This document shows positions 1 to 64,000 of a stretch of 64,000 nucleotides of DNA, one piece after another; within the stretch, counting starts at the first letter, position 1; the number at the start of each line of letters is the position of its first letter. Location of the stretch: the IMG/VR virus record IMGVR_UViG_3300047172_000194. One strand, 5' to 3'. The notes beneath the pieces were generated by a model. That model made no database searches and was not told the DNA's origin. It was given only the letters and a program-made list of their open reading frames with translations. Origin of the DNA: an uncultured virus (IMG/VR IMGVR_UViG_3300047172_000194) (Duplodnaviria > Heunggongvirae > Uroviricota > Caudoviricetes). The translations under genes were made by a program, and so were the position numbers.

Positions 1-57
1 AGGCCGGGGTGGCTCCCTTGACCGGCAGGCGGCGCTTCGCTACGCAGCGCACCCGCT

Positions 58-133
58 GTCCCGTTCGTCTAGAGGCCCAGGACCCCAGCCTTTCACGTTG
101 GTAACACGGGTTCGAATCCCGTACGGGGCACCA
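58..133 (+). tRNA. tRNA-Glu (TTC), prophage integration target
   Basis: Cloverleaf GTCCCGT...TTCGAATCCCGTACGGGGCACCA; anticodon TTC at 92-94; encoded CCA; closely resembles canonical bacterial tRNA-Glu. Confidence 0.96.
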
Positions 134-195
134 TTGATTTTATTAGGTTTTTTGGGGGTTTTGAGGCCCCATTTTACATTTTACAATCTTTTTAC
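134..195. other. AT-rich att arm region with TTTTAC repeats (putative integrase arm sites)
   Basis: ttttacattttacaatctttttac directly between tRNA end and integrase stop. Confidence 0.45.
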
Positions 196-1349
196 TCTTT
201 GCCTCCCGCAGCCCTCCGGCGGGCGCTGCCCACGACACCGGCTTTCGCGGCAGCCTTGCCGGTTATCCCGCTGTAACTGCGGGTGTTTGCCCCTTCCAAA
301 GCGGCCGAGATGACAGGCGCGAAGATACCCTCGACCATCTCACCGGCCTCCGCAGCGAAGGCCTCGTCGTCGATTCCACGGAGGTAGATGCGCAGGTTCC
401 GCTCGGTCGTGTGCCCCGTCATCGCCATGAGCACTTGCAGGGAAGCCCCCTGTTGGCGGGCGGCGGACGGGCCGGTGGATCGCAAACCGTGGAGGGTGTA
501 GCGGTCGAGCGAGAGCCGGGCCCTCAAGCTCAAGAGGGTTTCCTCCGCGTTCAGTTTCGTCCACGCGACCCCGCGCGGGGTGCATAGCAGCCTCCCGGGC
601 GCCCGCCCGCGCATAGCATCGAAGGCATCCGCGAGTGCGTCGCCGATGCGGAGCTTCATCCACCGCCCGGTCTTCCCCTGCTGGAAACTCCACCTCCGGG
701 TCGCCGGATCATACTGGTCGTCGGCGAGCTGCACGACGTCGCCGATACGCTGGGCCGTCAGTAAGCACACCGTGACCAGAGCACGGAACTCCGGGGTAGC
801 CTCGCGGAGGACCTCCAGCAGGACCTCGGCGGGCCAAGGCCTGTTTTGCGTCGACTGCTCCACGCCCAGCTTCTTCACGATCCGCCACGGGTTGCGAAAC
901 GGCGGCAGCTCCTTCTCGTGGTTCTCGACATACGAGTCGGTGACCGAAGCCATGAGCCCCCTGATGCGGTTCCACCTGTGAGCGTCGTCGGAAAGCCGTG
1001 AGCGCAGGGCTTTCGCCCAGACGATGTCGACGGACAGGAGGGACACGTCGCCCGCCTTCTCCTGCAGCTCGTTCAGGTAGATATTGTATTGGCGCTGGGT
1101 GGACTTGGACTTGTCCGACATCTCAGACGCCTTCCATTCGGAGATCGCCGCCCCTACGGTGTGCCTGCCGAACGCCAAGGCCTTGCCCTCGAACTCGGCG
1201 TGGATTCGGTCGTAGTCTGCGAGGAAGGCGGCAGACCATTCGGGACCGCTCAGCTTCTGCTGGCGCCCCTCGCGACGGTAGTAGAGATACGTCTTCCCTC
1301 CGGGGGCTTTCACCGCCTGCACGAAGTCGCGCCGCTTGATCTCGGTCAC
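192..1349 (-). CDS. int: Tyrosine integrase
   Basis: Catalytic motifs TAQRIGD, QQGKTG, TLHGLR, MTGH, IYL; adjacent to tRNA. Confidence 0.93.
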   Translation of the reverse strand: MTEIKRRDFVQAVKAPGGKTYLYYRREGRQQKLSGPEWSAAFLADYDRIHAEFEGKALAFGRHTVGAAISEWKASEMSDKSKSTQRQYNIYLNELQEKAGDVSLLSVDIVWAKALRSRLSDDAHRWNRIRGLMASVTDSYVENHEKELPPFRNPWRIVKKLGVEQSTQNRPWPAEVLLEVLREATPEFRALVTVCLLTAQRIGDVVQLADDQYDPATRRWSFQQGKTGRWMKLRIGDALADAFDAMRGRAPGRLLCTPRGVAWTKLNAEETLLSLRARLSLDRYTLHGLRSTGPSAARQQGASLQVLMAMTGHTTERNLRIYLRGIDDEAFAAEAGEMVEGIFAPVISAALEGANTRSYSGITGKAAAKAGVVGSARRRAAGGKE

Positions 1350-1660
1350 TGGCGCGTCCTCCGCTTCGTCGGCTTGCCCGGCGCGCCCGGCTTGCCCCAG
1401 CCGTCCAGGGCGGCGAGTGCCAGATCACGCTGGCGCTCCATCGCCTGCTCGGCGGCATCCAGCTTCCACAGGCGGCGCAGGTGACCGGCGACTTCGTCGC
1501 GGTGCCACCGCTCCAGCCCGCCCAGCTCGCGGGCGGCTGGGATGTGTCCCTTGCTGACGAGGCGCCGGAGCCCGGGCTTCGTGACGTTCAGCATGGACGC
1601 CAGGGTGCGGTCGTCCATGAGCAGGGGCCAAGCGGCCCCGGTATCGGCGGGAAGGTCCAT
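1346..1660 (-). CDS. Excisionase / AlpA-like HTH protein
   Basis: LASMLNVTKPGLRRLVSKGHIPAARELGGLERW motif; overlaps integrase start; GGAGGG RBS upstream of ATG at 1660. Confidence 0.75.
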   Translation of the reverse strand: MDLPADTGAAWPLLMDDRTLASMLNVTKPGLRRLVSKGHIPAARELGGLERWHRDEVAGHLRRLWKLDAAEQAMERQRDLALAALDGWGKPGAPGKPTKRRTRQ

Positions 1661-1791
1661 GTGGCCCTCCAAGTCGGCCGCCTCCCGCCAGGGCAAGCCG
1701 TTTTTCTTGACGATGGCAAAAGCGCCCCCGCCTCCAAGGAAAAGGGTCGCCCCGGTTTTACAGGTCGTCAACGGATTTTTACACGCTTCCG

Positions 1792-2538
1792 TCATACCGC
1801 CGTCCACCGCGCGACGATGCGACCCAAGACAATCACCGCCTTCTCGTCCACTTCCTCGGTTCGGCTTCCGTGGTGCACCGTGATACGCCCCGGCTTTCCT
1901 GCCGACCGCCGCACGTGACCCACGTAGGACAGGTGGCCGTCGGACAGGATGTAGATCCCTGGCGGGGACGGCTCGACATGGGAGAGGTCCGCGAGCAGCC
2001 GGTCGCCGGGCAGGAGGTCGCCCGGGAGCGAGCCCGGGGGCGCCACGAACATGCGCAGCCGTTCAGGTGCCCGGTTGCCGACGGCCTCCGAAGGGATGGA
2101 CCACTCGGCGGCGACGTCGCCGTCGGAAAGGTCCGCCGATGCGGAGGGCGCCATCTCGGGCACGGAGACCGACTTCGCCAGCTGCACCGCGACGTAGGAC
2201 GGCGGCGGTTCCCCGCCGTAGAGCGCGGACAGCGGCACGCCCAACACGTCGGCGAGGGCCTGGAGCGTCCGCGCCCGCGGCGACGTGCTCCGGCCAGTGA
2301 TTATGTTCCGCGCGGTGTCCAGGCTGACATCCGCACGGCGGCTGAGCTCGCGCCCGCTGATGCCTCGCTCTCTTATGAGCGCCGCCAGGTTCTTCGCTAG
2401 CCGCTTGTCCTCCTCGGTCGCGGGCCCGTCGGGACGCCGCTGCTTCCTGGGTGGCTTCGCGGGCGCCGGGCTTTCCTTCGCCGCGCCGCGGCCCGCGAGA
2501 AGGGCATTGACGTCGGGCCGTTTTCTGCGCGGGGCCAT
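1792..2538 (-). CDS. CI-like repressor (XRE HTH plus degenerate S24-like C-terminal domain)
   Basis: HTH GISGRELSRRADVSLDTARNIITGRS; C-terminal GDRLLAD..PSPPGIY..VLGRIV. Confidence 0.85.
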   Translation of the reverse strand: MAPRRKRPDVNALLAGRGAAKESPAPAKPPRKQRRPDGPATEEDKRLAKNLAALIRERGISGRELSRRADVSLDTARNIITGRSTSPRARTLQALADVLGVPLSALYGGEPPPSYVAVQLAKSVSVPEMAPSASADLSDGDVAAEWSIPSEAVGNRAPERLRMFVAPPGSLPGDLLPGDRLLADLSHVEPSPPGIYILSDGHLSYVGHVRRSAGKPGRITVHHGSRTEEVDEKAVIVLGRIVARWTAV

Positions 2539-2589
2539 GCCGGAATCCTTGTGATCTGCATTCCCCCGCCATCAGGATGGGGTGACGGT

Positions 2590-2614
2590 GCGCTACCACG
2601 GCATGAGGTAGCGC
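2590..2614. promoter_or_regulatory. Putative operator in the divergent switch region
   Basis: Inverted repeat GCGCTACC-N9-GGTAGCGC between repressor and helicase starts. Confidence 0.45.
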
Positions 2615-2638
2615 CGCAAGAAAATATGGGGACGTGCC

Positions 2639-5176
2639 TTGGAGCTGCGCGGTTACCAGTCAGAGGTGATCGACGCCTGCCGGGACGCGTTCCGGGCCGT
2701 CGGCGTGGACGGGAAGTTCGGCTTCCGGAACATGCTCCTGGTGCTGCCGACGGGCGCGGGGAAGTGCCTCGCCAAAGGAACCCCGATCCTCATGTTCGAC
2801 GGCAGCATCAAGCCGGTGGAGGACGTCCGCGTCGGCAACCTGCTCATGGGACCGGACAGCGGGCCACGTGTGGTTTCGTCCCTTGCTCGCGGGCGGGAGG
2901 AGATGTTCCGCGTGACCCCGGTCAAGGGCGATCCATATACAGTCAACCGGTCCCACATCCTGTCCCTGAAGATGACCGGCAGCTCGCGCACGGCTGGTAA
3001 CCCGGACAAGGGCGCCATCGTGAACCTGACCGTGGACGACTACCTGTCCCGCAGCAAGACCTTCAGGCATTGCGCCAAAGGATGGAGGATTGGCGTCGAG
3101 TTCCAGCCCCATTCCGAGGCGCCTGCCATCGACCCTTACTTTCTCGGGTTGTGGCTGGGAGACGGAACCAGTCGCCATGCGACCATAACGACCGGCGACC
3201 AGGAAACGGTCGAGGCCGTTTACGGCTACGCAGAAAGTCTCGGAATGAGGGTGCGGGAGGAAGACAACAGCGGCAACTCGAAGATCTACCACCTCGTTCC
3301 GGCTCGCGGTTTCCAAAAGGGACGGGGCTACAGGTCAAACCCGATCAAGAAGGCCCTACATGGATACGGACTGCTCAGGAATAAGCATGTCCCGCACCGC
3401 TATCTGACGGGCAGCCGGGAAGAGAGGCTCCAAGTCCTTGCGGGCATCATGGATACGGACGGAAGCATGAGCCACAACGGGTTCGACCTTTGCCTGAAGT
3501 CTGAGAGGCTGATAGACGACACCATCTTCCTGGCCCGCTCCCTAGGCTTCGCCGCCTACAAGAGCCCTTGCCGAAGGACATGCTGCAACAACGGTGTTGT
3601 AGGAGACTACTTCCGTTGCGGCATCAATGGGGATGTATCCGAAATCCCGTGCCGTATAGAGAGAAAGCAGGCGGGAAAAAGAGAACAAAAGAAGAACACT
3701 CTGGTTCACGGGATTTCTCTCGAAAGCGTCGGAGAGGGCGACTATTTCGGGTTCACCATCGAGGGGCCGGACCGCTTGTTCTTGCTCGGCGACTTCACAG
3801 TGACGCACAACACAGTATGTTTCGCTGACGTATCATTTAAGGCCGCCGCACACGGCACCCGTGTCCTGGTCCTGGCCCACCGCACCGAGCTGATCAAGCA
3901 GGCCAGCGCGAAGCTCACCGCCAGGGGCGTGCCGCACGGCGTCATCGCCGACGGCTACCCGCTGACAGACCACGCCGTCCAGGTCGCCTCGGTCCAGACG
4001 CTCGCCCTCAGGCTGCACCACCCGTACGCCCAGGGCTTCGGGCTCATCATCATCGACGAGGCCCACCACGCGGTGGCGCCGCAGTACCTCGCCATCATCG
4101 CGGCCAACCCGCGCGCCCGCGTCCTCGGCGTCACCGCGACGCCGGAGCGCCTCGACGGCCGCGGGCTCGGGCGGGCGAGCGGCGGCCCCTTCGACGGCAT
4201 CGTGGTCGGGCCCAGCGTCGCGTGGCTCCAGGAGAAGGGCTACCTGTGCCGGGCGAAGATCTTCGCGCCCCCGGGCCAGATGACCGGACCCGACCTCAAG
4301 GGCATCGCGAAGAACGCGGGCGACTACGCCAGGGGCAAGCTGGCCGCCGCGATGATGGGCGGTCCGCGCAGCCTGACCGGCGACGCCGTGGACCACTACC
4401 GACGCAGGGCGGACGGCAAGCCCGCCATCGCCTACTGCGTATCGGTGGCCCACGCGAAGGATGTCGCGGAGGCCTTCCGTGCCGCCGGTTACCGGGCCGT
4501 CGCGGTCAGCGGGGACAGCCCGGCGCACGAGCGCGCGGCGGCCATCGGCGGGCTCGAGACCGGCGCGATCCAGGTCCTCTGCGCGGCCGACCTGATCTCC
4601 GAGGGCCTGGATGTCCCCCGGTTGGAATGCGTCATCCTCCTCAGGCCGACCGCCAGCCTGACGCTGTTCCTCCAGCAGGTCGGACGCGCCCTCCGTGTCG
4701 CCGACGGCAAGGACTTCGCGACCATCCTGGACCATGCGGGGAACACCTGGCGGTTCGGCGGCGGCCCGGACATGGAGCGCACGTGGAGCCTGAATGGTCG
4801 CCCCAAGGGCGGGAAGAAGCCGATGGCGCTGAAGCAATGCCCGAACTGCTACTGCATCCATCCTCCCGCGCCCCAGTGCATGGAGTGCGGCCACGAATAC
4901 GCGGCGGAGGCCGTCAAGAAGCCCAAGCGGACGCTCAAGGTCATGGAGGGCGAGCTGGTCGAGTTCGTGCCCGATGATGCCACCCCGGACGCCCGTGCAC
5001 GCATCGAGGCGCGCCGCGCACGCATCGAGGCCATCGAGACCGGGCACGTGTGGCAGCTGCTGGAGCGCGCGAAGAACTACGACGACCTGCTGCTGATCGC
5101 GAAGGTCAAGGGCTACAAGCCCGGGTGGCTCTACCGCGCCGCCCAGGAAAAGGGTTTCCTCAGGAGAGCAGCATGA
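2639..5176 (+). CDS. SF2 (DEAH-box) DNA helicase with C-terminal Zn finger, interrupted by an intein
   Basis: PTGAGK|T, DEAH, TATPERLDG, QQVGR motifs; CPNC..CMEC. Confidence 0.92.
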   Translation: MELRGYQSEVIDACRDAFRAVGVDGKFGFRNMLLVLPTGAGKCLAKGTPILMFDGSIKPVEDVRVGNLLMGPDSGPRVVSSLARGREEMFRVTPVKGDPYTVNRSHILSLKMTGSSRTAGNPDKGAIVNLTVDDYLSRSKTFRHCAKGWRIGVEFQPHSEAPAIDPYFLGLWLGDGTSRHATITTGDQETVEAVYGYAESLGMRVREEDNSGNSKIYHLVPARGFQKGRGYRSNPIKKALHGYGLLRNKHVPHRYLTGSREERLQVLAGIMDTDGSMSHNGFDLCLKSERLIDDTIFLARSLGFAAYKSPCRRTCCNNGVVGDYFRCGINGDVSEIPCRIERKQAGKREQKKNTLVHGISLESVGEGDYFGFTIEGPDRLFLLGDFTVTHNTVCFADVSFKAAAHGTRVLVLAHRTELIKQASAKLTARGVPHGVIADGYPLTDHAVQVASVQTLALRLHHPYAQGFGLIIIDEAHHAVAPQYLAIIAANPRARVLGVTATPERLDGRGLGRASGGPFDGIVVGPSVAWLQEKGYLCRAKIFAPPGQMTGPDLKGIAKNAGDYARGKLAAAMMGGPRSLTGDAVDHYRRRADGKPAIAYCVSVAHAKDVAEAFRAAGYRAVAVSGDSPAHERAAAIGGLETGAIQVLCAADLISEGLDVPRLECVILLRPTASLTLFLQQVGRALRVADGKDFATILDHAGNTWRFGGGPDMERTWSLNGRPKGGKKPMALKQCPNCYCIHPPAPQCMECGHEYAAEAVKKPKRTLKVMEGELVEFVPDDATPDARARIEARRARIEAIETGHVWQLLERAKNYDDLLLIAKVKGYKPGWLYRAAQEKGFLRRAA
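2765..3811 (+). mobile_element. Intein with LAGLIDADG homing endonuclease (349 aa)
   Basis: Starts CLAKGTPILMFDG, ends FLLGDFTVTHN followed by T; LGLWLGDG and LAGIMDTDGS motifs; visibly lower GC. Confidence 0.93.
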
Positions 5177-5535
5177 CCACCGCGACACCTGCCGCCGCGT
5201 GGCACCACCTGCACATCCTGAAGCTCGACGTGAAGACCGGGGCCCGGCGCCTGGGCATCGGCACGTCCGAGTTCTGGTCCCTGGTCGCTCAGCACAAGCT
5301 CGCCCGGGAAGCCCGCTACGACGAGCGTGCGGTGAACGCGCCCGCGGACGACGAGGAGGCCTTGGACCCCGCGAAGAAGGTGGAGGCCGAGAACGTGGCA
5401 TGGCGCGCCCGGCGCCGGGCGCAGCTCAGGGCACAGGGGCTCCAGGACACCGTCATCGACGAACGCATCGGGTTCGCCGGGAGCTGCGACGCCGCCCGAG
5501 GGGCATACGGGAAAAGGCGGCCGAACGAGGACTGA
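5173..5535 (+). CDS. Hypothetical protein
   Basis: ATGA overlap with helicase stop; AGGAG RBS. Confidence 0.6.
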   Translation: MTTATPAAAWHHLHILKLDVKTGARRLGIGTSEFWSLVAQHKLAREARYDERAVNAPADDEEALDPAKKVEAENVAWRARRRAQLRAQGLQDTVIDERIGFAGSCDAARGAYGKRRPNED

Positions 5536-5589
5536 TTTTCGTTCGGTCCAGGCGCGTGCGGGGTTAACCTTGTCGGGGAGGACCTCGGT

Positions 5590-6090
5590 ATGGATCAGGC
5601 GCTCGCGGAACGGGCTTGGTATCTCACCCACTGCGGGCTTCTGGCGCGCGACGTCGCCCGGAAGCTGGATGTTCCCGTGCCCAGAGTATTCGAGTTACTC
5701 GACGCGCATGCCCCGGTCGCCAAGCAGCGTGAGGAGCGACTGGCGAAGGGCGTAGACGGTCTCGTGACACGCAACCGGCCCGGACCTCGAGAACGCGTCG
5801 AACCCGAGAAGCCTCGGTCGCCGATGCCGAGAACACCACCCGGCATCCAAACTCAGGCAATTGCCAACATTGACAACATTGAAGCGTCCGTAGGGGAACT
5901 TGCCCGGGATCCGATCCCCGCGCCAAAGGCGATGGTCACCGTCCCTGTCCCGGTTTCCGTACGCCCCGGCGAGCGCTGGCGCATCGGGCCCAAGGGCGCC
6001 GCGGCGATGGCTGCGAGCCTCGGGGTGCCAGAGGCCGATGTCATCGCGGCGATCAGGGCACACGCGATTTCGGTCACAAAGGGCTTCTGA
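5590..6090 (+). CDS. Hypothetical protein, possible HTH
   Basis: GGAGG RBS; ARDVARKLDVPVPRVFELL. Confidence 0.55.
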   Translation: MDQALAERAWYLTHCGLLARDVARKLDVPVPRVFELLDAHAPVAKQREERLAKGVDGLVTRNRPGPRERVEPEKPRSPMPRTPPGIQTQAIANIDNIEASVGELARDPIPAPKAMVTVPVPVSVRPGERWRIGPKGAAAMAASLGVPEADVIAAIRAHAISVTKGF

Positions 6091-6159
6091 CTTGCATTGG
6101 GTGTCCTTCGCCGCGTGGTAAATTGCCTCATGCAGGCGTTAGACCCGAAGGAGGACGAA

Positions 6160-6564
6160 ATGGACATCAAGCTCGCCAAGCTGGCCTCGGCCGTCATGAC
6201 TTCCCTGCAGGCGACGTCGCACCAGGCGGCGGTCGCCTCGCGGTCTGCCAGGGACCCGCGGGAGATAGCGTCCGCCCTGGTGCTGGCCACGAACGCGCTC
6301 GATGTCGCCGCCCGGCTGATCGAGGCGATCCCCGAGGCCCGCGGGCACGACTACGACCAGAAGCTCACCCTGGTGTGCCGCAGCCTGCGCGAGACGAAGC
6401 TCCGCGTCATGGCCCGCTGGCTCCAGTCCGTGGACGAGGTGAGCGAGCTCGACCATGCGGCTGCCCGCGCGGTGCATGCCGCGGCCGCCCGGGCATGCGC
6501 CACGTGCGACGCGCTGCGCTCAGGTGACGCGCGCGAGCCGGTCCGCAGGACCGCCGGGGCGTGA
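6160..6564 (+). CDS. Hypothetical helical protein coupled to the recombinase
   Basis: GGAGGA RBS; GTGA overlap with next gene. Confidence 0.6.
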   Translation: MDIKLAKLASAVMTSLQATSHQAAVASRSARDPREIASALVLATNALDVAARLIEAIPEARGHDYDQKLTLVCRSLRETKLRVMARWLQSVDEVSELDHAAARAVHAAAARACATCDALRSGDAREPVRRTAGA

Positions 6565-7475
6565 CGTCGCCCGCCGCGCTTGAGGCTTACCGCAGGCGCG
6601 GCGCATGGCTGATGGCGCGCTGCGCCGCGGCGACGGGCAACCCCGAGCCCGGGGCGGACGCGTTCGCCCGGTGGGTGCTGTCCCTGCGCGGCGGCCTGCG
6701 CCCTTCCACGTGGCGCCTCTACCGGCTGTCGGCGGCCTACGCCCTGGAGGGTCACCCCGATCACGGCGCGCCCGCGGCGGCGGACGTCCTCTCCGCACCG
6801 GCGACCGAGCGGGCAAGGCCGCCACGGCGGACCAGCGCGCGGCGGTCCAAGACGGTGCCCCCGGACGACTTCCTCGCCATCCTGCGCGCGCTGGGGGAGA
6901 GCCGGTCATCGTATGCGCAGGTCCTGCGCACGTGGATCATCGCGACCACGTGCGTCGGGCTCCGCCCCTGCGAGTGGGCCACCGCAACGCTGGACGGCAC
7001 TGTCCTGACCGTGCAGTGCGCCAAGTTCGACGAGGGCGAGCGTGGGTTGGACGATACCCGCGACCTGGACCTTGCCGCGCTGCCGCCCGACGACCTCGAC
7101 GCCGTGCGCAGGATGACGCAGCTCGGGCAAGGGTGGCAGGCGGACAGCGAGTTCGCGGCCAAGCACGAGGCGTGCGCCGCCCTGCTCCGGAGGACCTGCG
7201 CCGCCCTGTGGCCGACGCGGCCGCGCCGCCCCACGCTCTACAGCTTCCGGCACGTCTTCGCGAGCAACGCCAAGGCCGCCGTCGGCGAAGCCGAGACATC
7301 GGCGCTCCTCGGGCACGCGGCGACCAGGACGGCGCAGACGCACTACGGCAAGCGGACGCAGGCGTGGAAGCGTGGACGCCCGCCGCTGCCGAAACCGTCG
7401 CCCGCGGCGGTCGCGAAGGTGCGCCGCAACGCGCGCGGAAATCCCTGGGCCACCGGCGGGAACCACCCCCTCTGA
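6561..7475 (+). CDS. Second tyrosine recombinase (no obvious arm-binding domain)
   Basis: GLRPCE, AK, YSFRH, LLGH and THYG motifs in R-K-R-H-Y order. Confidence 0.82.
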   Translation: MTSPAALEAYRRRGAWLMARCAAATGNPEPGADAFARWVLSLRGGLRPSTWRLYRLSAAYALEGHPDHGAPAAADVLSAPATERARPPRRTSARRSKTVPPDDFLAILRALGESRSSYAQVLRTWIIATTCVGLRPCEWATATLDGTVLTVQCAKFDEGERGLDDTRDLDLAALPPDDLDAVRRMTQLGQGWQADSEFAAKHEACAALLRRTCAALWPTRPRRPTLYSFRHVFASNAKAAVGEAETSALLGHAATRTAQTHYGKRTQAWKRGRPPLPKPSPAAVAKVRRNARGNPWATGGNHPL

Positions 7476-7567
7476 GGGTTTCCATCCCCACGTGATACGG
7501 AACCCGGTGTAACGGCAGGCGTGAACCGGGCAACAGGAAAACCGCGTCGTCCTAGGCACCAAAAATG

Positions 7568-7622
7568 CTCCCGCAAATCCCCGGCAAACACCCGGCAATC
7601 TCCCGGCAAACCCCCGTCATTT
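7568..7622. repeat. Five degenerate 11-bp tandem repeats (consensus nCCCGGCAAAC)
   Basis: ctcccgcaaat/ccccggcaaac/acccggcaatc/tcccggcaaac/ccccgtcattt. Confidence 0.75.
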
Positions 7623-7761
7623 TACGGTAAACCGACTCCTCACGTAGCGCGTCCGTTTTGTCAACCTTGCAGTTGCGAGAAGCATATTGGCAAATGCGTT
7701 GACGCTGACTTGCTAGGAGTCCATTCGCCCCGCGTGTCATCCTCTCACGCAGGGGGACGAC

Positions 7762-8154
7762 ATGGCCGAGCGCGACGTTCAAGCGGAAATCCTACTCGCG
7801 CTGGGCAGCCGCCGCGACACGCGGTTGTTCCGCAACCCGGTCGGGACCGGCTGGAGCGGGGAGGTCGTCTCGAACGAGGACGGTCTCGTCGTCCTCAAGC
7901 GTCCCAGGTTCCTGCGCTACGGCCTCATCACCGGTAGCGGCGACCTAATCGGCTGGCACCAGCAGGTCATCACGCAGGCGGACGTCGGCTCGACCTGGGC
8001 GCGCTTCCTCAGCGTCGAGGTCAAGGCCGGGCGCGGGACGGCGTCCGACGAGCAAGGAAAATGGAAGACCCGCGTCAACGGCGCGGGCGGAATCGCGATG
8101 GTCGCACGGAGCCCGGAAGAGGCTCTGGCGGCCCTCAATGACCGGGGGGTCTAA
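7762..8154 (+). CDS. VRR-NUC domain nuclease
   Basis: E..VQ..I, GSGDLIG, SVEVK, EQ..W, GGIAMVARS. Confidence 0.85.
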   Translation: MAERDVQAEILLALGSRRDTRLFRNPVGTGWSGEVVSNEDGLVVLKRPRFLRYGLITGSGDLIGWHQQVITQADVGSTWARFLSVEVKAGRGTASDEQGKWKTRVNGAGGIAMVARSPEEALAALNDRGV

Positions 8155-8159
8155 GTCAC

Positions 8160-10961
8160 ATGAACGCCATCACGCCCACACAGGTCTCGAACAGCGGCGG
8201 CCACGCCGACAATCCTTTCGCCGCGGTCGCGAACGCCATGGTCCGCATCGGGTGGTCCCTGTTCCCGCAGGAACGCTGGGGGGCCCGCATGCCGTCCAAG
8301 GTGAACGGCCGTACGCTGCGCTGGCAGACCGACCACCACCTGTCCGACCGTCGCCCGACCGAGGAGGAGCTGCGCACGTGGTGCGCCCAGTGCCCGGCCG
8401 AGAACGTGGCCGTGGTCCTCGGAAAGGCGTCCGGCAACGCGTTCGTGCTCGACCTCGACATCACCGACGCCGCGCTCTGCGCACAGGTCCAGGCCATCGC
8501 CGAGGAGCACCTCGGGCCGACGGATTTCCGCCGCATCGGCCGCGCACCCAAGATTGCCCTGGTCTACAGGCACGCGGAAGGCGACGTCGTGGCGTCCGTA
8601 TCCCGAACACTGGCCGTCGAGGGCGAGGAGCGCCAGCTGGTCGAGGTCCTGGGCGCGGGGAAGGCGATCACCTTCCATGGCGTCCACCACAAGACCGGCA
8701 ACTTCTTCCGTTGGGTCGGGGACTGCACGCCGATCACCGACGGGCCCGCGTTGGCGCCGGAGGTGTCCTCGGGCCAGGTGAAGGCGTTCCTGGAGGCGGT
8801 CGAGGCTCGCTTTGGCTTCACCAGGGCGGCATCCAACCTCGACCACGCGGACTGGTCCGTGGCCGACGTGGGCCGGATCAAGGTCGCGACCGTCGCCACG
8901 GAGCACGAGGGCACCATCGTCGACGGCCGCGAGGACTTCCTGCGCGCGCTCGTCGTCGAGAACGTGAAGGTCAACGTGGACACGATCCGCGCGGCCAAGG
9001 GCGACGACGAGGCGACGTCTCAGGTTGCGGCCGACATCGGCGCGGCCGTCGCGGCGGAGTTTTCCCGGCGCGCCAAGCTCGACGGCCGGTGGGCCCCGGG
9101 CGCCCTGCCGAACGAGGTTCGCGGTCGCGTGGCGGCTGCCGTCCGCAAGGTCCAGTCGGGCGACCTGCTCAAGGACTTCATCTCGAACGACGAGCGCGCC
9201 GCCAGGGACGCCGCACGCCTCGACGAGGGCATCAGGGCCGCGCAGGAGCTGCGGGCGAACAAGCAGGCTGCCCAGGACCGTCAGGCGCGCCAGGAGGCGG
9301 TGGCGGCCGGTGAGGAGGTTCCCGAGGAGGACCTGCCCTTTCGCTGCCTCGGGCACGACCGCGGCGTCTACCACTTCCTCGGCCAGGGAGGACAGGTCCG
9401 GGAGCTCAGCGAGGGGCAGCTCGCCCAGCTGCCGTCCCTGCACGCCCTGGCCCCGCTGGAGTACTGGCAGGAGAACTACCACGGACCGAAAGGCGTGAAC
9501 GTCCAGGCTGCCGCCAACGCCCTCATCAAGGAAAGCCTCAAGGTCGGGATCTACCGTCCAGACCGCGTGCGTGGCAGGGGCGCCTGGATCGAAGGCGGCA
9601 AGCCAATCCTTCACCTCGGTGACCGCGTCCTCGTGGACGGGCGCTACGTGTCGCCGTCCGCCCTGCGCGGCAAGCACATCTACGAGAACACCCGGGCGAT
9701 CTGCGACGACCTCTTCGACGGCGAGCACGTCGTCGAGGAGCTGACCTCGGAGGAGGGTGCCCTGGTGGTGGAGCTCTGCTGCTCCCTGCCGCTCAAGGAC
9801 CAGCCGGGCCAGGGAAAGCTGCTCGCCGGTTGGGTCGTTACGGCGCAGGTATGCGGGTGCATGTCGTGGCGCACCCACGCCTGCCTCAACGGCGAGAAGG
9901 GCAACGGCAAGACGTGGGCGCTGGAGAACTTCATCCAACCGGCCCTGGGCGGCCTTGCAATCTGCGCGCAGTCCAAGACCACGGAGGCGGGCGTCCGTGC
10001 CGCGCTGGGAAGCGACGCCCGCCCCTTCGTCATCGACGAGTTCGATACGCAGAACAAGGCCGACCAGCTGCGCGTCCAGCAGATCGTGGACCTCGCCCGG
10101 GCCGCCTCGTCGGAGAACGGTGCCCCCATCCGGAAGAGCACCAAGGACCAGCGGGAGAAGACATTCAGCACGCGTGCCCAGTTCATGGTGTCCGCCGTCA
10201 ACCTGCCGATACACCAGGCGGCCGACGAGAGCCGGTTCGTGGTGTTCGATTTCCAGCTGCCGCCCGAGCACCTCCGGGAGGCGCAGTTCGACCGCCTGTG
10301 CGCCCTTCAGGCCGCGCTCGTGACGCCCGACTTCTCGGCCCGCCTCATGGCGAGGTCCCTCAGGCTCGTCCCGGTCATCAGGGAGAGCAGCGAGACCCTG
10401 GCCAGGGTGATTGCCCGCCTGTTCGGTTCCAGGCGCCAGGGAGACACCGTGGGCGTTCCGCTGGCGGGCTTCTGGTCGCTCACCCACGAGACCGCCATCA
10501 CCGAGGAGGAGGCCGTCGAGCTGGTGAAGAGCGAGAAGTGGATCGCCGACGCTGCCCACAGTGCCGGTAGCCAGCCGGAGTGGAGGCGCGCTCTGGACTA
10601 CATCATGCAGGTCCCGGTGCGCGTCATGGGGAGCAACAGGGACGAGGACATCCACATCGGCGTCATCGTGGACATCCTGGCACGCGGCTCGGCGACCGAG
10701 GCCGTGTGCACCGCCGAGGGGCCCCTGCGCCGGGCACTGGCCGAGCACGGCATCCGCGTCGAGGGCAGGCAGGTCGTGTTCGGGACGGGCTGTACGGCCC
10801 TGGCGGACGCGTTCGCCGACACCGACTGGGGACGGTCCTGGGCCAAGACCATCGGACGGGCGCCGGACGCATTCATGTGCGAGAAGACGAAGAAGTTCGC
10901 GGGCGCGACATCGCGTGCGCTGTCCATACCGCTCGAGGTCGCCTGCCCCCCGGAGGGCTGA
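8160..10961 (+). CDS. Bifunctional Prim-Pol primase / P-loop helicase
   Basis: N-terminal NVAVVLG..VLDLD; GEKGNGKT Walker A; VIDE Walker B. Confidence 0.85.
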   Translation: MNAITPTQVSNSGGHADNPFAAVANAMVRIGWSLFPQERWGARMPSKVNGRTLRWQTDHHLSDRRPTEEELRTWCAQCPAENVAVVLGKASGNAFVLDLDITDAALCAQVQAIAEEHLGPTDFRRIGRAPKIALVYRHAEGDVVASVSRTLAVEGEERQLVEVLGAGKAITFHGVHHKTGNFFRWVGDCTPITDGPALAPEVSSGQVKAFLEAVEARFGFTRAASNLDHADWSVADVGRIKVATVATEHEGTIVDGREDFLRALVVENVKVNVDTIRAAKGDDEATSQVAADIGAAVAAEFSRRAKLDGRWAPGALPNEVRGRVAAAVRKVQSGDLLKDFISNDERAARDAARLDEGIRAAQELRANKQAAQDRQARQEAVAAGEEVPEEDLPFRCLGHDRGVYHFLGQGGQVRELSEGQLAQLPSLHALAPLEYWQENYHGPKGVNVQAAANALIKESLKVGIYRPDRVRGRGAWIEGGKPILHLGDRVLVDGRYVSPSALRGKHIYENTRAICDDLFDGEHVVEELTSEEGALVVELCCSLPLKDQPGQGKLLAGWVVTAQVCGCMSWRTHACLNGEKGNGKTWALENFIQPALGGLAICAQSKTTEAGVRAALGSDARPFVIDEFDTQNKADQLRVQQIVDLARAASSENGAPIRKSTKDQREKTFSTRAQFMVSAVNLPIHQAADESRFVVFDFQLPPEHLREAQFDRLCALQAALVTPDFSARLMARSLRLVPVIRESSETLARVIARLFGSRRQGDTVGVPLAGFWSLTHETAITEEEAVELVKSEKWIADAAHSAGSQPEWRRALDYIMQVPVRVMGSNRDEDIHIGVIVDILARGSATEAVCTAEGPLRRALAEHGIRVEGRQVVFGTGCTALADAFADTDWGRSWAKTIGRAPDAFMCEKTKKFAGATSRALSIPLEVACPPEG

Positions 10962-10977
10962 TACCGAGCGGTTTTCA

Positions 10978-11017
10978 GGGGGCCGGGTGGGCGAAAGCTC
11001 CCCGGCCCCTTTCTTTT
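10978..11017 (+). terminator. Intrinsic terminator after primase
   Basis: ggggccggg...cccggcccc hairpin followed by tttctttt. Confidence 0.65.
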
Positions 11018-11340
11018 GTTCCACCTGGGGCCGTTTTCGCCGTCAACGTTTCCACTTTGTTACCGGTTAACCCTTTGAGAACGTTCAAAAGGGAACAAAG
11101 TAACAGGAAACAGGAATCTAACAGATATATACGAGGAGGGATGGGGGTTGGGGGAGAGCCCCTCCTTATGTACTTTATTTTCAGAAATAATGTTACTTTG
11201 TTCCCTTTTGAGGAAAATCAAAGGGTTAAGCGGTAACATTTGGTGGAACATGGGGTAACAATCCCCGGAACATGTTCCACCCAGGGGCTCGGCCCAGACC
11301 TGACCTTCCTTCACGGCTAGTTCCGCGCCGCAGGCGCCAT
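11017..11340. repeat. Palindromic AT-rich origin-like element, copy 1
   Basis: Inverted arms ~11048-11105 / 11191-11249; multiple TGTT[A/C]C; duplicated near 37.9 kb. Confidence 0.85.
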
Positions 11341-11428
11341 GCGGCCCGCACGATTTTCCTTCGTCAATACCTTGCCGCGTGGTATCAAATCTCCAAGAGC
11401 GGCGACGGATGCCCGGAGGTTTCCCTTG

Positions 11429-12280
11429 GTGACGAAGTCAACACGTCCGCCGGGGGCCTCGCGTTGGCCCAAGCTCCCCAAGGAGATCCAGTCCGCCCCT
11501 GACCATCGCTGGCAGCGCGGCTCCGAATACTCGGTCACCACGATCGCCGACATCGTCCCGAAGACCTTCCGCGCCGACGGCTCCGTCGTGGCACCCCCGC
11601 CCGAGGACACGCGCAGCATCCAGCGCGCCGACTCCGGCCTGGACCAGCTCCTGCGCAGCGGGAGAATAACCGGCACCGAGGTCGCCGCCGGTCGCAAGTT
11701 CGCCAGGGATTACGAGTTCGCGTTCCACGGCGCCAGCGACCCCGACCGTCGGCTGCACCTGGGCAGGTCCGAGGACGGCTCCGACTACAGCGCCCGCGAC
11801 CGATTCGAGTCCGCGAGGGTGGATGCCTCAACGCGATACCGGAAGGCCTCCACGGCCCTCGGGAAGGCCGCCACGGACCTCCTGCTGGCCTTCTGCGTGG
11901 AGGCCCTGAGCATGCAGGTGATCGCCGCCCGCGAGGTCGAGGCGACCGCCGCGAGGGAGATCTCCGAGGGCGTCCCCGCCGAGGAGCGCACCGATGTCGC
12001 GCCCGCCATCAAGGCCTACCGCCAGGGGCTGTCGTGGAAGCTGGCGGCCGCCCTGGAGCGGCTCGTCGAGCACTACGACGACGAGGAGCAGGCCCGCCGC
12101 CGCGTGCGCAAGCAAACCCAGTCCACAGGGGAAGACATGACCAAGCTGACAGCCGCCGACCGAGCGAAACCCGAATACCGGGAGCCCCACGACCGCGAGA
12201 AGGCCAGGCGCCTGCGCCAGCTCGAAGAACAGAAGGCCCGCGACGCCGCGAAGGCTGCCTCGGCAGGGGAGGCGGTGTGA
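11429..12280 (+). CDS. DUF6456-like putative transcriptional activator
   Basis: LDQLLRSGRITGTEVAAGRKFARDY and C-terminal AALERLVEHY pattern; GGAGG RBS before GTG 11429 (ORF open from 11339). Confidence 0.6.
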   Translation: MTKSTRPPGASRWPKLPKEIQSAPDHRWQRGSEYSVTTIADIVPKTFRADGSVVAPPPEDTRSIQRADSGLDQLLRSGRITGTEVAAGRKFARDYEFAFHGASDPDRRLHLGRSEDGSDYSARDRFESARVDASTRYRKASTALGKAATDLLLAFCVEALSMQVIAAREVEATAAREISEGVPAEERTDVAPAIKAYRQGLSWKLAAALERLVEHYDDEEQARRRVRKQTQSTGEDMTKLTAADRAKPEYREPHDREKARRLRQLEEQKARDAAKAASAGEAV

Positions 12281-12564
12281 TGAAGCGCATCGATCACCCC
12301 ACGGAGACCCGCGTTGCCGAAGGCGACTTCAACGGCATCACGGGCATGTTCACCGTTCCCCGCCTTCTGACCCGAGCCGAATATCGCGCCCGGGTCCGCC
12401 CGGTGCAAGAGGCCGCCATCGCCGCGGCGAGCATCAAGGGGAACCGGCACGAGCGCCGTCGTGAGGCCCGCATCGAGGGCGGCCGCCGCTTGAAGCTGGT
12501 CTACGGCAAGGTCCAGGCGTCCGCCGCGACCTACGAAACCTATGACTACGAGGTGGCGGCATGA
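12280..12564 (+). CDS. Hypothetical protein
   Basis: Start overlaps upstream stop; co-directional operon. Confidence 0.55.
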   Translation: MKRIDHPTETRVAEGDFNGITGMFTVPRLLTRAEYRARVRPVQEAAIAAASIKGNRHERRREARIEGGRRLKLVYGKVQASAATYETYDYEVAA

Positions 12565-12884
12565 TGACCCAGGACGAGTGGGCTGCTGTCGTCTCGCGTG
12601 TCGTCGCACCTCTCAAGGGCCGAACGATCACCGGCAAGCTGATGGAAGAGGTCGCGAGGGCGGTCAAGCACCTCTCTCCGGTCGGGATCAACATCTCGGT
12701 GTCGTCCGAACACCTGGGATGCGTGCTGGAGGTGTGGGCCTTCGACAACCTAGGTGAGGTCCGCATCGGTGACACCCTCGAGATCTATCTCGGGAAGATC
12801 GCCAGCTTCATGCATTTCGGGGAAGGCAAGTGGCAGGTCGCCGACGAAGCAGCCGCCCTGTCGGCAGGATGGAGGGCAGCATGA
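12561..12884 (+). CDS. Hypothetical protein
   Basis: ATGA coupling. Confidence 0.55.
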   Translation: MMTQDEWAAVVSRVVAPLKGRTITGKLMEEVARAVKHLSPVGINISVSSEHLGCVLEVWAFDNLGEVRIGDTLEIYLGKIASFMHFGEGKWQVADEAAALSAGWRAA

Positions 12885-13417
12885 GCACCCAGACGCACAC
12901 CCTCAAGGTCGAGGTCGACTACGTGGACCTGATCTCGAAGGCCCTGGCGGACAGCCTCGCCGGGCAGTTCTCGGGGCGGACCGTCAGGCGCGAGGAAATC
13001 GCCGATGCCGAGGTGACCCTCCGTGAGTTGCTGTCGCTGCTCAAGGACAGCATCGGGCGTCCGCCGCTTTGCCTCAAGCTGACGGGGTCAGACCTCGTCG
13101 CCGATGTCAAGCTGGCGCCCTCGACCACCGTGCTCGTCAAGGTCGCAACTCACGTGAGGGTGGAATCCAAGCACGCTGCCCTCGAGCGTGTCATGGCGGC
13201 CTACTTCGGCAAGCCGCTGTCATCGTTGCAGCCCTACCTGCCGGACCTGCACGCGGCGGTCCTGGCGGCCACCGGCGAACGCATCCATGCCGCCAACACC
13301 GGCCGGGAGCTGAAGGTCGCCATTAAGGACGGCGACTATCTCCTGGCATGCTCGGTGCCCCTGGTCTCCTGCCGTCCGGTGTCCGACGCGGATCTCGGCG
13401 AATGGTTGCGGTCATGA
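12881..13417 (+). CDS. Hypothetical protein
   Basis: GGAGG RBS, ATGA coupling. Confidence 0.55.
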   Translation: MSTQTHTLKVEVDYVDLISKALADSLAGQFSGRTVRREEIADAEVTLRELLSLLKDSIGRPPLCLKLTGSDLVADVKLAPSTTVLVKVATHVRVESKHAALERVMAAYFGKPLSSLQPYLPDLHAAVLAATGERIHAANTGRELKVAIKDGDYLLACSVPLVSCRPVSDADLGEWLRS

Positions 13418-13875
13418 GCTACCAACAGAAGGCCAAGGACCTGCTGGCCGACCATGGCGTGGGTGCCAGCCTCCGCCGCGTCTGGATGAGCAACGGCGAG
13501 TGCCATGTCCTCATCGAGTGCGGCACCGGCGGCAAGACGGGACGGCCGGGTGACTGCCTGACGATGACCGTCCGCGGCGGCCCTGCCATGGCGTGCGGGC
13601 TCGGCCCGTTCTCCACGCACGGTCTCCTGGGGTTCTCAGCAGATGGCCCGTTCACCTACGGTTCCGGCGACGAGGTCCAGGCGGGTTTGGCCATCGGCAA
13701 GGGCGACTACGCCGACCTGATCGTGGCCTACGAGTCCATCGTGGCCGCCGTCCACTCGCTGCCGGACCCCGCCAATGTCAGGGACATCGGCTTCGTTCTC
13801 GCCAGCGCCAACCGCGTCACGAACGCGGTGGACGCCTGGAAGGCCTCCGCCGTGAGGGCCGTCGAATGCCGATGA
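13414..13875 (+). CDS. Hypothetical protein
   Basis: ATGA coupling. Confidence 0.55.
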   Translation: MSYQQKAKDLLADHGVGASLRRVWMSNGECHVLIECGTGGKTGRPGDCLTMTVRGGPAMACGLGPFSTHGLLGFSADGPFTYGSGDEVQAGLAIGKGDYADLIVAYESIVAAVHSLPDPANVRDIGFVLASANRVTNAVDAWKASAVRAVECR

Positions 13876-14078
13876 GCCCCGCCCGCTACGGCATCCTGCA
13901 GCTGCGCCAGTTCGCGGTGTTCCACTGGCGCCTGGGACTCTTCGTCCTGCTCGCGCCGGTGGCCGTCGTCCTGGGCGGCCCATGGGCGGTCGCGGCGGCG
14001 GGTCAGGTGCCAGCGAGGGTTGGAGCGGCCTGGGACATGATCAGGGCCGCTGCGGCCTGGGGAGCGAGCCATGGTTAG
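13872..14078 (+). CDS. Small hydrophobic hypothetical protein
   Basis: ATGA coupling; hydrophobic stretch. Confidence 0.45.
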   Translation: MSPARYGILQLRQFAVFHWRLGLFVLLAPVAVVLGGPWAVAAAGQVPARVGAAWDMIRAAAAWGASHG

Positions 14079-14421
14079 AATCATCGTAGAGGACCTGCAC
14101 ACGTCTGTGACCGATGAAGGCAAGGTCGCGTGGACCCTATCGGCCCACGACGGTCCCGTCATCGCCACCGGGGTGTCAGACGACTCCCAGGCAGCACTTG
14201 AAGCCGCCGGGGAATGTCAGGGCCCGTGGGAATGGGATGCCAACGCCGACACATGGCGCCTGCCGCTGGGTGACGTCGAGCTCCGCGTGCAGCCTGGGGA
14301 GCATGGCTTCGACTGGACGGTCAGCCTGGGCTTTGCGGTCCTTGCCAACGACCGACACGCCAGCCTTCAGGCGGCCAAGGCGGCCGCGATTGCCTGGGTG
14401 AAGGAGGCTTCCCTTGGGTGA
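14071..14421 (+). CDS. Hypothetical protein
   Basis: Operon tiling with RBS. Confidence 0.5.
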   Translation: MVRIIVEDLHTSVTDEGKVAWTLSAHDGPVIATGVSDDSQAALEAAGECQGPWEWDANADTWRLPLGDVELRVQPGEHGFDWTVSLGFAVLANDRHASLQAAKAAAIAWVKEASLG

Positions 14422-14893
14422 TGCCATCCCGTTCCACAAGCAACTCGTCCGCCACGACCCCGCCAACGGGCGCCACGGCGACTGCTACCGCACGGCGCTC
14501 GCTTGCCTGCTCGGGCTGCGTCCGGATGAGGTTCCGCACTTCGCCGATGAGGCCGCCACGAAGGGGCAGTCATTTCAGCGCAAGGCGGGCGAGTGGCTCG
14601 CCGACCGCGGCCTTGCCCTGGTGCGCCAGTGGTATCCGGGTGGCATCGCGGACCTGCCCGGCATCCTGTGCCGCGTCGCCTGCGAGAACACGGGCTCCTA
14701 CTACCTCGTCACCGGACGCTCGCCCACCGGCGTGAACCACGTCGTCATCGCGCGGAACCACCGGATCGTCTGGGACCCGCATCCGGACGACGTCGGTCTC
14801 GTGGGGCCCTGCTTCGACGACCCCGCACTCGGCTTCCTCGTCGAATTCCTTGGCGTCCTCGGCGGAGCACCGGCCCTTAGGAGAGCAGCATGA
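14414..14893 (+). CDS. Phage protein, possible papain/C39-like fold
   Basis: GDCYRTALACLL...NHVVI...WDP (Cys-His-Asp order). Confidence 0.5.
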   Translation: MGDAIPFHKQLVRHDPANGRHGDCYRTALACLLGLRPDEVPHFADEAATKGQSFQRKAGEWLADRGLALVRQWYPGGIADLPGILCRVACENTGSYYLVTGRSPTGVNHVVIARNHRIVWDPHPDDVGLVGPCFDDPALGFLVEFLGVLGGAPALRRAA

Positions 14894-15285
14894 CCGAAGA
14901 CCAGAACCTGTTCAGCGTGGATCTGCGCAAGGAGGCTCCCGAGCCACGCCCCAGCTTCCTGCGCGCCGCCCTGGCGAGCTCGGGCAGCGGCATTGCGGCG
15001 GCCACCGACCGCGCGAGCCATGTTCGGGTGATGCAGTCCCGTCAGTTCGGGAAGAGCCTGACCGTGCTCGAGGTGGCCCGCGGCGTCGAGACCGCGCAGC
15101 TACAGGCGGAGGTCGAGGAGGCCTACCCGGCGTTCGTGGACGCCCTCGAGGACCAGCTCGCCGCGATGGCCAAGGAAAACGCGGGCACGCCGAACCTGGA
15201 CGCGGCGCTCCGCTACACGCGGCTCGAGGCGCTCCGGGCTGCGGTCGTGGAAATCAGGAAGATGGGAGAAGCCAACCATGCGTAA
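14890..15285 (+). CDS. Hypothetical protein
   Basis: AGGAG RBS, ATGA coupling. Confidence 0.55.
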   Translation: MTEDQNLFSVDLRKEAPEPRPSFLRAALASSGSGIAAATDRASHVRVMQSRQFGKSLTVLEVARGVETAQLQAEVEEAYPAFVDALEDQLAAMAKENAGTPNLDAALRYTRLEALRAAVVEIRKMGEANHA

Positions 15286-15502
15286 GTTCTTCGTCCAGAT
15301 ACTGGCCATCATAGGCACATGCAACCTTCCGTATCCGCACTGGTGGCTGGATGTCGACGGTTACATGGCTCACCAGGGCGTGCCGAATCTAGTCATCTTC
15401 GCGTGCTCCGTTTTCTACGTATTGGCGCTTAGTGATGCCATCCGGTGGATGAACGGCTCCGAGACGCTGTTCTCCTATTTCCGTGCTGCCAGGGAGGAGT
15501 AG
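15278..15502 (+). CDS. Small membrane protein
   Basis: Two hydrophobic segments; operon tiling. Confidence 0.45.
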   Translation: MRKFFVQILAIIGTCNLPYPHWWLDVDGYMAHQGVPNLVIFACSVFYVLALSDAIRWMNGSETLFSYFRAAREE

Positions 15503-15505
15503 GAC

Positions 15506-15817
15506 ATGACCAGGATGATACGGCGCTGCGCGGAAACCCGGTGCGGCTGGGATCATGGTGACCTCGATATCGCCTTCCAGATGTTCTCGTGCGGCATGGT
15601 CTGGGATGGCAACCTGACCAGCAAGGAGAGCCGCGACCACTTCGTGCGCAACGGCTATGCCGTCCGGCACGACGGCATGCAGTCCCTCACGGGCAAGGGC
15701 ACGGTCGCTTTCCTTTGCACGCCGAGGGTGTGGCGCTCGGCTTGGAGCCGCTGGCGCGGCTGGGAGCGTAATCCACTCGTCGCCGACGCCGCCCGCGTCC
15801 GTAGGGCTATGACATGA
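15506..15817 (+). CDS. Hypothetical protein
   Basis: GGAG RBS; tiling. Confidence 0.5.
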   Translation: MTRMIRRCAETRCGWDHGDLDIAFQMFSCGMVWDGNLTSKESRDHFVRNGYAVRHDGMQSLTGKGTVAFLCTPRVWRSAWSRWRGWERNPLVADAARVRRAMT

Positions 15818-16008
15818 CTAGGCACGTGCTCGAGACGGCATTTCTGGCGTTCTCGGTCGGCATCGCCGTCACCGCGGCGGCGCTCCTGTTCCGTGTCGAG
15901 CTCGCCCTGTCGGACGCCGAGGTCATGGAATGCGGCGGCTCGGGCGCGCTGCTCGCCGGTGGCGCCCGGTTGGCGTTCCTGGCGACCCGCAAGCCGGAGG
16001 ACGAGTGA
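15814..16008 (+). CDS. Small membrane protein
   Basis: ATGA coupling; hydrophobic. Confidence 0.45.
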   Translation: MTRHVLETAFLAFSVGIAVTAAALLFRVELALSDAEVMECGGSGALLAGGARLAFLATRKPEDE

Positions 16009-16009
16009 C

Positions 16010-16315
16010 ATGGATTACGTCACCATCCCCGGTGCCAACGCCGCGCCCGGCGCACCCAGGGACTGGAACCCGGAAATTCACGGCGAGTGCGGCGCGCTGC
16101 CCATCCGCGTGCATCCGTCCGAGGCCCTGGATGGCTCCGTGCCGGTGGAATACGTCGAATCCGCGTGGCGCCCCGACGCCGCCGACCTGAGCGCGCTGCT
16201 GTATGGCGGCCACGTGGTCCTTCGTGTGTTCGGGTGGCAGCCGCCGGTGGCGCTCTACGTGGAGCCCGCGGCGAGGGATGATGCCGAGGATGAGTGCCTG
16301 GAGGACGAGCCGTGA
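16010..16315 (+). CDS. Phage hypothetical protein
   Basis: GAPRDW..ECGALP..ESAWRP..QPPV pattern; GGAGG RBS. Confidence 0.6.
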   Translation: MDYVTIPGANAAPGAPRDWNPEIHGECGALPIRVHPSEALDGSVPVEYVESAWRPDAADLSALLYGGHVVLRVFGWQPPVALYVEPAARDDAEDECLEDEP

Positions 16316-16629
16316 TCGACTTCCTCACCCTGCCGAACCCCGGCGAGCCCGGCAACGACCTGCGCGGATATGACGCGCTCTATCGCCATGACCTTGCCAC
16401 CCTGCGCCAGTGCGCCCGCGCCAAAGGCGGCGTCGAGCACGGCAACATCGGCAACCTAGCGAGCTCGATGCGCCTCATTCGGGCTGGCCTCATCGTTAAA
16501 GTGCTCGATGCCGCAGGATCGAGGTTCTTATACGTCACGGCACTCGGCCGAGAGACCGTCCGGGTGAACGCCAGCTGCATCGACGGCAGCGAGGGGTTGC
16601 CGCTGCCCTATCGAAGGAGGCTCGCATGA
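16312..16629 (+). CDS. Hypothetical protein, possible winged helix
   Basis: RLIRAGLI...YVTALGR; GGAGG RBS. Confidence 0.5.
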   Translation: MIDFLTLPNPGEPGNDLRGYDALYRHDLATLRQCARAKGGVEHGNIGNLASSMRLIRAGLIVKVLDAAGSRFLYVTALGRETVRVNASCIDGSEGLPLPYRRRLA

Positions 16630-16801
16630 GCGATTCACTGATTTTCGCCCACATGGCCCGTAACAAGAAGGCGCTCGCCTACGTGATACTGAGCCGCGCG
16701 CGAAGCGGTGACGTCGCTGCGCAGATGTTCCTTGTAAAACAAAAGCTCGCCCGGCAGGCGATGTTAGTACGGCAGTCCGCCGAGGACAGCGGGAGGCTTG
16801 C

Positions 16802-17104
16802 ATGACCGTCCACCACGTCAGCATCCTGAGGCACATCAGGGTTCCGCCGTTCGTCCCCGGTCCAACGCCGCAGGCCCTCGCGCTTGATCTCGCCGTCAAG
16901 CGTGTCGCTCGGGCCCTGCTCGGGGTTCGTGCTGCCCTCCCGGCGAGCGACGGCCGGGAGTTCCCGGTCCTCACGTCCGACCCCGACTTCGACGACCTTC
17001 CCCTCGACCACACCGAGGGCACGGAGGACGACGACCTAACCCAGGAGGCCGTCCTGAGGCTGGCAAGGGCGGCGGTCATCGCGTGCGGGATAGCCGTATC
17101 ATGA
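16802..17104 (+). CDS. Hypothetical protein
   Basis: GGGAGG RBS. Confidence 0.5.
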   Translation: MTVHHVSILRHIRVPPFVPGPTPQALALDLAVKRVARALLGVRAALPASDGREFPVLTSDPDFDDLPLDHTEGTEDDDLTQEAVLRLARAAVIACGIAVS

Positions 17105-17544
17105 GCGTCAAGCTCGGCTTCGACCCCTTTGCCACCGTCCTGGAGGCCTTCGGCAACCTCTACCCGGACGCCGCGTGCGAGGTTTGGTTCGAGGAAACTC
17201 CCAAATGCCTATCATGCGGCGGTTTCGCCATGGTCAAGCCGGGCGCGCCATCCGTGGTGGTGATCGACATGAACGCTTCCGTGGTGGAGGCGACCGAGGC
17301 GCTGGCGCACGAGCTGGCCCATGTAGTCGCCGTCGGAGACGCTCACGGTCCCGTCTGGGCGGCAGCCTTCGATGCCATCACGAAGGAATACGCCCGCCTG
17401 GTCGGGGACGACCAACCGAACTTCTCGTCCGGTCTGGCTGACAAGCTCGGCAAGTCCGACGAGGCTGAGCCCCAGTCTTACGAGGAATGGCTCCGGGAGC
17501 TCGCCGAGGCCGAAGGATTCGACCTCATACCCAAGGCCGCCTGA
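17101..17544 (+). CDS. SprT-like zinc metallopeptidase-motif protein
   Basis: LAHELAH...HGPVW. Confidence 0.6.
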   Translation: MSVKLGFDPFATVLEAFGNLYPDAACEVWFEETPKCLSCGGFAMVKPGAPSVVVIDMNASVVEATEALAHELAHVVAVGDAHGPVWAAAFDAITKEYARLVGDDQPNFSSGLADKLGKSDEAEPQSYEEWLRELAEAEGFDLIPKAA

Positions 17545-17545
17545 C

Positions 17546-17818
17546 ATGCTCGACCGCCTCCGCCTCGCCTACGAGATCCACGCCGTTCTTGACCGCTCCC
17601 ACCGGCGGCTCGGCCTGACCTTCGAGGACTTCGCCACCGATCCGGCGCTTGGCGTGGACCGCGACGCCTACCTCCGCGCGGCCGATGTCGCGCTGCGCCA
17701 CGCCGGAGCCGCGTGCGACGACGAGGCGGACCGGCTCTCGGCAGGCTGGCGCGACACGACGTCGCCCGGCGCCCTGGCATGTTCCTCGGCCCTGGCGGCT
17801 GCCGGGCGCGGCGGCTAG
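17546..17818 (+). CDS. Hypothetical protein
   Basis: Operon tiling. Confidence 0.45.
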   Translation: MLDRLRLAYEIHAVLDRSHRRLGLTFEDFATDPALGVDRDAYLRAADVALRHAGAACDDEADRLSAGWRDTTSPGALACSSALAAAGRGG

Positions 17819-17827
17819 GCTGCCGGG

Positions 17828-18082
17828 ATGACAGACATCCCCGAAGACCCCAAGGCCATCGCCGACAGCCTCACGCCGAACCAGGCGAAGTGCATGCGGG
17901 TAACCCTGCCCAGGGCTGGCTCCAAGACCACCGATATCGAGGCCATGCTGGGAATACCACCGGACGAGTTTCCCCGGCTGCAGGACATGGGCCTGATACG
18001 CATAGTCGGCGTAGGGGCGACGCTGACACCGCTCGGCTTGCTGGTCCACAACGTCCTGGTGGGCGGTCTTCCGCCGACCTGA
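17828..18082 (+). CDS. Hypothetical protein, possible winged helix
   Basis: LQDMGLI...LTPLG. Confidence 0.45.
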   Translation: MTDIPEDPKAIADSLTPNQAKCMRVTLPRAGSKTTDIEAMLGIPPDEFPRLQDMGLIRIVGVGATLTPLGLLVHNVLVGGLPPT

Positions 18083-18084
18083 CG

Positions 18085-18408
18085 ATGCGCTCGTTCGTAT
18101 CTATCGGGCTTCCCGTCCACCCGCCGTTCCGCCAGTGGCTCGCCGACCGCCTCGACGAGCTGGCGGCCATCGCGCCTGCCACCGGCGAGTCGGTCAACGG
18201 GGAAGACATCGCGGACGCGGCGGTCGAGCTGGCGGGCCTCCTGCGCAGCGGCGGCACCAAGTTCAGCACCGAGGACCTCGTCTACGCCGCCCTGGGCGAA
18301 CACCTCGAGGCCATCGGCGCCCGGTGGCAGGATACGCCGGACGGCGCCTTCGCGGAGACCGCCACCTATCTCGGCCTATGGTTCCAGTCGCTCGCCTCGG
18401 ACGACTGA
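18085..18408 (+). CDS. Hypothetical protein
   Basis: Operon tiling. Confidence 0.5.
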   Translation: MRSFVSIGLPVHPPFRQWLADRLDELAAIAPATGESVNGEDIADAAVELAGLLRSGGTKFSTEDLVYAALGEHLEAIGARWQDTPDGAFAETATYLGLWFQSLASDD

Positions 18409-18461
18409 CGAAACCTTAGGTCTCAAGCTCCCTGCGTGGTATCGTTCGTGTGCCGCAAGGT

Positions 18462-19112
18462 ATGGAACACGGGCACTCGGGGGAGGTCTTCGTGGCTTAC
18501 GACGAAAACTTCTACAAGCTATACGGCGAGTACCTGGAAGAGCCCAGGGTTCGACAGGTGCACAGGTTCGCCGTCAAGGCCCTGGCCCGCCATCCCGACT
18601 TCGATTGCGTTCTCGACATAGGCTGCGGCAGGCACAACGAGTTCCTGTCACTAAGGGGCGTGACATCTCGCGGCTTCGACAGCGTATACGTCGGGGTGGA
18701 CCAGAACGCGGGGACGTCCAGCAGCGAGTTCGTGGATCTCTGGTCTGGCGACTACCGCGCCAACGACGGAGAGCCCGCCGTAAAGCTCGCTGCCCTGGGA
18801 GAGCTCCACAGCGCCGTGTCCCTGTTCTCGACCGAGTGCACCGCGCCCGAGCCGGTCAACCGCGCGCTCTACGAGCGCCTGCTGACCGAGACGCCGATCC
18901 GCCGTCTCCTGGTCTCCGGGTTCTACTACGAGCACGCAGCGGGCGAGGAGACCGTGGGTGAGGCGGGTGGTCTCGTCTCCTACCAGACGATCGCCCCCAT
19001 CGAGGCGTGCAAGAGCGACGCCTACGTTGAGACCCGTCTGACCCTGCCGTGCCCGTCGCTGCTGTTCGGCGAGGATGTCATCGAGGTGTGGCGCCTGCTG
19101 GTCCGTCGCTGA
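18462..19112 (+). CDS. Class I SAM-dependent methyltransferase-like protein
   Basis: VLDIGCG and YVGVD motifs; alternative GTG start at 18492 has a better RBS. Confidence 0.6.
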   Translation: MEHGHSGEVFVAYDENFYKLYGEYLEEPRVRQVHRFAVKALARHPDFDCVLDIGCGRHNEFLSLRGVTSRGFDSVYVGVDQNAGTSSSEFVDLWSGDYRANDGEPAVKLAALGELHSAVSLFSTECTAPEPVNRALYERLLTETPIRRLLVSGFYYEHAAGEETVGEAGGLVSYQTIAPIEACKSDAYVETRLTLPCPSLLFGEDVIEVWRLLVRR

Positions 19113-19134
19113 AACCCAAGAAACGGAGGACACC

Positions 19135-19485
19135 ATGAAAATCCGCACGCTCGCCTGGGCCACCACGGCAGCGACCGCCATCCTGGGCTGCGCTTGGCTG
19201 TCGGCCACCGTCCATTCGCCGATGCCGCACGACGCGTGGATGACGCCCGGGCAGACCGGGGTCACCAACATCGTCGTGTTCGCCGTTTGGGCCCTGGTGT
19301 TCCGCGCCGCGTGGTTCCTGGGCAGCGTCCTCGAGCTCCTGGCCATCTTCCTGTGGGCGATGGCGACCCCGTATCGCCCCCGGGTCACTGTCCGGCACGA
19401 GCCGCTCACCGGCGATCAGTCTTGGGATGCACGGGACGAGGAACGCTGGGCACGGCATGCTGGAATGATGCGGGGGACGAACTGA
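19135..19485 (+). CDS. Membrane hypothetical protein
   Basis: GGAGGA RBS; hydrophobic helices. Confidence 0.55.
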   Translation: MKIRTLAWATTAATAILGCAWLSATVHSPMPHDAWMTPGQTGVTNIVVFAVWALVFRAAWFLGSVLELLAIFLWAMATPYRPRVTVRHEPLTGDQSWDARDEERWARHAGMMRGTN

Positions 19486-19970
19486 TGCGGGACCTGCGGG
19501 ATTGGTCGCTCTCAACCGACGAAAACGAGCGCAAGCTGGCCCTCGTCCAAGCGGCTATCGACGACATCGGCCTGGACTGCGACCTCGCGGAGGCCGACGC
19601 CGAGGCCGAGCGCGTCCTGGCGCTAACCGACGCCGAGGTTCGGGCAGAGGCTTTCGCACAGGGCCGCGACCTGCATGCGGACGCCGAGCGTCTGCGAGCG
19701 GCATGCGTTAGGGCGGCAGCCGAGGTCGAGTGGAAGCCCGGTGACCGGGTCCTGTGGGGAGAAGGCGCGGGCGCGGCGGCCACATTGCTGGGGCTCGCCC
19801 GCGACGAGGACACCGGCGATGTCCTGTTCTGCGACAGCGACGAGTGCCCCGACGGCGGGAGCGGCCCTGTGGCCCTTTGGCGCATCCGGTTCGACGGAGG
19901 ACGGGAAAAGCCGCGCTGCTGCGAGCGGGCCATCCGCGGGCGGGCGCCTGGGAACGGGGAGGCCGCGTGA
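19485..19970 (+). CDS. Hypothetical protein
   Basis: TGATG coupling at both ends. Confidence 0.5.
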   Translation: MRDLRDWSLSTDENERKLALVQAAIDDIGLDCDLAEADAEAERVLALTDAEVRAEAFAQGRDLHADAERLRAACVRAAAEVEWKPGDRVLWGEGAGAAATLLGLARDEDTGDVLFCDSDECPDGGSGPVALWRIRFDGGREKPRCCERAIRGRAPGNGEAA

Positions 19971-20887
19971 TGGCACATCCGAACGTAATCGCCATCCACG
20001 GCCGCGCCGGAGCAGGCAAGGGCGTCATCGCTGGTCACCTCGTCGAGCGGCACGGCTACACGGTCGTGAAGGTCGCCGCCCCGATCAAGGCCATGCTGCG
20101 GGCAGCCCTCCTCTACGGTGCCGGGCTCTGCGGCGAGGACATCGACCGTTGCATCGAGGGCGACCTCAAGGAGGTGCCGGTGCCCCGCCTGGGTGGCCAC
20201 ACCCCGCGATACGCCATGCAGATACTCGGCAGCGAGTTCCAGAACGCGGTCTGCCCCGGCATGTTCGCGCGCATGGCGGCGCAGGCGACCCGCCGGGTGG
20301 TCCAGGCGGGACGGCGCGCAGTAGTGGATGACCTGCGGTTCCCGGTGGAAGTAGGCCACCTGAGAGAACAGGGCGCCTCGTTTTGGCGCGTGGATCGCCC
20401 CGTTGCCCATGACGCCCCATCCAATGGACGCGCTTCCCGACCGACCCCTTGGGACCCGGTAGAGCCTACGTCGGTGCCGGATCAGGATGTCGTCTTCCAT
20501 ATGGTCTGGGCGCTCCTACTGAGCAGCGGGCTAGACGAGAAGGACGCCCTGGAGCGCTTGGCGGGATACCGCGGCAACGAGCCCTGGGGGTTCATCGGGA
20601 AGTCGGCAAACGTGTGCCACTACGCCCTGTCGGCCATCTGGCTCGAACGGCTTCGGCAGACGACCCCGGTGAGCATGAACGCCACGGAGGATGGGCAGCC
20701 CATTCCCAGCTACGAGGAATGGCTGCTGCGAACAGAACACGTCTCGGAGCGCGGGTTGACCGCAGATACGTTCGACGTCGTGCTGGTGAACCGGGGGACG
20801 GAACACGACCTCTATTGTGAGGTCGAGCGCGCATTGCAACGGCATCCCATGCCCTATTTCGGCATCGCGGAGAGGAGGGCGGCATGA
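19970..20887 (+). CDS. Deoxynucleoside monophosphate kinase-like protein
   Basis: IAIHGRAGAGK, TPRYAMQILGSE, VVDDLRFPVE, HVSE. Confidence 0.82.
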   Translation: MAHPNVIAIHGRAGAGKGVIAGHLVERHGYTVVKVAAPIKAMLRAALLYGAGLCGEDIDRCIEGDLKEVPVPRLGGHTPRYAMQILGSEFQNAVCPGMFARMAAQATRRVVQAGRRAVVDDLRFPVEVGHLREQGASFWRVDRPVAHDAPSNGRASRPTPWDPVEPTSVPDQDVVFHMVWALLLSSGLDEKDALERLAGYRGNEPWGFIGKSANVCHYALSAIWLERLRQTTPVSMNATEDGQPIPSYEEWLLRTEHVSERGLTADTFDVVLVNRGTEHDLYCEVERALQRHPMPYFGIAERRAA

Positions 20888-21090
20888 CCCACTCAGGCTG
20901 CCTCGAGGACATCCAGGTGTCCGCCCGCTCCGACATCGAGAGCCGGATCACGGCGTCCGACCCGTCCAAGGCAGACGCCGTGACATGGTCGCGGGCGGCC
21001 CTGGCGTGGTCCATGGATGGCAGCGCCCTCGAGGCGCAGGCCGTCCTGTGGCGCCTCCGCGACCTCGGCTACGATGTGGTGCGCCGGTGA
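20884..21090 (+). CDS. Hypothetical protein
   Basis: ATGA coupling, GGAGG RBS. Confidence 0.45.
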   Translation: MTHSGCLEDIQVSARSDIESRITASDPSKADAVTWSRAALAWSMDGSALEAQAVLWRLRDLGYDVVRR

Positions 21091-21290
21091 GCCGCTACGC
21101 CGCCCTGAACCGTCCCAGGCACCCGCGCTCCGACGCGTTCGACGATGGCGTCTGGTGGGACGACTCCTGCGGCTCCATCGACGTCTACGAGGCCGACCGG
21201 CGCCCGGTGGACACGGGTCTCCTCGACCACCACGGGACCCCGATCTACAGGCTGCCCGAGCCGCGGCGCATCGGGTTTCGCCCTCTATAA
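21087..21290 (+). CDS. Hypothetical protein
   Basis: DTGLLDHHGTPIYR motif; GTGA coupling. Confidence 0.5.
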   Translation: MSRYAALNRPRHPRSDAFDDGVWWDDSCGSIDVYEADRRPVDTGLLDHHGTPIYRLPEPRRIGFRPL

Positions 21291-21302
21291 AAAGGACGCC
21301 CC

Positions 21303-21488
21303 ATGCCCGCCGTCGGACAGCTGGTGACCGTATTGGCGCCCTCCCTGGACGACGATGGCCACGCGTTCCACGGGATGCGGGGCACCGTCGCGGGCGTCGG
21401 CGACCGGCTCGCGGGCCTCGTCCACGTGCGGATCGGGAACCTGTCGGTGCTGATGCCCGTCAAGCAAATAGTCGAACCGAGTTGCTAG
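21303..21488 (+). CDS. Hypothetical protein (KOW-like)
   Basis: GQLVTV...FHGMRGTV; AAGGA RBS. Confidence 0.45.
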   Translation: MPAVGQLVTVLAPSLDDDGHAFHGMRGTVAGVGDRLAGLVHVRIGNLSVLMPVKQIVEPSC

Positions 21489-21551
21489 GTCGCAATCGCC
21501 GTCGATGGTATCCTTTGAATACGGCCCTCGGGGGAGGGCATCAGGGGGACA
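21479..21551 (+). promoter_or_regulatory. Cassette leader: long-spaced promoter motif, GGGG hairpin and RBS (near-identical copy at 22369-22441)
   Basis: GAGTTGCTAGGTCGCAATCGCC..TATCCTTTGAATACGGCCCTCGGGGGAGGGCATCAGG. Confidence 0.75.
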
Positions 21552-21556
21552 AGAAA

Positions 21557-21799
21557 ATGGCCATTCTCCACACCGACGACATGACGAACACCTGCACCGT
21601 GACCATGAAGGACGGCCGCGAGGTCAACCTTCGCGGCCAAGGGCATGCAGTGAACGAAATCATCGCTCTGCTCACGAAGCACGGCCTCCGCTGGAACGAG
21701 GAGGTCGAGGTCCTGGACTTCGGGTTCTACGACAGCACACCGAAGGCCCGCCGCCGCGAAGACCTGGCGTCACGCCGTCGTGTTACTCAACCACGATGA
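21557..21799 (+). CDS. Cassette hypothetical protein
   Basis: Follows cassette leader, precedes terminator. Confidence 0.6.
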   Translation: MAILHTDDMTNTCTVTMKDGREVNLRGQGHAVNEIIALLTKHGLRWNEEVEVLDFGFYDSTPKARRREDLASRRRVTQPR

Positions 21800-21832
21800 T
21801 GCGGCCGCCACCATAGCCAATGTCGCCACCAC

Positions 21833-21866
21833 AAAGGGCCGCTTCCGGAAACGGGGCGTCCCTTTT
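21833..21866 (+). terminator. Repeated cassette terminator (family also at 22324, 23120, 23658, 24790, 25610, 26081, 29499, 34133)
   Basis: AGGGCCGCTTCCGGAAACGGGGCG.CCCTTTT hairpin plus T tract. Confidence 0.75.
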
Positions 21867-21979
21867 TCATGCCCGGTGTCGTCAACAACTTCGCGGTGCT
21901 GACTTGCTAGGTTTCCGGCGGGCGCGGTGGGTATCCTGCGAATACGGCCCTCGGGGGAGGGCATAAGGGGGACGCCATC

Positions 21980-22303
21980 ATGGACAACATCACTCCGATA
22001 GCCACCGAAATCCTGGCACTCACCGCGCAGATGGCGCCGCTTGAGGCTCGCCTGGAAGTCCTCAAGGGTCAGCTCCGTGACGCAGCGCAGCCCGCCACCT
22101 ACACCGTCGCGGGCGTCGGCAAAGTGACGCTGGCAGCCGCCGTGCCCGAGGGCAGCAAGACCGAGCTGGTCCTGGACGTCGCCAAGTTCGAGGCGTCCGA
22201 CGCGGAGGTCACCGTTTGGCTGCGCGAGAACGGCCTCGTGTTCGACAAGGTCACGAAGACGCCCGCCCGCAAGTCGGCCGTGAAGGTGACCCTGAACGCC
22301 TGA
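21980..22303 (+). CDS. Cassette hypothetical protein
   Basis: Leader at 21901, terminator at 22324. Confidence 0.65.
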   Translation: MDNITPIATEILALTAQMAPLEARLEVLKGQLRDAAQPATYTVAGVGKVTLAAAVPEGSKTELVLDVAKFEASDAEVTVWLRENGLVFDKVTKTPARKSAVKVTLNA

Positions 22304-22446
22304 ACAGCAATGTCGCCGACACGAGGGCCGCTTCCGGAAACGGGGCGGCCTTTTCATTTCCCGTGTTCGAGTTGCTAGGTCGCAATCGCCACGCGTGATA
22401 TCCTTTGAATACGGCCCTCGGGGGAGGGCATCAGGAGGACAGGATC

Positions 22447-23079
22447 ATGGCATACCGCATCACAGAGAGCGACGAACCCAACCGTCTCCGCGTTGAGTTC
22501 GACGATGCCTCTTTCGGCGCCGCCGCCATGCGGGGCGTGAACCGCGTCGGCGGCCGCCGCGATGCCGATGGGCAAACCACGCACTACGTGTTCCCTCCCG
22601 AGGTGCAGGCCGACGTTGAGGCGGCCATCGCCAGGGCTGCCGCCAGGATCGAGGCGCAGCGTGAATGGGAAGCCTCCGCGCCGCAGCGCGCGCTGGAAGC
22701 TGCTGCGTCCGCGAAGGCCGCGAAGGCTGCGGAAATCGCCCTCGCCGACGCGCAGGTCCACGCAGAAATCCGGGAATGCGGCGAGCAGGCGTTCTCGCTG
22801 CACATGGGATACGTGAAGGGCGCCCCGGCAAAGCTTAGGAAGGCAGGCGCCAGCTGGGACGTCCTGGGCCGCTGCTGGGTCTTCTCGGCCTCGAAGCGGT
22901 CCGCTATCGAGAAGCTGCTGCCAGCGCTCAAGCTCCTCGCGGTGAAGCAGGTTGGCCGCGGCTACGAAGGCATAAGTGACGACGACCTCGAGGGGATGGC
23001 GCAGGATGGCGTGCTCGGGAACGACATCAACGCCAGTGCCCGCGACCTGCGCCGGGACTTGAGGAACGGACGCATCTGA
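22447..23079 (+). CDS. Cassette protein with DUF5710/HARP-like motif
   Basis: LRKAGASWDVLGRCWVF; AGGAGG RBS. Confidence 0.6.
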   Translation: MAYRITESDEPNRLRVEFDDASFGAAAMRGVNRVGGRRDADGQTTHYVFPPEVQADVEAAIARAAARIEAQREWEASAPQRALEAAASAKAAKAAEIALADAQVHAEIRECGEQAFSLHMGYVKGAPAKLRKAGASWDVLGRCWVFSASKRSAIEKLLPALKLLAVKQVGRGYEGISDDDLEGMAQDGVLGNDINASARDLRRDLRNGRI

Positions 23080-23208
23080 GCGCCGGTCTCCGGCACGGAG
23101 CCATGGACTGCCGCCACCGAGGGCCGCTTCCGGAAACGGGGCGGCCCTTCTGATTTCCGATCCGAAATCGCGTCTCCGATGGTATCCTTTGCGCAGGAGG
23201 AAACCGAC

Positions 23209-23391
23209 ATGCGCACCATCGCTCTCCACGTTGCGGCGTTCGCTGCCGCCATCAACCTCACGATCGTCCTGGTGGGCCTGGGCGGCCTGTGCCACGGCGA
23301 CGTATCCGACGCCCTGCTCGTCGTCACTTTCGGCTTCCTCGCGGCGGGCGCCTGGTCCGGTGTGGCCTACTGCAGGAGCGCGCGGCCATGA
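23209..23391 (+). CDS. Small membrane protein
   Basis: AGGAGG RBS; two hydrophobic helices. Confidence 0.55.
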   Translation: MRTIALHVAAFAAAINLTIVLVGLGGLCHGDVSDALLVVTFGFLAAGAWSGVAYCRSARP

Positions 23392-23636
23392 GCACGATCA
23401 GGTCACGCCTCGACCTCCCGGCCCTCTGCGAGGCCCTGGACACCATGCGCATCCGTCGGTCGCTGAACTGGAAGCAGGTCTCCGAGGCCACCGGCGTAAG
23501 CCAATCTACCCTGTCGCGGATGACCTTGCACGGAAAGGCGCCCACCGTGGACAACTTCCTATCGCTGATCAGATGGCTCGGAATATCTGCGGAACGCTTT
23601 TACGCAAACGGTCACCCAGGCATCCTGGCGCGCTGA
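23388..23636 (+). CDS. XRE-family HTH regulator
   Basis: SLNWKQVSEATGVSQSTLSRM..GKAPTVD. Confidence 0.78.
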   Translation: MSTIRSRLDLPALCEALDTMRIRRSLNWKQVSEATGVSQSTLSRMTLHGKAPTVDNFLSLIRWLGISAERFYANGHPGILAR

Positions 23637-23765
23637 GCCGACCGATACCAACAAACAAAGGCCGCCTCCATCCCGGGGCGGCCTTCTGCATTTTAGCGCA
23701 CAAGAGTTGCTAGGTAGCAATCGGACCCGGTGGTATTCTCGGTGCACGAACCAAGGAGGACACCC

Positions 23766-24557
23766 ATGCACATCGCAATTCGGCAGAGACAATCGTATAT
23801 TGGCGGCTCTCGGTTTCCGGTGGTTACGATGCAGGACTTCCTTGCCAAGTTCGCGGAGTTCGAGGCCAAGGAGTCGGCCGAGGACCAGGCGGCAATCGTC
23901 ACGGTGGCGTTCGAGTACGACGAGCAGCTGGTGGCGCTCCGGCGCGACGCGGCGCCATCTGGCCGGTTCGACCGGCAAGCGAAGATATGGCGGGTCCGCC
24001 GCGACGAGGCGTGGAACCTGCTCCGCTCGGCTGACCACCAGTGCACCGAGCGCGGCGTCGAGAAGGAAATCGTCCTCAACGGACAGACGGTGACCGTGGG
24101 CTGCCCCGGCGCCGAGTCAGCCGCGCTGGCGGCGGTCGCCGAGGCCCGCGCGGAGAAGAAGCGGGCGGACATGGCCGAGGCCGACCGGCTGGAATCGGAG
24201 CGCCGGAAGGCCGAGGCGCTGGCGTCCGAGCGTGAGCGCGTGAAGCGCCTGACGGAGACCGAGCTGGCGCGTATCATCATCATGAAGAACACGACCAAGC
24301 GGCTGAAGTACGAAGTGCGGACGCTGGACGGCAAGGGCGACATTGACGCCATGCTGGTCACTGCCGACGGCCAGCGGATCTGGATCACCGGGCTCCTGGA
24401 GGACGAGGAGGTCAGGCAGAGCCGCCGGGTCAGCGTCCGCTACCTGAAGGTGCCCGTCCTGACCGGCGGCCACCACGTCGTCGTGACGGTCAACGCCCCG
24501 AACAAGAAACCGTCACGCAGCGCCGTCCGGCTCGAGGAAGAGGAGCTCGCGGCATGA
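23766..24557 (+). CDS. Cassette protein with HARP-like motif
   Basis: FEYDEQLVALRR..PSGRFDRQAKIWRV; AAGGAGG RBS. Confidence 0.6.
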   Translation: MHIAIRQRQSYIGGSRFPVVTMQDFLAKFAEFEAKESAEDQAAIVTVAFEYDEQLVALRRDAAPSGRFDRQAKIWRVRRDEAWNLLRSADHQCTERGVEKEIVLNGQTVTVGCPGAESAALAAVAEARAEKKRADMAEADRLESERRKAEALASERERVKRLTETELARIIIMKNTTKRLKYEVRTLDGKGDIDAMLVTADGQRIWITGLLEDEEVRQSRRVSVRYLKVPVLTGGHHVVVTVNAPNKKPSRSAVRLEEEELAA

Positions 24558-24766
24558 CCCAACAGGAGAAGGAGGACCTCAAGGTAAGGGTGGCGGACGC
24601 GTTCCTGAAGCGCTGGCCGCACCTGAAGCATAGCCGCCCCCTGATGCTCGGCAGCCCGATGCACATGCGGAAGTTCCGGCACAACTTCGCCAGGCTGGCG
24701 ATACCCGACACGATCAGCATGCTCGACCTGCACCAGTGGACCATGATCTCCATCGAGGACCTCTGA
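24554..24766 (+). CDS. Hypothetical protein
   Basis: ATGA coupling; terminator follows. Confidence 0.5.
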   Translation: MTQQEKEDLKVRVADAFLKRWPHLKHSRPLMLGSPMHMRKFRHNFARLAIPDTISMLDLHQWTMISIEDL

Positions 24767-24867
24767 CGCCAGCGCCGTCCACCGGCACCAGGGCCGCGTC
24801 CATCCCGGGGGCGGCCTTTTCCTTGTCCGGCTTGCCTCGCCACCGGATGCGGGATACCCACCCCGCC

Positions 24868-25155
24868 ATGGCAATCGCTCAGACAATCAATCTCACAGGC
24901 CTGGACCGCGGCGAGCGCATCGCCCTGGCGGCCGCCTACCAGCGCGCCGCAAGGCGCGTCCGCGGATGGGACGGCGAAGTCGAGGCCGCCGTCGAGGAAC
25001 TGCTGAAAGCCGTGCTGGCGGGCGACGACGAGGTCAGCCTGACGGTCGAGGAAGTCGATCTCGCCAACGGTCGGCTCGCCAGGCTCGTCCGCGAGCCCCG
25101 ACACGAGGCGCCAGAACTCGTCGCAATAGCCAATAAGGTCGTCGAACTGCTCTGA
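24868..25155 (+). CDS. Hypothetical protein
   Basis: Lies between a terminator and the next leader. Confidence 0.55.
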   Translation: MAIAQTINLTGLDRGERIALAAAYQRAARRVRGWDGEVEAAVEELLKAVLAGDDEVSLTVEEVDLANGRLARLVREPRHEAPELVAIANKVVELL

Positions 25156-25233
25156 GTTGCTAGGTCCGCCGCGTGCCGGAATGGTATCGTTCTTCATGGG
25201 CCCTCGTGGGGAGGGCTTGAGGAGGACCTCACC

Positions 25234-25587
25234 ATGAACAGCCAAGCCATCACGATCACCATCAGCGGGCCGCAGGGCAGCGGCAAGTCGCGTGCAGCCT
25301 CCGTGCTCAAGCGGAACCTGTGGGACGCCGGGTTCGTGTTCGAAGACTTCGGATCTCACCCGATGAGCGAAGCCTGCGCCCGCAAGCTGACCGCCGAGCT
25401 CGAGAAGAGGGCAGCCGGTAGGCCGTGCGCCATCATCAAGGAGGTGCTGGAGTTGAGGACGGATACGGTCGACACGTTCGCCTTCAAGGCTGGTTCCGTG
25501 AAGCCGTTCCTGGTGGACGAAATGGAGCCCGCGCCCATGGACCGGGAACGCTGCCAAGCCGTCCTGGACGCCGCCCGCGCAGCCTGA
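25234..25587 (+). CDS. Small P-loop-motif protein
   Basis: ITISGPQGSGKS; AGGAGG RBS. Confidence 0.6.
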   Translation: MNSQAITITISGPQGSGKSRAASVLKRNLWDAGFVFEDFGSHPMSEACARKLTAELEKRAAGRPCAIIKEVLELRTDTVDTFAFKAGSVKPFLVDEMEPAPMDRERCQAVLDAARAA

Positions 25588-25725
25588 ACGCCGCTCTTCG
25601 CCGACACCGAGGGCCGCATCCATCCGGGTGCGGCCCTTTTCCTTGTGCGACTTGCTTCATCCCCGGCAGACCCCGGTGGTATCCTTGCCTCAACGCCCTC
25701 GGGGGAGGGCATCCAGGAGGCCACC

Positions 25726-26055
25726 ATGCAAGCCAGCGCACTCGTATCGTTTCCATACGACACCACCCTCGTCGCCATCCGGCGGACGCACGCCCCGCGG
25801 GCCTACTGGCTGTCCGCCGACAAGGCATGGCGGATGGCCAACGGCGAGGCGACCGCCTTCCTCGGCGCGGCCGACGCGTCCCTCAAGGCTTCCGGCAGCG
25901 CGGTGACGGCGCTTGTGGACGGCGAGCCTCGGCGCCTCGGCGTGCCCGAGCCGGTCAAGGCCGCGCCGAAGACCGTCGCCGGTCATCAGGTCCTCCCCGC
26001 GCCCCGGAACGCGAAGGAGGCACGGGCCCGGCGCCACGAGGTGAAGGCCGCCTGA
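25726..26055 (+). CDS. Cassette protein with HARP-like motif
   Basis: SFPYDTTLVAIRR..PRAYWLSADKAWRM; AGGAGG RBS. Confidence 0.6.
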   Translation: MQASALVSFPYDTTLVAIRRTHAPRAYWLSADKAWRMANGEATAFLGAADASLKASGSAVTALVDGEPRRLGVPEPVKAAPKTVAGHQVLPAPRNAKEARARRHEVKAA

Positions 26056-26195
26056 CCGGTCCGCGACGTCGCGCTGCCACGAGGGCCGCTTCCGGGAACG
26101 GGGCGGCCCTCTTGCATGGCCCGTGCAACATTCCTGGGGACATCCACGGCTCATGATGCTACCGTCCGCGCATCCAAAATGGACGGAGTATCCCC

Positions 26196-26438
26196 GTGTT
26201 CGGCTTGTTCTCCCTCTTCAGCTCGGTCGCCAAGGCCGCCCCGAGCGCAAACGTAGTGAAGCAGGTCGTGGGTTTCGCGACAGCCGAATCAAAGCGGGTG
26301 GCGGTTCTGGCGCAGAAGTCGACCAAGTTCGCGGCGGCGGGCAATGCCGTGGCCGCCCAGCGTTACGCCACCGCCGCAGCCACGAAGGCGGCTCGCGTAG
26401 CAAAAGCAACCGAAAACCTGTCCAAGCGGCTGCCCTGA
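26196..26438 (+). CDS. Small basic Ala-rich hypothetical protein
   Basis: GGAG RBS before GTG. Confidence 0.4.
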   Translation: MFGLFSLFSSVAKAAPSANVVKQVVGFATAESKRVAVLAQKSTKFAAAGNAVAAQRYATAAATKAARVAKATENLSKRLP

Positions 26439-26720
26439 CACGGGCACCCTGCGGCGAAGGGAACGTCTTCCGATCCGGCGTCTAACAGGTTTGTGTATAA
26501 CCGCGAACCCTTGCGCGGCTCCCGCGTGCGCGATGTCCTCGGGGTCAACACCGGGGATAGCATCAGCTGGAACCGGCCAACCGACAGCACGCTGCCGGGA
26601 TTTCTGGGGACCGTGCGGGCCTAACCTCCAAGGAGGCCAATCTCCTCGCGAACGCCATCGGCGCAAGCTGCTGGCCTATGCGATAGCAGCGGTCCGGCGC
26701 ACCATCCGGGTAGCCTGAAG

Positions 26721-26750
26721 ACGCTATCAACGCGGAACAGTTGATAGCGT
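26721..26750. other. Perfect 11-8-11 inverted repeat
   Basis: ACGCTATCAAC-GCGGAACA-GTTGATAGCGT. Confidence 0.7.
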
Positions 26751-27904
26751 TGACCGAATCCCCCGCGGACGTCCATGGCGTCAGTGTGCGTTACCTCTCA
26801 CTCTTCTCGGGCGTAGGGAGCTGCGCCGTGGCGATCGGGCGCCTTGGCCTGCCCTGGGAGGCCGTCGCATTCGTGGAGGACGATCCGGCGGCCTGCGCCG
26901 TCCTCGCGCACCACCGGCGGGCGCCGAACCTCGGCGACATCCGGAGCGTGGATTTCCGGCCCTACCGCGGAAAGGTCGACATCGTACTGGGTGGCCCGCC
27001 TTGCCAGGATTACTCCGTGGCCGGTAAGCAAGCAGGCTCAGGGGGCACGCGCGGCGCGCTGCTGGGGGAGTACCTGCGTGCGCTCGAAGAAATCCGGCCA
27101 AGGTGGGCGGTCCTCGAAAATGTCCCCGGGTTGCTCGGGACCGGCACCAAGAACGGTACGCGACGAGGAGGGGATTTTGGAGCCTTGCTCGGGCGGCTGG
27201 GGCAGCTCGGGTTCCGTTCGATTTCGTGGAGGGTGGTGGACTCGCGATTTTTCACTGTCCCCCAACGCAGGGCTCGGCTGTGGATTTTGTGCAGTCGTCG
27301 AGACTGGGACGGACCTGAGCGCGTACTCGGTCTCCCCCCGGGCGGCCGCGGGCATCCTGAGGCGGGCGAAGAGGAAGGGGAAGCGGGTTCCGGCACCGCT
27401 CCTGGAAGCCCTGATGCCCTCGACCGACTGACTGGCTGGCGGCGGCCGCCGCGGCGGGCGGGGACCGGAGGCGATCCCACGGCGCTGGCGGTGGACTTCC
27501 GACACCTGTCGTTGTCGCGCGTCGCACCGACGCTGACCACCGGCGGCGTCGGCATCAGCCTGAACGTGGTCCACGGGGTGCTGCACGCCGATACGCACAA
27601 CCTCCGCGTCGGGCAGGTCGCCCAGACCTTGAGGTCGGATTCCGACGCAGCCGCGTCGCACCAGGGCTGCGCGCTGCTCCACGACGGCCGTCGGTGGGTC
27701 GCCCGAAGGCTCACGCCATTGGAGTGCGGCCGTCTGCAGGGACTGGACGACGACCATTTCGACGGGGTCCAGCTCCGCGGCCGCCCGCTGACGGACGCCG
27801 CCAAATACAGATTGCTGGGCAACTGTTGGACCGTGCCGGTGGCCGCCTGGGTTCTCGAACGCCTCGCCGCCGTGGATGCCCTCAGTCGAGGAAATCGACC
27901 TTGA
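26741..27904 (+). CDS. DNA (cytosine-5)-methyltransferase 1
   Basis: LFSGVG, GGPPCQ, ENV, QRRAR, RRLTPLEC, LGN motifs; true start may be GTG 26786. Confidence 0.9.
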   Translation: MIALTESPADVHGVSVRYLSLFSGVGSCAVAIGRLGLPWEAVAFVEDDPAACAVLAHHRRAPNLGDIRSVDFRPYRGKVDIVLGGPPCQDYSVAGKQAGSGGTRGALLGEYLRALEEIRPRWAVLENVPGLLGTGTKNGTRRGGDFGALLGRLGQLGFRSISWRVVDSRFFTVPQRRARLWILCSRRDWDGPERVLGLPPGGRGHPEAGEEEGEAGSGTAPGSPDALDRLTGWRRPPRRAGTGGDPTALAVDFRHLSLSRVAPTLTTGGVGISLNVVHGVLHADTHNLRVGQVAQTLRSDSDAAASHQGCALLHDGRRWVARRLTPLECGRLQGLDDDHFDGVQLRGRPLTDAAKYRLLGNCWTVPVAAWVLERLAAVDALSRGNRP

Positions 27905-28127
27905 CCCTCTCAGCGTTCTCGTCGCTCTCCTCCTCCGTCCGTTCGACGAGCTGTATCGCGATGGCGTAGGCTTCTGGGCTGAGTTCCAGTTCCTCGGGGA
28001 ATTGCCATTTCATGCCCTCGAGCCCGGAGCTGTACTCCAGATAAGCGGGGCCCTCGTCGCGGAGCGAGAGCGAGTAATCGAATACGGCGTCCCAGGTGAA
28101 CTTGTCGGCGATCCGAATCCTCGGCAT
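27882..28127 (-). CDS. Acidic hypothetical protein
   Basis: Directly downstream of, and co-directional with, the DGQHR gene. Confidence 0.45.
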   Translation of the reverse strand: MPRIRIADKFTWDAVFDYSLSLRDEGPAYLEYSSGLEGMKWQFPEELELSPEAYAIAIQLVERTEEESDENAERVKVDFLD

Positions 28128-28135
28128 GTCGAACC

Positions 28136-29035
28136 CTACAGCTTGGCGTCACCGAGCGCCGGGAAATCGTCCCTCCCCAGCTTCCAACGCAAATCACGCG
28201 CCGTCGTCTGCTCGCCCGCCCGGTAGAGGGCCCAGGACCTGAGCATGGTGCCCCAGCGCTCAAGCATTGCTTCCCTGGTCCCGGCCCCGGCGTCGGCGCC
28301 GCGCAGGAGGTATTCCCGCAGCTGGTGTGCGGGGTCCGACTTGCCGTCGCCGACGCCGGTCTCCAGGGTGTCGAGCCACCCGTCGAGCTTGCGCTTGCCG
28401 GGTGCGCGGTTCGCCAGGAATACGGTCGCCGTGAGCGGGGTGCTGCGGACCCCCTTCGGGAACGCGCGGCCCTGCAGCCGCTCGACAGCCTCCGCGACGT
28501 CGGGCCACCGCTCGTAAGCGACGGCCACCTGGCTGTTGCTCACGAACTCGCGGACCGCACCGGGCAGGCCGCGCTCGTAGAGGATGAGGAGCCGCACGGC
28601 CTGCGCGGCCTGCGACCCGTGTGATGCGCCCGCGATCGACAGGACGTCGCCGCCGGTCCGGGCCGCTCCGGTGTCCGTCTTCGGGAACACGCTCCTCGGG
28701 ATGCCGAAACGCACGTCGAGCTCGACGGTAGCCTCGGAATCCACGATCGCCTGCAGGCGGTGCTGGCCGTCGTTGAGCACCCCCTCGCGGGACAGGATGA
28801 CCGGCTCCCCGGTGTTCTCGAACTCCCCGGATGCCATTTGGGCCGCGAGGCGGCCGACGCGGGACGCGGAGATCCGTCTGTTGCCGCTGTTGTAGTTCTC
28901 GAGGACATGGCGGGCGAGGTCCGCATCGATCATCAGCGTCCGCATGCCGTTCAGGCTGGGGACCAGGGCGTCGAACTCGTTGGGTGAGAGGCGTTCGGCG
29001 GCTGCCGCCGTGGTTTCCTTGAGGCGCGCGGCCAT
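28136..29035 (-). CDS. ParB-like / DGQHR-motif protein
   Basis: NRRIS..GEP..LNDGQHRLQAI; GGAGA RBS. Confidence 0.7.
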   Translation of the reverse strand: MAARLKETTAAAAERLSPNEFDALVPSLNGMRTLMIDADLARHVLENYNSGNRRISASRVGRLAAQMASGEFENTGEPVILSREGVLNDGQHRLQAIVDSEATVELDVRFGIPRSVFPKTDTGAARTGGDVLSIAGASHGSQAAQAVRLLILYERGLPGAVREFVSNSQVAVAYERWPDVAEAVERLQGRAFPKGVRSTPLTATVFLANRAPGKRKLDGWLDTLETGVGDGKSDPAHQLREYLLRGADAGAGTREAMLERWGTMLRSWALYRAGEQTTARDLRWKLGRDDFPALGDAKL

Positions 29036-29192
29036 CGGGGTATCTCCAGGTTTCCTTGCACATGCGCGCGGCGATCCGTCGGCGCAAGCATTTTCCAAAA
29101 ACGGTGGACGCTGACTTGCTAGGTGCTGGCGGCGTCGGGGCGGTATCGTTTCACCAAGGGCTCGGGGGAGCCCACCCACGGGGGACACGCAG

Positions 29193-29474
29193 ATGCTCTA
29201 CACCGACATCGCTTCCGGCTACCGCCAGATTGACGAAGCGTCCTACAGCGCCGATGCGCAGGACGCCCTGGACATGGCCGAGGACCTCAAGGCCGCGGCC
29301 GCCGCGATGCAGCCGGGACTCGACGCGCTCCGAAAGGCGATGTCCATGTGCTCCGACGAGGTCACATACGACCTGATAGAGGCGGCCCAGGAAGCCATCG
29401 AGGACAACATGGCTCGGCTCCGGGCCCGCGCCGAGATGCTTCGCGACGAAGTGGCATGCGGCGACATCGCCTGA
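29193..29474 (+). CDS. Cassette hypothetical protein
   Basis: Leader at 29113, terminator at 29499. Confidence 0.6.
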   Translation: MLYTDIASGYRQIDEASYSADAQDALDMAEDLKAAAAAMQPGLDALRKAMSMCSDEVTYDLIEAAQEAIEDNMARLRARAEMLRDEVACGDIA

Positions 29475-29616
29475 ACCCGGCTACGAACGACACCATCGAG
29501 GGCCGCTCCAGACAGGGGCGGCCTTCTGCATTCCCCGATGCTGACTTGCTAGGGTTCCTAGAGGACGAGGCGTTATCCTTCGGGCAAGGGCTCGGGGGAG
29601 CCTCAGGGGAAACACC

Positions 29617-30324
29617 ATGCGGCAGGCATCGCACCCGACCACAATCCTCGTCGGCGATGTCCGCACGCGGCTCGCCGACATCATGGATGGCACCATCCAG
29701 ACCTGCGTCACGAGCCCGCCCTATTACTGCCTCCGCGACTACGGGGTGGACGGCCAGATCGGGCTGGAGCCCACGCCGGAGGCCTTCGTCGCCGAGCTTG
29801 TAACCGTGTTCCGGGAGGTTCGCCGTTGCCTGCGAGACGACGGCACGCTGTGGCTCAACATCGGCGACAGCTACCGAGGCAACTCCGCCCGCGTCGCCGA
29901 GCACCGGGGCATCCGGGCGGACCGGGACCAGGGAGGGATGGGCGCCGACCGCTCCCACGTCACCTGGGGCGTGAAGCCGGGCGACCTCCTCGGCATCCCA
30001 TGGATGCTGGCGTTCGCGCTGCGTGCCGACGGCTGGTGGCTGCGATCAGACGTCACTGTCCTGTTCCCATCAGCCATGGCGATCTCCGAGGCGAATGCAT
30101 GCGGCCACCCAGAGCTCGCGTCGAAAGTGAGGGATAATTTCACGGCACTGGCCAGCGACGCCGGGCTGGCTTCGGACTGGGCAGACACGCATCTCTCCGA
30201 CGAGAATGGGCGCTGCTGCGCTCATTCGGCGTCCCGCTGCGACGAGGCGGACCTCAAGGAGCAGATGCACTACATCGAGGATTTCACGCGTCAGGCCCAG
30301 ACGGCGATCCAGGGCAACAAGTAG
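29617..30324 (+). pseudogene. Truncated/chimeric N4-C/N6-A DNA methyltransferase
   Basis: TSPPY and WLNIGDSY present; similarity ends at GWWLRSD; no SAM-binding FxGxG motif. Confidence 0.7.
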
Positions 30325-30450
30325 CCCACTCCCCGCCGCCGACCTATCCTTCGGCCGTCCTGTTGACGACGACTTGCTAGGATTTCGGCATCGCGCCGTG
30401 GCATCCTTCCCGCATGGGGGCGCCTGCGACAGCCCCCGGTGGGGGACGGC

Positions 30451-31554
30451 ATGGCAACCGCGGCAAGCGTAAGCTCGGGGGCCAAGCGCGCGCCCCTTCG
30501 TTACCTTTCCCTGTTCAGCGGCATGGAGGCGGCCAGCGCGGCCGTCGAGCGCATGGAACTCGGCTGGGAGCCGGTGGCGTTCGGCGAGATCAATCCGGCC
30601 GCGTGCGCCGTCCTGGCTCACCGCTGGCCGCACGTGCCCAACCTCGGCGACATCACCAAGGTAGACTGGAGCCGGTTCGCAGGTCAGGTGGACATCGTGG
30701 TCGGCGGGCCGCCTTGCCAGGATTTCTCGACAGCCGGTCAGCGTGCGGGCATCGGCGGTGCCCGCGGCAACCTCAGCATGGAGTATCTGCATGTCCTCGA
30801 AGCGATCAGGCCGCGCTGGGCGGTCCTCGAAAACGTCGCCAATCTCCTGCACTCGAACGGCGGACGGGACTTTGGCGCCCTCCTCGGGCGGTTGGATGAC
30901 ATCGGGTTCGATGCGGCGTGGGCAGTGCTCGACGGCCTCGATTTCGGTCTCCCCGCCCGGCGCAAGCGCCTGTGGCTTGTCGGACATCGTCGAGACGGGC
31001 GTGATACTGCCGCTGGGCAGATACTCGCTGTCGAGCCGAGCCCTGGACGGGATGTCCTCAAGGGCTGCGAGGCGTGGAAGCGACCTGCGACCCGAGTTCG
31101 AGGACGCGAACTGGTAGCCGACCCCCACCTGCACGACACGCACGACGCCTGGGGCAATGAGATCGTGGTGGATTACGACGACGAGCCGATCTTCTCCTAC
31201 GAGGTCTACGACCAGCGCGGACGGGGCGACGGGGAGACGGTGCCGACCCTCATGCGCGAGAGCCTCCACCACCCTACCGACTACGGCCCGATCCTGTTCA
31301 CGAAGATGACCGCCGGTGGCTTCACGGCAGCGCGGAGATTCACGCCCAGGGAATGCCTCAGGTTGCAGGGGTTCGATGATGCGTGGCTCGACGACATAAC
31401 GTTGCGCGGCAAGCTGCTGTCCGACCAGGCGAAGTATCGGATGATCGGCAACAGCTGGGCCGTCCCGTGCGCGGCGTGGGTGCTGGAACGCATCGACGCG
31501 ATGGACCGGATGCTGGCGGTCGGTGAGGCGCCCGGCTTCCTCAGGGCGGCCTGA
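30451..31554 (+). CDS. DNA (cytosine-5)-methyltransferase 2
   Basis: LFSGME, GGPPCQ, ENV, RRKR, RRFTPRECLRLQGF, IGNS. Confidence 0.92.
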   Translation: MATAASVSSGAKRAPLRYLSLFSGMEAASAAVERMELGWEPVAFGEINPAACAVLAHRWPHVPNLGDITKVDWSRFAGQVDIVVGGPPCQDFSTAGQRAGIGGARGNLSMEYLHVLEAIRPRWAVLENVANLLHSNGGRDFGALLGRLDDIGFDAAWAVLDGLDFGLPARRKRLWLVGHRRDGRDTAAGQILAVEPSPGRDVLKGCEAWKRPATRVRGRELVADPHLHDTHDAWGNEIVVDYDDEPIFSYEVYDQRGRGDGETVPTLMRESLHHPTDYGPILFTKMTAGGFTAARRFTPRECLRLQGFDDAWLDDITLRGKLLSDQAKYRMIGNSWAVPCAAWVLERIDAMDRMLAVGEAPGFLRAA

Positions 31555-31584
31555 TCGGGTATCGCGGCCTCTAGGAGGCCGACC

Positions 31585-32052
31585 ATGCGGGTATACGACA
31601 TTATCATCGCGGGCGGCGTCTGGTGGCAGCTGGACGACCCGCGCAGCCCTGGGCACGCGGTCGCCATCCCTGCCGGGACGGCGTTCCGCATCCGTGAGGG
31701 CGGGACCGACAGCAACCGCTTCGTCGCGGGCCACGTCGAGGACGGCCAGTGGCTTGTGGACGAGGGCAGTGCGGCAGGCAGTTACCCCAGCGCGAACCAG
31801 GCGGTCAGCGCAGTCCATGGCGGCACCTCACTGGACGCTTGGCTCTACGTCGTCGTGCGGTGGGACGGCCGCTGGATTGATGCCGATGACCTTCGCAGGC
31901 TGCCCGGCACGGCGCCGGACGGCATCGAGGACATTTCCCGGATGCGTTTCGGGGTGGCGGAAGCCCGGAAGCTGAAGGGCGCGAAGACCGCTCCCGCCCA
32001 CGTGCTGCTCCGGGCGGCGGCCACGTTGGCCAAGAGGCTCGAGGAGGACTGA
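31585..32052 (+). CDS. RAMA/DUF4357-like domain protein
   Basis: SYPSANQAVSAVHGGTSLDAWLY; AGGAGG RBS. Confidence 0.5.
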   Translation: MRVYDIIIAGGVWWQLDDPRSPGHAVAIPAGTAFRIREGGTDSNRFVAGHVEDGQWLVDEGSAAGSYPSANQAVSAVHGGTSLDAWLYVVVRWDGRWIDADDLRRLPGTAPDGIEDISRMRFGVAEARKLKGAKTAPAHVLLRAAATLAKRLEED

Positions 32053-32147
32053 TTTTCCAAAACGCGTTGACGCCGACTTCGTAGGTTCCCCGCCACGCGC
32101 GGGGTTATCCTTCCCTCATGGGCTCGGGGGAGCCACGGGGAACGGAC

Positions 32148-32462
32148 ATGCAGGACATCAGGAAAATCGAGGAGCTCTACAGGCACCTCGCGGCAGTCGC
32201 GGTCAAATACAGCAACATCGCCGCGGTGAACCGACTGGAGACGTTGGGGCTCACCGGCCCGGAGGCCGACAGGCTGGGCCGCGAGAGCGCAGTTTGGGAG
32301 CAAGCGGCCCGGCAGATCCGCAACCTGGGCAAGGACATCGAGGCCGACGTCGAGCACTCGGACGAGCTGCAGGAAGCCATCGCCACCGGCTCGCGGCCGA
32401 CATTCGTGAGCCTCATGGCCCAGGCGTTCCCCGACCGCGTGGCCAAGCGGAGGGTGGCATGA
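32148..32462 (+). CDS. Cassette hypothetical protein
   Basis: Leader at 32075. Confidence 0.55.
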   Translation: MQDIRKIEELYRHLAAVAVKYSNIAAVNRLETLGLTGPEADRLGRESAVWEQAARQIRNLGKDIEADVEHSDELQEAIATGSRPTFVSLMAQAFPDRVAKRRVA

Positions 32463-32872
32463 GCGACGTCATCCAGTTCCCGACCACCGCGCGCCCGGTG
32501 CCTCTGACGGAGACCACCCGCAGGCCGTTGCTGGACGCACTCAAGCGCCTGCTGGAGACCAGCTTCGACGCGCAACGCCTCGATCCCGGAGCGGCCGCCG
32601 AGGCCCTGGAGGCCGCCCGCGCGCTGCCCGGCGTGCTCTCGCGATACACGCTGGACGACGAGGATTCCGCCGAGGTCCTGGGCTCGCTCGAGTTCGCCGC
32701 GGGGAGGCTGGAGTGGGCCGCGAGGAAGGAAGGTGATTTCCTTGCCGAGAGCCCCGGGGCGTCGATGCTGGATTACGCCTGCGCGTGCGGAGCTGCCCGG
32801 CTCGTCGGCGAGATCCGCGACCGGCTGCTGGGCGTCGAACGGTGGGACGAGCTCGACGAGGAGATTGCGTGA
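32459..32872 (+). CDS. Hypothetical protein
   Basis: ATGA coupling, GGAGG RBS. Confidence 0.55.
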   Translation: MSDVIQFPTTARPVPLTETTRRPLLDALKRLLETSFDAQRLDPGAAAEALEAARALPGVLSRYTLDDEDSAEVLGSLEFAAGRLEWAARKEGDFLAESPGASMLDYACACGAARLVGEIRDRLLGVERWDELDEEIA

Positions 32873-33180
32873 TGGAAACCGTAGGCATCACCAGATACGA
32901 CCTGCGCATCCTCGACCGCATCCGGCGCGGCAACAGGTCACCAAAGGCCATGGAGTCGTGGCGCCTCAAGATGCTGGCTCATGGCCTCATCCGGAAGGGA
33001 GAGGACCTACGTCACGCCAGCGGATGCCTCATCGAGGCGCACGACATCACGGAAGCCGGGCTGGAGACGCTGTCGGTGGCGAAGGCCGTCCTGTCGAACC
33101 TGCCATCGCCGGTTCCCGTCATCGTCGACGCCGCCCTGTCCGACGGCCGGGAACTGGCAATCTACGCGAGGACGATGTGA
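32872..33180 (+). CDS. Hypothetical protein, possible winged helix
   Basis: MLAHGLI...ITEAGL. Confidence 0.5.
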   Translation: METVGITRYDLRILDRIRRGNRSPKAMESWRLKMLAHGLIRKGEDLRHASGCLIEAHDITEAGLETLSVAKAVLSNLPSPVPVIVDAALSDGRELAIYARTM

Positions 33181-33316
33181 TCCACGACGCATGGTTCGAG
33201 ATCGCCTACCGGGGCGTCATCAACAGCGAGCTGAGGCGCCAGGAACGCGAGCTGCAGCGGGAGGGCGTAGCGCACCAGGCTGCCCGTTCGCCGAAGGAAA
33301 ACCAGGAGGACGCGCG

Positions 33317-34111
33317 ATGAGGATGGACAGATGTTCGCATGGCCTCACCTGGGAAGCCGATTGCAAGGTGTGCGACGCCGCGTGGCGGGAGTGGCAGGTT
33401 GGCAGGCTGGAGAAGGACGCGGCACAGCTGGGCCACAAGCTGGTTCCGCTGAGACGCACAGGGGCGCCCAGAGGGCGCAAGCCTTCCTATAGCTATGCCG
33501 AAGCCTACCGGAGACTGGAATCCGGAGAGGTGGGATGCATTAAAGCGTTGGCACGGGACCTCGGTATACCGGGCACCGCTATTTACCAACAACTGGACAC
33601 GTATGCGGCCAAGAATGGACTGCCCAAGCCCGCTAGGATACCCCAGGAGCTGACGGGCAGGCGTGTTGGGTTCGACGTAGCCGCGGCATACGACCGCCTG
33701 ATGTCGGGCGGCGTGGAATCCATCGAGGAGCTCTCCAGAAACCTCGGTCGCGCGCAGTTCGGCGTGAAGACGGCGTTGGACAAATACGCGGAACGAAATG
33801 GGCTACCAAGGCCCAAACGGATGACATCGGTAGAGCGCGCCAAACGTTCGGCTGCCGCACCCCGGCGCGTGGGGTTCGATGTCGCGGTTGCCTACGAACG
33901 CCTGATGTCTGGCGACTTTGAATCCATCACGGATCTCTCCAGAAGACTCGGCCGCGCACGGGAACCCGTGAAGATTGCGTTGGGCAAATATGCGGAACGA
34001 AATGGGCTCCCGAGGCCCAAGCGGATGACTTCAGGATGGTCCTGGTATCCACGTCCAAGACCAACTGCGGCCAGTGCCGATGAGCTGCGGGCGTTTGGCC
34101 TGCACCTATGA
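33317..34111 (+). CDS. Protein with three tandem HTH-like repeats
   Basis: AY.RL.SG...I..L.R.LG.......L..YA..NGLP.P repeated three times. Confidence 0.6.
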   Translation: MRMDRCSHGLTWEADCKVCDAAWREWQVGRLEKDAAQLGHKLVPLRRTGAPRGRKPSYSYAEAYRRLESGEVGCIKALARDLGIPGTAIYQQLDTYAAKNGLPKPARIPQELTGRRVGFDVAAAYDRLMSGGVESIEELSRNLGRAQFGVKTALDKYAERNGLPRPKRMTSVERAKRSAAAPRRVGFDVAVAYERLMSGDFESITDLSRRLGRAREPVKIALGKYAERNGLPRPKRMTSGWSWYPRPRPTAASADELRAFGLHL

Positions 34112-34246
34112 AACATCCGTACGTGCCGAACCGGGGCCGCCTCCACCAGGGGCGGCCATTTTTCCGTGCATGACTTGCTTCCGATCGAGCACCCCGGAGG
34201 CGTATCGTTCTCCCAAGCGGCGGGGGCCGCAGTCTGGGAGGACATC

Positions 34247-34390
34247 ATGCTCGTCAAGCTCTACGTCTACGGTTTCGTAGCCGCTCTCATCGTCGGGTTG
34301 GTAGCCACTCCAGAGGTCATGGGCCGCGTGGATCAGGCGCGCGGCGCCCTGGCCGCGTTCCTCGTCGCTTCGCCGATGGGGGTTCGGTGA
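34247..34390 (+). CDS. Small membrane peptide in cassette
   Basis: Leader at 34172; GGAGG RBS. Confidence 0.4.
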   Translation: MLVKLYVYGFVAALIVGLVATPEVMGRVDQARGALAAFLVASPMGVR

Positions 34391-34391
34391 C

Positions 34392-35153
34392 ATGGGCGCG
34401 AAGAGCGACACAGTGGCGATGATCCAGGAGGGACGGGTATCCATGGGCACGACGCGTTCCAGGATGCCGTCCGAGAGAACCTGGTTCGGTCGCGGTGTGC
34501 TTCCTCACGCGGAGGACACGCTTGCCGCGATGCGCGAGGTCGCTACGCGGTGCGTGCCATGGGTTCGGGTCTACGTGGGGCCGCGCCTGTGGTCTATCGC
34601 TGATTCCGAGGAGGACTTCGCATGCAGGTCGGTCGTTGCCGACCTGCCCGACGGCCGCAAGGCTTACGAGCACAACGGGGTCGCGCTGCTGACAAAGGGC
34701 GCGATCATGGTTTCCGCGAAGGCGACCTTGCCGTGGGTGATGGCGACATTGCACCACGAGATCTGGCACGAGGTCGAGCGCAACGCGCTTTCCAGGGAGG
34801 ACATCGAGGCCGTGACGGCGGCGGTTCGCTCCGGGCAGCAGCGACCGGGTGGATACCTGGACTCCGTCTACGAGCGCCGGGCAAGGGCGTACGAGTGGTG
34901 GGCCTGCGCATACGACGAGGGGTGGCGCCCGGTCTCCGTTGCTGGCGTGCCGGTGGACCGCGTGGACCGCGTCTTCCTCTATGTCTACTCCGGAAGCCTG
35001 GCACGCGACCGACGGAACGGCGCTGCCCGTCCACAGAGATTGCCGGGGGTGCATGAGGTACGGGTCGCTGGGAGGATGCTGCTATCCTCGTTCGCGTGGC
35101 CGTTCACGCCGATTTGGGCGGCGGCCGCAGGAATGGCTTGGGTGACCGCGTAA
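34392..35153 (+). CDS. HExxH-motif protein with hydrophobic C-terminus
   Basis: LHHEIWHE...ERRARAY. Confidence 0.55.
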   Translation: MGAKSDTVAMIQEGRVSMGTTRSRMPSERTWFGRGVLPHAEDTLAAMREVATRCVPWVRVYVGPRLWSIADSEEDFACRSVVADLPDGRKAYEHNGVALLTKGAIMVSAKATLPWVMATLHHEIWHEVERNALSREDIEAVTAAVRSGQQRPGGYLDSVYERRARAYEWWACAYDEGWRPVSVAGVPVDRVDRVFLYVYSGSLARDRRNGAARPQRLPGVHEVRVAGRMLLSSFAWPFTPIWAAAAGMAWVTA

Positions 35154-35287
35154 ATTCCGCTTGCGATCCAAGCGAGGTGATGGCATAAGCCGCGCCCCGA
35201 CCCCGGAGACACGACCATGCACCCGAACAGGAACCCGATAACCGCGGCTTAGCCCGCGTCATCGTTCCTGTTCCGGAGTGCCTCACA

Positions 35288-37324
35288 ATGTCCCGCCGTG
35301 TTGGCAAGCGCGCAGCGCCTGCATCCGCACCTGTTCCCGAGACCGAACCCGACCTTCCCGACGCAAGCGAGGTCGCCTGCTTGGCCGAGCCCGAGAAGCC
35401 GCGCCCGAAGCAGGACCCAGCAATTTTGGCGGCACGCCGCATGCTCGCGGATGCGCTGGACGGCACGCATGAGTTCGGCGATGCGCTGGAACGCCCTGGC
35501 TCCGTCGTGGTGGTCATCAGCCCGGCGGCATGCTGGTCGCGGCACCTGCTGCACGCAGTCTACATGCGCTCGGAGCGACTGGAGCCCTACCTCAGGGACC
35601 TGCCCGACCCCTCGAGGAGCACTTCGACCCATGACAGCTACAGCCATGGTCCATCGTGGTACGTGGGCGGCAAGGAAACCAACAAGGACGACGAGTTCTT
35701 GATCCGGATTTGGCGCGGTAAGGGAGTCGTGGCCGTGACCCACGACCCGGCGTTGCTGCCCGCGGCCGTCCTGGAGTCCGAGGATGCCCGGGTGACGGTG
35801 GGCGAACCGGAAGCGGAGGCCGTCGGATGGGCGTCGGGGACCTGCGACGGTGGCCCGACCACGTGGCCGTTCGGGGAGATCAAGGCTTCGGTGACGCCTC
35901 GCATGCTGATGACAAGCTATCGGCACGGAACGCCGCCATCAGACGGGCACTGGCGCCTGCAGAAAGCGCTGGTGGCCATCGCCGAGCGAGCGGCAGCTGG
36001 GAAGCCGACTGCCGCGAAGCCCGCGTGGACGCTCGACCGTCTGCACGGGATGCCGGAGGTCACCGGTTGGGGGCGCCAGCTCGCCGAGGACGTCGCCGCG
36101 TGGCGCGCCGGTCGGATCGGATGGGACGATGTGGACCGCGGCGCGATGCTCGTGGGCCCGCCCGGCACCGGGAAGACCACCGTGGCGGCCGCCATCGCCG
36201 CGGCAGCCGGGTTGCGCTTCATGCCGACCTCGTACGCGACGTGGGAGTCCGCGAAGGGCGGCGCCGACCACATGGTGTCGAAGCGGATGCGGGAGTCCTT
36301 CGAGGAAGCCCGCAGGGAGCCGACGGTCCTGTTCATCGACGAGCTGGACAGCCTGCCCGCCAGGGAAGCCGGTCGGCACAACGACAGCTGGTTCCGCGTC
36401 GTCGTCAACTCGCTCCTCGAGTGCCTCGACGGGTCGGGCGGGCGGGGCGAGGTTGTCGTCTTGGGCGCCGCGAACAGCGTGGACAACATCGACCCCGCCA
36501 TCCTGCGCCCCGGTCGCCTCGACCGCATTCTGCAGGTGCCGTTGCCGGACCGCATGGCATTGGAGAGCATTATCATGGAACACGTGCCAGGGCTTTCCCG
36601 TGAGGAGGCGCGCGCGGTCGCACGCCGCATGGTCGGAAAAACGGGCGCGGACGTGTCTCTGGCGGCCAAGGACGGAAGGAGGCTGGCAAGGCGCGCCGGA
36701 AGGTCGGTGGCCGTGGGCGACCTCCTGGCGAGCCTAGTGGCGGACATCCGGACGACCTGGGAGCTGAGGGTGTCCGCCATCCACGAGGCGGGGCACGCCG
36801 TCGCAGCCGAGGCAATCAGGACGGGCTCGCTGATCGCTGCCTCAATCGCGGACGGCGAGCACCAGAGCGGCGGTATCCGGGTGCAGCCGTCGCCTACGGT
36901 GCAGAGCCTGGAGTACATCGAAAGCCGGTGCATCGTCGGGCTCAGCGGCCGCGCGGCCGAGCAGCTGGTGACCGGCGGCGTGTCGTCGGCTGCGGGCGGC
37001 AGCCGTGTATCGGATCTCGCGATGGTATCCGCCGAGCTGGTCCGGGCCCGGCTGTCCATGGGGCTCGTGTCCGGCATGGCGTGGCACGGCGAGATGACCG
37101 TAGAGAAGGCAGGGCGCCTGATGCTCGACCGCCCGGACCTCGCCGTCTGGGTCGATGGACGGATCGCGGCGCTCTACGATCAGGCGCTGGCCATCGTGGG
37201 CGACCGACAGGGGCAAGTGGAAGCCGTGGCGGATGCGTTGCTCGCACGGGAGACCCTGGACGGTGACGAGGTGCGTGCGGTCATCGCCGATGCGCACCGG
37301 GTCGTGGGGAGGGCGGCGGCATGA
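35288..37324 (+). CDS. FtsH-like AAA+ ATPase / M41 metalloprotease, apparently soluble
   Basis: GPPGTGKT, LFIDE, RPGRLDR, HEAGH, GRAAE, SDL. Confidence 0.85.
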   Translation: MSRRVGKRAAPASAPVPETEPDLPDASEVACLAEPEKPRPKQDPAILAARRMLADALDGTHEFGDALERPGSVVVVISPAACWSRHLLHAVYMRSERLEPYLRDLPDPSRSTSTHDSYSHGPSWYVGGKETNKDDEFLIRIWRGKGVVAVTHDPALLPAAVLESEDARVTVGEPEAEAVGWASGTCDGGPTTWPFGEIKASVTPRMLMTSYRHGTPPSDGHWRLQKALVAIAERAAAGKPTAAKPAWTLDRLHGMPEVTGWGRQLAEDVAAWRAGRIGWDDVDRGAMLVGPPGTGKTTVAAAIAAAAGLRFMPTSYATWESAKGGADHMVSKRMRESFEEARREPTVLFIDELDSLPAREAGRHNDSWFRVVVNSLLECLDGSGGRGEVVVLGAANSVDNIDPAILRPGRLDRILQVPLPDRMALESIIMEHVPGLSREEARAVARRMVGKTGADVSLAAKDGRRLARRAGRSVAVGDLLASLVADIRTTWELRVSAIHEAGHAVAAEAIRTGSLIAASIADGEHQSGGIRVQPSPTVQSLEYIESRCIVGLSGRAAEQLVTGGVSSAAGGSRVSDLAMVSAELVRARLSMGLVSGMAWHGEMTVEKAGRLMLDRPDLAVWVDGRIAALYDQALAIVGDRQGQVEAVADALLARETLDGDEVRAVIADAHRVVGRAAA

Positions 37325-37842
37325 TGACGTGGTTCACGGCAGACACGCACTACGGGCACGCGGGCATCATCAGGTCCTGCGAAAGGCCGTTCGGCAGCAC
37401 CGAGGAGATGGACGCGCACATGATCCACACCTGGAACGCGCGGGTGCGCCCAGGCGACGAGGTATGGCACCTGGGTGATTTCTCATGGGAGCGGGCGGAC
37501 AAGGCGGCCCACGTCCTGTCGCGGCTCAACGGGACCAAGCACCTCATCTGCGGCAACCACGACGGCGCCGCTATCCGGGGGCTTCCGGGATGGGCGAGCG
37601 TGCAGGACTACGCCGAGGTCGTCGTCCAGAAGACGCGGCTGGTGCTGTCGCACTACGCGATGCGCACTTGGCACGGCGTGCACCGCGGAGCAGTCCACCT
37701 CTACGGGCACAGCCACGGCGCGCTCGCGGGCAGCCGTCTGTCGTGCGACGTCGGCGTGGACGCATGGCCGAGATTCTCGCCGGTCAACCTGGCCAAGGTC
37801 CTGGCACACCTGGAGACGCTGCCGGAGCGCCGATGGGATTGA
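37321..37842 (+). CDS. Calcineurin-like metallophosphoesterase
   Basis: DTH, LGD, GNHD, SHY, GHSH. Confidence 0.9.
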   Translation: MMTWFTADTHYGHAGIIRSCERPFGSTEEMDAHMIHTWNARVRPGDEVWHLGDFSWERADKAAHVLSRLNGTKHLICGNHDGAAIRGLPGWASVQDYAEVVVQKTRLVLSHYAMRTWHGVHRGAVHLYGHSHGALAGSRLSCDVGVDAWPRFSPVNLAKVLAHLETLPERRWD

Positions 37843-37876
37843 AATTCGCGGGCTCGGGTGGCCGTCAGCCAGGAAA

Positions 37877-38200
37877 TGTTCCCTTTGGGAGCTTTCCGGC
37901 TGTCAACGTTTCCACTTTGTTACCGGTTAACCCTTTGATATGATTACAAAGGGAACAAAGTAACAGGAAACAGGAATCTAACAGATATATACGAGGAGGG
38001 ATGGGACGGGCGAGAGAGCCTCTCCTTACGTACTTTATTTTCAGAAATAATGTTACTTTGTTCCCTTTGTAATCAGATCAAAGGGTTAACCTGGAACATT
38101 TGGTGGAACACGGGGTAACAATCCAGGAAACATGTTCCCCCTGGGGGCGGAGCCCGGATCTGACCTTCCTTTCACGGCTGGTTCCTGCGCCGCAGGCGCC
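37877..38200. repeat. Palindromic AT-rich origin-like element, copy 2
   Basis: Direct repeat of 11017-11340 at offset 26860; 40-bp arms 37926-37965 / 38051-38090 with one mismatch. Confidence 0.85.
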
Positions 38201-38276
38201 ACGCCGCCGATCCGTTTTGCTTCCCGCGATGGTAGCCTTCGTCCAGGGCATGGAGAGCCCAGGGGGAGGAAGCGAA

Positions 38277-38909
38277 ATGCGCAAGCTATTTGCGGCTCTG
38301 GCGGCGGTCTTCGCCGCGATGAGGACGGTTACCGAAAAGGTCTGGCACGCGGCGTCAGCAACGTACCGGACGGTGACCACGACCGTTCTCGCGCCGTTCG
38401 CTGCCCTCTTGGGTGGCGGCGGCCACGAGCCCGCCGGTCCCAGCGAGACCGAAATCAAGAAGCTGGCGACTGACGCCAGGGCCGCGGGCGAGCGCGAGCA
38501 GGCGCAGAAGTCCGCCATGGACATGCTGGCGACCGCCGTGTCCCGCGTCGCACGCGCCATGCGCGACGGCCGGGAGCCCGATCTCGACGACGCGGGCCTC
38601 CTGGCTCCGTGCCACCTGCGATACCTCCAGGCCCTCCGTAAGGACGAGCTCGAAGTCCTTGCATCGCCGACCGCGTCGGCCAGGAAGGCGTGCAAGTCGG
38701 TCGTGTCGGCAGAGGACGTCGTCGGTCTGCCGTCCCGCGACGAGGCGACCAAGCGCCTGGAGGCCAAGCCCGTGTCACCGGCCGAGTATGGCTTCCGCAA
38801 GCGCGTCGATGCCTACAGGGCGAAGCGCATGGGCTTGGCGGAGGACCTCAGCGAGGAGGTGGTCAACAGGGCTTGCGGGCAGACCCTGTGCGGGCTTGTC
38901 GACGCCTGA
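38277..38909 (+). CDS. Hypothetical protein
   Basis: GGAGG RBS; terminator follows. Confidence 0.55.
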   Translation: MRKLFAALAAVFAAMRTVTEKVWHAASATYRTVTTTVLAPFAALLGGGGHEPAGPSETEIKKLATDARAAGEREQAQKSAMDMLATAVSRVARAMRDGREPDLDDAGLLAPCHLRYLQALRKDELEVLASPTASARKACKSVVSAEDVVGLPSRDEATKRLEAKPVSPAEYGFRKRVDAYRAKRMGLAEDLSEEVVNRACGQTLCGLVDA

Positions 38910-38930
38910 CACGAGGATGCCTGAAAACCG

Positions 38931-38964
38931 GAAGGGCCGCCGGAGTGATCCGGCGGCCCTTCTT
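38931..38964. terminator. Hairpin terminator, possibly bidirectional
   Basis: gaagggccgccgga-gtga-tccggcggcccttc between convergent ORFs. Confidence 0.7.
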
Positions 38965-38984
38965 GCGTCGCTGGGTAAGGCGGT

Positions 38985-39227
38985 TCAGGCCGACCAGCGG
39001 GCAGCCATCGTGGCGCGGAGGTCGCGGGTGCCGACGACCTCGCGGCGGACACGGCCCATCATCGCGGCGGTCCGGCGGCGGGCGGCATCCTCCTCGGCGC
39101 GCTGCGCGCGGGCGGCGGCGACACCCGCGAAAAGGCCTTCGGTGATCCCGAACGCCAGGAGACCGGCGCCAAGGCTCGCAGCGTTCCCGGCCCGGTGTGC
39201 CTCGTAGCTCATGCCCATCTCCCGCAC
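38985..39227 (-). CDS. Hypothetical protein
   Basis: ORF convergent on the terminator. Confidence 0.4.
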   Translation of the reverse strand: MREMGMSYEAHRAGNAASLGAGLLAFGITEGLFAGVAAARAQRAEEDAARRRTAAMMGRVRREVVGTRDLRATMAARWSA

Positions 39228-39290
39228 CGATGCCGCCCGGGATGGGGCGGCGTCCTGATGCCGTAGTATCTAAACGACGGCGTGCGGTAT

Positions 39291-39324
39291 GTCAACATAA
39301 TAACCGTGGCGCGTTGCGGCAGGA
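39291..39324 (+). promoter_or_regulatory. Candidate late-promoter motif (also at 49893 and 61431)
   Basis: GTCAACA-N6-CCGTGGCG[C/G]G-N1-2-GC[G/C]GCAGGA. Confidence 0.6.
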
Positions 39325-39462
39325 TGAGATAAGTTCTCTCTACGGTGCGCTTGGCGCGCCCAGGCGTCCCTCCCGCCGAATCTCCGCTGGGGGCTGGTGG
39401 CCACTCCCCGGCAAGGCGCCCGTGACCCCCCGGTCCGGGCGCCAACTTTTTTCGAGGTCCGC

Positions 39463-40164
39463 ATGCGCCAGATCGAGATGGTCGCGGCCGCCGACCTCAA
39501 TCGCTACAGCAAGAACGCCCGCACCCATTCGCCCGGGCAGCTGGCGCAGATCGCGGCGTCCATCACGGAATACGGGTGGACCAACCCGCTGCTCATCGAC
39601 GAGCGTGGCGGCATCATCGCGGGTCACGGGCGCCTCGAGGCGGCCCTGAGCGTCGGCATCACCGATGTTCCCTGCATCCGGCTCGAGGGCTTGAGCGACG
39701 CGCAGAAGCGCGCGTTGGTCATCGCCGACAACAAGATCGCGCTGAACGCCGGGTGGGACGACGAGCTCCTCAAGCTGGAACTCGGCGACCTGCTGACCGA
39801 CGGCTTCGACATGAGCCTGACCGGGTTCTCCGAGGATGAGCTGGCGAAGATGTTCGCCCCGCTCTCCTCCGCGCCCGATGAAGCCAAGTCGCCCGGCTTG
39901 GACCCCGTGTCCCATCCCGGCGATGTCTGGTTGCTGGGCGGATGCCGGTTCGAGGTCGGCGAGCCGGACGAGGACATGTCCTTCACGAAGAAGGTCGGCA
40001 AGAAGAAGGTCGTGCTCACCGTCCCGGTCGGCCTGGACGCGGACGCCGCGGTCGAGGGCTGGGAGGCGTTCACGTCCCGCCAGGCCACCCTTGAGGGCGA
40101 TGGACGTTCGTTCGCGGAGATAGCAGATGCCCGCCGCACGGAAGCCGTCCGCCGCCGCCACTGA
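39463..40164 (+). CDS. ParB/Srx N-terminal domain protein (ParB-MTase lacking the MTase core)
   Basis: NARTHS..IAASI..GWTNP..IIAGHGR..IADNKIA; PGDVWLLG. Confidence 0.8.
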   Translation: MRQIEMVAAADLNRYSKNARTHSPGQLAQIAASITEYGWTNPLLIDERGGIIAGHGRLEAALSVGITDVPCIRLEGLSDAQKRALVIADNKIALNAGWDDELLKLELGDLLTDGFDMSLTGFSEDELAKMFAPLSSAPDEAKSPGLDPVSHPGDVWLLGGCRFEVGEPDEDMSFTKKVGKKKVVLTVPVGLDADAAVEGWEAFTSRQATLEGDGRSFAEIADARRTEAVRRRH

Positions 40165-40486
40165 CCTCGAGCCGTCCGACAAAGAGCGGAACATGGTCAA
40201 ATTGCTGGCAGCCGTCGGCATCCCGCAGGAAGACATCGCCGACGCGCTCGGCATGAGCCGCCGCAACCTGGCACGGCGCTTCGCCCACGAGCTGGCGCAC
40301 GGAGCCAAGGCGGTCCACGCGAAGCTGGCCGCCAAGGCGGTCACGATGGCGGCAGCCGGTGACCGGACCATGCTCATCTTCGTGCTCAAGACGAAGTTCG
40401 GCTGGCGCGAGAAGGACAGGCAGGGACCTTCGATGGACGCAGCAACGCTCATCGCCAGCGACCCCGACCCGGAACACGAGGATTGA
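40127..40486 (+). CDS. Terminase small subunit
   Basis: HTH GIPQEDIADALGMS; IFVLKTKFGWRE; directly upstream of TerL. Confidence 0.7.
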   Translation: MPAARKPSAAATDLEPSDKERNMVKLLAAVGIPQEDIADALGMSRRNLARRFAHELAHGAKAVHAKLAAKAVTMAAAGDRTMLIFVLKTKFGWREKDRQGPSMDAATLIASDPDPEHED

Positions 40487-40489
40487 GGG

Positions 40490-41806
40490 ATGGCCGCGAA
40501 GAAGATCGCGGCCAAGCCCTTCGGGCCCTCTCGCCCACGCCTCACCAAGCCGCAGTGGGACATCTTCTCGGCAGGGTGGAAGCCGGAGGCGCGTTTCAGG
40601 ACCGCCGTCTGCGGACGTCGCTTCGGCAAGACCTTCCTCGCCGTCGAGGAGCTGCGCCGGGCATGCCGCATGGCGGTTGCCCAGAACGTGTCCGTCGAGA
40701 ACGAGATCTGGTACGGCGCGCCCACCTTCAAACAGGGCAAGCGGGTCTTCTGGCGGCGCCTCAAGAAGGGCATCCCGGCGGCCTGGATCGCGGGCAAGCC
40801 GAACGAGACGGACTGCTCCATCGTCCTGAAGTCGGGCCATGTCCTCCGGGTCGTGGGCCTCGACAACTACGACGCCCTCCGCGGCTCGGGCCTGTGGTTC
40901 TTCCTCGGCGACGAGTGGCAGGACGCCCATCCCGAGGCCTGGACCGAGACCATCCGCCCGATGCTCTCGACGGCCGGTGGGCACGCGCTCTTCATCGGCA
41001 CGCCGAAGGGGTTCAACCACTTCCGCGACGGCTACATCGCCGGTCAGCCGGGTGGCGAGCCCGACAACATGTCGTGGCAATATACGACGCTCCAGGGCGG
41101 CAATGTCCCTCCGGAGGAGGTCGCGCAGGCGAAGCGCACGCTGGACGCCAGGACCTACCGCCAGGAATACGAGGCCAGCTTCGAGACCTACGAGGGCCGC
41201 GTCCTCTGGGCCTTTACCAGGGCGGACAGCGTCCGACCGTGCAGGCACCTGCTGGCGACGGCTCCTGTCATCCACATCGGCATCGACTTCAACATCAACC
41301 CGATGAGCGCCACGGTGTTCGTCGAGGTCGGCGACGTCTCGCACCAGGTGGACGAGATCGTCATCCCCACCTCGAACACCGACGAACTCGTTGCCGAGAT
41401 CCGGAACCGCTACGCGCGGAACGGCAGCATCGCCCATGTCATCGCCTACCCCGACCCGGCGGGCGCCCAGCGGCGCACGAGCGCCCAGGGACGCACGGAC
41501 ATCGGCATCCTGCAGGCATCAGGCATGCGGGTGCTGGCCATGGCGAGCCACCCGCTGGTCCGCGACAGGAACAACGTGACGAACGGGCGCTTCTGCGCGG
41601 CCGACGGAACGCGCCGGATGTTCGTTGACCCGGTCTGCCGGAAGTCAATCGAGGCCTACGAGCGCCACGTCTACAAGGAAGGCACCAGCGAGCCCGACAA
41701 GGGCACTGGTTTCGACCATCTGCCGGATTCCTGTGGGTATTACACGTTTGGCCGCTTTGCCTACAAGGCGCCGACCGTCAGCCACGTGAACCTCATGGGC
41801 CGCTGA
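40490..41806 (+). CDS. Terminase large subunit
   Basis: GRRFGKT, LRG, DE, GTPKG, GIDFN, DHLPD. Confidence 0.93.
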   Translation: MAAKKIAAKPFGPSRPRLTKPQWDIFSAGWKPEARFRTAVCGRRFGKTFLAVEELRRACRMAVAQNVSVENEIWYGAPTFKQGKRVFWRRLKKGIPAAWIAGKPNETDCSIVLKSGHVLRVVGLDNYDALRGSGLWFFLGDEWQDAHPEAWTETIRPMLSTAGGHALFIGTPKGFNHFRDGYIAGQPGGEPDNMSWQYTTLQGGNVPPEEVAQAKRTLDARTYRQEYEASFETYEGRVLWAFTRADSVRPCRHLLATAPVIHIGIDFNINPMSATVFVEVGDVSHQVDEIVIPTSNTDELVAEIRNRYARNGSIAHVIAYPDPAGAQRRTSAQGRTDIGILQASGMRVLAMASHPLVRDRNNVTNGRFCAADGTRRMFVDPVCRKSIEAYERHVYKEGTSEPDKGTGFDHLPDSCGYYTFGRFAYKAPTVSHVNLMGR

Positions 41807-41828
41807 CCCGTCCTCCAGGAGAACCCGC

Positions 41829-43313
41829 ATGGACTGGCAGGCGCTCCTAGAGAACCTGCCCAGGGACCGGGACATGCCCGCCCGGGCCTTCCGGCTGGCG
41901 GCGCTGACCTCGGTCCTCAAGGGCGCGCACTACGCCCACATCCCGCACCCGTTCTCGGACGAGATCAACGGCGCGGGGGAATACATCCCGCTGTCCCAGC
42001 GGCGCCCGTCGGTCCGCAGCGGCCTGTGCACCGCCGTCGTGGACGACAGCGTCAGCCTCCTGTTCTCGGAGGGGCACTTCCCGCAGGTCGCGGCCAGCGA
42101 CAAGGCCACCGCGGAGGCGCTCGCCGCCCTGGTCACGGAGCGCAAGCTCAACGAGCTCATGATCGAGACGGCCACCGCCGGTTCGGTCGGCAGCGCGGCC
42201 ATCCTGTTCTCGGTCCTCAAGGGCAAGCCGTTCTTCACGCGGCTCGACACCGCCGCGCTGACGCCGAAGTGGGACCCCGAGGACCCGGACGCCCTCCTCT
42301 CGGTGACCGAGAAATACAAGGTCTCCGGCGCCGACCTCGCGGCCATGGAATACGAGATCCCGCCGGACAAGCTGACCATGAAGTTCTGGTTCCAGCGCGC
42401 CTGGACGGCTACCGACGAGACCTGGTTCGCGCCGTGGCCCGTATCGGACCTCGAGGCCAAGCCGTCGCCCGACCCAGCGCGTTCCGTCGCGCACGGGTTG
42501 GGCTTCGTGCCCGTCGTGTGGATCAGGAACCTGCCGGGCGGCGACCGCATGGACGGCGCCTGCACCTTCGAGGCGGCGATCGATACCGTCATCGAGATTG
42601 ACTACCAGCTGTCGCAGTCCGGTCGCGCCCTGAAGTACGCGGGCGACCCCAAGCTGGTCATCCGCGACGCCTCCGGAACCGACAAGCAGGTCTCCGGCGG
42701 CGCGGCGAACGCCATCACCATCAGCGACCCTCAGGGCGACGCCAAGCTCCTCGAGATCAACGGCACCGCCGCCACGGCCGCCATCGAATACGTGCGCTAC
42801 CTGCGCGCGCTGGCGATGGAGAGCATGCACGGCAACCGGGCCGACGCCGACAAGCTGTCGGCCGCGCAGTCCGGGCGCGCCATGGAGCTGATGAACCAGA
42901 ACCTGGTGTGGCTCGCGGACCGGCTGCGGATTTCCTACGGCGAGGGCGCTCTGCTCTCTCTCCTGCGGATGGTCTGCGCCGCCTCAGAGGTGGTCCGCCC
43001 GGGCCAGGGCGGCCTCGTCATCGGCGGCAAGCCCGTCGGCAAGCTGTCGTCCGAGGGACTGTCGCTGGCATGGCCGCGCTGGTACGCGCCCACCGCGCAG
43101 GACCGCCAGACCGAGGCGCAGACGCTCCAGGTGCTCACCCAGGCGGCGCTGATGTCGCGCGACACCGCGACCCGCATCCTGGCCGACACGTACGACATCG
43201 CCGACGTCCCCGCCGAGCGCGCCGCAATCCTTGCGGACGAGCAGGCGGCCGACGCGCGGGCCGCGGCAATGCCCGGCCTGCAGACGAAGGCGAACGAACC
43301 CCTTCCGGCCTGA
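41829..43313 (+). CDS. Portal protein
   Basis: Follows TerL; HGLGFVPVVWIRN and SGRAM motifs as in SPP1-type portals. Confidence 0.85.
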   Translation: MDWQALLENLPRDRDMPARAFRLAALTSVLKGAHYAHIPHPFSDEINGAGEYIPLSQRRPSVRSGLCTAVVDDSVSLLFSEGHFPQVAASDKATAEALAALVTERKLNELMIETATAGSVGSAAILFSVLKGKPFFTRLDTAALTPKWDPEDPDALLSVTEKYKVSGADLAAMEYEIPPDKLTMKFWFQRAWTATDETWFAPWPVSDLEAKPSPDPARSVAHGLGFVPVVWIRNLPGGDRMDGACTFEAAIDTVIEIDYQLSQSGRALKYAGDPKLVIRDASGTDKQVSGGAANAITISDPQGDAKLLEINGTAATAAIEYVRYLRALAMESMHGNRADADKLSAAQSGRAMELMNQNLVWLADRLRISYGEGALLSLLRMVCAASEVVRPGQGGLVIGGKPVGKLSSEGLSLAWPRWYAPTAQDRQTEAQTLQVLTQAALMSRDTATRILADTYDIADVPAERAAILADEQAADARAAAMPGLQTKANEPLPA

Positions 43314-43394
43314 AGGCCGCGAACCGCGGCACCCCTCGGGGCCCGCACCGACAACCACCAAACGAACGGCCCGATGGCCACACGGAGAGGACAG

Positions 43395-44078
43395 ATGTCC
43401 ATGACGAACCGCCCCCCTTCCACCGGATACGTGCCCATGTTCCCGACCGGGTTCGCCCAGTCCTACAGGGGACCCGTCTTCGAGGCCGAGGGTGGCGCCG
43501 TCACCCCTCCCGCCGCAGCCGCCCCGGCGGTCGCGACGCCCACGCCTGCCGCCGCCGCCTCCGAGCCGCAGACCTTCTCGGTCGACTACGTCCGTGAGCT
43601 GCGCGCGGAGAACAAGGGCTACCGCCTCAAGGCCCAGCAGCTCGAGGCTGCAGCCAACGAGGCGAAGGCCGCCGCCGACCGTGCGGCTGCCGAACTGACT
43701 GCCGCCACCGCGAAGGCCGCGAAGGAGATGGCGGATGCCGTCGCCGCCGCGAACACCGCCGCGGGGCAGAGACTGGTCCGCGCGGAGATCCGTGCGGGCG
43801 CGAAGGAGGCAGGGCTCGCCCACGCCGACTTCATCAAGCTGCTCGATACGTCGGCCATCACGGTCGACAAGGACGGCGACGTCGTGGTCCCGGCCGACTT
43901 CTGGTCGTCCGCCAAGGCCGCGCTGCCGCACCTGTTCAACGCCACCGGCGCGGACAAGGGCACGACCCACAACCCCGTGACCCCGCCCAAGCCGGTCCCC
44001 GCGACCGGCAAGCACGCCAGGGACATGACGGACGCAGAAGCGGACGCAGCCCTCGAAGCACTCGTCCGCACGCGCTGA
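43395..44078 (+). CDS. Capsid scaffolding protein
   Basis: YVRELRAENKGYR coiled coil, PHLF; between portal and capsid. Confidence 0.75.
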   Translation: MSMTNRPPSTGYVPMFPTGFAQSYRGPVFEAEGGAVTPPAAAAPAVATPTPAAAASEPQTFSVDYVRELRAENKGYRLKAQQLEAAANEAKAAADRAAAELTAATAKAAKEMADAVAAANTAAGQRLVRAEIRAGAKEAGLAHADFIKLLDTSAITVDKDGDVVVPADFWSSAKAALPHLFNATGADKGTTHNPVTPPKPVPATGKHARDMTDAEADAALEALVRTR

Positions 44079-44173
44079 CGCGCGACGCCGGAACCCGCCG
44101 CCGGAGGCCCTGATGGCCGAGGCGTCACCGAACCTCGACCGAAATCCCCGAAAATTCCCGAAAGGAATCCTCC

Positions 44174-45535
44174 ATGTCCATCGCCAACTTCCCGGCTGCG
44201 CTTCAGCCGATCATCCAGCAGGGCTTTCTGAGCCGCAAGTTCCGCAAGGGTCTCGAGAGCCGCCTCGGCTTCCGCGAGGTCGCGGACCGCAAGGTGTTCC
44301 CGAATAAGGTCGGTCAGACCATCACCGACACCGTGCGCGGCCTCAAGGTGCCGGTCACCACGCCCACCAGCGCGGCGGCCAACACCGGTCTCGACAACGG
44401 CATGACCCCGTCTAGCTTCTCGGTCGAGCAGTTCTCCATGGGCATCGACCAGTACGACGATACCATCGACCTGAACATGGTCGCGGCCGGTGTCGCCATC
44501 GCGTCGCAGTTCGTCGAGAACAGCTACGTCAACGGCGTGCAGGCCAAGCAGTCGCTCGACCGTCTTGCCCGCAACAACCTCTACTTCGGCACCACCAGCG
44601 TGGGCGTGCTGGACGTCGGCGGATACCTGGGCGGCAACACCCGCGTCATCGCCACCCTGGGCGCCCCGGCGACCACGGTGCACGTGGACGACATCCGCGG
44701 CTTCATCAACATCGTCGGCCCCCTGGGCTCCGTGACCGCGGTGAGCTTCGGCACTCCGTCCGTCGTGGCCATCAACGGGACGGCCTACACGCTGGTCGGC
44801 GTCGTTCCCGACGGCGCGGGCGCTAACGTATCCACCGCTCCGAACGGCATGTCCGGCGTGCTGAACTTCACCGCGAACGTCGCGGTCGCCGACGCCACGC
44901 TGAACAACCCGGTCGTCGTGTCCACCGCCCCGGTGGTCCTGCGTCCGAACAACAGGAAGACGACCGCTGCCCTGGTCGCCGGTGACACCCTCAGCATGCA
45001 GGTCATCCTGAAGGCCGTGGCACAGCTCCGCTCCAACGCCGTGCCCGCAATCAACGGCCTCTACAACTGCTACCTCGACGAGATGCAGCTGCTCTCGCTG
45101 TTCGCCGACCCGCAGTTCCAGGTGCTCTTCCGCGGAGCCTACGACTCCAAGGAATTCCGCCAGGGCGAGGTCTTCGAGCTCCTGGGCGTGCGCTACATCA
45201 CGACCAACGAGGCTCCGCAGCAGGCTTCCCTGGGCGCCGGGTCCATCCACCGCGCGATCATCTGCGGCAAGGGTGCCCTCATCGAAGGTGACTACGAGAA
45301 CATCGGCCACTCCGACATCCCCGACGGCGACAAGGCCCTCATGGAGATGGTGGACGGCGTCTGCATGGTTACCCGCGAGCCCCTCGACAGGCTGAGGCAG
45401 ATCATCGCGCAGTCCTGGTACTGGATTGGCGGCTTCGCGCTGCCTTCCGACCAGACGGCGAACTCGCTCATCATCCCGACGGCGAGCAACAGCAGCTTGA
45501 AGCGCGCGGTCGTGGTAGAGAGTTTGGCTTACTAA
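44174..45535 (+). CDS. Major capsid protein
   Basis: Position, size, strong codon bias, terminator after; REPLDRL..QSWYWIGGF. Confidence 0.85.
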   Translation: MSIANFPAALQPIIQQGFLSRKFRKGLESRLGFREVADRKVFPNKVGQTITDTVRGLKVPVTTPTSAAANTGLDNGMTPSSFSVEQFSMGIDQYDDTIDLNMVAAGVAIASQFVENSYVNGVQAKQSLDRLARNNLYFGTTSVGVLDVGGYLGGNTRVIATLGAPATTVHVDDIRGFINIVGPLGSVTAVSFGTPSVVAINGTAYTLVGVVPDGAGANVSTAPNGMSGVLNFTANVAVADATLNNPVVVSTAPVVLRPNNRKTTAALVAGDTLSMQVILKAVAQLRSNAVPAINGLYNCYLDEMQLLSLFADPQFQVLFRGAYDSKEFRQGEVFELLGVRYITTNEAPQQASLGAGSIHRAIICGKGALIEGDYENIGHSDIPDGDKALMEMVDGVCMVTREPLDRLRQIIAQSWYWIGGFALPSDQTANSLIIPTASNSSLKRAVVVESLAY

Positions 45536-45545
45536 GCGGCAAGCA

Positions 45546-45581
45546 AAGAGGGAGGGGGAGACCCCTCCCTTTTTTTGTTTT
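45546..45581 (+). terminator. Terminator after capsid gene
   Basis: agggaggg-ggaga-ccctccct followed by T tract. Confidence 0.75.
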
Positions 45582-45606
45582 CTGCTTGAACAGCCAGGAG
45601 ATTACC

Positions 45607-45849
45607 ATGGCAAAGCCCAAGGCTGACCCGGCCGCCGACGCGGCCACCGACGACCTGACCGTTTCGCAGGTGCCCGACGACGCCGCCGAGCCCGTGGCGC
45701 TCCCCGAGGCCGTGCGCCCCGTGCGCGACTACGGCTTCATCGACGACGACGGCGTGTCCCTCTACTTCCGCGGCGGACAGTCCGTGACCGAACCCGTCCA
45801 CGTGGCCGCCCTGGTCGCCAGGGGCGTGGAGCTCCACCCGGAGGGCTGA
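45607..45849 (+). CDS. Small head-associated hypothetical protein
   Basis: AGGAG RBS. Confidence 0.55.
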   Translation: MAKPKADPAADAATDDLTVSQVPDDAAEPVALPEAVRPVRDYGFIDDDGVSLYFRGGQSVTEPVHVAALVARGVELHPEG

Positions 45850-45852
45850 ACC

Positions 45853-46278
45853 ATGTCGTTCTCCATCTTCGGCACGAACACGGCGTCCACGTTCGACGCC
45901 ACGCCCATCACCGACGACGAGAAGGTCGATGTCCGCCGGTTCTGCGGCTACTCGCTCTACGGCAACTCGCCTTCCGGCTTCGTCGGCTACCGCTTCTTCC
46001 AGGCGCAGGGCTTCCTCGAGTACCGGATGACCAACTGCTCGTCCTCCGAGGCGCAGCGCATCCGCAAGTTCCTCGCGGTCATCTACCAGCTCGAGGACGC
46101 CGTTGCCGGGGCGTCGGACAACCTCGACACGCTCGAGGCGGGCATCCTCAAGCTCGACCCGAACGAGGTCGCCAAGCGGACTAACCTGCTCCGGAAGTAT
46201 TGCCGGGACCTGTGCGCCTTCCTGGGCGTGCCCCCGGGCGAGGGCCTGGGCGACGGCGGCACGCGCATCGTCATCTGA
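45853..46278 (+). CDS. Putative head-tail adaptor
   Basis: TDDEKVDVRRFCGY..LEYRM..LCAFLGVPPG; position. Confidence 0.65.
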   Translation: MSFSIFGTNTASTFDATPITDDEKVDVRRFCGYSLYGNSPSGFVGYRFFQAQGFLEYRMTNCSSSEAQRIRKFLAVIYQLEDAVAGASDNLDTLEAGILKLDPNEVAKRTNLLRKYCRDLCAFLGVPPGEGLGDGGTRIVI

Positions 46279-46295
46279 CCGCAAGGATAACCGCC

Positions 46296-46622
46296 ATGGG
46301 TGCGCTCACTGCCACGACCACCGGCGGGGAGCCGCTTCCCGCACTCATCTACGTCGGCAGCGTCGTGCTCGCCACCTCCGGGGCTTCGTCCGCCGTCGCC
46401 GTCGGCAACGCCGGGCTGACCGCGATCACCGTCTCCGTCCTCGTGGACACCTGGATGCGGATCGGGACGTCCGCCTCGGTCGTCGCGGACGGTCTGAACG
46501 GATGCCGCCTGCTCCCGGCGGGGGCCATGTGGACCGAGGGCGTACGCCCCGGGGCCTGGGTCGCGCTGGCCACCGTGGCGGGCGGCGCATCGACCGCCTG
46601 CATCAGCCTGGCGGACGGCTGA
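46296..46622 (+). CDS. Hypothetical virion protein
   Basis: AAGGA RBS; beta-rich. Confidence 0.5.
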   Translation: MGALTATTTGGEPLPALIYVGSVVLATSGASSAVAVGNAGLTAITVSVLVDTWMRIGTSASVVADGLNGCRLLPAGAMWTEGVRPGAWVALATVAGGASTACISLADG

Positions 46623-46786
46623 TGCTGTCGAGCATAGGCCGCCTGGGCGCGCGCATCCGCTCCGCGGCCTACGCGCTCCTCTCCCTCGTTTCCGGCAGCT
46701 CGGCTCCGCAGCCCGGAACGACGGTGCTGACGGAGGACGGGCACGCGATGCTCGCCGAGGACGGAACCCCGCTCATCTCCAGCTGA
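46622..46786 (+). CDS. Small hypothetical virion peptide
   Basis: TGATG coupling; LTEDG..LAEDG repeat. Confidence 0.45.
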   Translation: MLSSIGRLGARIRSAAYALLSLVSGSSAPQPGTTVLTEDGHAMLAEDGTPLISS

Positions 46787-46799
46787 CCCGAGGCGCACG

Positions 46800-49700
46800 A
46801 TGACCAAGTACACGAGCGCCGCCGCGGGCAACTGGTCCGCCGCTTCCACGTGGTCGCCCTCCGGGGTGCCCGGTGACGGCGACTACGCGATCGTGGACCA
46901 TGCCGTCACCGTCGATGTCGCGGTGACCGTCGGCGCCAGCGCGCCCGGGTTCACCTCCACCGGCCTGAACTCCTACGCCGTCCTGGTGAACGGCGCCCAG
47001 GGCGCTGCCAACCACAACTCGACGACCAACGCGGACCTCGCGACCGCGGTCGGTGCGTTGACCGTGGCGGCCGGGGTGACGCTCACCGCGCGCGGCGACG
47101 TCGTGCTCAACGGCGGTCCCCTTGCGATGTCCGCGGGTTCGTCCCTGCTGTTCGACAGCACGCAGGCCGCCACGCCCGCCTCCCAGTCCTACGTGCTGGA
47201 GGTCATGAACTCCTACGGGAACACCGCCGGACGCTTCGTCTGCAACGGCACGTCAGGCTCCCACGTGACCGTCGGCCGCGTCGCCGGGTCCGGCAACCCC
47301 CGCATCACCGCTGGCGACAAGGTCCTCGGCTACTCGACCTACGACGCGGGCATCGTCCAGGCGGCCTATGCCGACTTCTCGAACCTGGGGGACGCCACCC
47401 ACAAGGCGATCACCTTCCGCATCGGCGGACCGACGTCGGGCGCGCCATACCACTGGTTCCTGTCGAACTGCACGTTCACCGGCTGCGGCCTCGTCCGACC
47501 GTATTCCAGCGTGGGCGGCCAGACGTATTTCGACGTCACGGGCTGCGCGTTCTCCGGCGGAACCGACACCTCGGTGGGCGGCGACCTCTACGTGGATGTC
47601 GCCGACAGCGCCGTGCAGACGGGCTTCACCCGCAACGTCACGGGCAATTCCTTCGGGCTGCCGCTGTTCGTCGCGAACGGCGCGTTCACGACGGTGCACG
47701 GGAACCTCTTGGGCTACGCGCACCAGATCTACGTCACGGGCAACCAGACGGGTCTCGTGATCGACGGCAACGAGGTCTACATCCCCCCGGCGGCGGCCTA
47801 CGCGGGCGGCGGCGGGTGGAGCATCCCGCACGGCATCACGTACACCAACAACCACTTCATGGCGAACTCGCCCGCCGACGTGAACAGCCATCTGCTGCTG
47901 CTCAATGGCGGCTCCGGGCTGACCACGATCGAGGGCAACGTCTTCGAGATCGACCAGGCCCCCTCCGGCTACTACGGCGGGAACTGCATCATCCTCGAGG
48001 CGGCCGCGTCGGGCTCGGCCACGACGAACGTATGCACGATCATGAACAACCTGGTCCTGCCCGCCGCGAACACGACGGCCGCGGGTAACGGTCTCTACGT
48101 CGCGGCGGGAACTCTCATCACCCTCCTGCAGGCGGCCGCGCAGCAGAACTTCACCACCGTCATCGAGCAGAACACCTGCATCACGCCGCACGGCATCGGC
48201 TGCGTGGACCCCGACGAGAACGCAGCGGGCGCCGCCGGGGTGTTCTCTTCGGTCCGGAACAACCTCTTCTGGTGGCCCGGCGCCGCGGCCACCACCGGCT
48301 ACTCGATGTGGTTCAACACCAACTCCGGCGCGCGCACCAGCACGCCCGACGAGGTGGCCGCCTCCAACCTCGACTACAACGCCCACTGGAACCCGAGGAC
48401 CACGACCACCTGCACGAGCTCCGGCGCGACCGTGACGACCCCGGCCTACCAGAACGGCGTCTTCTCCTCGGGCATTCCGGGCACGCACGACCTCGTGCTG
48501 AACCCGTCGTTCGTTGACTGCGACCGCAACATGCCGAAGTGGGACGCCTCGCTCGGCGGTCCAGGGACGACGGCGCACGCGGTCGCGCAGATCGCCGCGG
48601 GGACGTCCGGGTACACCGTCGCGGCCTACGTGGCCTACGCGCGCGCGGGGCTCACGCCGCAGAACGCCGCCCTTCGCGGCGCGGGCTACAACGGCAACGA
48701 CATCGGCGCGGTGTCGGTCGCGCTGCCTCCCGCCCTGACCGTGACCTCCGTCACCATGTCCCCGGCCACGGGCGACATCGGGGTCGGCGGAACCGTGACC
48801 GTGACCGTCCACCTCTCGGGCGCGGCCACCCTGGCGGGGACGCCCACGCTCACGCTAACGGACGGCGGCACCGCGGCCTACGTGCCCGGCTCTTCGAGCG
48901 CGTCCGCATACGTGTTCTCGACGACCGTCGCGGCGGGCCAGTCGGCCGCCCACCTCGGTGTATCCGCATGGAACGCGGGGACGGGCGGAAACCTCACCGA
49001 CTCGTTTGGGCAGGCGGTTAACCTCACGGGGGCCATCGGCGTGCCCGCGGCAGCCCCACAGGTGGACGGCGTGGCGCCCTTCGCCACCGTGACGACCTTC
49101 TCGCCCGCGAGCGGGCTCGTTGGCGCGGGCGGCTCGCTGTCAGTCACGCTGACCATGAGCAAGCCCGTCACCGTGACCGGCACGCCGCGCATCACGCTGA
49201 ACGCCACCGGCGGAACCCTGATCGCTTCCTACGTGGCTGGCGCCAGCACCTCGACGGCCCTCGTCTTCACGTGCGCGGTGTCCGCCGGTATGTCGGCGAG
49301 CCCTGTAGCCTTGCTCTCGCTCTCGCTGAACGGCGGCACGGTTTCGGACGTCGGTTCCGGCACGCCCGCCTCCCTGGTGCCCCTTCCGGCGGCGATGTCG
49401 GCCCCGACCATCGACGCGGTCGCCCCGACGCTGGTCTCCCTGTCGGCATCGCCTTCCGGGACCGTCGCGGCTGGCGGAAGCGTCGTGTTCACCGCCGTCT
49501 TCAGCAAGCCGGTCACCGGTTCCGCGTCCCTCTCCACGTCGTCCGGCGTCCCGGCGACCCTGACCTCCGGTTCCGGCACGGCGACGCTCGCGTGGACGCT
49601 TCCGGTTTCCGCCGGGCAGAACTCGAACGGGGTCGCGGTCGCCATCACGGGCGTCTCCGGGGGCATCCTGGACGCCGCAGGAAACCCGTTCGCCAACGCC

Positions 49701-49886
49701 GCCCTGGTCGGCACGCCAAGCGGATCGCCCATCGTGGCTGGCGGCGTGGCCATCGCCGGGAAGAAGCTCTCGCAGTTCCCCATGGCATCCACGCTGGGGA
49801 GCTCGGACAGCATCTACGCGGTGGTCGGCGGCTCCACCCAGCAGCTCACGCTGGCCGTCCTGAAGCACGCGCTCGGGCTTTCCTGA
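46800..49886 (+). CDS. Large fibre/spike-like protein (G8-like N-terminus, beta-helix, three Ig-like repeats)
   Basis: GNWSAASTW..GVP; recurring xxGN/NN turns; three SP..G...GG.V..T...SKPVT-type repeats. Confidence 0.7.
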   Translation: MTKYTSAAAGNWSAASTWSPSGVPGDGDYAIVDHAVTVDVAVTVGASAPGFTSTGLNSYAVLVNGAQGAANHNSTTNADLATAVGALTVAAGVTLTARGDVVLNGGPLAMSAGSSLLFDSTQAATPASQSYVLEVMNSYGNTAGRFVCNGTSGSHVTVGRVAGSGNPRITAGDKVLGYSTYDAGIVQAAYADFSNLGDATHKAITFRIGGPTSGAPYHWFLSNCTFTGCGLVRPYSSVGGQTYFDVTGCAFSGGTDTSVGGDLYVDVADSAVQTGFTRNVTGNSFGLPLFVANGAFTTVHGNLLGYAHQIYVTGNQTGLVIDGNEVYIPPAAAYAGGGGWSIPHGITYTNNHFMANSPADVNSHLLLLNGGSGLTTIEGNVFEIDQAPSGYYGGNCIILEAAASGSATTNVCTIMNNLVLPAANTTAAGNGLYVAAGTLITLLQAAAQQNFTTVIEQNTCITPHGIGCVDPDENAAGAAGVFSSVRNNLFWWPGAAATTGYSMWFNTNSGARTSTPDEVAASNLDYNAHWNPRTTTTCTSSGATVTTPAYQNGVFSSGIPGTHDLVLNPSFVDCDRNMPKWDASLGGPGTTAHAVAQIAAGTSGYTVAAYVAYARAGLTPQNAALRGAGYNGNDIGAVSVALPPALTVTSVTMSPATGDIGVGGTVTVTVHLSGAATLAGTPTLTLTDGGTAAYVPGSSSASAYVFSTTVAAGQSAAHLGVSAWNAGTGGNLTDSFGQAVNLTGAIGVPAAAPQVDGVAPFATVTTFSPASGLVGAGGSLSVTLTMSKPVTVTGTPRITLNATGGTLIASYVAGASTSTALVFTCAVSAGMSASPVALLSLSLNGGTVSDVGSGTPASLVPLPAAMSAPTIDAVAPTLVSLSASPSGTVAAGGSVVFTAVFSKPVTGSASLSTSSGVPATLTSGSGTATLAWTLPVSAGQNSNGVAVAITGVSGGILDAAGNPFANAALVGTPSGSPIVAGGVAIAGKKLSQFPMASTLGSSDSIYAVVGGSTQQLTLAVLKHALGLS

Positions 49887-49978
49887 GCTCGTGTCAACAC
49901 CTTCGCCGTGGCGCGCGCGGCAGGAAGCGGCTATTTTCATCTAGGATGAGTGATGCGTGCGTGGCGGACGGTTCACCG

Positions 49979-50518
49979 TCACAGGTTCACGGTCACGAGG
50001 AACAGGTCGACGCCATTGTCGTCCGGTCCGACGAACTTCACGGAAGCCACGGCGTGACGGTTCAGGTCCTTGAGGTGCCCGATACCGACCCGGCTGTCGC
50101 TCGCCAGCCGCACGTCCCGTTCCGGGGTGAAGAGCTTGCAATAGGCCAGGTTGTCCGAGCCGCCGTCTGAGTCCAGGCACGCCTCGTCTCCCGGCTGCGG
50201 CAGATCGTCCGGGTCCTTGACGCGGATGACGAACCACGCCGTCGTCGCCAGCTCGTAGATCACCGCCGTCCCGGCGGGCTGTCCGCGCATGCTGGTGGCG
50301 GGCGTCACGGAAATTATGGTGCCCGTGTCGCCGTCGGCTGGCGCGTAGGACTGCGAAAGGTTGCCGACCCCCATCGTGGTCTGCACGATGTCGCTCGTGG
50401 TCCCGCCGGAGCCGATGAGCTTCGCCGTGTTCGACCGTGGATTTCCGCGGATTTCGACGAGGTCTCCAGACTTCGGGAACGCCGACGACGTCGGCTTCAG
50501 ATACACGGTCTTCTGCAT
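49979..50518 (-). CDS. Antisense moron, hypothetical protein
   Basis: AAGGA RBS; fills the gap between structural genes on the opposite strand. Confidence 0.6.
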   Translation of the reverse strand: MQKTVYLKPTSSAFPKSGDLVEIRGNPRSNTAKLIGSGGTTSDIVQTTMGVGNLSQSYAPADGDTGTIISVTPATSMRGQPAGTAVIYELATTAWFVIRVKDPDDLPQPGDEACLDSDGGSDNLAYCKLFTPERDVRLASDSRVGIGHLKDLNRHAVASVKFVGPDDNGVDLFLVTVNL

Positions 50519-50626
50519 GTCTTATCCTTGGTTGCGGCCGCACGGCATACTCCCGCCGGATCGCGGCGCATAGGGCCCGGCCACCGCCGCAACGAAACCG
50601 AGCGGACACCGCCTGACGGAGGCACC

Positions 50627-51295
50627 ATGGACGGCGCCACCATCCAGGCCAAGGTCTACCGCGGCTACGCAAAGACCGCCGCGAAGCTCGGGCTGCCCTT
50701 CGGACTGTTCCGCCCGGCAACGGCCACTAACCCCGTTTCCGGCACGCCGCTGGCGACGCTGCCCGCCGCGTTCGACGTGAACGGGAAGTTCGACGCGCCA
50801 CGCGAATACGCGAAGGCGACATGGCGGGCCTACGCCGACTTCAGCCGCACGCTGCCCGGCGACTACCTCGTCGAGGCCGCGCCGGTCCTGACGGGGCAGC
50901 CGCCGCGCACGTTCTTCGTCGCCAGCCAGCAGCCGCTGCTCCCGCCGTCGGCGGTCCTGTGCAACGCGGTCGTTTCGCTTCAGCGCGCGGACGGAGACTC
51001 CGGCACTGAGGGCGCGCAGGCGGCATACGACACCGTCTCGCTGGAGACGTACACGTCACTCGCCACGGGATGGCCCGCTTCCATGCTCGCCGGGACGAAG
51101 GGCGAAAAGAACGTCGAGGACCTTCCCGACAGCACGCGGGACGCCTGGTATATCGTCCTGCTCCCGCCCATCCCCGGCGTGGTCATCCAGGTCGACGACG
51201 TCCTGACCGATGGCCTCGGCCGCATCTGCAAGATTTCCTCGTGCGAGCTGAGCGCCCTCGGCTGGCGGCTCTCGGTCCAGTCCACGATGGCCTAG
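50627..51295 (+). CDS. Putative head-closure/neck protein
   Basis: MDGATIQAKVYRGYAK..SSCELSALGWRL; position. Confidence 0.65.
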   Translation: MDGATIQAKVYRGYAKTAAKLGLPFGLFRPATATNPVSGTPLATLPAAFDVNGKFDAPREYAKATWRAYADFSRTLPGDYLVEAAPVLTGQPPRTFFVASQQPLLPPSAVLCNAVVSLQRADGDSGTEGAQAAYDTVSLETYTSLATGWPASMLAGTKGEKNVEDLPDSTRDAWYIVLLPPIPGVVIQVDDVLTDGLGRICKISSCELSALGWRLSVQSTMA

Positions 51296-51311
51296 CGACA
51301 GGAGGCTTGCC

Positions 51312-52133
51312 GTGGCGGACACCAGCGACGTCGAGACCGCCATCGTCGCCAGGATCACCGCGGGCGTCTACCCCTCGGGCAGCCCTCCGTCTGCCGTCGG
51401 ATCGCCCATCTTCATCGCGCGCGGATGGCCCGCCGACGCCAAGCTCAAGGAGCGCGTCGCCGCCACGCCGCCTGTGACCACGATCTCCGTCGTGCCGCTG
51501 GCGAACATGACGGTCATGAAGACCCGCTACTCCGAGGAATGGGAGCCGCTGCCTCAGGAAGCGCCGACGCTTACCGTCGCCATGGCGGGGCGCTCGGCGA
51601 CCTTCGCCGGGACCGCGCAGGCGGGCCTCATCGCAGGGGTCCGCGCCAACGGCACAGGCTACACCTATACGGTCCAGTCCTCAGACACGCCCGCCACGGT
51701 CGCGGCCGCCCTGGCCGCCGCGTGCCCCGGGGCGACGGCGAGTGGCGCCACGGTCGCGTGCCCCGCTGCGACAGACTTCGTGGCGCGCATCGGCGCACCG
51801 ACCGCGTGCGTCAAGGAAGTTACCCGCCAGCAGCAGACCTACCAGGTCACGGTGTGGGCGCCGACTACCGCGCTGCGCGACCAGATCGGATCGTTGCTCG
51901 GGCCCGCGCTCGCCGAGGACTGGCTGGTGCTGGCCGACGGCACGGGCGGTTGGATGAAGCCCGGCGCGTTCTCCATCGACGACAGGCCGCAGGAAGACAA
52001 CCTCTGGATCCGTCACGTGCGGGTCTCAGTCGAATATGGGACCACGGTCAGCCAGACGTTCCCGCCGATGATCTTCGGCCCGAACTCCGTGCAGGTCTCT
52101 TGCATCGTTCCGCCCATCAATCAGACAGCATAG
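51312..52133 (+). CDS. Putative tail terminator/completion protein
   Basis: MADTSDVE..RGWP..VEYGT; upstream of sheath. Confidence 0.6.
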   Translation: MADTSDVETAIVARITAGVYPSGSPPSAVGSPIFIARGWPADAKLKERVAATPPVTTISVVPLANMTVMKTRYSEEWEPLPQEAPTLTVAMAGRSATFAGTAQAGLIAGVRANGTGYTYTVQSSDTPATVAAALAAACPGATASGATVACPAATDFVARIGAPTACVKEVTRQQQTYQVTVWAPTTALRDQIGSLLGPALAEDWLVLADGTGGWMKPGAFSIDDRPQEDNLWIRHVRVSVEYGTTVSQTFPPMIFGPNSVQVSCIVPPINQTA

Positions 52134-52142
52134 GGGGACACC

Positions 52143-52382
52143 ATGAGCATCTCCGAAATCTTCACGACCATCGCCGCCGACGCGACCGAGGCCGAGCGCG
52201 CGGTGCACGCCAGGCTTTCCGCGGTGTTCGGCGAGGCCGACGCCAGGGTCGAGGCGATCCGCAAGGAAATCGCCGACGGCCTCGCCGCAGCGCGATCCAC
52301 GCTCGCCGAGGACGTCGAGAACCTCCACGTGGACACGCTGGCGGCCATCAAGGCTGCCATCGCCAAGCTCCGGAGCCTCTGA
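52143..52382 (+). CDS. Hypothetical protein
   Basis: GGGGA RBS. Confidence 0.5.
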   Translation: MSISEIFTTIAADATEAERAVHARLSAVFGEADARVEAIRKEIADGLAAARSTLAEDVENLHVDTLAAIKAAIAKLRSL

Positions 52383-52633
52383 TGAACACCATCCTGGTGG
52401 CGACCGAGCCCTTCGAGGGCTACGCGCGCGGCGCGGCGATCACCGACGCGGACAGGATCGCCGCCGTCCTCGCCGGGTCCAACGCCCACCGCGTCGTGCG
52501 CGTGACGTCCGGTGTTCCGGTCATCGCCGCGCCAGCTCCCGTTGCGGCCGCCCCCAGCGCCCAGACCGCGCTCGCCGAGGCCGAGGCCGCGCTCAAGCAG
52601 GCCGAGGCCGCCGTGGGCCCCGCACACACCTAA
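52382..52633 (+). CDS. Hypothetical protein
   Basis: PFEGYARGAAITD; TGATG coupling. Confidence 0.5.
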   Translation: MNTILVATEPFEGYARGAAITDADRIAAVLAGSNAHRVVRVTSGVPVIAAPAPVAAAPSAQTALAEAEAALKQAEAAVGPAHT

Positions 52634-52721
52634 ACCGCCCGCCGCCTCGCGGCACCCATCCCCGAAACCATCGCGCCGTGCCTCCACCAGGGGGCGCGGC
52701 GCTTCGTCGTGAGGTAATCCC

Positions 52722-54266
52722 ATGCCCCAGATCGTGCAGTCGGGCAGCTTCAACGCTGCGTCTGTCAATGTCCCGGACCTCTACGTCAACGTCGTGCCCC
52801 CGGGCAGCGGTGGCATCAGCAACGCCAGCACGAACGTCGTCGGCCTGTCCGGCGTGGCTTCCTGGGGGAAGGTGAACGTCGCGACCCCGTTCGGCGACCC
52901 GACCTCGCTCCTGGCGGCCTTCGGTCCCATCACCGCGCGCAAGTTCGACATGGCGACCGCGGCCTCCGTCTCCATCCAGCAGGGCGCGAACGCGTTCTAC
53001 GGCGTGCGGGTCACCGACGGCACCGATGTCGCGGCGTCCCTCACCCTGAGCGGCACCGAGCTGGCGAAGGCCCCGGTGTTCTACGCCAACCTCGCGGCCG
53101 CGCTGAACACCGGCGCAGGGGTGAACCGCAACGGGTCGTCGCTCGTGTCCTTCTGGGCTCAGTCCGGCATCCTGTCCGCCCTTTGCAGCGGCACCGTCGG
53201 CAACTCCATCAGCCTGCTGCTCCAGGTCGGCTCCAGGATCGGCACGGTCCGCGCGGTGGTGTCGTGCCCGGCGCTCGGCGGACGCCCGGAGGTCTATGAC
53301 AACCTGGTCCTGGGCGCGTCCGAGGCACCGACGCTCGGCACGGCCTATGCGCTGACCGGCGGCACCGACGGCGCTGGCGTCACTCCTGCCCAGGTCGCCG
53401 GGTCGAACTCGCTGGTCCCGCCGACCGGCATTTTCGCGCTGCACGGCCGCGGCTGCGCGGTCGCCATGCCGGTTGACTGCGACGACCAGACCTCCTGGGA
53501 GCCGATGGCGGCTTGGGCCTACGGCGAGGGCGTCGTCATCGGCGTCGCCGGTCCTTCCGGCGAGACGATCGCGCAGGCGCAGATCTCGAAGGCCAACGCT
53601 GGCGTGGACGACTGGTCGCTCAAGGTCATCCTCGGCGACTACGTCTACTGGAACGACCCGGTGAACGGCGTGACCCGCCTCGTGACGCCGCAGGCCTGGT
53701 GGGCGGGCCGCAGGGCTACGCTGGCGCCGAACGACAGCAGCCTGAACAAGCCCCTCGTCGGCGTGGCCGGAACCGCGCACAGCGGTCAGGTGACGTCGGG
53801 CTCGCTGGCGCAATACACGCTGGCGGACATCCAGAACTGCGTGAACTCCGGCATCGACCTCATCTGCAACCCGCTCCCGGGCGGCGCTTACTGGGGCTTC
53901 CGCGTCGGCCACAACTCGAGCTCGGACGGCAAGAGGAACGGCGAGAACTACTCGTTCATGACCATGTTCCTGGCAAAGTCCATCAACGCGAGCATGGGTT
54001 CCTACGTGGGTAAGCCCATCAGCCCGACGATGGTGAACAACGCCTTCGCCGACCTCAGCACGTTCGGCAGCAACCTCGTGACCCTCGGCATCATCGGCAC
54101 GCTCGACGGAAGCCCGGCGTTCCAGGTCACCTGCGGCGCCTCGAACAACCCGTCCACGCTGACGGGCAAGGGCTACCTGCAGGGCGCAATGGTGGTCACC
54201 TACCAGGGCATCAACGAGGAGTTCGTCATCTCCCTCGACGGCGGCGCGACGGTTTCCGTCGGCTAA
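52722..54266 (+). CDS. Tail sheath protein
   Basis: VPDLYV, GVASWG, LTGGTDG, SSLNK, GIDLICNP. Confidence 0.88.
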   Translation: MPQIVQSGSFNAASVNVPDLYVNVVPPGSGGISNASTNVVGLSGVASWGKVNVATPFGDPTSLLAAFGPITARKFDMATAASVSIQQGANAFYGVRVTDGTDVAASLTLSGTELAKAPVFYANLAAALNTGAGVNRNGSSLVSFWAQSGILSALCSGTVGNSISLLLQVGSRIGTVRAVVSCPALGGRPEVYDNLVLGASEAPTLGTAYALTGGTDGAGVTPAQVAGSNSLVPPTGIFALHGRGCAVAMPVDCDDQTSWEPMAAWAYGEGVVIGVAGPSGETIAQAQISKANAGVDDWSLKVILGDYVYWNDPVNGVTRLVTPQAWWAGRRATLAPNDSSLNKPLVGVAGTAHSGQVTSGSLAQYTLADIQNCVNSGIDLICNPLPGGAYWGFRVGHNSSSDGKRNGENYSFMTMFLAKSINASMGSYVGKPISPTMVNNAFADLSTFGSNLVTLGIIGTLDGSPAFQVTCGASNNPSTLTGKGYLQGAMVVTYQGINEEFVISLDGGATVSVG

Positions 54267-54344
54267 CCCTCCCAACCATCCACGAAACCACACAGGGACG
54301 CACCCGGCGACGGGGCGGCCCTTTTTCCATGAGAGGACACCGTC

Positions 54345-54809
54345 ATGTCGGGTTCCGTCGGCGCGAGCGCCGCCCCTCCGCAGAACATCTACTCGGTCGG
54401 CAAGGACCTCCAGGCGGTCCTCACGGGGCCGACCGGCTCCGTGCAGCTGCCGAGGCTCACCGGCTTCTCGCACAAGCCGCAATACGACACCATCAAGTCG
54501 AAGCCGCTCGACGGCCCGACCATCCAGCTCGACCTGCCGGACGGCCACACGTTCGAGCTAGACTTCGACCGCAGGGACTCCGCGGTGGACACGTTCTTCA
54601 CGGGAATCGAGGCGGCCTACTGGTCTCTCGGCGGCTTCGTGCCGACCTTCAACCTGACGTTCTTCGTCACCGAGCGCGCGACGGGCTCGACGTCCACGTG
54701 GCAGCTCGCCGAGGTGACCCTGAAGTACGACCCCGGCAGCTGGAAGACCGGTGCCGCGGTGGCCGGTAAAATCATGGGCTACGCCCGCTACTGGCGCCGT
54801 CTGGCGTAA
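54345..54809 (+). CDS. Tail tube protein
   Basis: Directly after sheath; size; YSVGKD. Confidence 0.75.
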   Translation: MSGSVGASAAPPQNIYSVGKDLQAVLTGPTGSVQLPRLTGFSHKPQYDTIKSKPLDGPTIQLDLPDGHTFELDFDRRDSAVDTFFTGIEAAYWSLGGFVPTFNLTFFVTERATGSTSTWQLAEVTLKYDPGSWKTGAAVAGKIMGYARYWRRLA

Positions 54810-54824
54810 CGGAGGACATCCCCC

Positions 54825-55205
54825 ATGACCGAAATGACCCCCACCCAGGAACTCATCGCTACCGGCTCGCCGGTGCACGAGTTCACCGACAGCCGCGGCC
54901 GCCGCCTCAAGATGAAGCCGCTCTCCGTCCTCGGGCAGACGCGCCTTCTCCGTGCCGCCGGTTCCGCGCACGCGGACAACGGGCCCTACCTGAGCATGCT
55001 GCACGTGGCCGCCGCCATCATCGAGATCGATGGCGTCGTTCAGCCGTTCCCCACCAACGAGTTCCAGATCGACGCGATGGTTGAGCGCGTCGGCGACGAG
55101 GGATACCTCGCGGTCCAGGCGTTCATCGAGCGCAAGAAGGCCGAGATGGCGGCGACCGCGGAGGCGGCTCCCGCCGACCCTTTGGCACCATCCGCTGCCT
55201 CGTAG
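54825..55205 (+). CDS. Tail assembly chaperone
   Basis: Between tube and tape measure; slippery site near the 3' end. Confidence 0.75.
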   Translation: MTEMTPTQELIATGSPVHEFTDSRGRRLKMKPLSVLGQTRLLRAAGSAHADNGPYLSMLHVAAAIIEIDGVVQPFPTNEFQIDAMVERVGDEGYLAVQAFIERKKAEMAATAEAAPADPLAPSAAS

Positions 55206-55390
55206 AGGACGACAGCCTCACCGAGGCCCTCTACCTGGTCAGCAAGAACGTCCCGTTCGACGTCGCCTTCAGCCTCGACATGCTCACCCGTCACGCCTGG
55301 GTGCTGCGCATCCGGCTGTTCGAGGGCGGCCGGATGGACTGGGACGCGGGCCGCTTCGACCCCGACGGGAAACCCGCAGATGGCCAATGA
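55178..55390 (+). CDS. -1 frameshift extension of the tail assembly chaperone
   Basis: C CCT TTG heptamer; -1 frame reads ..LYLVSKNVPFDVAFSL..FEGG..DW.. to TGA 55390. Confidence 0.7.
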   Translation, partial: PFGTIRCLVEDDSLTEALYLVSKNVPFDVAFSLDMLTRHAWVLRIRLFEGGRMDWDAGRFDPDGKPADGQ

Positions 55391-55823
55391 GATATTCAAC
55401 CTGATGGGCTTCGGGGCGCTCCTGGAGCGCATGTCGGTCGTCGTCGAGGAAGAGATCGCCGAGGGCGTGAAGCGGGGCGCGGACAAGCTCAAGGAGGCCG
55501 CCAAGGCCCGCATCGGGTTCTATCCCGCCGACGGCTCCTGGCCCCAGCTCGCGGACTCCACCCAGGAGGACCGCGGGAAGCACGGCTTCGCTCCCAACGA
55601 CCCGTTGCTCCGCACCGGCGAGCTGCGGGAGAGCATCGGCGCCCTGGTCGTCGGCAAGCACGCCGTCGTCGGATCAGACCTCGACATCGCGCTCTACCAG
55701 GAACTCGGCACCGAGAAGATCCCGCCGCGCCCGTTCCTCGGTTCGTCGGCCGCGGCGGAGGCGGAAGCCATCGCCAAGGACATCGGCATCGGCGTCATGA
55801 GGAAGATGACCGGGAAGGAGTGA
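55380..55823 (+). CDS. Virion morphogenesis (HK97 gp10/Mu gpG-like) protein
   Basis: WPQLADST, LLRTGELRESI, ELGTEKIPPRPFL. Confidence 0.8.
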   Translation: MANEIFNLMGFGALLERMSVVVEEEIAEGVKRGADKLKEAAKARIGFYPADGSWPQLADSTQEDRGKHGFAPNDPLLRTGELRESIGALVVGKHAVVGSDLDIALYQELGTEKIPPRPFLGSSAAAEAEAIAKDIGIGVMRKMTGKE

Positions 55824-55827
55824 GCCG

Positions 55828-57720
55828 ATGTTCGAGGCCTTCAAGATCGGCGTGGAGCTCGTCGGCATAAACGGGGCGAGCCACGTCATCGGCGCGGTGA
55901 CCCGGGACATCATGAAGCTCGCCCACGAGCTCGAGGCGACGAACTCGAAGTTCAAGGGCCTTACCCAGACCATGGAGCTCGGGTTCGCGGGTATCCTTGG
56001 CGGCGGCGCCATCCTGGGCGGCCTCTACAAGATGCAGGAGGCCGGACGCGAGCAGGCCCACATCCAGCAGGAGCTCATCACCTCCGGTCTGAAGCAGGCA
56101 GATGTCGCGAAGATGGTCGGCAAGGCCTGGGAGATGGCTCAGACGAAGCGAGATTTCAGCAGCGACCAGTATCTAGAGATGCTGGTCGAGAGCCGAGGGC
56201 AGTTCAAGGACATCCCGTCTCTGATGAAGGCTGCGCCGTCCATCGCTGACTTCATGACCGACGTGAAGCTCGGGGACTCCAAGGTCGATCCCAAGGGCAT
56301 GATCCAGGACGCCATCAAGACCATCGCCGTGAGAGGAATGCTCTACAAGGCCGACGGCAGCCTGAACGAGTCAGCCATCCAGAACGAGATGGACTGGATG
56401 GGCCGAGCGACACGATTCACCCACGGCCAGATCAACCCGCATACCCTGAGGCAGACGGCCACGCAGGCTGGCCCGCTGTCGCGCGGCATGAGCGCCGAGG
56501 CTTTCTACGGATGGGGAGCGGAGGTCCAGAACACGCTCGGTGCCAGCAAGACCGGCACGGCGCTGGGTAGCTTGGCAACGCAGCTCATGGGCGGGGTGAT
56601 GCCCAAGTACGTGGCAGAGCACCTGATGAGCGTCGGTTGGCTGAAGGCTGGCAAGGTCCACTTCAAGGGGGCACACGCCAACCTCGATCCCGACGCGCTT
56701 GACGACGCCGCGGGATTCTCAGGGCCCAAGGGAAATCCTTTCCTCTGGTTGAAGAACCACATCGACGACGCCGCGAAGCGGGACCACATCACGCCTCAGC
56801 AGGAGGTCTTCAGGGATTTCGGGCGCCAGACATCGATGAGGCTGGGCTCGGATGTAGACGCCAACTTTACCGAGCTGTCGACCGCCTTCGAGCAGCAGAA
56901 GAAGGCATGGGGAGCCGGGGACACGGCAGCGCAGGCTCGCGCCAAGGACCCCGACACCATCATGCGGTCATTCACCGCATCCTGGACCGACTTCATCAAG
57001 GCGCTGGGCTCACCGATGGTGGATCCGGTCAATGGGATGCTGATCAAGGTCACCAACACGGTTCGCGACATGACCGCGTGGGTGAACGCCAACCAGGGCC
57101 AGGTGCTCTACCTGGAGAAGGCCGCCGCCATCGTCGGCGGTCTCTTCATCGCCGGTGGCGTGGTCGCCCTCCTGGGGGCGGGGCTCACGCTCCTCGCGGC
57201 GGCGTTCGCGCCGTTTGCCCTCGGTGCGGCGGCGGCTGCCGCGATGGTCTTCATCTACGGACCGGCAGGCTTCAGCGCCGTGGCCGCATCGTTCGACATC
57301 CTGAAGAGGGCGGTCCAGGACTTCGTGTCCTGGTTCCACACGCAGAACTTCTCGCTGTCGAATGTTGTGGACGGCGCTAAGACAGTCCTCGGCATTGGCC
57401 CGGATAATGGCAATGCAAGCAGCGCCAGAATCCACCAGATGCAGGAGGTGAATGACCTGCTTGTGGCGCAAGGCAAGGCGCCGAAGTATTCGTCCGAGGA
57501 CATCTACGGAAAGCCCAAGGGCCTGACGAACGTGACATCGTCGCTGTCGTCCGGGAGCAGGACCACGACCACCGGCAAGGTGATGCTGGGTCCCCGCCAG
57601 CTCGGCGACTTCGTGATCGACACGGTTTCCGGCGGATGGCCCTCGTCCCCCGACGGCATGACCGGCTTCGACCGCAGGGGGACGCCGACCCTCGGGGGTT
57701 CCCTGGTCGGCGCGCACTAA
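55828..57720 (+). CDS. Tail tape measure protein
   Basis: Helical, Ala/Gly-rich, hydrophobic segment; position. Confidence 0.8.
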   Translation: MFEAFKIGVELVGINGASHVIGAVTRDIMKLAHELEATNSKFKGLTQTMELGFAGILGGGAILGGLYKMQEAGREQAHIQQELITSGLKQADVAKMVGKAWEMAQTKRDFSSDQYLEMLVESRGQFKDIPSLMKAAPSIADFMTDVKLGDSKVDPKGMIQDAIKTIAVRGMLYKADGSLNESAIQNEMDWMGRATRFTHGQINPHTLRQTATQAGPLSRGMSAEAFYGWGAEVQNTLGASKTGTALGSLATQLMGGVMPKYVAEHLMSVGWLKAGKVHFKGAHANLDPDALDDAAGFSGPKGNPFLWLKNHIDDAAKRDHITPQQEVFRDFGRQTSMRLGSDVDANFTELSTAFEQQKKAWGAGDTAAQARAKDPDTIMRSFTASWTDFIKALGSPMVDPVNGMLIKVTNTVRDMTAWVNANQGQVLYLEKAAAIVGGLFIAGGVVALLGAGLTLLAAAFAPFALGAAAAAAMVFIYGPAGFSAVAASFDILKRAVQDFVSWFHTQNFSLSNVVDGAKTVLGIGPDNGNASSARIHQMQEVNDLLVAQGKAPKYSSEDIYGKPKGLTNVTSSLSSGSRTTTTGKVMLGPRQLGDFVIDTVSGGWPSSPDGMTGFDRRGTPTLGGSLVGAH

Positions 57721-57732
57721 GAGGAGGCGACC

Positions 57733-58608
57733 ATGAGCGCGCTAGGCATCGCCTCCGTCGGCCTCGGGCTCGCGGGCCAGTTCCTGTCCCCGACAACGGT
57801 CACCCTGGGGGAAGTGCCCCTGGGCGGCCTCGGTTCGCTCCCGGTGGTCGGCGGCCTCATCTCCGCCGTCCAGGGTCTCCTGGGCGGCGGGTCCGCCCCT
57901 GCCGGGGTGAGGTTCGACGGCATGGCATCGCCCGAGAGCATGACTTTCGGCGGCGACCAGATGATGCAGGTCCACAAGCTGCCAGGGGGTGGCCGCGTGG
58001 TGGACGTGTTCGGCCGCGACGACGAGGACATCGAGTGGGGCGGAAAGTTTTTCGGACCAAATGCCCTGGCGAACGCGCGAGCGGTTGATGCCATCCGCAT
58101 TTCCGGTAGGCAGGTCCCGCTCGCATGGGCGGACTTCCATTTCAACGTGGTCGTAAAGAAATTCCACGCGGAATACACCCGCGGCGGCGCGGTCATCCCG
58201 TACAAGATCACGGTCGTCATCGCCAGCCTCCCGCCGCCTTCCAAGCCGTCCCTGCTCGCCACGATCAAGAGCGACCTGAACGCCGCTCTGAACGTGGCCC
58301 AGCAGGTTTCCAGCGTCGTTACCACGGTCACCAACGTGACCACGGCGCTCGGCTCCGGAGGCAGCCTGCCCAAGTCGTCGCCGCTGTATCCCACCACGGT
58401 CTCGGGCGTGCAGGCAGCGCAGGCAGCCGCCGCCACCGCGCAGAAATCCGCCGACGCGCAGCTTACGGCCATCAAGGCCTCGCCGACCGCGGGAACGATG
58501 AACGCGGCCGCCGCGGCCAAGGCGTTCGCGGCGCAGCAGCAGTCCGCAGGTGCAACGGTCGCGGGCGCCTATCTCGGGCGGGCGGCGAACAACCTCGGGG
58601 CAAGCTAG
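57733..58608 (+). CDS. Baseplate/tube initiator protein
   Basis: PESMTFGG.Q..VHKLPGGGRVVD..IEW.G. Confidence 0.7.
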   Translation: MSALGIASVGLGLAGQFLSPTTVTLGEVPLGGLGSLPVVGGLISAVQGLLGGGSAPAGVRFDGMASPESMTFGGDQMMQVHKLPGGGRVVDVFGRDDEDIEWGGKFFGPNALANARAVDAIRISGRQVPLAWADFHFNVVVKKFHAEYTRGGAVIPYKITVVIASLPPPSKPSLLATIKSDLNAALNVAQQVSSVVTTVTNVTTALGSGGSLPKSSPLYPTTVSGVQAAQAAAATAQKSADAQLTAIKASPTAGTMNAAAAAKAFAAQQQSAGATVAGAYLGRAANNLGAS

Positions 58609-58611
58609 GCC

Positions 58612-58824
58612 ATGGCGCAGACCCTCGACATCTCCCCCGCCGACATCTCCCTGTTCCACGTGGCCGCCCGCGTCTGGTCGGACGCCACGGCGTGGCTCGC
58701 GCTTGCCCGGGCGAACCCCGACACCTTCATCAGCGGTGGCGCCATAGACCCGATGATCTACGGCCTCGCGACCATCAGCGTACCGGACTGGGACGCCAGC
58801 TTCAGCGGCAGCGCGCCGTCGTAG
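58612..58824 (+). CDS. LysM/tail X-like baseplate protein
   Basis: SLFHVAA...DATAW..LARAN...DP. Confidence 0.7.
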   Translation: MAQTLDISPADISLFHVAARVWSDATAWLALARANPDTFISGGAIDPMIYGLATISVPDWDASFSGSAPS

Positions 58825-58833
58825 GAGGACATC

Positions 58834-59970
58834 TTGGACACATCGTCGTGGCCCCAATATGATGTTGTCCGCCAGCCACTCTGGAAGTGTGTCGTAAACG
58901 GCACCGAGCTCCTGCCGCTGCACGCCGCGCTGACCACGAACAACCACTATCGCTCGGACTCCTTCAGCGCCGAGTTCGCCTTGAACGCGGTTCCCGCGAT
59001 GCAGCCGGTCTGGGACGGCGCGACGTCGGACATTCCCAGCGTCGAGTTTCACGTGTGCTTCCTGCCGCCCGGCGCGCCCGAGGGGTCGGGTCCCTGGAGA
59101 TGCCTCTTCGTCGGCGAGCTCGACGAAATCACGCAGAGCCCGCTGAAGGGCACCGTGTCCGTCACCGCCCGCGACCTGTCCTCGCGGCTGATCGACGCCA
59201 AGACCTCGGAGACCTTCGCCAACAAGAGGTCATCGGATGTCGCGGCCATCCTCGCCGCCCGCCACGGGCTCGGCACCGACATCGACCCCACTTCGGCCCT
59301 GGTCGGCAGCTTCTACCAAAAGGAGCACGACAAGATCACCGGCGACGGGTTCTCGAAGACCAACACGGAATGGGACCTGCTCGTTTTCCTTGCCCGCCAG
59401 GAAGGATACGACGTCTGGGTGGGGCCGCCCGCGAATGGCTCCGGACCGCCACTGCTCCACTTCAAGCAGGCCGTGGCCGCCGAGACGGCGACGCCGCTCC
59501 AGCTGGTCTACACGCCCTCCGGGCAGGTGCCCTGGCCCGGCATTGCGGTCCTCGACATCGAAAAAAAGCGCCACACGAAGATCGCCAAGGGCACCGTGGT
59601 GACCATGAAGGTGTGGGACTCCAAGTCGAAGTCGTCCACGCCCGTGTCCTACCCTTCGTCGCCGTCCTCCGCCCAGAAGACCGGGCAGGTCATCGTGCTG
59701 CCGCCGCGCCCCGGCATGAGCAAGCAGCGGGCCCAGCAGTACGTGCAGCAGCAATACCACGACATCGTGGCGCACGAGCGGCTGGTCTCCCTGGAGATGC
59801 CGGTGGAGTTCACCCTGGACGCACGGTCCATCGTCCAGCTGTCGGGCACGCAGTCGAGCTACGACTACCGCTACTACGTGGATTCCATCTCGCGGGATTT
59901 CTCCACCTCCGGGTGCAGGCAGACCGTGCGCTTGAAGAACCACGTCACGGAGTCGGACAGCACGGTCTGA
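58834..59970 (+). CDS. Baseplate hub protein (gpD-like)
   Basis: ARDLSSRLID, TEWDLL..LARQEG; position. Confidence 0.78.
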   Translation: MDTSSWPQYDVVRQPLWKCVVNGTELLPLHAALTTNNHYRSDSFSAEFALNAVPAMQPVWDGATSDIPSVEFHVCFLPPGAPEGSGPWRCLFVGELDEITQSPLKGTVSVTARDLSSRLIDAKTSETFANKRSSDVAAILAARHGLGTDIDPTSALVGSFYQKEHDKITGDGFSKTNTEWDLLVFLARQEGYDVWVGPPANGSGPPLLHFKQAVAAETATPLQLVYTPSGQVPWPGIAVLDIEKKRHTKIAKGTVVTMKVWDSKSKSSTPVSYPSSPSSAQKTGQVIVLPPRPGMSKQRAQQYVQQQYHDIVAHERLVSLEMPVEFTLDARSIVQLSGTQSSYDYRYYVDSISRDFSTSGCRQTVRLKNHVTESDSTV

Positions 59971-60046
59971 CTGGCGGCGAGCACGGTCCTATCCTAAAAG
60001 CTGCGCGCATGGGATGTAAGCGCGGACGCTTCAGGGGCAGGACAAG

Positions 60047-60805
60047 ATGAACGCAGGCGAGCGGCAATATGCAGCTATCCTTGAAGGAGACCCTGAAGAC
60101 CTGAAGGACCTGCGGCTGGATTACGCGGGTTCGGGGCCGATACGGGTCACGGAAATCGAGGTTGGTGGCAAGAGGTTCACGGCGCTGCTCGCCGACGAGT
60201 TCTCGGCTCAGGCGTCGTCCGCCGGAGCTTTGAATGTCGCGCGTGAAATCGTTGCACAGATTAACGGGCTGCGTCTCGTTGCACGTACCGATCGCCGCCC
60301 GGTCCGTCCCACAATCATGCATGACCGCCTTGATGTCGGCGAGTGGTCCGTGGGCACGAACCATGCGTCCGGAGCACTGGAAGTCGGACCAGTTCAGATC
60401 CGTGCCACTGCGACAGTGACTGGGGTGGACGGGACACCAATCCCAGAAAGCGCCCGCCCGGCGTGGCCCGCCAAGTGGCTCGCCTTCGCCCGGTCGGGGA
60501 CACCGGATGGCAAAAGGGCCGCGGATATCCTCAGCGCGTTGAGCGGCAATCCCGATTGGGCCGACCTGTGGCGCGCCCAGGAGATGTTCCATCACGATAG
60601 GCGCCAACTGCCGGATTGGAACGACGGCGACTCCGAACGCTTCCGGCAATCGGCCACCTTGCACCGGCACAGCCACAACAGCCGCAACGGTAAGGACGCA
60701 CGCGAGTGGTTCGCGCTAACGCTTGAGCCTAAAATGGACATCAATACTGCACGTCAAGTCGTTTCGAGGGGCGCGAAGCTCTGGCTAGCCTGGAAGGTTC
60801 AGTAG
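60047..60805 (+). CDS. Moron, hypothetical protein with possible HEPN-like C-terminus
   Basis: Atypical codon use; W.DLW...E...RF..SA..HRH. Confidence 0.6.
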   Translation: MNAGERQYAAILEGDPEDLKDLRLDYAGSGPIRVTEIEVGGKRFTALLADEFSAQASSAGALNVAREIVAQINGLRLVARTDRRPVRPTIMHDRLDVGEWSVGTNHASGALEVGPVQIRATATVTGVDGTPIPESARPAWPAKWLAFARSGTPDGKRAADILSALSGNPDWADLWRAQEMFHHDRRQLPDWNDGDSERFRQSATLHRHSHNSRNGKDAREWFALTLEPKMDINTARQVVSRGAKLWLAWKVQ

Positions 60806-60864
60806 CCGGACCGTGCGCCTGCGGAGCGATGGCCCTGTGCCTCCTGTTCCGCTATTGTCTCCCC

Positions 60865-61428
60865 ATGGGGACAGAACGCTGGGTCTGCGAGACGGGGCCA
60901 TGCCCGTGCGGGCAAGGGACCATCGAAATCGAGCAGGTCGCACCGGACCACGGCTGGGCGCAGACGATCGACTATCACCCTAGCCTACGATGCGACGCAT
61001 GCAGCAAGGATTATGGGTTCGCGGGCATGACGCTGGTCCGCAAGGCGGATGCCGACGCCTACCACGTGGCCTTCCGCGCTTACTACGAGGCGAAAGCAGA
61101 AACGGACCGTCTGCCCATCCTTGACGAGATGAGGCGTCTGCTCGCCCCAGTGCTGGAGGCCATGCCGACAAAGGTGGCCCGGCATCGATGGTTGCGGGAA
61201 CACGGCATCGAATCGCAAACCTACGGCACCTTCATCAAGCACTGGGACAATGCGGAACGCTGGGTCCAGAGCGGCGTGAACCGTTACAACATGCTGGCGG
61301 TAGCCGCGGCGCTGGGCGTGGACCCGAGTCCCATACACAAGCACGAAGCCCGCCTCGCTTGGCTGCGCGCGGAGCGGTATCAAATGCCGGAAGCGATACC
61401 CACCAGCCTCAAGGGTCTGGCCGCCTAG
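60865..61428 (+). CDS. Moron, hypothetical Zn-finger protein
   Basis: CPCG...CDAC; ORF open from 60829. Confidence 0.55.
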   Translation: MGTERWVCETGPCPCGQGTIEIEQVAPDHGWAQTIDYHPSLRCDACSKDYGFAGMTLVRKADADAYHVAFRAYYEAKAETDRLPILDEMRRLLAPVLEAMPTKVARHRWLREHGIESQTYGTFIKHWDNAERWVQSGVNRYNMLAVAAALGVDPSPIHKHEARLAWLRAERYQMPEAIPTSLKGLAA

Positions 61429-61520
61429 CCGTCAACACCTTCACCGTGGCGGGCCGCCGCAGGATCTGCCAATCTTGACATAGTCTGGCGACGCGCGCGC
61501 AGGCGGGGAGGCCCTCTCGG

Positions 61521-62108
61521 ATGATGGCAGCCCTGGCCCGCATGCGGAACGCCATCCGCCGCGACATCGAAGCCATTATCGGCTCAGTCGCGCAGCCCCG
61601 TTTCGCCACCGTCGCGGCCGTGGACGAGACCACGCATTCGGTTCGCCTTGAGATTCAGCCGGAAGGCGTCCTCAGTGGCTGGGTTCCGGACGCAACTGCC
61701 CTGTTTGCTTCCGGAGGTTTCGGCGTGTCTGCCCCGTCGCGTCAGGGCGACCAGGTCAAGGCAGTCTACAGCCACGGAGATGCGGACTTCCCCGTAGTTA
61801 TAGGCCGCGTCTACAGCGACGCCGACCCGGTTCCCGTATCTCCCCTGACCGGCGACCATGCCAAGCCCGGCGAGATGCTGATCTCCATGCCCGGCGGCGG
61901 CTGGCTGCACTTCAAGGGCGACGGCACGGTAGAGGGCGGCGGCACCCGTCTGACATGGCACGGCCCCATGACCGTAATGGGGGACCTGACCGTGCAGGGC
62001 GCTATCAACGCTACGGGCGACGTCGTCGGGAACGGCATCAGCCTCGACCAGCACGTTCACAAGGACGTTCAGCCGGGCAACGGGACCACCGGGAAGCCGC
62101 AAGGATAA
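61521..62108 (+). CDS. Baseplate spike (gpV-like)
   Basis: QPEGVLSGW, GDQV, GISLDQHVH..VQPG..TG.P. Confidence 0.88.
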   Translation: MMAALARMRNAIRRDIEAIIGSVAQPRFATVAAVDETTHSVRLEIQPEGVLSGWVPDATALFASGGFGVSAPSRQGDQVKAVYSHGDADFPVVIGRVYSDADPVPVSPLTGDHAKPGEMLISMPGGGWLHFKGDGTVEGGGTRLTWHGPMTVMGDLTVQGAINATGDVVGNGISLDQHVHKDVQPGNGTTGKPQG

Positions 62109-62112
62109 CGCC

Positions 62113-62544
62113 ATGCGCCACGCCCTGACGCCCGACGCATGGCTCGCCCGCGAGCTAGCCAATGCGTCGGCGGCGGAGCGCACGCAGGCCACGCCGCTCC
62201 TCCTCGCCGACTTCGACGCGACCTGCACGGACATCGAACGCCAGCTCGCCGCCATCTCGGCGGACGCCTTCGAGAACTGCATGGCCGCCGAGGAACTCAT
62301 TTTCCGCGTGCTCCAGCAAATCCTGTTCGAGGGAGACGATGCCGATGCCGGATCTCTCCCAGGAGTGGCAGCAGGACCTGCAACTGACCCCGGCTGGCAG
62401 CCTGTCATTGACCACGACCCCGGCCCAGCTGACGCGCCAGTCCCTGATCCGCCGCCTGCTGACGAACCCCGGCGACTACATCTGGGACCCCGGCTACGGG
62501 GCTGGCCTTGGCCGTTTCGTCGGCTCCCCGGCGGTCCCCGCTAG
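62113..62544 (+). CDS. Hypothetical protein (3' half overlaps the next gene)
   Basis: AAGGA RBS; fills the 62113-62340 gap. Confidence 0.4.
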   Translation: MRHALTPDAWLARELANASAAERTQATPLLLADFDATCTDIERQLAAISADAFENCMAAEELIFRVLQQILFEGDDADAGSLPGVAAGPATDPGWQPVIDHDPGPADAPVPDPPPADEPRRLHLGPRLRGWPWPFRRLPGGPR

Positions 62545-62734
62545 CATCCAGGGCTTAGTCCGCACACAGGCGCTCCTCGAAGTCACGGTCGCCTCGGTCG
62601 TGTCCGTTGCCGTCAGCGCCACCGGCACCACGGTGTCCTGCCTGCTCTCCTACACGAGCACGGACGCGCCGGACACGACGCAGACCCTCACCCTCAACGT
62701 GACCGCCACCGGCCACACGGCCTCGGGGAGCTGA
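62345..62734 (+). CDS. Baseplate wedge protein (gpW/gp25-like)
   Basis: RRLLTNPGDYIWDPGYGAGL; start 62339 or 62345. Confidence 0.78.
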   Translation: MPDLSQEWQQDLQLTPAGSLSLTTTPAQLTRQSLIRRLLTNPGDYIWDPGYGAGLGRFVGSPAVPASIQGLVRTQALLEVTVASVVSVAVSATGTTVSCLLSYTSTDAPDTTQTLTLNVTATGHTASGS

Positions 62735-62737
62735 CAC

Positions 62738-63859
62738 ATGGCGCTCTCCATCCAGACCCTGCAGGGCATTCTGCAAGGGGCGGTCGCGGCCATCCAGTCG
62801 GCATGCTCGGCCATCACCAGCATCGGCAGCGGCTCTCCGGCACTCGCCATCGCGCAGGCAGACGCGAGCCAGTGGTCGGTCCAGCAGGCCAACATCTGGT
62901 ACGTCTACAGCGCCACGCGCCTGAGCAGCTCAACCGGCACGGATGTCGACACGTTCGTCAACGACTTCGGCCTCTACCGCGAGCCCGCGACGTCGGCCGT
63001 CGGCAATGTCACCCTGTCGCTATCCACCGGTTCCAGCGCCACCATCCTGGTCGGCCAGCAGGTCCTGACCGGCGACGGCACTCAGGCGTTCGCGGTCACC
63101 GAGGACGCGGCCAACCCGTACTGGAACACTGCCGCGGCAGGATACGTGTTCCCGGTCGGCACCGTTTCGCCGGTCGTTCCCGTCGCGGCCGTCACGCCGG
63201 GCAGCGCGGGCAATGTCTCGGCGGGCGCCATCAGCCTGTTCGGCGACGCCATCGCGGGCTTCACCGGGGTCACGAACCAGGTCGCGTTCGTCGGCGGCCT
63301 CGACGTGGAGTCCGACGCCGCCCTCAAGGTCCGCTTCATCGGCTACGTCGCCAGCCTCGAAGCCGCAACCTACGAAGCCGTCGTTTCGGCCATCAACGGC
63401 GTGCAGCAGGGCCTGACGTGCTTCGTGCGGCCATGCATCAACCCGGCCGGTGTTTTCCAGCCGGGTTATTTCACGGTCATCGTGGATGACGGCAGCGGCA
63501 CCCCGCCGACATCGCTGCTGAATGCGGTGTTCGCCGCGGTCGACAAGGTCCGCCCGATCACCGTCTGGTTCTCCGTGCAGCCCCCGACCGTCGTGCAGGC
63601 CAACATCACGCTCACGCTTACGGTCCTGGGCAACGGCAAGGCGGCGCTCATCCCGCAGGTCGCCGAGGCCATCGAGGCCTACGTGAACACGCTTCCGGTC
63701 GGCACGGCGCTGTCGCTGACGAAGGTATCTGCCATCGCCTACGGCGTGTCGGCGACCATCACGAACGTCTCCGGCGTTCTCATCGACAACATCGCGGCCG
63801 ACCTCGTCGCGAGTCCGACGCAGGTCGTGAAGGTCACCACCGCCCCGAACATCACATAG
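62738..63859 (+). CDS. Baseplate J-like protein
   Basis: PGSAGNV, GGLDVESDAALK.RF, VDDGSG. Confidence 0.9.
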   Translation: MALSIQTLQGILQGAVAAIQSACSAITSIGSGSPALAIAQADASQWSVQQANIWYVYSATRLSSSTGTDVDTFVNDFGLYREPATSAVGNVTLSLSTGSSATILVGQQVLTGDGTQAFAVTEDAANPYWNTAAAGYVFPVGTVSPVVPVAAVTPGSAGNVSAGAISLFGDAIAGFTGVTNQVAFVGGLDVESDAALKVRFIGYVASLEAATYEAVVSAINGVQQGLTCFVRPCINPAGVFQPGYFTVIVDDGSGTPPTSLLNAVFAAVDKVRPITVWFSVQPPTVVQANITLTLTVLGNGKAALIPQVAEAIEAYVNTLPVGTALSLTKVSAIAYGVSATITNVSGVLIDNIAADLVASPTQVVKVTTAPNIT

Positions 63860-63868
63860 GAGGTCGCC

Positions 63869-64000
63869 ATGGCACGCGGCGACCAAGCCGATTTCCTGTG
63901 GCGCCTCAAGGCCACGCTGCCGCCCTGGTTCGGCGAGCTCGCGTCCGATCCGGTCATCTCCGCCATCCTGTCGGGCCTCGCGTGGACGCAGGCGCAGTGC
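63869..64000 (+). CDS. Baseplate gpI-like protein, partial
   Basis: MARGDQADF..RLK..LPPWF directly after gpJ; runs off the window. Confidence 0.65.
   Translation, partial: MARGDQADFLWRLKATLPPWFGELASDPVISAILSGLAWTQAQC

Follow-up and report, generated by a model that had tools for sequence, protein, structure and literature searches.

A phage accessory region laid out as repeated promoter-like, hairpin and terminator units

Analysis of the window (the whole 64,000-nucleotide stretch of DNA, whose coordinates are used throughout) revealed a run of small accessory genes of ~14 kb, at 21.4-35.2 kb, that is organised into 13 units built from repeated parts. The parts follow one order, in which a two-part promoter-like motif is followed by a hairpin (nine units), a ribosome site, one to five ORFs and a terminator (nine units). 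Judged from these sequence features, we favour with moderate confidence the reading that the array comprises insulated transcription units of one phage regulon, with stabilised 5′ ends and with junctions that would also serve as recombination sites. The regulon is probably of the early or middle lytic class.

Layout of the array and its cargo

The array is carried by a temperate, myovirus-like prophage from a moss-associated bacterium, with an adjoining tRNA gene. Array and remaining phage DNA have the same GC content (~67%), and the composition of the array thus bears no sign of recent import. The promoter-like motif consists of the 8-mer TTGCTAGG followed 27-28 nt on by the -10-like box TATCCT, an offset that is constant in all 12 strong copies; eleven of these fall within 21.4-35.2 kb and the twelfth lies at 7710, ahead of replication genes. 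A two-block weight matrix scored 12 sites at 25-41 bits and the next best sites on either strand at 14-16 bits, a result that shows only the absence of further strong copies, since these 12 sites also served to train the matrix. The features, with their motif scores, are as follows.

6561..7475, plus strand: recombinase-like ORF, weak phrog_1 integrase match (E 2e-6)
7706..7764, plus strand: outlying motif copy (33.4 bits), 8-mer 7710, CATCCT 7738-7743, no hairpin; followed by VRR-NUC (7762-8154) and primase (8160-10961) genes
18409..18496, plus strand: weak copy, CCTTAGGT then GGTATCGT (14.4 bits, upstream block <0), G-rich ribosome site ahead of a GTG at 18494
21478..21868, plus strand: unit 1 (40.6 bits), 8-mer 21482, -10 box 21509-21514, hairpin 21524-21539, ORF1 21557-21799 (80 aa, ORFan), terminator 21835-21863
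21900..22356, plus strand: unit 2 (37.4 bits), 8-mer 21904, -10 box 21932-21937, hairpin 21947-21962, ORF2 21980-22303 (107 aa), terminator 22324-22351
22368..23150, plus strand: unit 3 (38.8 bits), 8-mer 22372, -10 box 22399-22404, hairpin 22414-22429, ORF3 22447-23079 (210 aa), terminator 23120-23148
23151..23690, plus strand: unit 4, weak copy at 23155 with the -10 block alone (TGGTATCCT, hexamer 23183-23188; 14.4 bits), no hairpin, ORF 23209-23391 (small, hydrophobic by eye), ORF 23388-23636 (HTH_3, PF01381, E 2e-6), terminator 23658-23685
23703..24820, plus strand: unit 5 (32.3 bits), 8-mer 23707, TATTCT 23734-23739, no hairpin, ORFs 23766-24557 and 24554-24766, terminator 24791-24817
24821..25155, plus strand: unit 6, ORF 24868-25155, no recognisable promoter of the family, no terminator
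25153..25640, plus strand: unit 7 (39.9 bits), 8-mer 25157, TATCGT 25185-25190, hairpin 25200-25216 (loop GUGGG), ORF 25234-25587, terminator 25609-25638
25648..26112, plus strand: unit 8 (33.1 bits), TTGCTTCA at 25652, -10 box 25680-25685, hairpin 25695-25710, ORF 25726-26055, terminator 26082-26110
26113..29038: non-cassette stretch, ORF 26196-26438 and then 347 nt of non-coding DNA
26786-27904, plus strand: C5 DNA methylase in the non-cassette stretch (PF00145, E 1.2e-42)
27882-28127 and 28136-29038, minus strand: genes in the non-cassette stretch, the second matching phrog_5931 (E 6e-47)
29112..29526, plus strand: unit 9 (37.7 bits), 8-mer 29116, TATCGT 29144-29149, hairpin 29158-29173 (stem GGGCUC/GAGCCC), ORF 29193-29474, terminator 29499-29524
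29542..30324, plus strand: unit 10 (37.4 bits), 8-mer 29546, -10 box 29574-29579, hairpin 29588-29603, ORF 29617-30324 (N6/N4-methylase-like, truncated), no terminator
30370..32052, plus strand: unit 11 (37.0 bits), 8-mer 30374, CATCCT 30402-30407, longer, different hairpin at ~30415-30438, ORF 30451-31554 (C5 methylase, PF00145, E 6.8e-51), ORF 31585-32052, no terminator
32074..34160, plus strand: unit 12 (33.4 bits), TTCGTAGG at 32078, -10 box 32106-32111, hairpin 32120-32135, five overlapping ORFs (32148-32462, 32459-32872, 32872-33180, 33177-33320, 33317-34111), terminator 34135-34157
34171..35153, plus strand: unit 13 (25.5 bits), TTGCTTCC at 34175, TATCGT 34203-34208, hairpin 34217-34230 (stem GCGGC/GCCGC, loop GGGG), ORFs 34247-34390 and 34392-35153, no terminator

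An earlier note on this DNA had described an array of standardised single-gene cassettes at 21479-34390, in a repeated frame of leader, hairpin, ribosome-binding site, ORFs and terminator. The frame was confirmed by repeat families and shuffle statistics. The array does occupy that interval, but the family extends beyond it (strong copy at 7710, weak copy at 18413) and includes the weak copy at 23155. The parts are repeated as described, yet they are spread unevenly and several units lack one or more: the hairpin is absent at two strong promoters (7710 and 23707) and differs at 30374, and no terminator closes the units that end at 25155, 30324, 32052 and 35153, four of the 13. Single-gene units number only ~7, about half, while the remainder hold two to five genes, and the stretch at 26113-29038, with its two minus-strand genes, is not cassette-like. 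At the edges of two units, ORF 21303-21488, which precedes unit 1, has its stop codon within the 8-mer of that unit, and the stop codon of the unit 6 ORF adjoins the next leader.

The cargo comprises three DNA methylase genes, an HTH protein and ORFans. One methylase gene is truncated, as ORF 29617-30324 matches only the first half of its profiles (positions 1-79 of 221 and 11-154 of 289). Searches of PADLOC, NCBIfam, Pfam and PHROGs named no takeover or anti-defence cargo besides the methylase genes, to which the earlier proposal of host-takeover or anti-defence cargo is thereby reduced.

Leader motif, 5′ hairpin and terminators

All 12 strong motif copies lie on the plus strand, 52-77 nt ahead of an ORF start. 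The composite TTGCTAGG..TATCCT..CTCGGGGGAG was matched four times (0.00 expected, 100 shuffles) and CTTGCTAGG, with at most one mismatch, 14 times against 6.5 ± 2.3, a count reached in none of 100 shuffles; CTCGGGGGAG alone, with one mismatch, displayed no enrichment (10 matches, 13.5 expected). The leaders at 21479-21551 and 22369-22441, previously described as near-identical, are indeed so, with 88% identity over 84 nt (21478-21561 and 22368-22451) and a common 37-nt exact block, and the leader copy at 21901-21984 is 64% identical. Between units 1, 3 and 5, the promoter spacers match at 63-68%, compared to a median of 40%.

The TATCCT box often has a TG upstream of it. The 8-mer is located 4-5 bp farther upstream than a normal -35 box, so that the two blocks, if read as -35 and -10, would be spaced by 21-22 bp, beyond the sigma-70 range, and a consensus scan identified a sigma-70-type promoter at none of the units. 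From this displacement, the 8-mer would most likely be bound by a transcription factor that the phage encodes or modifies. In the favoured scheme, every unit would be opened by this one promoter type, TATCCT with the upstream 8-mer, which would also drive the replication operon at 7710; the presence of the motif ahead of the VRR-NUC/primase operon argues for a lytic regulon.

The hairpin has a 5-6-bp stem that starts 8-9 nt past the -10 hexamer in all nine hairpin units, and its loop is GGGG in eight of the eight aligned copies, the ninth (unit 7) carrying GUGGG. Its stem covaries: 95.2% of 42 cells are paired, compared to 69.1 ± 5.3 in shuffles (reached in 0 of 500), four of the six pairs change on both sides, and controls in which the partner was slid by 1-3 columns gave 38-62% pairing. 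Individual hairpins fold no significantly better than their shuffles (z -0.7 to -2.3). Transcription is predicted to start 0-3 nt ahead of this stem-loop, which may protect the mRNA 5′ end against 5′-end-dependent decay and shield the ribosome site from the upstream context.

At the other end of the units, the inverted repeat GGCCGC-N4-16-GCGGCC was found 12 times, compared to 1.45 ± 1.13 in shuffles (12 reached in 0 of 100), and eight of the 12 matches are located at 3′ ends of array units. Terminator-like sites numbered 16 at 20000-36000, against 7.4 ± 3.4 in shuffles, and stayed at the shuffle level in the flanking regions (12 vs 9.0; 13 vs 8.5). The common core previously noted in the terminators at 21835, 22324, 23120 and 26082 was upheld by a 44-nt alignment (75-86% over 44 nt, exact blocks of 14-29 nt), and the four are alike in the loop and 5′ flank as well. 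An intrinsic terminator would close most units, and each cargo gene or small operon would therefore be expressed on its own. Since some units share spacers, terminator loops and flanks, which are non-functional positions, their parts must have been copied, pointing to common descent and not to shared function alone.

Exchange at the junctions and rival explanations

As the junctions closely repeat one another and share exact blocks of 14-37 nt, they could also provide sites for homologous recombination, through which related phages would lose, acquire or trade units. By analogy with the PeSLs of T4-type phages, they probably do double as such sites. A relative on a 39,344-bp contig differs in its cargo: it carries a primase that is 97% identical, ORF2 (94%) and the 23766 product (92%), whereas no homologue of ORF1 or ORF3 was found on it in protein homologue searches, which cover near-length proteins with shared 5-residue words only. 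Another contig, of 36,884 bp, carries ORF2 at 106 of 107 identical residues. ORF3 homologues were found only on contigs of 1,006, 49,779 and 15,100 bp, and ORF1 had no homologue in 5.8 billion clusters, look-ups that under-report relatives, as the 94% relative fell in another cluster. In addition, one contig (run X9, record 25) passes directly from 21508 to 22399 and so skips, in register, exactly the 890-nt leader-to-leader period. This contig has a depth of 2 and runs through the 37-nt exact repeat; as the identical stretch is longer than the Logan contig word, which we take to be 31 letters, the junction may be an assembly (graph) shortcut. Both the differing cargo and the skip agree with the homologous exchange proposed earlier, albeit indirectly. 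The phages phiKX1 and L084, which share the structural module (L084 large terminase, TerL, 64% identical), have no such array.

A real though lesser possibility is that these are ordinary co-regulated promoters and terminators, whose repeats are kept for recognition by the factor and the host polymerase with no role in gene flux, the cargo differences stemming from illegitimate recombination, as is usual in accessory regions of phages. The assembly caveat on the single positional datum speaks for it, as do the truncated methylase, which breaks within the gene and not at a repeat, and the uniform GC content. It does not account for the copied non-functional positions, while recombination could plausibly act on the exact blocks of up to 37 nt and the 97%-primase relative retains ORF2 without detected homologues of the flanking ORF1 and ORF3. 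We give almost no credence to an integron-like capture in which the product of 6561-7475 inserts and excises cassettes at the hairpins. The cassettes share one orientation and end in imperfect inverted repeats, and this gene is a second, divergent tyrosine-recombinase-like gene with RH..LLGH..HY-type motifs by eye; but its product had no match in Pfam, NCBIfam or PDB, its assignment is weak, and it lies 14 kb away with no adjacent attI-like site. The link between the array and this recombinase suggested earlier is not supported. Moreover, the cassettes bring their own promoters, T-runs follow their 3′ repeats, which resemble terminators, no GTTRRRY-type core was seen by eye, and the sole candidate junction lies in a leader and in register, as homologous exchange predicts.

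Two further readings concern the leader elements themselves. The 8-mer could be the operator of a prophage or other phage repressor, leaving the units silent in the lysogen, much as cluster A mycobacteriophages carry asymmetric 'stoperator' sites. It is asymmetric, occurs in one orientation in 12 intergenic places, is displaced from the -35 position and extends to a dyad, TTGC-N6-GCAA, in units 1, 3 and 5. We consider this unlikely, as the immunity region (2538-2639) lacks the 8-mer and carries another inverted repeat (GCGCTACC..GGTAGCGC), and the 8-mer sites precede the -10 box, outside transcribed DNA; such an operator is nonetheless compatible with the favoured regulon. The hairpin, in turn, adjoins the promoter, has an invariant loop on a varying stem with many terminators downstream, and its 5′ arm GCCCUC is near the GCCCU arm of lambda boxB, features that would fit a nut/boxB-like site at which a phage RNA-binding protein loads and lets polymerase read through terminators into one long later transcript. 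This is decidedly improbable, since the loop has 4 nt instead of the 5-nt GNRA-like loop of boxB, no boxA-like motif was seen in the leaders by eye, a non-systematic look identified no arginine-rich N-like protein, and Rfam gave no match. Read-through is also not needed for expression when every unit has its own promoter.

Comparison with known systems

In lambda, the nin genes are packed into a single operon and lack promoters of their own, and boxB, with a loop of 5 nt, is partnered by boxA. The array resembles the nin/N-boxB system as an accessory mosaic region between replication and late genes with terminators and hairpins near promoters, and differs from it in that its units have their own promoters and neither the 5-nt loop nor boxA was seen. 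With integron arrays, it shares small same-orientation genes, imperfect 3′ inverted repeats and the presence of a tyrosine-recombinase-like gene within the element; unlike in integrons, promoters belong to the cassettes themselves, the 3′ repeats resemble terminators, and the recombinase gene, whose assignment is weak, lies far away and lacks an attI site. Emory in 1992 and Bouvet and Belasco in 1992 are said to have found that a 5′-terminal stem-loop stabilises mRNA. The stem-loops of the ompA 5′ UTR and those described here are alike in being short, stable hairpins at or near the mRNA 5′ end (here from a predicted start site), ahead of the ribosome site, whereas the invariant GGGG loop goes beyond what a purely structural role explains.

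Morons of temperate phages (Cumby et al. 2012, PMC3594210), which were reportedly first defined by Hendrix and co-workers, are likewise independent promoter-gene-terminator units that are added to phage genomes and horizontally spread. They are scattered single insertions with unrelated promoters, typically prophage-expressed; here, in contrast, 11 units stand in a row under one promoter type that also precedes replication genes, with the composition of the rest of the phage.

PeSLs (promoter-early stem-loops) let T4-type phages swap genes (Arbiol et al. 2010, PMC2839356; Comeau et al. 2014, PMC4122927). The comparison, already drawn in the earlier note, fits: in RB49 and phi1, terminator-promoter-ribosome-site junctions are described as repeated in an ORFan-rich region (PMC2839356, PMC4122927). 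In both systems, a terminator stem-loop, promoter, ribosome site and ATG recur many times, the repeats are similar enough to recombine, and the cargo differs between close relatives. According to PMC2839356, PeSL circles have mapped crossovers between the -10 box and the ATG, and the candidate junction of the array lies just upstream of the -10 box. The phage described here also differs in being temperate, beside a tRNA gene and ~67% GC with no AT-rich spacer, in a promoter spacing that does not fit sigma-70, and in an extra conserved 5′-UTR hairpin between promoter and ribosome site; among eight papers that mention PeSLs and phage, none deals with a temperate phage, judged by title or abstract. 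With these differences, the array is laid out much like the regulatory cassettes through which genes are exchanged among T4-type phages.

Organization of the units and of the surrounding phage

A full unit of the array, the cassette region at about 21.4–35.2 kb that comprises units 1–13, begins with the 8-mer TTGCTAGG or one of its variants (TTGCTTCA, TTCGTAGG and TTGCTTCC), followed by a variable spacer of 19–20 nt and by TATCCT or a near variant, which TG-N precedes in 7 of 12 cases. A linker of 8–9 nt leads from this -10 box to a stem of 5–6 bp with a GGGG loop; as read from the leader sequences, the stem lies 2–6 nt before a G-rich ribosome site, itself placed 5–8 nt before the ATG. One to five ORFs follow, and a GC-rich hairpin with a T-run ends the unit. 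ORF starts were re-derived from the ribosome sites, and third-position GC was as high as in coding DNA in all 26 ORFs (0.68–0.93). Strong promoter motifs number 11 within 21482–34175 (12.7 kb), with one more at 7710, while hairpins of the G-loop type occur in nine units, a different hairpin in one and none in two. The array has nine terminators, several of which are followed by the next leader, and leader and terminator junctions together occupy roughly 15% of its length.

Terminators of the array and the promoter motifs that follow them (terminator, promoter motif; window coordinates)
21835, 21904: terminator, promoter motif, ribosome site, ATG
22324, 22372: terminator, promoter motif, ribosome site, ATG
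23120, 23155: terminator, promoter (weak)
23658, 23707: terminator, promoter motif, ribosome site, ATG
25609, 25652: terminator, promoter motif, ribosome site, ATG
29499, 29546: terminator, promoter motif, ribosome site, ATG
34135, 34175: terminator, promoter motif, ribosome site, ATG

In units 1, 2, 3, 7, 8 and 9, promoter and terminator enclose one ORF. The earlier description of the cassettes as single-gene was nonetheless overstated, since it holds for about seven units and the others are multi-gene, with unit 12 (32074–34160) carrying five overlapping genes. The segment 26113–29038, which includes two minus-strand genes, lacks the cassette form. Two stop codons of upstream ORFs were found inside or abutting the 8-mer of the next unit, namely TAG within TTGCTAGG (21486–21488) and TGA before GTTGCTAGG (25153–25155), so these upstream ORFs end in leader sequence and without a terminator.

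The repeats themselves were found where the earlier note had placed them: the leaders at 21478–21561 and 22368–22451 are 88% identical over 84 nt with a 37-nt exact block in common, and four terminators do share sequence, in the form of a 24–29-nt core. Compared with shuffled sequence, the three-part pattern matched 4 times (0.00 expected), the 9-mer with one mismatch allowed 14 times (6.5 ± 2.3) and the terminator stem pattern 12 times (1.45 ± 1.13), and the hairpin 10-mer alone, with one mismatch, showed no enrichment (10 against 13.5 expected). A weight matrix scored 12 sites at 25–41 bits, values that are circular because the matrix was built from these same 12 clear sites, whereas everything else on both strands remained at or below 16 bits; strong copies are thus limited to these 12, all of them on the plus strand.

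The window is prophage almost throughout. The features outside the array that bear on its setting are as follows.

58–133: tRNA-Glu gene, the sole Rfam match in the window at the gathering threshold
192–1349, minus strand: integrase gene adjoining the tRNA gene (PF00589, E 4.1e-9)
2639–5176, plus strand: helicase gene with an intein that carries Hint and LAGLIDADG homing-endonuclease domains (Pfam E 7.5e-18 and 2.3e-9)
6561–7475, plus strand: recombinase-like ORF
7570–7612: three copies of CCCGGCAA at 11-nt spacing and a fourth, imperfect copy
11017–11345 and 37877–38205: non-coding direct repeat of about 330 nt, two relatively AT-rich copies
35288–37324: FtsH-like protein with AAA and Peptidase_M41 domains (E 7e-28 and 1.6e-10)

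The integrase is followed by an HTH_17 protein and then an Xre-type repressor, and the inverted repeat of this immunity region differs from the array motif. On the plus strand, the order before and into the array is helicase, recombinase-like ORF, VRR-NUC nuclease, Prim-Pol primase, many small ORFs and dNMP kinase, while the FtsH-like AAA protease, a phosphoesterase, ParB, the small and large terminases (TerL), portal, scaffold and baseplate genes lie 3' of the array. The FtsH-like protein has relatives in the phage collection at 27–29% identity only, mostly in jumbo phages. Capsid protein identity reached 56.5% to the Komagataeibacter phages phiKX1 and phiKX2 and 53% to Ralstonia phages. Proteins of the window are recorded from a 78,446-bp contig, and its DNA is nearly complete in moss-metagenome runs.

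The two copies of the approximately 330-nt repeat enclose 26.8 kb with the entire array inside, and each stands immediately 5' of a plus-strand operon. Their mean column identity is 86% (477-column alignment), with 85% over a 295-nt core, and each has inverted repeats within it and a G-rich hairpin at its centre. Rfam gave no match to this repeat; its candidate roles are those of a control region present in duplicate, an origin or a non-coding RNA.

The leader hairpin and the promoter motif

Taken singly, the leader hairpins have folding energies of -12.7 to -19.9 kcal/mol and are no more stable than shuffled versions of this GC-rich sequence (z -0.7 to -2.3). Aligned, eight of them had 95.2% of 42 cells paired, versus 69.1 ± 5.3 in shuffles (reached by 0 of 500), and slid controls paired at 38–62%. 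Four of the six stem pairs showed changes on both sides, yielding stem versions such as GCCCUC/GAGGGC, GGGCUC/GAGCCC and GCGGC/GCCGC, while the loop was GGGG in all eight aligned copies and GUGGG in a ninth. A protein operator on duplex DNA was considered for this element and rejected, since the half-sites vary with pairing kept, which argues for a folded strand. With its constant distance of 8–9 nt from the -10 box, the stem is expected at about +1 to +3 of the transcript. Work from 1992 by Emory and by Bouvet and Belasco is said to have found that 5'-terminal stem-loops protect mRNA, and relative to the predicted start the array hairpin occupies a matching position. Its invariant GGGG loop is, however, beyond what protection alone explains.

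TATCCT retains the key -10 box positions A2 and T6, and the upstream 8-mer lies 27–28 nt before the hexamer, which would make a 21–22-bp spacer if it were read as a -35 element. A consensus scan found no sigma-70-type promoter at any unit, and the spacing fits none of the RpoH, ECF, sigma-54 and Caulobacter-type promoters, as judged by their consensus sequences. Given this spacing and the scan, we take the 8-mer as a predicted factor-binding site, the reader of which would most likely be an activator or a polymerase-modifying factor and, as a lesser possibility, a repressor. The same motif precedes the VRR-NUC/primase operon (7710), which would place the array in a lytic class together with replication and argues against morons expressed from the prophage. 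The CCCGGCAA copies, which look like iterons, sit 5' of this promoter motif and the primase operon.

Cargo and possible traces of exchange

The array genes to which the comparisons below refer are the following.

21557–21799: ORF1 (unit 1)
21980–22303: ORF2 (unit 2)
22447–23079: ORF3 (unit 3)
23151–23690: unit 4, two genes
23766–24557: ORF of unit 5

Among the 26 array ORFs, 20 lack a Pfam family at or above the curated cut-off, and NCBIfam returned no match for the 25 ORFs submitted (the two C5 methylases were left out). These two methylases (PF00145, E 1e-42 and 7e-51) are 43% identical to each other. A third, of the N6/N4 type (29617–30324), matches only the first half of the profiles (Pfam 1–79 of 221; PADLOC 11–154 of 289), and its C-terminal ~80 residues are unrelated; the gene has the appearance of a truncated or chimeric one, broken internally and not at a repeat. 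The cargo further includes an HTH_3 protein and a phrog_5931 protein; a cluster named DGQHR domain protein is among the nearest structures of the latter in the Atlas, which we regard as a lead only. The products of 23766–24557 and 25726–26055, from different units, have a domain of about 80 residues in common (34% identity, E 1e-8), and phage SNF2 helicases may carry this small domain N-terminally, a lead with Atlas scores too low to name it. The remaining cargo consists of ORFans. With regard to the anti-defence cargo proposed in the earlier note, the methylases can fairly be called 'anti-restriction' genes; PADLOC adds, apart from the truncated methylase, just weak HTH matches. We also observed a tandem duplication in the ORFan 33317–34111 (33660–34032, 204-nt spacing, 169 nt aligned, 80% identity) and, at 26723–26748, a 9-bp inverted repeat (GCTATCAAC..GTTGATAGC) closely 5' of a C5 methylase gene, within a 347-nt non-coding stretch (26439–26785).

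Promoter spacers of units 1, 3 and 5 are 63–68% identical, versus a median of 40%, and terminator loops and 5' flanks are common to some units; likeness in these parts indicates that they were copied, not merely selected for likeness. A relative carried on a 39,344-bp contig (proteins on contigs of one size were taken as one contig, size being the sole identifier) matched the window in primase (97%), ORF2 (94%) and the 23766 product (92%), and its two unit-4 genes, 32459–32872 product and phosphoesterase fall in the same 90% clusters as those of the window. No homologue of ORF1 was found among 5.8 billion clusters, and ORF3 homologues were confined to contigs of 1,006 bp (92%), 49,779 bp (61%) and 15,100 bp (60%, for a quarter of the length). 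With ORF2 kept and ORF1 and ORF3 not found, a conserved cassette appears flanked, in the window, by two that the relative lacks, in searches that detect near-length proteins sharing 5-residue words only and in cluster look-ups that miss relatives even at 94%. On a 36,884-bp contig, ORF2 is identical at 106 of 107 residues, and ORF1 and ORF3 homologues were likewise not found.

A contig from sequencing run X9 (2,907 bp, depth 2) aligns to 21280–21508 and then to 22399–22658 with no letters between, so that 890 nt are skipped, one leader-to-leader period. The junction matches what an in-register crossover of leaders 1 and 3 would leave. It could also have been produced by the assembly graph, since a 37-nt exact repeat is spanned at low depth by a graph presumably built on 31-letter words. 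In runs X3, X5 and X7, contigs stop at the leader repeats, which we read as an effect of assembly and not as biology. Stretches without X9 cover were not scored as absent, and junctions with sides of 20–31 nt from a metagenome at 85% likeness were excluded. Together, the copied parts, the differing cargo and the X9 junction are indirect evidence that suggests, but does not prove, that the array is a shuffling platform.

Scans of the DNA collections revealed no close relative in what could be scanned. The three-part motif pattern gave 0 loci in viral_contigs, genome_contigs and metagenome_contigs, and the exact 21-nt hairpin core 0 in viral_contigs; a loose two-part pattern gave at least 118 loci in viral_contigs, with a single match in each of those listed, and was treated as noise. 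Scans anchored on proteins of the window matched no pattern (FtsH-like protein), found no relative (phrog_5931 protein), gave one weak 38% match and none in metagenome_contigs (P0009) or had no match (P0003). The C5 methylase scan of genome_contigs returned 80 loci, all at 24–43% identity and from unrelated bacteria. Among the 17 loci of the TerL scan, the best full relative (L084, 64%) has no repeated leader or terminator family. TTGCTAGG was scattered in 10 of 99 loci, twice in locus L009 and once in the rest. Phage sequences searched by megablast and blastn yielded a 60-nt methylase match or nothing, and blast against plasmids gave no match. In phiKX1, the early genes form packed operons.

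Possible roles of the leader and comparison with known systems

We consider it possible, if rather unlikely, that the leader is a portable part with two purposes, an RNA hairpin read by a factor and a preferred crossover site in DNA. At the RNA level, a phage-encoded factor would read the hairpin, with its invariant GGGG loop, freely covarying stem and fixed position at the transcript 5' end, and would control, across the regulon, how stable the transcripts are, how they are translated or whether terminators are read through. In DNA, this leader of about 80 nt would be where crossovers preferentially occur, so that related temperate phages could exchange individual genes ready for expression. 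Were this true, the array would be a naturally occurring platform of plug-and-play cassettes in phages other than the T4 group. Apart from this reading, the short leader of about 75 nt (promoter, 5' hairpin and ribosome site) and the matching terminators make up a natural parts set for expression in GC-rich bacteria.

In an integron, attI and the first cassette lie next to the integrase gene, and the cassettes are promoterless and each end in attC. The array cassettes, in contrast, have promoter motifs, their 3' repeats are followed by T-runs, and the recombinase-like gene lies 14 kb upstream; with these defining features failing, an integron-like mechanism was rejected. For the ORF at 6561–7475, which the earlier note had offered as a possible agent of exchange, recombinase motifs were seen by eye and a weak PHROG match was obtained (E 2e-6), with no Pfam, NCBIfam or PDB match; its link to the array is unsupported. 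A nut site combines a 5-bp stem, a GNRA-like pentaloop, boxA and an arginine-rich N protein, whereas the array hairpin carries a GGGG tetraloop in 8 of 9 cases and no boxA-like motif was seen by eye in the leaders, which speaks against N/boxB identity. Morons (PMC3594210) occur as scattered insertions with promoters unrelated to one another, and the prophage expresses them. Units 1, 2, 3, 7, 8 and 9 resemble them as autonomous promoter–gene–terminator units, but where morons differ in nucleotide composition from the phage genes around them, the composition of the array matches the phage (GC 0.655–0.680, versus 0.644–0.710 elsewhere).

The closest known system is that of the promoter-early stem-loops (PeSLs), described in PMC2839356 and PMC4122927 as composite terminator–promoter cassettes in hyperplastic regions of T4-type phages, recombination of which deletes, inserts and circularizes ORFans; PMC2839356 places the crossovers in the interval from the -10 box to the ATG. 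As far as our literature search shows, junctions of this type have been described only in T4-like lytic myoviruses, with haloarchaeal viruses mentioned in passing. Finding this architecture, in comparable form, in a temperate and GC-rich prophage would mean that unrelated phage lineages reach the same solution, in which accessory genes are self-contained, uniformly controlled units and shared junctions ease their exchange. The systems differ in that the array phage is temperate and GC-rich, with an extra 5'-UTR hairpin and promoters of unusual spacing that have no sigma-70 match, unlike the strong sigma-70-type early promoter of PeSLs, and in that crossovers and circles were demonstrated for PeSLs, whereas the array is known from sequence alone. 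The interpretation in the earlier note is supported in part: the array has the architecture and the ORFan cargo of PeSLs. The composite of terminator stem-loop, promoter, ribosome site and ATG, and its many copies clustered in an ORFan-rich region, are present in the array as well, and it is plausible that the array works like PeSLs.
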